Source of the DNA: Planctomycetota bacterium
Lineage (GTDB): Bacteria > Planctomycetota > UBA8108 > UBA1146
Direction: 5' to 3'
NCBI GenBank assembly: GCA_036338595.1
Contig: JAYZBV010000068.1
Location: forward strand, 1-22,938
Length of the DNA: 22,938 nt
Part shown: positions 1 through 22,938 of the stretch, piece after piece
How positions within the stretch are numbered: position 1 is the stretch's first letter
Layout of the letters: the number at the start of each line of letters is the position of its first letter
Program-made: the position numbers and the translations under genes
Notes under the pieces: model-generated
The model's input: only the letters and a program-made list of their open reading frames with translations
Databases searched by the model: none
Told to the model about the DNA's origin: nothing

Positions 1-169
1 CGTCTGCATCGGGGACATCGGCGTACCAACCGTCCAGGTTCTCTCCGTTGAAGAGGGGGGTCGATACCGGGCCAGCGGGCTGGCGAAGTGGGAACGCATC
101 GCAAGAGACCAGCAACGGACACGAAATTAGTGCCAGCAGCACGATGGGGAGATGTGTGTGTTTTTTCAT
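1..169 (-). CDS. DUF1080 (3-keto-disaccharide hydrolase-like) domain protein, probable lipoprotein; only the 5' part is in the window
   Basis: Not in the ORF track. Manual translation from the ATG at 169 gives MKKHTHLPIVLLALISCPLLVSCDAFPLRQPAGPVSTPLFNGENLDGWYADVPDAD. This has a signal peptide with a possible lipobox (LVSC) followed by the LFNGxxLDGW motif that opens DUF1080 domains. Confidence 0.8.
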   Translation of the reverse strand, partial: MKKHTHLPIVLLALISCPLLVSCDAFPLRQPAGPVSTPLFNGENLDGWYADVPDAD

Positions 170-210
170 ATCGTCATGGTAGACGACAGCGATCGTGGAT
201 CTACGGGCGC

Positions 211-1353
211 TCAGGCAGGTATTGGCATCGCCTGCTCAAGTGCAAGGAAATCCTTCCAGGCACGCCTCCAGGCGCGACGGGCCTCACGCATCGATTGAAT
301 CAAGGCTTTTGTCACCTCTCCATCCCGACATGCGCGTCGGTAGTCACGAAGGTCTTGCGCCCACTGGCTCAGACGCTCGTCCACCTGATGGCGAGCGGAG
401 TCGATCCGGAGACGCCAATCAGCGCTCACCTCGGGAACGAAAAGCGATGCGGAGGTCTCATATTTTTCCGTCTGTCGTTCGAGGCGTTTTCGCCAGCGCA
501 CGGGAGCCTCGGTTCTCTTCAGATTCGAGGTCAGGCCCACCAGGCTGGCGACACAGATGAGCCACTTTGCCGGGTCAAATTGATACCAGCGCAGTCCGTT
601 GCGGTAGTCGGCAGGAAATGCGTGGTGAAAATTGTGGTAGCCCTCGCCAAAGGTGATCAGTGCGCAGATCCATGAATCGCGCGAGGTGTTGTTCTTGGAC
701 CATGGTTGGGTGCCCAGGATGTGGCACAGACTGTTGATACAGAAGGTCGCCTGATGGGTGAAGACGATGCGAGCCAGTCCGGCAAAGAGGAGCATTCCCC
801 ACGGTCGACCGATGAGAAGTCCGAGTCCCAGAGGAATACCGATATTCAGCACCAGAGCGATGACCCAGTAGTACTTCTGTTGCCACCTCACCAGTGGGTC
901 TGCCTGAAGGTCCGGGACATTACTGAGATCATCGACGAGATCGTTGTCATGAAAGATCCAGCGCATATGAGCCCACCAGAAGCCGCGCGTGGCATCGTAG
1001 GGGTCTCCGTGGTGATCGGTGTGCTGGTGATGGCGACGGTGGGAAGCAGACCAGACGATCGCTGAGTTCTGCAGTGCCGTGGCACCTGCAATCAGCGCCA
1101 TGAAGCGCCACACCCTGGACCCCTTGTAGGAACGGTGGGCGAAGAGGCGGTGGTAACCGATGGTGATCCCGAGTCCAGCGACCCACCACAACACCACTGC
1201 TGCGACCCACAGTGCCCAGTGACTACCCTCGTTCCACAGGTAGATGGGAACCAGGGCTGCAACGATGAAGGGGCTCAGGCTGAGGAACAACGTGTTGACC
1301 CACAGGATGGGGCCATCGCCGGTGCTTGTTGGCTGCAGTACTTTTTCAGTCAT
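211..1353 (-). CDS. Delta-9-type (OLE1/DesC-like) membrane fatty acid desaturase
   Basis: Three His boxes (HRLFAH, HRRHH, HNFHH), GEGYHNFHH and DYRNG motifs, and transmembrane segments. Start moved from 1410 to the ATG at 1353 (MTEKV), which is preceded by GGAG. Confidence 0.92.
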   Translation of the reverse strand: MTEKVLQPTSTGDGPILWVNTLFLSLSPFIVAALVPIYLWNEGSHWALWVAAVVLWWVAGLGITIGYHRLFAHRSYKGSRVWRFMALIAGATALQNSAIVWSASHRRHHQHTDHHGDPYDATRGFWWAHMRWIFHDNDLVDDLSNVPDLQADPLVRWQQKYYWVIALVLNIGIPLGLGLLIGRPWGMLLFAGLARIVFTHQATFCINSLCHILGTQPWSKNNTSRDSWICALITFGEGYHNFHHAFPADYRNGLRWYQFDPAKWLICVASLVGLTSNLKRTEAPVRWRKRLERQTEKYETSASLFVPEVSADWRLRIDSARHQVDERLSQWAQDLRDYRRACRDGEVTKALIQSMREARRAWRRAWKDFLALEQAMPIPA

Positions 1354-1470
1354 CTTGGCTCCGAGATTGGGTTCCTGGGCGTAGCCCCATTTGGCCCTGT
1401 TGCGAGGCACAATACAAGCAAAGATGGCCTCGATTTGGACAATGTACCGATTGGGGCCCGCTACCGTGCT

Positions 1471-2892
1471 TCAGGACAGGAGTGGCTCGATCACCTTGCC
1501 GTGCACATCGGTGAGGCGGTAGCGGCGACCCTGGAACTTGTAGGTCAATCGCTCGTGATCGATCCCGAGGATGTGCAGGATCGTCGCCTGCAAATCGTGC
1601 ACATCCATCGGGTTCTCGACGATGTTGTAACCGAGGTCATCGGTCGATCCATGGGTGTGACCAGCATTCACTCCGCCACCGGCCATCCACATCGAGAAGC
1701 AACGCGGGTGGTGGTCACGTCCGAATCCATTTGCAGTCAGTTTCCCCTGGCAATAACTGGTACGCCCGAACTCGCCTCCCCAGATGACGAGGGTGTCATC
1801 GAGCAGGCCACGACGCTCCAGGTCGACGACGAGAGCGGCGGATGCCTGATCCGTTTCCTTGCATTGTGTCCGCAGGGCACCGGGAAGATTGCCGTGCTGA
1901 TCCCAGCCCTGGTGGAACAACTGTGTGAAGCGTACACCGCGTTCGGCGAGACGCCTGGCCAGGATGCAATTCGCAGCGTAGGTGCCCGGTGTTCGAGAGT
2001 CTTCGCCGTACAACTCGAAGGTCTCTTCAGGTTCATCGGAAAGGTCGGCGACCTCTGGAACCGAGCTCTGCATGCGCCAGGCGAGTTCATTTCGGTTGTT
2101 CGCGGCGCGGATGAAGGGATTGTCGTCGGGATCCTGGAGGCGATGCAACTCGAGCACGGCATCGAGCATCCGGCGACGCATCGGTTGCGACAGGCCATCC
2201 GGGTCCTGCAGGAACAGCACCGGATCCTTGCCGGGGCGGAACTGGATTCCCTGGTGTTCAGACGGCAGGAAACCGGCACCCCAGAGCCGTGCATAGAGAG
2301 GCTGTCCACCCTTGTTCTGCGTCACCATTGCGATGCTTGCCGGTAGATCCGGGTTGCCTGCGCCCAGTCCATAGGAGAGCCAGGCGCCGATCGATGGTCT
2401 CCCGGCGATCTCGGATCCAGTTTGAACAAAGGTGATGGCGGGATCGTGATTGATGGCGCGGGTGTGCAGCGAACGAACGATACAGAGCTTGTCTGCGATG
2501 GCTGCGGTGTGCGGCAGCAGTTCGCTGAACTGGGCGCCACATTCACCGTGTGCTGCGAACTGAAATGGACTGCCGACCAGCGGCAACGACGATTGATTGC
2601 CCGACATCGCCGTCAATCGCTGCCCCATCCGGATCGATGCTGGCAACTCTTCACCGTGTCGTTGCCCGAGCACAGGTTTTGGATCGAACAGATCGATCTG
2701 AGATGGCCCTCCGCTTTGAAAGAGCCAGATGGCACGACGTGCGCGTGGCTGGAAGTGTGGTTTCAGATTCTCCATCGCCTGGCCAGGAGTGGGCAACCAA
2801 CCCCACATTGCACCGCCAGCGGCGGCACAGGCTGCGGTGGCGAGGAATTGCCTGCGGTTTGGTGCATCGGCGCGTCGCGGTTCTGGATTCAT
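1471..2892 (-). CDS. DUF1501 family protein (planctomycete sulfatase-like), Tat signal
   Basis: NRRQFL twin-arginine motif; GGPSQIDLFDPKP, GRPSIGAW, WDQH, GEFGRT, GRDHHP and DLQATILH motifs typical of DUF1501; lies 4 nt downstream of the DUF1553 gene. Confidence 0.92.
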   Translation of the reverse strand: MNPEPRRADAPNRRQFLATAACAAAGGAMWGWLPTPGQAMENLKPHFQPRARRAIWLFQSGGPSQIDLFDPKPVLGQRHGEELPASIRMGQRLTAMSGNQSSLPLVGSPFQFAAHGECGAQFSELLPHTAAIADKLCIVRSLHTRAINHDPAITFVQTGSEIAGRPSIGAWLSYGLGAGNPDLPASIAMVTQNKGGQPLYARLWGAGFLPSEHQGIQFRPGKDPVLFLQDPDGLSQPMRRRMLDAVLELHRLQDPDDNPFIRAANNRNELAWRMQSSVPEVADLSDEPEETFELYGEDSRTPGTYAANCILARRLAERGVRFTQLFHQGWDQHGNLPGALRTQCKETDQASAALVVDLERRGLLDDTLVIWGGEFGRTSYCQGKLTANGFGRDHHPRCFSMWMAGGGVNAGHTHGSTDDLGYNIVENPMDVHDLQATILHILGIDHERLTYKFQGRRYRLTDVHGKVIEPLLS

Positions 2893-2896
2893 GTCA

Positions 2897-5800
2897 TCAC
2901 CTCAGCCGGGTTGTTTCATCGAGACCAAAGAGGGCCGAACAGACCGCGGTCATCGCCGCCCACTCGATGGGATCGAGGGTTTCATCGCTGCCACTCTCTC
3001 CCACCTGGAGCCAGCGACTTGCGGCTTCCGGATCTGCACGAAACTGCTGCAACAGGTCATCGCGCAGCGACAGCAAGGTGGTCAGTTCCTCACTTGTGGT
3101 GGCTCTGCCGGTCAGTAACCGGAAGGCCTGAGCGATGGATGCATCGGGTTTCTCCGGCAATTCGTGAAGAACCCTACGAGCGAGCATTCGTGCCGCTTCG
3201 ACGAACTGAGGATCATTCATCAGGACCAGCGACTGCATCGGAGTACTGGTGCGATGCCTGCGTGTGACGCACACATCTCGCTTCGAGGCATCGAAGATCA
3301 TCATCGTGGGAGGGGGAGAAGTGCGCTTCCAGAAGGTATAGAGACTTCTGCGGTAGAGCCCCTCACCCTTCGATGCGGTGTAGGTGTGACCGCTCTTTTC
3401 TTGCCACAGCCCTGGCGGTTGATACGGCAACACACTCGGTCCCCCGATCTTGTTGACCAGCAAGCCGCTGGTCTGAAGCGCATGATCGCGGACCATCTCT
3501 GCGGACATCCGAACAGACGGTCCTCGTGCAAGCATCTGGTTGTCGGGATCGGTCTCGTACAGTTGAGGCGTGGTCCTGGATGATTGCATCCAGCTTCTTG
3601 AGGTGAGCATCTGCTTCAGCATCCGTTTCACATCCCAGCCGCTGTCGATGAAATCGAGCGCCAGGAAGTCGAGCAGATCGGGGTGGGATGGTCGCATCCC
3701 CTGTGTGCCCAGATTCTCGGAGGTGGCGACAATTCCGTGGCCAAAGGCGATCTGCCACAGGCGGTTCACTGCGACCCTTGCTGTCAGCGGGTTCCGTCTC
3801 GAGACGAGCCAGTCAGCGAGTGTCGATCGATCTCGCGGTGCACCCTCGGGCAACGGGGGCAGGAAGGCGGGCACATCGGGTTGCACCTCTTCTGCCGGGG
3901 CATCGTAGAGACCTCGCAGCAACAGGTGCGTTGACCGTCTGGGCGACATCTCCTGCATCACCATGATCTTTGGTTTCTTGTCCCTGAAGCCATTGAGAGC
4001 CTTGCGCGCAGTGGCCAATGCTGCCCGGGCAGTTCGAGATGGTTCGTCGACCGCCAGTATCCACCACCGATACAACTCCTCGTCATCGAAGGCCAGAGTT
4101 GCATCCGGATCCGTTCCAGCGAGATGCAGTTTGCGCACCTCGACAGCGGAGATGGAACGCCCTAACAGGTGCATCTCGTCGATCTCGCCCCCCTTGAAGC
4201 CACGATCTCGAAAGCGTTCTCCGATGGCGAAGTAGGGGCCTCCGCCGGTGATGGGGGATTCGAGGTGATCGCGCACGACCTCGACCGCGGCCGGTTCTCC
4301 ATCGATGTAGAGATCAATTCCACGGGCACGACTCGATCCGTCGTAGGAAAAGACGACATGAGTCCAGCGCCCCGGCTCGATACGATCGATGCTGGACACC
4401 GCGATCGCATCTCCGGGCCAGAAGTGAATCAGAGCCGCAGACAGTCGTCCATCTTCGATCAACAACTGGTATCCCTGGCTGGCGGCATCGGTCCAGGCGC
4501 GCGAGCGATGCAGGATCACCGCACGCTGCATCTGCCCGTCGGTACGAATCCATAACGAGATGCTGAAGGGATCGTTACGGCTGTAGGCACCGATCCCATC
4601 GAATCTCAGTGCATCGTCTCCGGTGAGTCGAATCGCCTTGCCCTGAATCCCGTCCGTCAGGGTCAAGGCTGCCGGTGCCTTGGCAGGATGCTCGGCGTCG
4701 ATGCTGTTTTCGCACAGGCCATCGACGATCTCGTCGAAGGAGTAACCGGCGACCACATCTGAGATGAAGGGAGCGGGAGTGGCTCCCTGCTGATCTTCTC
4801 GCCACAGCGCGAACGCTTGTCGCCGCGTCGCTTCGAGGGATTGCAACTGGCTCACTGCACTCTCGACATCTTCGGCCAGTGTTTCGATCTTCGAGAGCGC
4901 TCCATCATCGACCAGCGCCAGCGCCGGTGTCGGCACTGCAGATGTGAAGTGAGAGTAGAGTCCACTCTCATCGATGTTGGAGAAGAACGCGGAGAGCGCG
5001 TAAAACTCGCGTTGCTTCAGCGGATCGAACTTGTGGTCGTGACAGCGGGCACACTCGAAGGTGAGACCGAGAAATGCGGTGGAGAAGGTCTGGGTACGAT
5101 CCGCAACATACTCGATGCGGTACTCCTCCTCGACGCTGCCGCCTTCGTTGGTTTGACGGTGAAGCCGCTGGAACGCAGTGGCGAGTTTCTGATCGGCGCT
5201 GGCATCCTCGATCAGATCTCCGGCGACCTGCCAGCGGATGAACTGGTCATGAGGAAGATTGCTGTTGAACGAATCGATGACCCAGTCGCGCCACTGCCAC
5301 ATCTGTCGGTGTACATCGGACTGGTAGCCGTAGCTGTCGGCATAGCGAGCGATATCGAGCCAGTGGGTTGCCATCTGTTCACCGAAGGTGGGCGATGCCA
5401 GCAGCGAGTCGATCCAGTGAGGCCATGCTGCCTCGGAATCGTCGGTAAGCAGTGAATCCAGCGCTTCCAGTTCGGGAGCGAGGCCGGTCAGGATGAAGGA
5501 AGCGCGTCGTGCCAGCGTCGCTCGATCTGCTGCTTCGGCGGGCCCCCGCCCCTGCGCCTCTAGCCTCGCCAGCACGAATCGGTCGATCGCCTGCGCTCCC
5601 CACGCTGCATCGGTCACTTCCGGCAGTTCCACCGGCTCCGGCGAGACGAAGGACCAGTGACGATCGAAGTCTGCTCCCTGGGCGATCCATCGCTCCAGCA
5701 GTTCGATCTCGGCTGCGGAGACTTCCAGCTTCGATTCCGGGGGGGGCATCCGTTCCTCGGGGTCGTCGAGGTGCAAGCGCTCGATCATGCGGCTGGAGGC

Positions 5801-6076
5801 CGGATCTCCGGGCACGATGGCGGCTCCATCGGTTCTCGGTGCCAGCGCATCCTCGCGGCGATCGAGACGAAGTTTCGCCTTCCTGGCCGCCGCGTCGGGA
5901 CCGTGACAGCGATAGCATCGATCGGCAAGGATGGGGCGGATGGAACGATCGTAATCGATCTCGTCAGGGGGCGGTGGAGCCATGAATCCAGTCGACAGCA
6001 ACAGCAGCGTGAACATCGCCATCGACACGCCCCGGAAGGGGGGGAGGGGGCGATTCCTGGTCGACATCTGCTTCAT
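2897..6076 (-). CDS. Planctomycete cytochrome c (PSCyt1) + DUF1549 + LamG/ConA-like + DUF1553 domain protein
   Basis: CYRCH and CARCH heme-binding motifs; WLDIARYADS (DUF1549); central LamG-like region (FSISLWI, WTHVVFSYDG, FKGGEIDE); NPLTARVAVNRLWQ and PSHPDLLDFLA (DUF1553). The true start is probably 6076 (MKQM) or slightly downstream, not 6214. Confidence 0.9.
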   Translation of the reverse strand: MKQMSTRNRPLPPFRGVSMAMFTLLLLSTGFMAPPPPDEIDYDRSIRPILADRCYRCHGPDAAARKAKLRLDRREDALAPRTDGAAIVPGDPASSRMIERLHLDDPEERMPPPESKLEVSAAEIELLERWIAQGADFDRHWSFVSPEPVELPEVTDAAWGAQAIDRFVLARLEAQGRGPAEAADRATLARRASFILTGLAPELEALDSLLTDDSEAAWPHWIDSLLASPTFGEQMATHWLDIARYADSYGYQSDVHRQMWQWRDWVIDSFNSNLPHDQFIRWQVAGDLIEDASADQKLATAFQRLHRQTNEGGSVEEEYRIEYVADRTQTFSTAFLGLTFECARCHDHKFDPLKQREFYALSAFFSNIDESGLYSHFTSAVPTPALALVDDGALSKIETLAEDVESAVSQLQSLEATRRQAFALWREDQQGATPAPFISDVVAGYSFDEIVDGLCENSIDAEHPAKAPAALTLTDGIQGKAIRLTGDDALRFDGIGAYSRNDPFSISLWIRTDGQMQRAVILHRSRAWTDAASQGYQLLIEDGRLSAALIHFWPGDAIAVSSIDRIEPGRWTHVVFSYDGSSRARGIDLYIDGEPAAVEVVRDHLESPITGGGPYFAIGERFRDRGFKGGEIDEMHLLGRSISAVEVRKLHLAGTDPDATLAFDDEELYRWWILAVDEPSRTARAALATARKALNGFRDKKPKIMVMQEMSPRRSTHLLLRGLYDAPAEEVQPDVPAFLPPLPEGAPRDRSTLADWLVSRRNPLTARVAVNRLWQIAFGHGIVATSENLGTQGMRPSHPDLLDFLALDFIDSGWDVKRMLKQMLTSRSWMQSSRTTPQLYETDPDNQMLARGPSVRMSAEMVRDHALQTSGLLVNKIGGPSVLPYQPPGLWQEKSGHTYTASKGEGLYRRSLYTFWKRTSPPPTMMIFDASKRDVCVTRRHRTSTPMQSLVLMNDPQFVEAARMLARRVLHELPEKPDASIAQAFRLLTGRATTSEELTTLLSLRDDLLQQFRADPEAASRWLQVGESGSDETLDPIEWAAMTAVCSALFGLDETTRLR

Positions 6077-6606
6077 GGGCTGATCGTAACACGGGGCATC
6101 CTCGTTGGCAGTGAGACCCTCGGAGGTGAAACCTCTCTCACCCACGCCTCGAGCCGATGCGCAGGGAAGCGGATGGCGAGATGGAACGGAAGACGCGCTC
6201 GAAGGGATCTGCAATTCGAAGCGATCTGAAGGGAGTACTCCGCCAGTGGATCAGCCATTGCGGGCTCAACCGCTGCGATCCTGTGATCCTGAAGAAGAGA
6301 CGGCGATCTCTCACGATCTGCCAGCGATGGAATGGCGGCCATCCCATCGACACGCAGCGTGCAGATCGATGGCTCTCGACCTGTCGCAATATCGGATGGT
6401 GACGACACCATGAGTGACATTTTATTGTATCTAACACCCAGAAAATAAAGAGTTTATGGAAGGCCATGCCGATTGAGATGTGGGCAGTAGCAAGCGCTGG
6501 AACCGTCATCTAGACTCTAGAAGTCGACGGGTTTGATCGATTTTCTGACCGCAGCTGGTGCTGACTGGCAAGGTCTGATGGGTTTGACGAAATGCCCGCC
6601 AATCAT

Positions 6607-6720
6607 TTCGGGAAACTGAAGGGATCGTTTTCAACGCAGTTGACAACTCGAGGGTGAGCCGGAGGAAATCACTCGCTCCTCGAGATCGCAGGACCCACGG
6701 AGTGGTCCTGGTTTTTTTCT
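6607..6720 (+). promoter_or_regulatory. Structured 5' leader or small RNA upstream of the precursor gene, ending in a terminator-like hairpin plus U-tract
   Basis: Consecutive stems TTCGG-gaaa-CTGAA (6607-6620), TCAAC-gca-GTTGA (6631-6643), CTCGAGG...CCTCGAG (6647-6684) and CAGGAC-c-CAC-gga-GTG-GTCCTG (6689-6710), then T7 (6712-6718). Confidence 0.45.
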
Positions 6721-6747
6721 GACCAGATTTCCAAGAGAGTAGTCAAG

Positions 6748-6924
6748 ATGAGCAACTGGGAACCAGAAGAAGTATCCGACGCTGATATGGAAGGCATCGC
6801 TGGGGGAGCGGGCAAGACCTCCGCCGAGGACAAGAAGAAGGCGCAGAAAAAGGAAAACGACGGGACCGACACAGGCTTCCCGGGCGGTGGCAAAGAGGAG
6901 AAGAGACCTCCTTACAAAAAGTAA
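6748..6924 (+). CDS. Double-glycine-leader precursor peptide (bacteriocin/RiPP-like), 58 aa
   Basis: Manual translation: MSNWEPEEVSDADMEGIAGG|AGKTSAEDKKKAQKKENDGTDTGFPGGGKEEKRPPYKK. The leader end matches the ELSDxELExVAGG consensus. There is a purine-rich AAGAGAG upstream, and the gene lies directly before a C39-peptidase exporter operon. It is too short for the ORF track. Confidence 0.85.
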   Translation: MSNWEPEEVSDADMEGIAGGAGKTSAEDKKKAQKKENDGTDTGFPGGGKEEKRPPYKK

Positions 6925-6984
6925 TTCTAGGCTGAAGATGGAGGCACCTGCCACGGCCTTGTCGTGTGGGTGCCATCCGTTTCG

Positions 6985-7037
6985 AGAACCGGTCGCCTCC
7001 GCCGATGTGGCGGGTAGGCGGTCGGTTCTTTTTTCTT
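6985..7037 (+). terminator. Intrinsic terminator after the precursor gene
   Basis: AGAACCGGTCGCCT-CCGCC pairs with GGCGG-gt-AGGCGGTCGGTTCT (two G-U pairs, 2-nt bulge), followed by TTTTTCTT. Confidence 0.75.
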
Positions 7038-7102
7038 GATCGTTGGTGGATCCACATCCGGAGACTGGATGCGGATCAGTTCAAGACTGTAGAGGTGGGC
7101 AG

Positions 7103-7657
7103 TTGCGAAATTCTCTCATCATCCTGGGAGTCCTCGAGGATCAGGATATCGAGTGGTTCGTGCGCGTCGGGCAGACCGCTGTGATTCAGGAAGCCGACAT
7201 CCTCATCGAAGAGGGTATTCATATCGAGTCCCTCTGGTTCGTTCTCGAAGGGGCCCTGACGGTTACCACCATCACCGACACGACAAAGAAACTGGCGACC
7301 ATCTATCCTGGCGAGATTGTTGGCGAGGTTTCGTTCCTCGACTCAAGGCCTCCTGCGGTCACATTGATAGCTGCGGAACGAACCACGGTACTGCAAATCT
7401 CTCGTACCGAACTCAAGACGAAACTCCACAACGACACCGGATTTGCCAGTCGATTCTATCGAGCGCTCGGAGTCTGTCTGGCTCAACGGCTGATTCACCT
7501 GACCCACACGACGCTGACGGTCAGCACCCTGGGCAAGGTAGATTCAGACGCTGATGTGGACGACGACAGTTCGATCGTCGATCCGGATGTACTGGAGGCG
7601 ATGTCGCTGGCTAGCCGCCGCTTCGCATACCTGCTCGAAAGGGCCAGCAATCACTGA
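7103..7657 (+). CDS. Cyclic-nucleotide-binding domain protein associated with bacteriocin-type transport (TIGR03896-like, single domain)
   Basis: ILIEEG, LWFVLEG, PGEIVGEVSFLDSRPPAVT and GFASRFYRAL motifs; no CRP HTH domain. Probable TTG start at 7103 (MRNSLIILGVLEDQDIEW) after GAGGTG. Confidence 0.85.
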   Translation: MRNSLIILGVLEDQDIEWFVRVGQTAVIQEADILIEEGIHIESLWFVLEGALTVTTITDTTKKLATIYPGEIVGEVSFLDSRPPAVTLIAAERTTVLQISRTELKTKLHNDTGFASRFYRALGVCLAQRLIHLTHTTLTVSTLGKVDSDADVDDDSSIVDPDVLEAMSLASRRFAYLLERASNH

Positions 7658-7692
7658 TCGGTTTCTCAGTTCCATCCGTCGAGGAGGTTCCC

Positions 7693-9135
7693 TTGTCCAC
7701 CGAAAAGCCCACTCTGTTTCGCCAGAAGGCTCTCGAACACATCTCGACACCCGAACAACTGGATACGATGTTGCAGGTGCTTCCCAGACGGAACTGGATT
7801 CCGCTGCTGGTGGTCGGGCTCGGCTGTCTCGGTTTCGGTATCTGGTGCGTCTTTGGCCAGATTCCCGTCAATGTGCAGGCCAGCGGCATCATGGTCTATC
7901 CGGGACGCATCGTGCCGCTGCAGAGCCACTCGCAGGGGCAACTGCTGGTGCTCAATGTCAAGGTCGGTGACGAGGTATCCAGGGGACAGGTACTCGGGGA
8001 GGTCTATCAGCCGGAACTCTCGGAGCAGGAAGCGGTGGAGAAGGAACTGCTCGAAGAACTCAGAACCAAGATTTCCACCACGGAACCGCTGAGAAAATTC
8101 ACGCTTGAATCGGAAAAGAATTTCATCGAGGCCAAGCGGAGCTGGTATCAGCAGCGAATCGAGATCAACACCGAATTGGCCAATGCCCGTCATGCAGAAA
8201 GTGACCGGTACCTGTCTCGCCAATCGAGTCAGATGCTCGAATATCAATCCGATCTCGAGGTACTGGGGGGCTTCCTGGCGAAGAAACTCTCTGACTTCGA
8301 GGCGTTGACCGAACAGAAGATCTTTGCCGAGTACGATCAAGAGGTCACCGATACGCGCCAGGAATTGCTGAACAACAAGGTTGCCCTGTCCGAGTTGAAG
8401 TTGAAGCAGCAGGAGATCGAGTTTCAGCGACTCAAGTTCCTCGCTGAGCATCAGGTTCGCCTCGATGGCATCGAGGAACTGAAAAGAAACCTGGAAGAAC
8501 TCGGGGTCCAGAATGCGAGGCTGGATCAGGCAGAGTTGACCGCTGCAACGAAGACTCGCCTCGAACTGGCAGAGGCGCAGGGACGCCTTCAAAGACTGAC
8601 ACGGAGTCACTCTCATCAATCGACCATCGTCTCTCCCCACTCGGGAAAAGTGCTCGAACTGACCGTTTCGCCGGGCCAGGTGCTCACACAGGGGCAGCAA
8701 ATCGGGCTGATCGAGAGCACGGGCAGCCCTGACGGACTCGTTGCAGTGGCGTACTTTCCCGTCAAGGACGGCAAGAAGATCCAGTCTGGAATGAAGACTC
8801 GCATCACTCCGACAACCATCAAGCGTGAAAGGTATGGCAGCATCGTCGGCGATATTACCACTGTATCTTCGGTACCACGCTCGACCGATTCCATCGCTGC
8901 CATCGTCGGAAATCGAGAGCTGGCGATGAGTTTTGGTACCGGGGGATCGATGATCGAGGTTCGAAGCAGCCTGGAAGCGGCTGACGAGAATCCCAGTGGG
9001 TATCGATGGTCATCGGGCAAGGGTCCGGACATCTCGATCACTTCAGGGATGACGGTCACCGTCGATGCCACCATCGAGTACCGAAAACCGATCACGTTTC
9101 TGCTACCGTTCCTCCGTGACCTCGGTGGTAACTAG
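7693..9135 (+). CDS. NHLM/NHLP-type bacteriocin secretion membrane fusion protein (HlyD family, TIGR03794-like)
   Basis: N-terminal LFRQKALEHISTPEQLD motif, one transmembrane helix, long coiled coil, KRERYGSIVG and SGYRWSS motifs, KPITFLLP at the end. TTG start after GAGGAGG. Confidence 0.92.
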   Translation: MSTEKPTLFRQKALEHISTPEQLDTMLQVLPRRNWIPLLVVGLGCLGFGIWCVFGQIPVNVQASGIMVYPGRIVPLQSHSQGQLLVLNVKVGDEVSRGQVLGEVYQPELSEQEAVEKELLEELRTKISTTEPLRKFTLESEKNFIEAKRSWYQQRIEINTELANARHAESDRYLSRQSSQMLEYQSDLEVLGGFLAKKLSDFEALTEQKIFAEYDQEVTDTRQELLNNKVALSELKLKQQEIEFQRLKFLAEHQVRLDGIEELKRNLEELGVQNARLDQAELTAATKTRLELAEAQGRLQRLTRSHSHQSTIVSPHSGKVLELTVSPGQVLTQGQQIGLIESTGSPDGLVAVAYFPVKDGKKIQSGMKTRITPTTIKRERYGSIVGDITTVSSVPRSTDSIAAIVGNRELAMSFGTGGSMIEVRSSLEAADENPSGYRWSSGKGPDISITSGMTVTVDATIEYRKPITFLLPFLRDLGGN

Positions 9136-9141
9136 GTCAAC

Positions 9142-11325
9142 ATGGCAAGAGCGATCAACAAACGCGTCAGGACCCCAACTGTACTCCAACTGGAGGCGGT
9201 GGAGTGTGGTGCTGCATCGCTTGCGATGATCCTCGGCTATCACGGCAGAATAGAACCACTTGCGAAGTTGCGTCAGAATTGTGGTGTTTCGCGCGATGGC
9301 AGCAAGGCTGCCAATGTGCTTCGCGCTGCCCGTCGCTACGGTCTCGAGGCCAATGGGATCAAGGCCAGCGTCGATGCTCTCCGCGCCCAGAGGATGCCCT
9401 GTATCCTCTTCTGGGAGTTCAACCACTTCGTCGTACTCGAGGGCTTCAAGGATGACAGGGCCTACATCAATGATCCTGCGATGGGGCATCGAGTGATTCC
9501 CATTGCAGATTTCGAGCGCAGTTTCACGGGTGTTGCGCTGGCGATGAAACCGGGCGAGGAGTTCACCCGGGGAGGAAAGAAACCGAGCCTGGTGAGGGCC
9601 GTGAAGGAACGGTTGGCGGGCTCTGCACTGCCCATCGCCTTCTGCATCTTCATCGGCTTCTTGATGGTGATTCCGGGGATCCTCTTTCCGGTGCTGTTGC
9701 AGGTTTTTCTCGACGAGATCATCCTGGAAGGAAGAACGGACTGGGCACGGACCATCATGATGGCGATGTTTTTCGCCATCTTGATGGGGCTGGGTCTCAA
9801 GTACCTGCAATTGAATTCTCTGCGAAGACTTCGCTTGAATCTGACGATCAAACTTTCGAGCCAGTTCATGTGGCACCTCCTGCAGTTGCCCAATGAGTTC
9901 TATGTCCAGAGATTTGCAGGAGAGGTCGCCAACAGGAGCCAGTTGAATCAAGACCTGGCATCCGATCTCTCGGGACGGCTTGCCCAGACAGTCATCGATG
10001 TTGCGATGGCGGTACTCTATCTGACTGTGATGCTCTACTACGATGTCATGCTGACCTGTATCGGCATCTGCATCGCATTGCTCAACTTTTTCATCCTGAA
10101 GTGGATCTCTGCAAGCCGCATCGAGGCTTCGATGCGAGTGCTGCAGGAGTTCGGAAAAGCTGAAGGCACTGCGATGGCAGGCCTCAAGGGGATGGAGACG
10201 ATCAAGGCCAGTGGATTGGAAGCCGGATTCTATGAGAAGTGGTCGGGGTACTATTCGAAGGCGATCAATGCGCAGCAAAACCTGCAGGTGTCCAATGTGC
10301 TGCTGAGTACGATGCCTGCGATGCTCAGCGCTCTGGCGACGATACTCGTCATCATCGTGGGAGGCTTCAGGGTCATAGATGGGGTCATGACCATCGGAAT
10401 GCTCGTCGCGTTCCAGTCGCTGATGAGTTCCTTCCTGGGGCCGGTCGAGAATCTGCTCGATCTCGGCTCGATGACCCAGGAGATGCGAGGGGACCTCGAC
10501 CGGATCGACGATGTGCTGAAGTACCCCTTCGAGCGAAAGGAAGAGGAGACTCAGGACGCTGGCGATGGCGAAAAGACCTTCCTCACCGGAGAGATTCGCG
10601 TCGAGAACGTCTCCTTCGGCTACAACCCGCTCGAGCCGCCACTGCTGGAGGATCTGAGTCTTCACATCAAACCGGGAGATCGAGTGGCCCTCGTCGGAGG
10701 AAGTGGCTCGGGAAAATCGACGCTGGCGAAATTGATCTCTGGAGAACTGGTTCCCTGGAGCGGCGAGATCTATTTTGATGGAATATCCAGCACCGAACTG
10801 CCCAGGAATCTGTTCGTGAACTCGTTTTCCTTCATCAGCCAGGAGATCCTGCTCTTCAGTGGCACGGTTCGTGACAATCTGACGCTGTGGGATTCCACCG
10901 TCCCGGAGCAGGATCTGCAGCAAGCCTGCGAAGATGCTGCGATCCTCGACACCATCACTGAATTACCTGGCGGATTCGATGCGGATCTGATCGAGGGTGG
11001 AGACAACCTCAGCGGAGGACAGAAGCAGCGAATCGAGATCGCAAGAACCCTCGTGACAAATCCGACGATACTGATCCTCGATGAGGCGACCAGTGCACTC
11101 GATACGGAAACAGAGCGAATCGTGCTGGATCGGATGAGGATGAGAGGTTGCTCATCCATCTTCGTCTCGCACCGATTGAGCACCATCCGGGACTGCACAG
11201 AAATCATCGTACTCGAGCACGGTAAGGTTGTTGAGCGCGGCAACCATGATGAACTGTGGAACTCGGACGGTGCATACGCGGAACTGCTCAAGCTGGATGA
11301 CGAGTTCAAGGAGGAGAGCGCGTGA
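9142..11325 (+). CDS. NHLM-type ABC transporter with C39 peptidase, permease and ATPase domains (TIGR03796-like)
   Basis: TPTVLQLEAVECGAASL (catalytic Cys), WEFNHFVV (His) and INDP (Asp); CGVSRDGSKA; Walker A GGSGSGKST, signature LSGGQKQR, Walker B ILILDEATS. Confidence 0.95.
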   Translation: MARAINKRVRTPTVLQLEAVECGAASLAMILGYHGRIEPLAKLRQNCGVSRDGSKAANVLRAARRYGLEANGIKASVDALRAQRMPCILFWEFNHFVVLEGFKDDRAYINDPAMGHRVIPIADFERSFTGVALAMKPGEEFTRGGKKPSLVRAVKERLAGSALPIAFCIFIGFLMVIPGILFPVLLQVFLDEIILEGRTDWARTIMMAMFFAILMGLGLKYLQLNSLRRLRLNLTIKLSSQFMWHLLQLPNEFYVQRFAGEVANRSQLNQDLASDLSGRLAQTVIDVAMAVLYLTVMLYYDVMLTCIGICIALLNFFILKWISASRIEASMRVLQEFGKAEGTAMAGLKGMETIKASGLEAGFYEKWSGYYSKAINAQQNLQVSNVLLSTMPAMLSALATILVIIVGGFRVIDGVMTIGMLVAFQSLMSSFLGPVENLLDLGSMTQEMRGDLDRIDDVLKYPFERKEEETQDAGDGEKTFLTGEIRVENVSFGYNPLEPPLLEDLSLHIKPGDRVALVGGSGSGKSTLAKLISGELVPWSGEIYFDGISSTELPRNLFVNSFSFISQEILLFSGTVRDNLTLWDSTVPEQDLQQACEDAAILDTITELPGGFDADLIEGGDNLSGGQKQRIEIARTLVTNPTILILDEATSALDTETERIVLDRMRMRGCSSIFVSHRLSTIRDCTEIIVLEHGKVVERGNHDELWNSDGAYAELLKLDDEFKEESA

Positions 11326-14222
11326 TGAATCCAGAATCACAACTACTGGAGAAGAGCGGCACGATCAGGGTGGTTTCAGGCCACCTTGCGTTGCTGTTGA
11401 ATGATCCGGAGTTGATCTGGGTCGTCATCGACGGCCAGGGTGAGGTCGTATCCACCGATGTGAAAGATTCTCTGGCCACGGGTCGTCGCCGATTCATCTG
11501 TAATACGAGTGCGGGCGATGTTCTGTTTTCACTGCCTGCAGAGCACGCCACCGAAACACACGCTGCGATGCTGATTTCCCAGGAGTCCCTGCGGGTCATC
11601 GAGTTGCCGAGGGACCAGCTCGAATTTGCCGCATCCTCGATGGGACGCACTGCGATCGAGGCGATCGGGAACTGGGCGACCCGGATCTTCCCGCTGCTGG
11701 ATTCTGGATCTTCTCCCGCTTCCTGTGAGCGGGTCATCGCTGGAGACAGCCAGGTGCTCTCTCCTGGCTACAGGATCGCTCCGGCACCGGATCAGGAAGC
11801 ATGGATTCGAATTGGACAGGGTGAAGGCAATTTTGTCGGCAGCCATCGCGTGTCCTTCGAGGATGACCTGGTGCTCTCTCCCGCAGGAAGCTGGGTCGAG
11901 GCCACCGATGAGATGAAGTTCGAGGTGATGGACCCGTCCCTGGTCACCGAGGATGCCGCCTGGAATGCGCTGTATCGACTCCATGAAATCATCCAGCGCA
12001 AGAGATCAGAAGCCCGGTTACGTGAAGGAGAGATGAACCTGGAAAGGGTGCGGCAAAGGACTTCCATCGAGGAGAAGAAATCTGAACGCGCCCTGGCTCA
12101 GATGGCATCGGTCTTGAATCCGCAATCGACCCCTGCAGTCCATGGTGAAGATCTCTACTCCGTGATGAAACTGGTGGGGTCGGTGAAAGGGATCGAGATC
12201 TTGCCGATGGCAGACTCGACCGACATCGAGACGCTGAGCGACCCGGCAGAGGCGATCACCCGCGCTTCTCGAATCCAGTACCGCAGGGTCATGTTCAGGG
12301 GGAAGTGGTGGAAGAGCGATGTCGGCCCGCTGGTTGGCTACCTCACCGAGGACGGCAGACCCGTGGCGATCCTGCAGGACGCCAGGGGGCGCTACATGAT
12401 CCGTGACCCCAGAGATGACTCTTCCACGCCGGTGAGTGAGGAGACCGCTTCGCTGTTGCATCAGGATGCCATCGTCCTGATCCGATCTCTTGAAGAGGAT
12501 GAGAAGAGTCCCTTCGGCCTGATTGCGTTTTGCCTGAAGAACAAGTTTCCAGACATGGCCACATTCTTCCTGGCAGCGATGTTCCTCACGGTCCTGGGTA
12601 TGCTCATCCCTCAGGCGATGGCGATCGTTCTCGACAATGCGATCCCCAATTCCAATCCAAGACTGCTGATAGAACTCGGTGGAGCGCTGATCGCTGTTTC
12701 GCTGGGAATGACGATGCTGAGAGTCTTCCAGGCATTTGTCAGCATTCGACTCTCGGTGAGCACCGATTTCGATGCGCAATCGGCGATCTGGGATCGCCTG
12801 CTGCGGCTGAAGGTTTCCTTCTTCTCGCAGTACTCGACGGGGGACCTGTTGCAGCGAGTATCCGCAGCGCACGCCATCAGCCAGGAGTTCAGTGGTTCGA
12901 CGCTGCTGACCTTGATGACATCATTCATGGCACTGTTGAATGTTGCATTGCTGTTTTACTACAGTTCAAAACTGGCTCTCATGGCGATCGCCATCGCCAT
13001 CCTCGTTGCCATCGTCACGATGGTCGGAGGCGCACTGATCCGAAGGTATGCCAAGAAATTGATGGAGCAAGAGGGCGAATTGTTCGGTTTCGAGGTGCAA
13101 CTGATCAGTGCGGTCAGCAAGTTACGCGTTTCCGGTGCGGAAAGAAGAGCGTTTGCACTCTGGATGGAGCGAGTCGCTCGTCAGTTGAACCTGTCCAACA
13201 AGGTGCAAAGAGTTTCCGATGGGATGACCCTCTTCAATCAGGGCATTCCGATGCTGAGCACCTTGCTTCTCTTCATGCTTGCGATCCCGCTCGTCACGGA
13301 TCAGGGCCCGGCCGGGACGACCCTCTCGATCGGTATCTTCCTGGCCTTCAATACAGCTCTTGGCATCTTTCTCGGGGGAGCGCTGACATTGAGTTCGACC
13401 ATCGTCGGCTTCCTGGATACGACCGTTCTGGCAGGTCGAATGCAGCCTCTGCTGGAAGCCGAAATGGAAACGGTTTCCGCCAGTGTGGATCCCGGAAAAC
13501 TGAAGGGAGACATCGAGCTCTCGAGAATCCATTTCCGCTACTCCCCCGATGGCCCGAAAGTACTCGAGGATGTATCGATTCATGCAAAACCCGGCGAACT
13601 CATCGCACTGACAGGCACATCCGGTTGCGGAAAATCGACCTTGTTGAGATTGATGCTTGGATTCGAGACTCCTGAGAGCGGTGAAGTTCGCTTCGACGGG
13701 CAAGAGATCGATTCGATCGATGCGACGGCAGTTCGGCGTCAATTGGGAGTGGTCCTTCAATCGGGTCATCTTGCTGCTGGTTCCATCTTCGAAAATATCA
13801 CCGTTGGCGCCATTCATACCATGGAAGAAGCGTGGGAAGCTGCGCAGGAGGCGGGGATCGCAGACGATATCCGGGCGATGCCGATGGAGATGCACACTGT
13901 CGTCAGTGAAGGGGGCAGTAACCTGTCCGGCGGGCAAAGACAGAGACTCCTCATCAGCCGAGCCTTGATTCGAAGGCCCAAGATTCTGTTCCTCGACGAA
14001 GCAACCAGTGCGCTTGATAATCGTGCCCAGCAGATCGTCAACGACAGCCTCAAGAGAAGGCGCGTCACTCGCATCGTGATCGCGCACCGACTCAGTTCGA
14101 TTCGTGCTGCAGATTGCATCTATGTTCTCGATCGCGGCCGTGTTGTCGAGCAGGGGGATTACAGAGAGCTGGTCGCTGCCGGAGGAACATTTGCAGGTCT
14201 GGTCGCACGGCAGACCACATAG
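11322..14222 (+). CDS. Second NHLM-type ABC transporter, ATP-binding/permease with a long N-terminal region and degenerate C39-like domain (TIGR03797-like)
   Basis: Start overlaps the upstream stop (GTGATGA). ASRIQYRRV..WWKSDVGPL motif, transmembrane domain, Walker A GTSGCGKST, LSGGQRQR, LFLDEATSALD. Confidence 0.93.
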   Translation: MMNPESQLLEKSGTIRVVSGHLALLLNDPELIWVVIDGQGEVVSTDVKDSLATGRRRFICNTSAGDVLFSLPAEHATETHAAMLISQESLRVIELPRDQLEFAASSMGRTAIEAIGNWATRIFPLLDSGSSPASCERVIAGDSQVLSPGYRIAPAPDQEAWIRIGQGEGNFVGSHRVSFEDDLVLSPAGSWVEATDEMKFEVMDPSLVTEDAAWNALYRLHEIIQRKRSEARLREGEMNLERVRQRTSIEEKKSERALAQMASVLNPQSTPAVHGEDLYSVMKLVGSVKGIEILPMADSTDIETLSDPAEAITRASRIQYRRVMFRGKWWKSDVGPLVGYLTEDGRPVAILQDARGRYMIRDPRDDSSTPVSEETASLLHQDAIVLIRSLEEDEKSPFGLIAFCLKNKFPDMATFFLAAMFLTVLGMLIPQAMAIVLDNAIPNSNPRLLIELGGALIAVSLGMTMLRVFQAFVSIRLSVSTDFDAQSAIWDRLLRLKVSFFSQYSTGDLLQRVSAAHAISQEFSGSTLLTLMTSFMALLNVALLFYYSSKLALMAIAIAILVAIVTMVGGALIRRYAKKLMEQEGELFGFEVQLISAVSKLRVSGAERRAFALWMERVARQLNLSNKVQRVSDGMTLFNQGIPMLSTLLLFMLAIPLVTDQGPAGTTLSIGIFLAFNTALGIFLGGALTLSSTIVGFLDTTVLAGRMQPLLEAEMETVSASVDPGKLKGDIELSRIHFRYSPDGPKVLEDVSIHAKPGELIALTGTSGCGKSTLLRLMLGFETPESGEVRFDGQEIDSIDATAVRRQLGVVLQSGHLAAGSIFENITVGAIHTMEEAWEAAQEAGIADDIRAMPMEMHTVVSEGGSNLSGGQRQRLLISRALIRRPKILFLDEATSALDNRAQQIVNDSLKRRRVTRIVIAHRLSSIRAADCIYVLDRGRVVEQGDYRELVAAGGTFAGLVARQTT

Positions 14223-14231
14223 AGGCATCCG

Positions 14232-15098
14232 ATGAAGAGTTCAGAGCTTCAGTTCATCGATGGAGCGACCGGTTCTGAGCTGGAACGGCGAGGGGTCGAC
14301 CTTTCGCTTCCGCTCTGGTCGACGCGAGCTCTGATCGATGCCCCCGAGATTCTTGCTGATGTGCATCGCGATTATCTCACAGCAGGCTCCCAGGCCATCA
14401 CCACGGCTACCTTTCGAACCCATCGCAGATCTCTGGAGAAGGCGAAGATGGGGCATCGAGCGGCGGAATTGACGAGACGGGCGCTGGAGATCGCCCGTGA
14501 TGCTCGCGACGAGGTTTGTCCCGATGCGCTGGTACTCGGTTCGGTGGCACCGCTGGAGGATTGTTATCGCCCCGACCTGGTTCCAGATCCCGACAGTTGT
14601 CATCGCGAGCATGGTGAACTGATCGGAAACCTGATGAGTTCCGGTGCCGACCTGATCCTCATCGAGACGATGAATCATCTCGGCGAGGCGCGGGCGGCGA
14701 TGCAAGCGGCGCAGGAGATCGCCCCGGGGAGGTGGTGGATCAGTTTCTGCCTCGATGAGGATCACCCCGGAGTGCTGCTCAGCGGTGAAAGTCTAGCTTC
14801 GCTGGAGGAGCCACTTTCCGAAGCCAGTGCGGTTGGAGTGAACTGTGTTGCCGCCGGAGCGATGGAGAGCCAGGTTCGCTGGCTGCGAGATCTGCTGCCG
14901 ATCACGCCACTGCTCGCCTATGGCAACATCGGGTGCGCCGATGAGCACGGGAACTGGTTCTCCACAGACGCTGTCTCTCCTGGAGATTACCTCACGCATG
15001 CTCGTCGCTGGATCAAAGCGGGAGCGAATATCATCGGTGGCTGCTGCGGCACGACACCGGAACACATTCGGCTGCTGACAGGGGAACTTCATCAGTGA
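14232..15098 (+). CDS. Homocysteine S-methyltransferase family protein (MmuM/BHMT-like Zn-binding domain)
   Basis: DGATGSELERRG, LWS, HRDYLTAG, GSVAP, ETM, GVNC and IIGGCCGTTPEHI motifs; the three Zn-ligand Cys residues are present. Confidence 0.9.
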   Translation: MKSSELQFIDGATGSELERRGVDLSLPLWSTRALIDAPEILADVHRDYLTAGSQAITTATFRTHRRSLEKAKMGHRAAELTRRALEIARDARDEVCPDALVLGSVAPLEDCYRPDLVPDPDSCHREHGELIGNLMSSGADLILIETMNHLGEARAAMQAAQEIAPGRWWISFCLDEDHPGVLLSGESLASLEEPLSEASAVGVNCVAAGAMESQVRWLRDLLPITPLLAYGNIGCADEHGNWFSTDAVSPGDYLTHARRWIKAGANIIGGCCGTTPEHIRLLTGELHQ

Positions 15099-15229
15099 GT
15101 GAGAGTACCAGATCCATCGGAATGGGGTGTGGCGGCCCTGAAGCACCCTTACCGTCTCACCACTGACGCAGTGCAGATGATCATCGACGATCAATGGCTC
15201 ATGGATGCCAACTTCAGAAGGGCCGACAC

Positions 15230-16990
15230 ATGTCTGATATCGATGTAGCCGCAAAGCCGGTCCCCGATGCAGAATCGTCCAGAACATCCAGAATCGTCCT
15301 CCGGGAAGCCACCGAGGAAGATCGCGAGGAGATTTACCGCTCACGCCATGATGTGTATGCCGTCGAACTGGGTCAGCACCCACAGAACCCGGATGGTTTG
15401 CTGAAGAATCATCTGGATGAGTTCAATCGCTACTTCGTGGCGCTCATCGATGGGCAGATGGCTGGCTTCATCAGCGTCACTCCACCGGAGGGGGGAGAAT
15501 TCTCCCTCGATGGATACCTGGATCGGGAGCAGTGGCCCTTCGAGGATCGTGATCGGTTGTTCGAAGTTCGGCTGTTGACGGTGAACTCAAGACGGCGAGG
15601 TTCGCTACTGGCGACAGCGCTGATGTATGCCTCGTTTCGGGCAGTGGAAGCGAGCGGAGGAACCCGGTTGGTCGTCATCGGCCGCACCGAGGTGGCCTCC
15701 ATCTATCGCAGTAGCGGATATCAGGACCATGGCGTCGAACTGGTCAGGGGAGACGTGACCTTTCGGCTGATGAGTGCCACCGTCGATCAAGTCAGGCAGC
15801 AGGTCGAGAATCGATCGCAACTACTGTCGCGGATCGAGCAGGCGGTCGACTGGCAACTGCCGGTACCGCTGAGAAAGCCTGCGGCTTGCTTTCATGGCGG
15901 CGGCTTTTTCAACGATGTGGGGGATGGTTTCCAGACTCTTTCGCGACGGCAGGAGATCATCAATGCGGATGTACTCGATGCCTGGTTCCCTGCCGCTCCC
16001 GGGGTGATTTCCACTCTCTCCGAGCACCTCGACTGGCTGGTTCGAACATCGCCTCCGACCGGTTGCGAGGGACTGGTCGCGGCGATCGCTGCTGCGCGGG
16101 GTGTGCCAGAGACGTGTATCTTGCCGGGGGCGGGGTCATCCGATCTGATCTTTCTCGCCTTCAACCAGTGGCTCGAGTCATCGAGCCGGGTGTTGTTGCT
16201 CGATCCAACCTATGGCGAGTACTTCCATGTCTGTGAACAGGTGCTGCGCTGTCAGGTGGATCGCTTCTCGCTGCGACGAGAAGAGGGCTTCGAGGTCGAT
16301 GGCGAAAAGTTGCAGGAACAACTCGCGGATGGGAATTACGACCTGGTAGTGGTGGTCAATCCCAACAGTCCCACCGGCCGTCATCTTCCGCTGAGAGAGT
16401 TAAAGTCGATCATCGAGACAACAGCACAATCCACTCGCTTCTGGATCGATGAGACCTACATCGAGTACGTCGGCAGCGAGCATTCGCTGGAACGGTTTGG
16501 CTGCCAGCGAAGAAACGTGGTGGTTTGCAAGTCGATGTCGAAGGGGTACGCGCTGTCGGGTGTGCGATCGGCATATCTCTGTGCGTCACCCGAACTGCTC
16601 GAACCGTTGCGAGCCTTGACTCCGCCGTGGGCGGTCAGTTTGCCGGGTCAAGTGGCAGCGGTGAAGGCACTCGAGGATCCACAGTATTACCAGACGCAAT
16701 ATCAGGCGACCGCGATGGCACGCGAATCGATGGCCCGAGACCTGCAAGAACTGGGGCTCGAGGTGATTCCATCGGTGGCTAACTTCTTGCTGACCTTTCT
16801 TCCCCCCGATGGGCCGACCGCGGCACAGGTCATCGAACGGTGCCGCCAGTCAGGAGTTCATCTGAGGGATGCCAGCAACATGGGAAGTGCCCTGGGAACC
16901 CATTCGCTCAGGACTGCGGTCAAGTCGCCGCAGCAGAACCAGCAGATCGTGAAAGCCATCGCCGGGGCGCTGTCGCCTGCACAGGCCTGA
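15230..16990 (+). CDS. Fusion of an N-terminal GNAT-fold acyltransferase and a class I/II PLP aminotransferase/decarboxylase (HisC/CobD-like)
   Basis: N-terminal REEIYRSRHDVYAVELG, AGFISVTPP and EVRLLTV..RRGS. C-terminal GAGSSDLI, PTYGEY, VNPNSPTG, IDETY and KSMSKGYALSGVR (PLP lysine). Probable start is the ATG at 15230; the track gives 15194. Confidence 0.85.
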   Translation: MSDIDVAAKPVPDAESSRTSRIVLREATEEDREEIYRSRHDVYAVELGQHPQNPDGLLKNHLDEFNRYFVALIDGQMAGFISVTPPEGGEFSLDGYLDREQWPFEDRDRLFEVRLLTVNSRRRGSLLATALMYASFRAVEASGGTRLVVIGRTEVASIYRSSGYQDHGVELVRGDVTFRLMSATVDQVRQQVENRSQLLSRIEQAVDWQLPVPLRKPAACFHGGGFFNDVGDGFQTLSRRQEIINADVLDAWFPAAPGVISTLSEHLDWLVRTSPPTGCEGLVAAIAAARGVPETCILPGAGSSDLIFLAFNQWLESSSRVLLLDPTYGEYFHVCEQVLRCQVDRFSLRREEGFEVDGEKLQEQLADGNYDLVVVVNPNSPTGRHLPLRELKSIIETTAQSTRFWIDETYIEYVGSEHSLERFGCQRRNVVVCKSMSKGYALSGVRSAYLCASPELLEPLRALTPPWAVSLPGQVAAVKALEDPQYYQTQYQATAMARESMARDLQELGLEVIPSVANFLLTFLPPDGPTAAQVIERCRQSGVHLRDASNMGSALGTHSLRTAVKSPQQNQQIVKAIAGALSPAQA

Positions 16991-17012
16991 TCGAGTTCAC
17001 GCCTGTTCGAGT

Positions 17013-17558
17013 TCAGCCGCGCTGGATCCGGTAGAGGATGTGGGGGCGAAGCGGATGCCCCTCTTCCAGTGCCGGGTGATCGAAATCGCCATCCTCATCA
17101 CGGGTCATGCCGATCTTTTCCATGACTCGAATCGACGCGGCATTCTCTGGCACCGTGAAGGCGACGATTTCATCGAGCCCGAGATGCCCGAATCCAAACT
17201 TCAGCGAGGCGGTCGCTCCCTCGGTGGCATACCCCTGTCCCCAGAAGGAAGGCATCAGATGCCAGCCGATCTCGACGCAGGGGCTCGCAGGAAGGTTGTG
17301 ACGAGGGATTCCCAGGCCGAGGAATCCGATGAACTCGACTTCATCTGGCAGTTCCAGTACCCATGGCCCGAACCCTTCAACGGCGATCTGCTGCTGAATA
17401 CGCTCGAACAGGGCATCCGCAGCGGATCGTGGGCCAGGACCCGGCATGAATCGGTTGTAGAGAGGATCAGCGAGCATTTCAGCCAGAGGATCGCGATCCG
17501 CGGCACGCCAGCTCCTCAGCAGCAGCCGCTCGGTTTCGATGCAGTCCGGTAAGGTCAC
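17013..17558 (-). CDS. GNAT family N-acetyltransferase (RimJ/RimL-like)
   Basis: IETERLLLR, VEIGW, FWGQGYATE, NAASIRVMEKIGM and FDHP..HPLRPHILY motifs. Confidence 0.92.
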   Translation of the reverse strand: MTLPDCIETERLLLRSWRAADRDPLAEMLADPLYNRFMPGPGPRSAADALFERIQQQIAVEGFGPWVLELPDEVEFIGFLGLGIPRHNLPASPCVEIGWHLMPSFWGQGYATEGATASLKFGFGHLGLDEIVAFTVPENAASIRVMEKIGMTRDEDGDFDHPALEEGHPLRPHILYRIQRG

Positions 17559-17671
17559 CGCACACCCTCCTGGGCGCTAGATTATCGTTTTCGATCAGGG
17601 ATTGCGACCTGCTCCATCTAAGGGCACGATCTCGGTTCACCATGGCCATCGTATGGCCCGAAAGGATACCG

Positions 17672-18331
17672 ATGCAGATCGAACTGGAAGGCAATCCAGA
17701 TTTCGGTGAGGCGCGCGTGCAACTGGAATCGGGAGAGGGTATTCGTGCCGCCTCCGGCGCGATGAACTGGATGAAGGGACCGATCAGTCTCAAGGCGAGG
17801 CTGCTCGGAGGGTTGGGAACTTCCCTCGCTCGTAAGGTACTCGGCGGCACTTCTCTCTTCATCACGGAATTCAGTGCAGACGGGGACAGCCGGCTGGCAC
17901 TCAGCCATGCGATGGCGGGAACCCTGGTTCGCACTCCCGTGACCAGTGAAGGGTTGCTGATTGCGGGGGGGGCTTTCACCGCCTGCACTCGAGGCGTTCG
18001 TCTCAAGACTCGATTCGGTGGCTTCAAGGCGTTCTTCAGCGGCAAGGGGGCGTTCTTCATCGAAGCAGCAGGCGAAGGTGAAGTGCTGTTCGGTGCCTAC
18101 GGTGCGGTGGTCGAGAAGGAACTCGATGGAGACCTCGTTGTCGACAACGGCCATGTGCTGGCGTGGGAGCACACTCTCGACTGGAAACTGGGGACTGCCG
18201 GAGGACTCAAGACCACTCTCTTCTCCGGCGAGGGGTTGGTGATGCGTTTCTCGGGGCGCGGCAAGATCTGGTTGCAGACGCGTCATCTGTCCGGGACGGC
18301 GGGGTGGATCACCCCGTTCCTGAGAGGGTAA
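17672..18331 (+). CDS. AIM24 / TIGR00266 family protein (copy 1)
   Basis: SGAM, GGTSLFITEF, FFSGKG, GAYGA, VVDNGHVLAW, GEGLVMRFSGRGKIWLQTR. Start is the ATG at 17672 after AAAGGA. Confidence 0.9.
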   Translation: MQIELEGNPDFGEARVQLESGEGIRAASGAMNWMKGPISLKARLLGGLGTSLARKVLGGTSLFITEFSADGDSRLALSHAMAGTLVRTPVTSEGLLIAGGAFTACTRGVRLKTRFGGFKAFFSGKGAFFIEAAGEGEVLFGAYGAVVEKELDGDLVVDNGHVLAWEHTLDWKLGTAGGLKTTLFSGEGLVMRFSGRGKIWLQTRHLSGTAGWITPFLRG

Positions 18332-18335
18332 GGCG

Positions 18336-19022
18336 ATGGAGTTTGAAATTCTCGAGCAAGGAGCCTTCCAGTCGGCGTTGGCGCACTTCGAGGCGGGCGA
18401 GCGCGTCGTCAGCGAATCGGGGGCGATGGTGCGCGCTTCCGGCAATGTGGATATCGATGTCACGACCCGGGCCAAGAAGGGCGGAGGACTTCTCTCCGGA
18501 GTGAAGCGGATGCTCGGTGGTGATTCCTTCTTCCTCTCCACCTATACCACAACAGATGGGGCTCCAGGCGAGGTGGGCATCGCGCCGATCTTGCCGGGAG
18601 AGGTGATGGCTCTCGAAGTGGATGGCGCGACGCAGTGGAAGACCAGCGGCGGTTCCTTTCTCGCCGCAGGAGGAGACATCGACCTGGATACGGAGTTTCA
18701 GGGACTCGGTGGATTCCTCGGCGGCGAGAGCCTCTTCTTTCTCAAGGCGACTGGTTCTGGATCGTTGCTGGTCGGAGCCTTCGGAGCACTCCGTGAACTG
18801 GAAGTCGATGGAGAGTTGACGATAGACACCGGCCACCTGGTCGCCTACGAGTCGACCCTCGACTACTCGGTTTCCAAGGCAGGGGGTTCGTGGATGCAGT
18901 CTTTTCTCGCGGGTGAAGGATTTGTCATGAAGTTCAGTGGCCGTGGTCGTGTCATCGTTCAGACCCACGACGCGAGTGGATTCGGCAGACGGCTCGGTCC
19001 CATGCTGCCGGCGAGGGGGTAA
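18336..19022 (+). CDS. AIM24 / TIGR00266 family protein (copy 2)
   Basis: SESGAM, GGDSFF, GGESLFFL, GAFGA, IDTGHLVAY, GEGFVMKFSGRGRVIVQT. Confidence 0.9.
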   Translation: MEFEILEQGAFQSALAHFEAGERVVSESGAMVRASGNVDIDVTTRAKKGGGLLSGVKRMLGGDSFFLSTYTTTDGAPGEVGIAPILPGEVMALEVDGATQWKTSGGSFLAAGGDIDLDTEFQGLGGFLGGESLFFLKATGSGSLLVGAFGALRELEVDGELTIDTGHLVAYESTLDYSVSKAGGSWMQSFLAGEGFVMKFSGRGRVIVQTHDASGFGRRLGPMLPARG

Positions 19023-19025
19023 TAG

Positions 19026-19700
19026 ATGAAATACAAGATCGATTGCCACCCGGGGTATTCATACCTGGAAGTGGAACTGGAGAGCACCGACTCCATCTCC
19101 AGCGAGGCAGGAGCGATGGCCTGGATGGATCCTGGAATCGAGATGGAGACATCGACGAGAGGTGGGGTTTTCAAGGGATTGAAGCGCGCACTGCTCTCGG
19201 GAGAGTCCTTCTTCCAGAATACTTACACCACCAATACTTCCGGTGCTCGACTCAGCCTGGCGCCTGGTCCAGCAGGAGCCATCTCGGTGAGAGAGATGCA
19301 GGGAGAGGAATTATTCCTCCAGAAGGGTGCCTATCTGGCCTCCATCGGAGACATCGACATCAATGCAAAGTTCGATGGGTTGCGGGGCTTCTTCAATGAA
19401 GGCCTGTTCGTGCTGCGCTGCTCGGGTACAGGTACTCTCTTCTTCAATGCCTATGGCGATATCCAGGAGGTCGAGGTGGACGGGGAATACCTGGTCGACA
19501 ATGGATATGCCGTCGCCTGGGAGCCGAGCCTCGAATATCGTCTGACCAAGGCGAGACGGATCCGTTCCTTCCTGTTCGGCGATCAGATCCTGCTGCGCTT
19601 CTCCGGTCGTGGCAAGGTATGGGTGCAATCACGCTGTCCCCATGCCTTTGCGAGCTGGGTCCACCCGTATCGGCCGAAGAAACAGAAGAGTGACAACTGA
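19026..19700 (+). CDS. AIM24 / TIGR00266 family protein (copy 3)
   Basis: SEAGAM, SGESFFQN, LAPG, EGLF, AYG, VDNGYAVAW, RFSGRGKVWVQSR. Confidence 0.9.
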   Translation: MKYKIDCHPGYSYLEVELESTDSISSEAGAMAWMDPGIEMETSTRGGVFKGLKRALLSGESFFQNTYTTNTSGARLSLAPGPAGAISVREMQGEELFLQKGAYLASIGDIDINAKFDGLRGFFNEGLFVLRCSGTGTLFFNAYGDIQEVEVDGEYLVDNGYAVAWEPSLEYRLTKARRIRSFLFGDQILLRFSGRGKVWVQSRCPHAFASWVHPYRPKKQKSDN

Positions 19701-19740
19701 TTGCCTACCCTGCTTCAAGCTTGCTGATCGGAGAATGAAG

Positions 19741-20907
19741 ATGGAAAAAAGAGCCGACGAGTCATTGCTCCCATCGGAAGCGATGGATCGATTCGTCAAG
19801 ATTGCTGAAAAGGTCGAACTCGATGCGGGAGAAGAGTTCATCCGTGAGGGTGATTTCGAAGAGAGCATCTATCTGATCGAGAGTGGCCAGGTTGCAGTCG
19901 AAAGGGGACAGCAGCGTGTGGGCACCATCGATGCCGGTGATGTGGTCGGCGAGATGGCGTTCATTGATCGACGGCCTCGAAGCGCAACGGTTCGTGCAGT
20001 GACATCATCCGTGCTGCATCGAGTCGAGCGAGAAGATCTGCTGCGAGAACTGGGTCAGGATCCGGAACTGCTGCTGGAGTTCGTCCAGGCGGTGGAACAA
20101 AGGCGCGTGGCTCACCTCGATTCTTCCGTCGATCAGGGCCTCGAGGGGTTTCTATCCGGGGTGACCGAAGAGGCGACCTCGCATCGTGCAGTTCATCACC
20201 CATATCTTCTGGCGCTTCGCGACAGGACATTCCCGGACATGAAGTGGGCTCTTGGTGATTTTGCCAGGCAGTACTATGGATATTCCTCTCACTTTCCTCG
20301 CTACCTGACGACGGTGATCGGCAGGCTCGAACTTCCCGAACATCGCACCGCATTGATGGAAAATCTCACCGAGGAGGCAGGAATTTATGAGGAGGAGGAA
20401 CTCGCTGAACTGGCAGAGATCGGTGTCGATAGGCAGTGGGTCGACGGCATTCCGCATCCGCTGCTATTCCGTCGCTTCTGCATCGCAGCTGGGGTCGAGG
20501 ATGTCGGACCTGATCTCGATTCGATAGAAGTGATCTGCTGGCGCGAGATGTTTCTATCGGTGCTCTCCGGAGGCTCTCCTGCGGAGGCGATCGGGGCCAT
20601 CGGACTCGGCACTGAAAATGTGGTCAGTACCATGTATCAGCACTTCCTGCCAGCGCTCGAGGTGCTCGAAGTGCCGGAGTCAGAGACGGTTTTCTTCCCG
20701 TTGCACGCAGCAGTCGATGACCACCACCAGGAGACACTTCTCGAAATCTCCAGACATTACGCCACCACTGAAGCGGGTCGGATCGATCTACTCAAGGGGA
20801 TGCGAAAGGCGCTGGCACTCAGGTCTGCGTTCTGGGACTGGCTACATCAGCGAGCCATGACCCTTGGAGTCTGCGATGAGGGGACCACGACTCGTTTCAG
20901 CTCCTGA
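19741..20907 (+). CDS. cNMP-binding domain fused to a heme-oxygenase-like diiron (CADD/PqqC/TenA-like) domain
   Basis: N-terminal FIREGD, IYLIESG and GDVVGEMAFIDRRPRSATV. C-terminal QYYGYSSHFPRYL, ENLTEE, PHPLLFRRF, GTE and FFPLHAAVDDHH give an E/H/E/H/D/H ligand set like CADD. Start is 19741 (or 19735) after GGAGA. Confidence 0.8.
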   Translation: MEKRADESLLPSEAMDRFVKIAEKVELDAGEEFIREGDFEESIYLIESGQVAVERGQQRVGTIDAGDVVGEMAFIDRRPRSATVRAVTSSVLHRVEREDLLRELGQDPELLLEFVQAVEQRRVAHLDSSVDQGLEGFLSGVTEEATSHRAVHHPYLLALRDRTFPDMKWALGDFARQYYGYSSHFPRYLTTVIGRLELPEHRTALMENLTEEAGIYEEEELAELAEIGVDRQWVDGIPHPLLFRRFCIAAGVEDVGPDLDSIEVICWREMFLSVLSGGSPAEAIGAIGLGTENVVSTMYQHFLPALEVLEVPESETVFFPLHAAVDDHHQETLLEISRHYATTEAGRIDLLKGMRKALALRSAFWDWLHQRAMTLGVCDEGTTTRFSS

Positions 20908-20985
20908 TGCTGCGAAGGAGACTCTTCTCATGACTGCTGGATCTGATGTCACTCTCCGGTCATCATCAGAGCAAGAGGTGACCCG

Positions 20986-21576
20986 ATGAACCAGCAACTC
21001 GAAGTCCAGATCGAACCGTACGAGACCGATTCTGATACATGTGTGATTCGCACCAACCGTCAGGTAGCGAAGACTCCGGAGTATTTCTCGACGGTGGAAG
21101 AGGCCTCGGCTCATCCTCTGGGAAAGAAGTTGATCCAGATCGAGGGACTCGAGGCGGTTCTGCTTCAGGATCGCATAGTCACGCTGCTGAAGCCGGTGCC
21201 CGGGCCAGCCTGGGATCCGATTGCAGAGCAGGCGAGTGCCGTGATCCAGGAACACTTCGACGACCTCGACAGGATCCAGCAAAATCGTTCTCGCGAGATG
21301 AATGATGAAGAGAAGGCGCTCTTCGTAGAGATCCAGAATCTGCTGAATGATGAGATGAACCCGATGGTCGCTGCCCACGGCGGTTACATCGAGGTGATCG
21401 ATGTGAAGGAAACCGACATCTTCGTTCACATGGGAGGCGGGTGCCAGGGATGTGGCATGGCGGCGATGACGCTGCGCCAGGGAGTAGAGACGCTGATCCG
21501 TCAAAAGGTCCCCAGGGTCAGAAACATCCATGACTCCACCGATCATGCCGCCGGAGAAAATCCCTTTTATGAGTGA
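20986..21576 (+). CDS. Nfu/NifU-type Fe-S cluster carrier (Nfu N-terminal scaffold domain + NifU C-terminal domain)
   Basis: EEASAHPLGKKLIQIEG..W (Nfu_N-like), NPMVAAHGG, GGGCQGCG (CxxC), TDHAAGENPF; RBS GAGGTG. Confidence 0.88.
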   Translation: MNQQLEVQIEPYETDSDTCVIRTNRQVAKTPEYFSTVEEASAHPLGKKLIQIEGLEAVLLQDRIVTLLKPVPGPAWDPIAEQASAVIQEHFDDLDRIQQNRSREMNDEEKALFVEIQNLLNDEMNPMVAAHGGYIEVIDVKETDIFVHMGGGCQGCGMAAMTLRQGVETLIRQKVPRVRNIHDSTDHAAGENPFYE

Positions 21577-21946
21577 AGTCACCGGGGATCTTCCCCTCCA
21601 TGACGACGCACCCGATGGGTGCCAGTGGCATCCGGTCTGCACGGTTCAAGATGCTGATGATGAGGAGCCCTATTTCGGCTCAGCCGGTGGCAGAGATGTG
21701 ATGGTGGTGCGTCAGGGTGCGCGCATAGCAATTTTCGATGACAGATGCCCGCATCTTGGTTCTTCGATGATGGGGGCGACGGTGGAGGATGGCCAGATCG
21801 AGTGCCCACTCCACGGTGCTTGCTTCGATGCCAGTAGCGGTACAGTACTCGATGGGCCGACTACCGAGGATCTGGTCAGTCACCCGGTCAGGATCGTCAA
21901 CGATGGCGTAGAGGTGGCTCTGTCCCATCGCGACGAGCCTGCCTGA
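21569..21946 (+). CDS. Rieske [2Fe-2S] ferredoxin
   Basis: DDRCPH...IECPLHGACFD..G..GP motifs. The ATG at 21569 overlaps the end of the Nfu gene (ATGAGTGA). Confidence 0.9.
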   Translation: MSEVTGDLPLHDDAPDGCQWHPVCTVQDADDEEPYFGSAGGRDVMVVRQGARIAIFDDRCPHLGSSMMGATVEDGQIECPLHGACFDASSGTVLDGPTTEDLVSHPVRIVNDGVEVALSHRDEPA

Positions 21947-21972
21947 TTTCGATCTGGCAGGGCGTCTTTTCT
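21932..21972 (+). terminator. Probable intrinsic terminator after the Rieske gene
   Basis: CCTGCC-t-GAT-ttcg-ATC-t-GGCAGG hairpin with outer GACG/CGTC pairing, followed by TTTTCT. Confidence 0.55.
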
Positions 21973-22046
21973 CATCCCTTCTTGCCTCTCTCCCAGGATG
22001 CGGGAAACTGCCCCCCAACAAGTCGTCGATGGGCAAGGGGGGTCCT

Positions 22047-22931
22047 ATGCATCTGTTTCTTCTGGTTCCTGTGATTTTCTTTTTTCTTTCAGGATGCATC
22101 GTCGTGCAATCCGACGCTGCCAGGGTAGATCCCGAAACTGGAGCGATACGCCTCAGATTGGCAGCCGAACCCGCTGCGGATGAAGCCGCCGCTGAGTTCG
22201 AGGAGGACCTTCACGAAGAAGACGATGACGATGATGATGCCGACGATGACGATGATGACAACGATGATGGTGATGATGACGACAATGACGAGATCACTGC
22301 CCAGCGCGACGAGGTGGAGCAACTGGAGCGGAAACTCCACGAAGCCGAGGTCAAGATGGAGATCTCCGAGTTCCAGTGGCATCTCGCAGAAGATGAGACC
22401 GAGCATCAGCGGGAATCGGAACATCGAGCGCTGGAGGAAGCGAACAGGGATCGGCACCTGTTCCACGAGTTTGGCGAGGCCAAGAAAACGCACGGTGCCC
22501 ATCAGTCGCTCTCCTATGCAGAAAACAGGCTGCAAGATGCAGAGGCGGAACTGGAGCAACTCTCGACCCTCTACGAGGGCTCCGAACTGGAGGACGGGAC
22601 TGCAGAACTGATCCTATCCAGGGGAGAGCGCCAGCTCGACCAGGCCAGGAAATCGCTCGAGCAGGCGCGGCGCGATCATCATGTCAGTCTTACCATCGAG
22701 ATCCCCCAGCAACGGGAATCTCTTGAGCGAGCCGTGTCCGATGCCGAGCGTGCGATGGAACGAGGCGAAATAGAGCGTCGGATCGCAGAGATGGAACATG
22801 AGCTGGGGTCGCAAGAGCAGCGCCGTGAACTGGAGAAGCTACGGGAGAAACTGGAGAAAGCTCGCCATGACCTTCGAAACATGACGGGAGAAGTCGTCGA
22901 ACCCAGGTCCCTCGTCTGGAGATTGTTCTGA
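22047..22931 (+). CDS. Hypothetical acidic coiled-coil lipoprotein with a poly-Asp tract
   Basis: Signal MHLFLLVPVIFFFLSGC with lipobox LSGC, an Asp-rich tract, then E/R/L-rich heptad-like helices. ATG at 22047 after a G-rich RBS. Confidence 0.75.
   Translation: MHLFLLVPVIFFFLSGCIVVQSDAARVDPETGAIRLRLAAEPAADEAAAEFEEDLHEEDDDDDDADDDDDDNDDGDDDDNDEITAQRDEVEQLERKLHEAEVKMEISEFQWHLAEDETEHQRESEHRALEEANRDRHLFHEFGEAKKTHGAHQSLSYAENRLQDAEAELEQLSTLYEGSELEDGTAELILSRGERQLDQARKSLEQARRDHHVSLTIEIPQQRESLERAVSDAERAMERGEIERRIAEMEHELGSQEQRRELEKLREKLEKARHDLRNMTGEVVEPRSLVWRLF
22221..22289 (+). repeat. Imperfect (GAY)n trinucleotide repeat encoding poly-Asp
   Basis: 23 codons read DDDDDDADDDDDDNDDGDDDDND (19 Asp), with mixed GAC/GAT codons. 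Confidence 0.9.
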
Positions 22932-22938
22932 TGCGCAC

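Follow-up and report, generated by a model that had tools for sequence, protein, structure and literature searches.

The window analysed here, a stretch of 22,938 nucleotides, is an entire contig from a planctomycetal genome of 2.9 Mb that is 88% complete. At positions 6748-6924, the forward strand carries an open reading frame with an ATG start, a TAA stop and a translation of 58 amino acids, which is preceded by a purine-rich, Shine-Dalgarno-like stretch at 6733-6739. Translation and residue counts agree with the preliminary description of this DNA, which had divided the product into a 20-residue double-glycine leader (6748-6807) and a 38-residue core (6808-6924, with the stop codon). The leader has Val, Met and Ile at positions -12, -7 and -4 and ends in Gly-Gly, while the core, the predicted mature peptide, is rich in Lys, Gly, Asp and Pro; it contains ten Lys, one Arg, four Glu and three Asp residues but no Cys, and has a net charge of +4. 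The accompanying claim that the gene is unannotated applied to the reading-frame list used at the time and to nothing beyond it: NCBI, NCBI nr and Logan hold the exact sequence as a called, nameless protein. A Pfam scan of the precursor matched no family, an NCBIfam scan returned two models only, both far under their cut-offs, and we treat the top feature score of 0.85 in the ESM Atlas purely as a lead.

The precursor gene stands at the head of a four-gene NHLM exporter operon. On the same strand follow genes for a protein with a cyclic-nucleotide-binding fold (7043-7657), an HlyD-type adaptor (7693-9135; TIGR03794, 291.5 bits, cut-off 156.2), an ABC exporter with a C39 peptidase domain (9142-11325; TIGR03796, 1032.3 bits, cut-off 853.3) and a second ABC subunit without peptidase (11322-14222; TIGR03797, 845.2 bits, cut-off 709.4), the last three being adjacent and all over their cut-offs. 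A profile search of the whole genome (88% complete) found no second C39 domain. In this single copy the catalytic residues Cys22, His95 and Asp111 are intact, Gln16 is kept, and the nearest solved relative is LahT150 (PDB 6MPZ; E 2.8e-47). The closest exporter loci are mostly in Planctomycetota MAGs, UBA1146 and TMED53 among them, and the nearest exporters outside are in a Phycisphaeraceae MAG (58%) and in cyanobacteria (50-54%). The protein encoded at 7043-7657 has a single domain and corresponds to half of TIGR03896, a model of two cyclic-nucleotide domains, which it matches with 114.1 bits (cut-off 161) at profile positions 138-316 only. The position that we take to be the Arg of the phosphate-binding motif is occupied by Pro, and this Arg is replaced in all 31 distinct segments homologous to 7043-7657; the product is probably a degenerate sensor domain. 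Between the precursor and the exporter genes lies a terminator-like site (6936-7036) with two stable hairpins, the second of which (6984-7030) is followed by a U-run; none of 200 shuffles was equally stable (z -4.94), and a terminator scan made no call there.

Further downstream in the window, a fusion of GNAT/FeeM-like and aminotransferase domains (15194-16990) lies near the exporter in several relatives, and a different contig carries part of a second copy. A cyclic-nucleotide domain fused with a heme-oxygenase-like diiron domain (19609-20907) is preceded by three similar reading frames at 17642-19700, presumably AIM24-like, and a coiled-coil-like reading frame with a long Asp run (22029-22931) matches no family over cut-off.

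The preliminary description had regarded the peptide as the substrate of the adjacent exporter, an assignment for which synteny, co-occurrence, the single intact C39 domain and leader residues of the kind that LahT150 needs now argue together. The recognition motif reported for LahT150 comprises the final 13 residues of the leader, those at -12, -7 and -4 being hydrophobic, with tolerance on the P' side (PMC6363468), and the leader fits this rule for double-glycine PCAT substrates; family-wide agreement with the rule is partly built into our search pattern. Among 10 distinct orthologous leader DNAs we counted 16 extra synonymous codons against 5 extra amino acids, the first 7 codons being fixed by the search pattern for some, metagenome-derived loci. 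All 13 relatives whose contigs reach far enough upstream have a precursor gene that ends no more than 500 nt before the cyclic-nucleotide gene; three further contigs, which stop within 160 nt, are outside this count. A family profile built from 19 sequences, partly exporter-linked copies, gave 2-17 matches per genome (E up to 0.1) in 16 of the remaining 27 family genomes, and the exporter HlyD was found in 17 of these 27. Precursors were present in 16 of the 17 HlyD-positive family genomes as against none of the 10 HlyD-negative ones, with both states occurring inside two genera; the genomes are related, and these counts are hence not independent. Unlinked precursor copies follow the same pattern. 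Outside the family, the profile matched none of the 31 genomes searched from the same class (E up to 0.001), and a search of viral contigs returned no relatives of the precursor.

The exception, genome G009, has a divergent exporter (48%) and the sole Nif11 match among the 28 genomes: at L148:2311-6773, a Nif11-like precursor with a predicted core of 5 residues and a gene with AMP-binding and condensation domains are found beside this exporter. Genome G021 has an exporter fragment with ABC genes at a contig end and gave no HlyD or precursor match. In G024 (9% contamination), identical-scoring precursor pairs occur on contigs C45/C48 and C35/C50, and these duplicates make its total of 17 too high.

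Within the genome studied here, a widened leader pattern matched seven Met-started frames, namely six short reading frames and one stretch within a long reading frame, compared with 0-3 matches (mean 0.9) in 10 residue shuffles, so that such frames are more numerous than expected by chance. The six short precursors, including the 58-residue one, lie at four places on three contigs and make up a paralogous, hypervariable family that the preliminary description had missed; in the regions that we read, the neighbours of unlinked precursors are housekeeping or uncharacterised genes. Chains with two to four leader repeats (P0027, L033:2541-2801 and P0196-P0227) suggest polyproteins that would be cut repeatedly by a C39 peptidase. 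We propose that the precursor belongs to a family of short double-glycine precursors, as the member linked to the exporter. The C39 domain would bind the last 13 leader residues and then cut after Gly-Gly, as expected from PCAT biochemistry, the two ABC subunits and the HlyD adaptor would export the 38-residue core, and the same exporter would also serve the five unlinked paralogs. Homology and linkage make it very likely that the adjacent transporter cleaves the precursor and exports its core, and we hold this scheme, one exporter for all six precursors included, with high confidence.

Translation of the precursor is predicted, and its transcription is consistent with RNA-library contigs that span the gene in three of the four runs examined out of 17 (6540-6931, 6531-6902 and 6531-6852; 0-1 differences), the fourth giving scattered pieces only. 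The three runs are filed under three studies, two of them of one year and possibly from one campaign, and the runs containing part of the stretch are marine. The contigs are not proof of transcription, since neither strand nor level can be read from them and DNA may be present in libraries of this type; no near-identical contig covered the exporter genes in the three runs, a gap that shows nothing. Together with the reading frame, the contigs cover a 5' leader of about 215 nt (6531-6747) that is conserved in a genus alignment. Ahead of it, a -10-like hexamer (6511-6516), partly invariant in seven genus members, is a putative promoter element on which a sigma-70 scan made no call. A hairpin or palindrome with a conserved loop (6589-6609) has no other copy in the genome and recurs, with wobble-type changes, ahead of exporter-linked precursors in genus g5; a sigma-54 site and pairing of the loop with downstream sequence both proved a poor fit to this element on inspection. 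In another hairpin (6647-6732), the loop at 6664-6670 has a complement at 6726-6732, immediately ahead of the Shine-Dalgarno-like stretch, and might form a pseudoknot. This complement was found in 11 of 11 leaders from two genera (as the longest partner helix in 9), with 0.006-0.047 expected by chance per sequence and one compensatory change; we regard it as a lead only. We do not regard a terminator-like hairpin at 6689-6710 (chance expectation 0.7) as an attenuator, because its U-run is not conserved in six relatives. Rfam gave nothing near cut-off in the 5' leader here or in 11 related loci, and the fold of the whole leader was no better than shuffles (z 0.08; eight pieces, z -2.05 to +1.15). 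We take the region as a lead for a candidate, undescribed cis element.

The nature of the cargo was assessed from 131 distinct precursors, 67 from loci and 64 from a protein search, many of them close kin, with median lengths of 20 residues for the leader and 38 for the core. Lys accounts for 19.9% of the core residues versus 2.5% in the long reading frames of this genome (18.1% across 61 clusters at 50% identity) and outnumbers Arg about 10 to 1. Cys occurs in 8 cores, GRAVY is below -1 in 112, and Lys is the C-terminal residue in 79. Among the 61 dereplicated cores, 27 end in Lys (shuffle mean 11.0), 13 end in Gly-Lys (1.5 shuffled) and 26 have Gly at position 2 (8.2 shuffled); Pro-aromatic pairs and early Lys were not enriched in this set. 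The short leader had been called atypical, which did not hold up. At 64 NHLM exporter loci of other phyla we recorded 79 unverified pattern matches, of which 38 have at most 30 residues from the nearest Met, a distance that an internal Met can shorten, and a CTB-family precursor with a 17-residue leader passes its model cut-off beside such an exporter. These 79 matches have a Lys content of 3.3%, and Cys occurs in 39 of them, so that the new part is the composition of the cargo, with 20% versus 3% Lys, and not the short leader. The 42 profile matches in a library at 50% identity include short-leader hydrophilic peptides of unknown origin, and the broader peptide type is thus not confined to this family.

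The cores also turn over quickly. Two metagenomic loci agree at 95% over the 200 nt upstream and at 97% in both the leader DNA and the following gene, whereas their cores are just 53% and their 3' spacers 58% alike, and 17 precursors with essentially the leader of the 58-residue precursor have a median core identity of 40%. Of 13 metagenome matches, 4 unrelated reading frames and 1 misassembled match were kept out of the core comparison. This turnover reads as cassette replacement combined with repeat slippage; slippage and relaxed selection could be an alternative source of the variable cores. Some paralog cores (L060:1750-1926, L061:787-963, L064:1186-1362 and L063:1219-1395) contain foreign-looking motifs: to our eye, some start like the N-terminus of a Flp pilin, and a Cys-Asp-Gly repeat in another is reminiscent of a MopE-type metal motif, with no model match for either. 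Cores may capture short foreign motifs.

Our preferred hypothesis, and the weakest part of our interpretation, is that the cores form a strain-variable repertoire acting outside the cell on kin or neighbours, in an infochemical or recognition role comparable to that suggested for CCRG-2 peptides. Selection would act on composition and ends (Lys, Gly, Asp and Pro, with a C-terminal Lys) and not on one sequence. We put inter-cell signalling or recognition by unmodified, disordered, exported peptides of this kind at somewhat less than an even chance, and the earlier idea of a signal peptide is plausible. Aharonovich and Sher reportedly proposed the infochemical role of CCRG-2 peptides in 2016. 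The CCRG-2 family (NF033456) is described as small secreted peptides with a 13-residue Gly-Gly motif (PMC8120280), features shared by the present family; unlike it, CCRG-2 was described from cyanobacteria, and NF033456 matched 0 of 19 family members (E up to 1). The main weakness of the signalling hypothesis is that no receptor or immunity gene is linked to the precursor, whereas a sequence-specific signal with swappable alleles should carry a co-varying linked receptor. Pheromones of the ComC/BlpC type need a linked histidine kinase and response regulator, and the 15 window reading frames scanned, a set that excludes the three at 17642-19700, contained no receptor kinase, response regulator or immunity gene.

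Alternatively, the exported peptides may do a physical job that is blind to sequence: cationic, disordered peptides could adsorb to or coat polyanions (the cell surface, exopolysaccharide, particles or phage) or serve as amine-rich substrates for cross-linking. Such a role would accord with a composition that is kept while the sequence turns over, with the positive net charge of 122 of the 131 cores, with a neighbourhood in which no receptor or immunity gene was seen and with several copies per 3-Mb genome. However, the net charge is just about +4, seawater screens charge, and a preference for Lys over Arg suits solubility more than sticking. Position-specific features, such as the C-terminal Lys and a capped N-terminal Lys helix (7 of 61 cores versus 0.4 shuffled), also speak against it, and we consider this role unlikely.

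The abundance of Lys could instead point to RiPPs that are tailored on Lys or on the new N-terminus by carbamoylation, methylation or acylation, with the enzyme linked in some lineages and acting in trans elsewhere. In genus g5, a 1271-residue fusion of a carbamoyltransferase and a PrmC-like methyltransferase is encoded within the exporter locus of all three exporter-positive genomes (L027:4007-7822, reverse strand, and also L185 and L186) and is missing from all three exporter-negative ones. Against this, the fusion was not found in this genome or in eight congeners, and a single event may account for all three g5 cases. A general link of the fusion to the precursors was rejected, as two other Planctomycetota have full-length homologs with no precursor or exporter in the DNA nearby; the family is widespread, with at least 288 homologs elsewhere, including cyanobacteria. 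PqqD/RRE domains were found in none of the 17 precursor-bearing genomes and in 2 of the 28 family genomes, both without precursors, and the distribution of the GNAT-aminotransferase does not follow that of the exporter, with the gene present in 4 exporter-negative genomes and not found in 5 exporter-positive ones; it was discarded as a candidate for a dedicated maturase. We rate tailoring on Lys as doubtful.

Searches of the genome for other maturases gave no matches for YcaO (control positive in 5 of 14; genome 88% complete) or for SPASM, PqqD and Nif11 (controls positive), nor for LanC, LanB, NHLP and the LanM dehydratase domain, for which the controls were silent. No long-leader precursor was found in the genome (Nif11 control positive, NHLP control silent). 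As no maturases were found, the core in this genus probably leaves the cell unmodified, as a soluble, disordered polyampholyte. The suggestion of a new RiPP class thus has no support in this genome or genus, and may still hold in the sister genus g5, where the locus includes the carbamoyltransferase-methyltransferase.

Comparisons with known systems place the locus close to several of them. The three-gene NHLM exporter is defined by TIGR03794, TIGR03796 and TIGR03797 (Haft et al., 2010, PMC2887384), and the group V bacteriocin clusters of cyanobacteria have an exporter of this type, with 16 of 37 precursors classed as neither NHLP, Nif11 nor two other named kinds (Wang et al., 2011, PMC3140520). 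Shared with these are the HlyD, C39 ABC and peptidase-less ABC proteins, the gene with a cyclic-nucleotide fold, and double-glycine precursors with hypervariable cores. The differences are one cyclic-nucleotide domain instead of two, leaders with a median of 20 residues instead of 70-83, Lys-rich, nearly Cys-free cores, and no maturase found in the genus; the 20-residue leader matched neither TIGR03793, TIGR03798 nor PF07862. Short leaders and multiple copies are also seen in CTB bacteriocins (NF038167), arrays of which precede the same cassette in cyanobacteria, but CTB cores are conserved and rich in Ser, Phe and Gln; at a model cut-off of 32 bits the 58-residue precursor had no match and 4 of 19 members matched weakly (best E 0.0058). 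The class IIb model TIGR03949 did not match the 58-residue precursor and matched 6 of 19 members (best E 1.1e-5), which we read as leader matches, the cores being hydrophilic. Scattered precursors, one exporter and P' tolerance recall the prochlorosin- and Lah-type libraries as described with LahT150 (PMC6363468), whose peptides contain Cys and are made by LanM, whereas here Cys occurs in 8 of 131 cores and LanM was not matched (control silent). By the models tested, the family would work like CCRG-2, CTB and prochlorosin-type libraries yet belongs to none of them. The earlier statement that the core fits no lanthipeptide, azole-containing peptide or membrane-active class II bacteriocin is supported by its Cys-free and hydrophilic composition, the family models and the lack of YcaO matches. 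We found no published description of this precursor family in a search that mostly lay outside subscription journals; precursors of a similar kind might be tabulated in the supplements of PMC3140520.

The exporter type and the leader, as in bacteriocins, together with cationic, Pro/Gly-rich and hypervariable cores, raise the further prospect of unmodified, non-pore bacteriocins that enter competitors and act on an internal target, which the lack of any visible immunity gene, the GRAVY below -1 in 112 of the 131 cores and the lack of a match to any bacteriocin core model make improbable. That the reading frame is no exported cargo at all but a leader or relic peptide, with the exporter serving something else, is most improbable given a leader conserved through synonymous change, strict co-occurrence with the exporter and no long-leader precursor found in the genome. 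Signalling or recognition thus heads our ranking, followed by sequence-blind binding, tailoring on Lys, non-lytic bacteriocins and, last, a peptide that is not cargo.

The most encompassing picture would be a peptide language or a defence library shared by a whole lineage of uncultured marine Planctomycetota: one exporter would secrete up to a dozen or more peptides per genome, all disordered and rich in Lys, strains would swap cores as cassettes, an undescribed, pseudoknotted leader RNA would gate translation, and g5 would have recruited the carbamoyltransferase-methyltransferase; that all of this holds jointly we think rather unlikely. If true, the g5 peptides would be the first Lys-carbamoylated or methylated double-glycine RiPPs. 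The precursor sequences supply targets for seawater peptidomics, and as the peptides can be synthesised and the protease domain expressed, the role of unmodified, hydrophilic double-glycine peptides such as CCRG-2 becomes testable. Although the export route is a known one, the cargo and its task are unfamiliar. Genome miners take NHLM exporters as markers of modified natural products rich in Cys, Ser and Thr, whereas here a family of small-genome marine bacteria keeps such an exporter for several unmodified-looking, disordered and strain-variable peptides.

Follow-up and report, generated by a model that had tools for sequence, protein, structure and literature searches.

What does a bacteriocin-type exporter secrete if no maturase is encoded at its side? 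Genomes often encode exporters of this kind that lack a maturase, and little is known of what most of them carry or for what purpose. The window analysed here, a stretch of 22,938 nucleotides from a metagenome-assembled genome (MAG), raises this question with five plus-strand genes at 6748-14222; the cargo could be defined family-wide, is seen in ocean RNA data and is probably free of tailoring. The explanation we favour, with reasonable though not high confidence, is that a double-glycine precursor and an exporter consisting of a peptidase-ABC, a second ABC and an HlyD protein are predicted to secrete unmodified, Lys-rich cores.

The genes follow each other in the order precursor (6748-6924), single-domain cNMP-fold protein (7100-7657), HlyD-type periplasmic adaptor (7693-9135), C39 peptidase-ABC transporter (ABC1, 9142-11325) and second ABC subunit (ABC2, 11322-14222). 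The coordinates confirm the arrangement given in a preliminary description of this DNA. All five genes lie on one strand, the gap between HlyD and ABC1 measures 6 nucleotides, and ABC1 and ABC2 overlap by 4 nucleotides. For the cNMP-fold protein the ORF finder placed the start at 7043; we prefer 7100, which aligns with the ATG of the relatives. The assignment to a planctomycete rests on the PSCyt1, PSCyt2, PSD1 and DUF1501 genes in the window and by the four named precursor homologues, every one labelled Planctomycetota or Planctomycetes. The GC content of the cassette (56%) is close to that of the flanks (58-60%) and GC3 is similar, thus composition does not support a recent horizontal origin from outside. 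Since the ABC1 tree was a quick tree confined to genomes of the host phylum, we name no donor. Completeness is 88% for the MAG, with 7% contamination, and 79-95% for its relatives.

The proposed NHLM-type export trio was upheld by the HMM search, since all three proteins scored over the cut-offs that define NHLM membership: HlyD with 291.5 bits (TIGR03794, cut-off 156.2), ABC1 with 1032.3 bits (TIGR03796, cut-off 853.3) and ABC2 with 845.2 bits (TIGR03797, cut-off 709.4). The catalytic residues Cys22, His95 and Asp111 of ABC1 are intact and align with C27, H101 and D117 of LahT, whose protease domain is the closest solved C39 structure (6MPZ, E 2.9e-47); this C39 domain is the sole PF03412 match in the MAG. 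ABC2 gave no PF03412 match and has no active peptidase. It has two predicted degenerate cNMP-like barrels, a long helix, a domain without catalytic Cys that is probably C39-like, judging from position and secondary structure, and the membrane and ATPase domains with intact motifs. Residues 2-403 were modelled with AlphaFold2 (pLDDT 84.7), and the best Foldseek matches of the model were the tandem cNMP-binding domains of PKA/PKG (E ~1e-7), with low TM-scores. Between ABC2 and the small cNMP protein, hhalign gave a probability of just 40%.

The small protein had been described as cNMP-binding, and its cNMP fold is clear (PF00027, E 3.5e-14), but it falls short of the full TIGR03896 family (114.1 bits, cut-off 161.05). 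Because only positions 138-316 of the 317 model positions are matched, we regard it as a half-length, one-domain form. Its phosphate-binding cassette reads SRPP. In the canonical cNMP cassette the motif contains Pro-Arg-Ser, with the Arg serving the phosphate; among 15 aligned cNMP proteins, 14 have Pro and one has Leu in place of this Arg. Five OEP-family outer-membrane proteins are encoded in the MAG, on contigs other than that of the cassette.

The precursor has 58 amino acids and consists of a leader of 20 residues ending in Gly-Gly (6748-6807) and a core of 38 residues (6808-6924) that is rich in Lys, Glu, Gly and Asp, contains no Cys, ends with Lys and is hypervariable. In the alignment, Val-12, Met-7, Ile-4 and Ala-3 precede the Gly-Gly, matching the recognition positions -4, -7 and -12 of LahT (PMC6363468). 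Since the leader is conserved in 16 related genomes and the gene is found on RNA contigs from three studies, we consider the precursor to be more than a chance ORF. It (P0001) has no Pfam match.

RNA contigs from three marine studies cover the precursor together with its 5´ leader. In three of four RNA runs, the precursor region was the only part of 20 kb to be covered, apart from one 33-nucleotide repeat match; the fourth run (X9) yielded scattered pieces of 150-190 nucleotides across several genes and left the precursor uncovered. The runs had been selected for containing part of 6300-9300, and their contigs give neither level nor strand. The contigs start at 6531 in two studies and at 6540 in the third, a weak hint of a transcript start, and conserved blocks were found upstream of the precursor in seven aligned regions from genus relatives. 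Both observations point to a predicted 5´ untranslated leader of about 217 nucleotides (6531-6747, plus strand). A hairpin in this leader (6689-6710) is at chance level (one found, 1.2 expected), a plus-strand promoter scan gave no match, and Rfam searches around the precursor, 5´ leader included, returned nothing near the gathering score. Downstream of the precursor, two strong plus-strand hairpins at 6936-7030 reach -61.5 kcal/mol (z -4.94; 0 of 200 shuffles equally stable). An inverted repeat with a T-run is present at the matching site in five of six genus relatives, the sixth being cut by a contig end. The second hairpin, which has a U-rich tail behind it, is likely an intrinsic terminator; a simple terminator scan did not call it.

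The MAG contains six precursors at four loci and a single C39 domain. Our precursor profile, seeded from many of the genomes that it later matched, found members in 16 of the 18 family genomes that bear the cassette and in none of the nine without it, two of the latter (G019 and G026) having contig ends at the expected cassette site. Leaders are 17-26 and cores 21-68 amino acids long. Lys makes up 21.3% of the core residues (background 2.6%) and Arg 1.3% (background 6.9%), so that Lys/(Lys+Arg) is 0.94, compared with 0.29 in basic background windows. Lys is located within the first four core positions in 62 of 77 cores and at the C-terminus in 53 of 77; counted by core sequence clusters, C-terminal Lys is found in 21 of 28, against less than 5.3% of background proteins. 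Almost all cores (72 of 77) are net positive, strongly hydrophobic residues account for 12%, most cores have no hydrophobic 11-mer, and only four Cys occur among 3154 residues. The alignment contains no conserved core column, and in one relative (L211) the core shares only 54% nucleotide identity, whereas leader and flanking genes share 93-97%.

Searches of the open literature turned up no description of this cargo family; the precursor tables of PMC3140520 and PMC8784127 might contain similar cores. The preliminary description had spoken of a candidate for an undescribed system, which was an overstatement for the machinery: the cyanobacterial group V (PMC3140520) shares its architecture, and a TIGR03796 transporter is present in 30 of 401 sampled genomes of the phylum. 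The pump is of a known type, and it is the cargo family alone that seems undescribed.

The next question is whether the cargo is modified. The absence of YcaO, LanM, radical SAM and ATP-grasp genes from the window was verified, with 0 of 18 scanned ORFs matching, and the check for remote enzymes found neither a canonical maturase nor an NHLP/Nif11 precursor in the MAG. None of the 28 family genomes gave a LanM (DUF4135) match; we relied on DUF4135, which matched three of three Nostoc genomes, because no control gave a match in the LanC-like search. YcaO is absent from the MAG and present in one of 28 family genomes (G009, which has no precursor match), and PqqD was found in two of 28, both cassette-less, and not in the MAG. 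LanC-like proteins and DUF692 were not detected in the MAG, and no Nif11 or NHLP leader exceeded the cut-off. None of the 12 radical SAM proteins scanned, out of 14 in the MAG, matched a RiPP maturase best; the only peptide-modifying one is of the quinohemoprotein QhpD type, and the remaining two are similar to the scanned QueE in their N-terminal part. RimK-family genes occur in 25 of 28 genomes irrespective of the cassette and never adjoin it. On these grounds, the system does not fit a class II lanthipeptide (also for its near lack of Cys), a YcaO/TOMM peptide, a radical SAM RiPP, an NHLP/Nif11 RiPP or, lacking a cassette-linked RimK-family ATP-grasp and a conserved core motif column, a graspetide. 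The screen was for the families named here; a stand-alone GNAT acyltransferase, a methyltransferase, a kinase or an RRE that has diverged beyond the reach of PF05402 would escape it and may act on the cargo in trans.

The genes downstream of the cassette offered a further source of tailoring enzymes. HMT, the GNAT-PLP fusion, three AIM24 genes, cNMP-HDO, NifU and Rieske were rejected as parts of the system, as they are syntenic with the cassette in genus g1 only; AIM24, NifU and Rieske were judged on synteny alone. The search for GNAT-PLP gave no match in 5 of the 18 relatives that bear the cassette, four of the nine cassette-less ones have it, and the cNMP-HDO protein occurs in six of nine cassette-less genomes. 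HMT, GNAT-PLP and a PLP gene of genus g7 persist at empty sites. The MAG itself has a second copy of the region, about 74% identical, on contig C51, in which PSD1 directly adjoins HMT and the cassette is missing. Because the occurrence of the downstream enzymes does not follow that of the cassette and they are kept where it is missing, we rejected them as maturases. Of the options that had been proposed for the cargo, modification by these enzymes is not supported, and an unmodified cargo is best supported. Compared with the PDB, the GNAT domain has no close solved relative (best E 0.44). A search of the ESM Atlas yielded matches below 0.9 only.

In the mechanism that we propose, a short precursor transcript, for which RNA cover is seen, would be made and likely end at the hairpins. 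By analogy to LahT, the C39 domain of ABC1 would bind Val-12, Met-7 and Ile-4 and cut after Gly-Gly. Export of the core would fall to the ABC1/ABC2 pair together with HlyD and a TolC-type channel from another locus, and this one pump would also serve the other five precursors of the MAG. We predict that the cores are disordered polycations on which selection acts for composition (Lys, Gly, Pro, Asp and terminal Lys) and not for sequence; they likely act outside the cell via their charge. If export is unmodified, the function we tentatively prefer, with somewhat less than even confidence, is a surface or matrix role, for instance the binding of anionic polymers or particles. This preference is modelled on the EbfG proteins, for which a bacteriocin-type pathway is used for biofilm, and such a charge-based role would extend non-antibiotic double-glycine export beyond EbfG.

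The preference for Lys over Arg and the Lys at both core ends also fit an enzymatic modification of Lys. The cores might be substrates of a RiPP pathway in which a non-canonical enzyme modifies Lys (or Asn/Gln), either a stand-alone acyl- or methyltransferase acting in trans or a carbamoyltransferase-methyltransferase fusion of genus g5, which the lineage of the window would have lost or would encode elsewhere; we consider this unlikely, but it would indicate new RiPP chemistry. GNATs are described to acylate the terminal Lys of NHLP/Nif11 cores (PMC8784127); the GNAT-PLP of the window, however, does not track the cassette. The g5 fusion (1271 amino acids) adjoins the cassette in all three cassette-bearing g5 genomes, is full-length in exactly these three of six, and is gone from both empty g5 sites checked. 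It was not found in g1 (0/8), the MAG or g7 (0/8), although the cores of g1 and g7 have the same composition as those of g5. Outside the family, fusion loci accompany isochorismatase-family and sensor genes, and 0 of 36 have an NHLM transporter or a double-glycine precursor in the available DNA of up to 10 kb on each side, which led us to reject the fusion as a general maturase beyond g5. An O-methyltransferase-like gene follows the distal precursor pair in two of three relatives examined but has only weak matches in the MAG, and in leaders of 17-26 amino acids a further recognition site would find little space. A locus of the ordinary split NHLM kind, with remote LanM or YcaO and NHLP/Nif11 precursors, which the preliminary description had named as its refutation, is very improbable: group V clusters of Prochlorococcus MIT9313 are reported to be served by a distant LanM (PMC3140520) and the MAG is incomplete, but the family-wide scarcity of both enzymes, the leader search and the nearly Cys-free cores all argue against it.

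Another reading shares the unmodified export and differs from the favoured explanation in function. It takes the peptides for class II-like bacteriocins (microcins) directed against relatives or other microbes, with core swapping driven by an arms race, and we assign it a small probability. A double-glycine leader with PCAT export is the bacteriocin route, here predicted from motif and protease; the cores are positively charged, several paralogues occur per genome, and wholesale core replacement between near-identical relatives could reflect selection for diversity, as in antagonism or a kin signal, in place of a bulk role. However, membrane-active bacteriocins are unlike these cores in hydrophobicity, the 15 intergenic gaps hold no conserved candidate immunity ORF (at least 30 amino acids), and no NCBIfam bacteriocin family matched the precursors at cut-off (best E 0.04). 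Strain-specific signals (pheromones or tags for kin recognition), with cyclic nucleotides gating their export via the cNMP-fold protein and the ABC2 barrels, appear still less probable. The strain-level core replacement and the cNMP-fold domains in two subunits would agree with such a role, as would the cyclase-like proteins encoded in the MAG and an adenylate-cyclase-like gene upstream of two other planctomycete cassettes among 22 examined, one of them also with an HD/PDE-like gene downstream. Against it stand the replaced phosphate-binding Arg, the length and low complexity of the cores, which do not suit a pheromone, and mapped family loci in which no receptor or two-component gene adjoins the cassette.

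Haft, Basu and Mitchell (2010, PMC2887384) reported that the NHLM cassette tracks the leader more closely than any tailoring enzyme. Like their export cluster, ours has three genes above cut-off, one operon and a double-glycine cargo; unlike it, the leaders are short and neither nitrile-hydratase-like nor Nif11, the cores are not rich in Cys, Ser or Thr, and YcaO and LanM are rare or absent in the family. Group V of Wang, Fewer and Sivonen (2011, PMC3140520) likewise has HlyD, a short C39-ABC, a peptidase-less second ABC and a CAP_ED (cNMP) protein and lacks a local LanM. It differs in its cyanobacterial host, in two cNMP domains instead of one and in its remote LanM, of which we found no counterpart, and our cores are of the Lys/Gly/Pro/Asp type. 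LahT from Lachnospiraceae C6A11 (Bobeica et al. 2019, PMC6363468) shares the triad, the three recognition positions and the use of one core-tolerant protease for many precursors, whereas the LahA peptides have Nif11 leaders and a Gram-positive host. The prochlorosins (ProcA/ProcM, PMC10783134) are also marine, with dispersed paralogous precursors, a conserved leader and a highly variable core, but the planctomycete system has no lanthionine synthetase, Cys or Nif11 leader. Selidamides (Hubrich et al. 2022, PMC8784127) resemble it in Lys at the core termini and a GNAT domain near the cassette; here there is no lanthionine synthetase, and the GNAT is fused to a PLP enzyme. EbfG1-4 of Synechococcus elongatus (Parnasa et al. 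2016, PMC4997328) are small double-glycine proteins that are cut and secreted by a C39 transporter (PteB), the one described for that system, and have a non-antibiotic, surface-related role; for our peptides, secretion and a role of this kind are predicted.

A more far-reaching view, which we regard as improbable, is that marine planctomycetes have a system for secreted peptides that does without a maturase and generates diversity. The minimal leader would serve as a portable export tag, strains would exchange cores and take up new ones from other genes, and the Lys polycations would act as strain identity tags or decoys, to which g5 would add carbamoyl/methyl tailoring; if true, this tailoring would be the first of a new RiPP class. 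Only MAGs represent the hosts here, and the cores are accessible to ordinary peptide synthesis. One core class opens with the N-terminus of a Flp pilin precisely at the cut site.

The window is the whole of contig C68 in a MAG of 2.9 Mb that is 88.3% complete and 7.2% contaminated. The NHLM-type export module of five genes claimed in the preliminary description was recovered: the precursor ORF (6748-6924, 58 amino acids) and the genes for a cNMP-fold protein (7100-7657), HlyD (7693-9135), the C39 peptidase transporter ABC1 (9142-11325) and the second transporter ABC2 (11322-14222) all lie on the plus strand, and the three transport genes exceed the curated thresholds of their models, TIGR03794, TIGR03796 and TIGR03797. 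The match of the cNMP-fold protein to TIGR03896 is confined to the second half of that model and is below the cut-off. In the C39 domain of ABC1 the residues Cys22, His95 and Asp111 are retained; in the alignment they correspond to the triad of the protease LahT, the nearest relative of solved structure. Both ATPase domains have intact Walker A, signature, Walker B and His motifs. In the predicted model, the N-terminus of ABC2 comprises two beta-barrels, similar to cNMP-binding domains in tandem, together with a long helix and an alpha/beta domain in which the catalytic Cys is missing. As a machine this is not an undescribed system: the NHLM transporter has already been described (PMC2887384), and cyanobacterial group V bacteriocin clusters contain the same machine, likewise without a local LanM (PMC3140520). 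For the Lys-rich cargo family, no published account was found in the literature searched, with supplements outside its scope.

The 20-residue leader of the window precursor ends in Gly-Gly, and its positions -4, -7 and -12, which LahT recognises (PMC6363468), are all hydrophobic. Related precursors sit immediately 5' of the cNMP gene in family loci with sufficient assembled upstream DNA. A profile built from 15 precursors matched 16 of 27 family genomes (16 of the 18 with the transporter, none of the nine without); since many seeds came from the genomes searched, the informative part is the absence from the latter nine, two of which have contig ends at the expected site. Two protein collections yielded 30 and 21 matches, nearly all precursors of the same type, and the four named ones are from planctomycetes.

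The core sequence is free, while its make-up is kept. In 77 distinct cores of 21-68 residues, selected by leader pattern from loci and protein matches (one run-on protein excluded), Lys makes up 21.3%, Gly 14.8%, Pro 10.7%, Asp 9.5% and Arg 1.3%, compared with 2.6% Lys and 6.9% Arg in 1,491 long background ORFs; Cys occurs four times in 3,154 residues, and 72 cores have a net positive charge. The 54 cores from loci contain 12% strongly hydrophobic residues and form 28 sequence clusters, 21 of which end in Lys, versus fewer than 5.3% of background proteins. The related locus L211 is 93-97% identical to the window in PSD1, in the region upstream, in the leader, and in the genes for the cNMP protein and HlyD, yet identity falls to 54% in the core and to 59% in the hairpins 3' of it; at L210 the core is 88% identical. 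Several genus-relative assemblies (L029, L031, L032, L058, L059, L212) break between precursor and cNMP gene or nearby, as expected of a strain-variable or strongly structured stretch.

One distal precursor class (L100:3767-3940, minus strand; L103:763-963; L104:5851-6051; L078) was not found in the MAG of the window. Its core opens with a pilin-like N-terminus: 13 residues spanning the cut site match positions 7-19 of the Flp/Fap pilin model PF04964 (E 9e-5, below cut-off), suggesting that foreign sequence has been captured. The double-glycine cut coincides with the prepilin cut site, and after the pilin-like part come a Lys-rich stretch and a His-rich tail. Directly 3' of the distal precursor pair lies an O-methyltransferase-like gene (L100:2851-3672, minus strand; L104:6148-6969), missing there in a third relative; its best match, phthiotriol dimycocerosate methyltransferase, is below cut-off.

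Eleven RNA runs contain 5-12% of the sequence words of 6300-9300. Four of them, from four studies all labelled marine and chosen for containing part of this region, were compared with 3000-22938. In three, the sole substantial contig cover (6531-6852, 6531-6902 and 6540-6931) comprises the precursor and about 217 nucleotides upstream, and in the fourth, short contigs are scattered over other parts; such contigs indicate presence in RNA libraries but give neither the level nor the strand nor the true ends of a transcript. Two strong hairpins lie 3' of the precursor (z -4.94). Together, these data would be consistent with a short precursor transcript that is more abundant than the transporter message. 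Genus relatives share conserved non-coding blocks upstream (6418-6747): an AT-rich box at about 6420-6460, the hexamer TAGACT/TAAACT at about 6511, and several more within the transcribed leader; none matches Rfam.

We consider it rather probable that the C39 domain of ABC1 cuts off the leader and that the cores, as unmodified, disordered polycations, leave the cell through the two ABC subunits together with HlyD and a TolC-type channel. The MAG encodes one C39 domain for six precursors at four loci, and five channel candidates are encoded elsewhere in it. By analogy with the double-glycine biofilm proteins EbfG and their transporter PteB in Synechococcus elongatus (PMC4997328), our preferred candidate function is a role at the surface or in the matrix that depends on charge, because it is the composition that is conserved and not the sequence, there are few hydrophobic faces, and neither an immunity gene nor a receptor was seen. 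That the peptides are bacteriocins is unlikely, and a strain signal is less likely still; both share the unmodified-export steps, so that these likelihoods overlap with that of the preferred explanation. An ordinary split LanM or YcaO locus is highly improbable, and the absence of a canonical maturase was borne out: DUF4135, the LanM domain, was found in none of 28 family genomes (three of three Nostoc controls were positive), YcaO in one, and PqqD in two, both without the cassette. No DUF692, Nif11 leader or NHLP leader exceeded the cut-off in the MAG. Of its 14 radical SAM proteins, 12 were scanned; for 11 the best match is a housekeeping family or an uncharacterised non-RiPP one, and the only peptide-modifying one found is a quinohemoprotein amine dehydrogenase maturation enzyme of QhpD type (L094, G000:C58:10395-11906, TIGR03906 over cut-off). 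RimK-type ligases are present in 25 of the 28 genomes, irrespective of the cassette.

Modification by the non-canonical downstream enzymes, also considered previously, is not supported. They adjoin the cassette in genus g1 only; among the 18 relatives with the cassette, GNAT-PLP was not found in five, and of the nine without it, four have GNAT-PLP and six have cNMP-HDO. Flanks remain at empty sites in three relatives (G012, G015, G014), and on contig C51 of the MAG, probably from a contaminating sister, PSD1 is joined to HMT with no cassette between. What is gained or lost together is the precursor, the cNMP protein and the transport trio. In genus g5 this unit includes a 1,271-residue fusion of carbamoyltransferase, DUF7059 and HemK-like methyltransferase, present in three of three genomes with the cassette (L027:14707-18522, minus strand; L033:14193-18011; L097:3593-7411) and in none of three without, which counts against export of unmodified cores. 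Lys modification of the cores is nevertheless doubtful: neither g1 nor g7 was found to have the fusion, and none of 36 fusion loci in other genomes, examined for up to 10 kb on each side, has an NHLM transporter or double-glycine precursor, so that we keep it as a rival only. Its family (about 1,260 residues, 287 matches) is widespread in cyanobacteria, marine planctomycetes and Gammaproteobacteria; outside g5 its genes often have an isochorismatase-family gene (12 of 33 loci) and sensor genes nearby. Since GNATs acylate the terminal Lys in selidamides (PMC8784127), cores may be modified in trans, for example by stand-alone GNATs, methyltransferases or kinases.

Downstream of the cassette, at 15194-16990, a GNAT-like domain, with no close solved relative, is joined to a HisC/CobD-like PLP enzyme (a fusion in g1 and g5, PLP-only in g4 and g7). 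At 19741-20907 a cNMP-binding domain with the canonical Arg is fused to a heme-oxygenase-like diiron oxidase (PF14518), possibly a cAMP-regulated oxidase, kept in 22 of 27 family genomes. Three tandem AIM24/TIGR00266 paralogues (17642-19700; mutual identity about 33-36%) are retained in genus relatives. Second copies of six window genes on contigs C51 and C39 (70-89% protein identity) and a QueE and RimK locus in three copies (C11, C29, C53) are signs of a mixed MAG.

Of 401 genomes sampled in the phylum, 30 have the TIGR03796 transporter. A quick tree places the transporters of g1, g5 and g7 in a single clade (15 rows, support 100), with those of g5 branching among those of g1, and each genus has the cassette at a chromosomal location of its own; this pattern hints at movement within the family. 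At 22 mapped outside or divergent loci, precursors are Nif11-like, short or not recognised, and a TolC-like gene adjoins the cassette in three. Two other planctomycetes have an adenylate-cyclase-like gene 5' of the same cassette (L041:5242-6852 and L107:1943-3997, both minus strand), one with an HD/PDE-like gene after it (L107:14022-14681). Another planctomycete cassette (L110:12709-14684) has five Nif11-like precursors with cores almost wholly of Val, Ile, Met and Pro.
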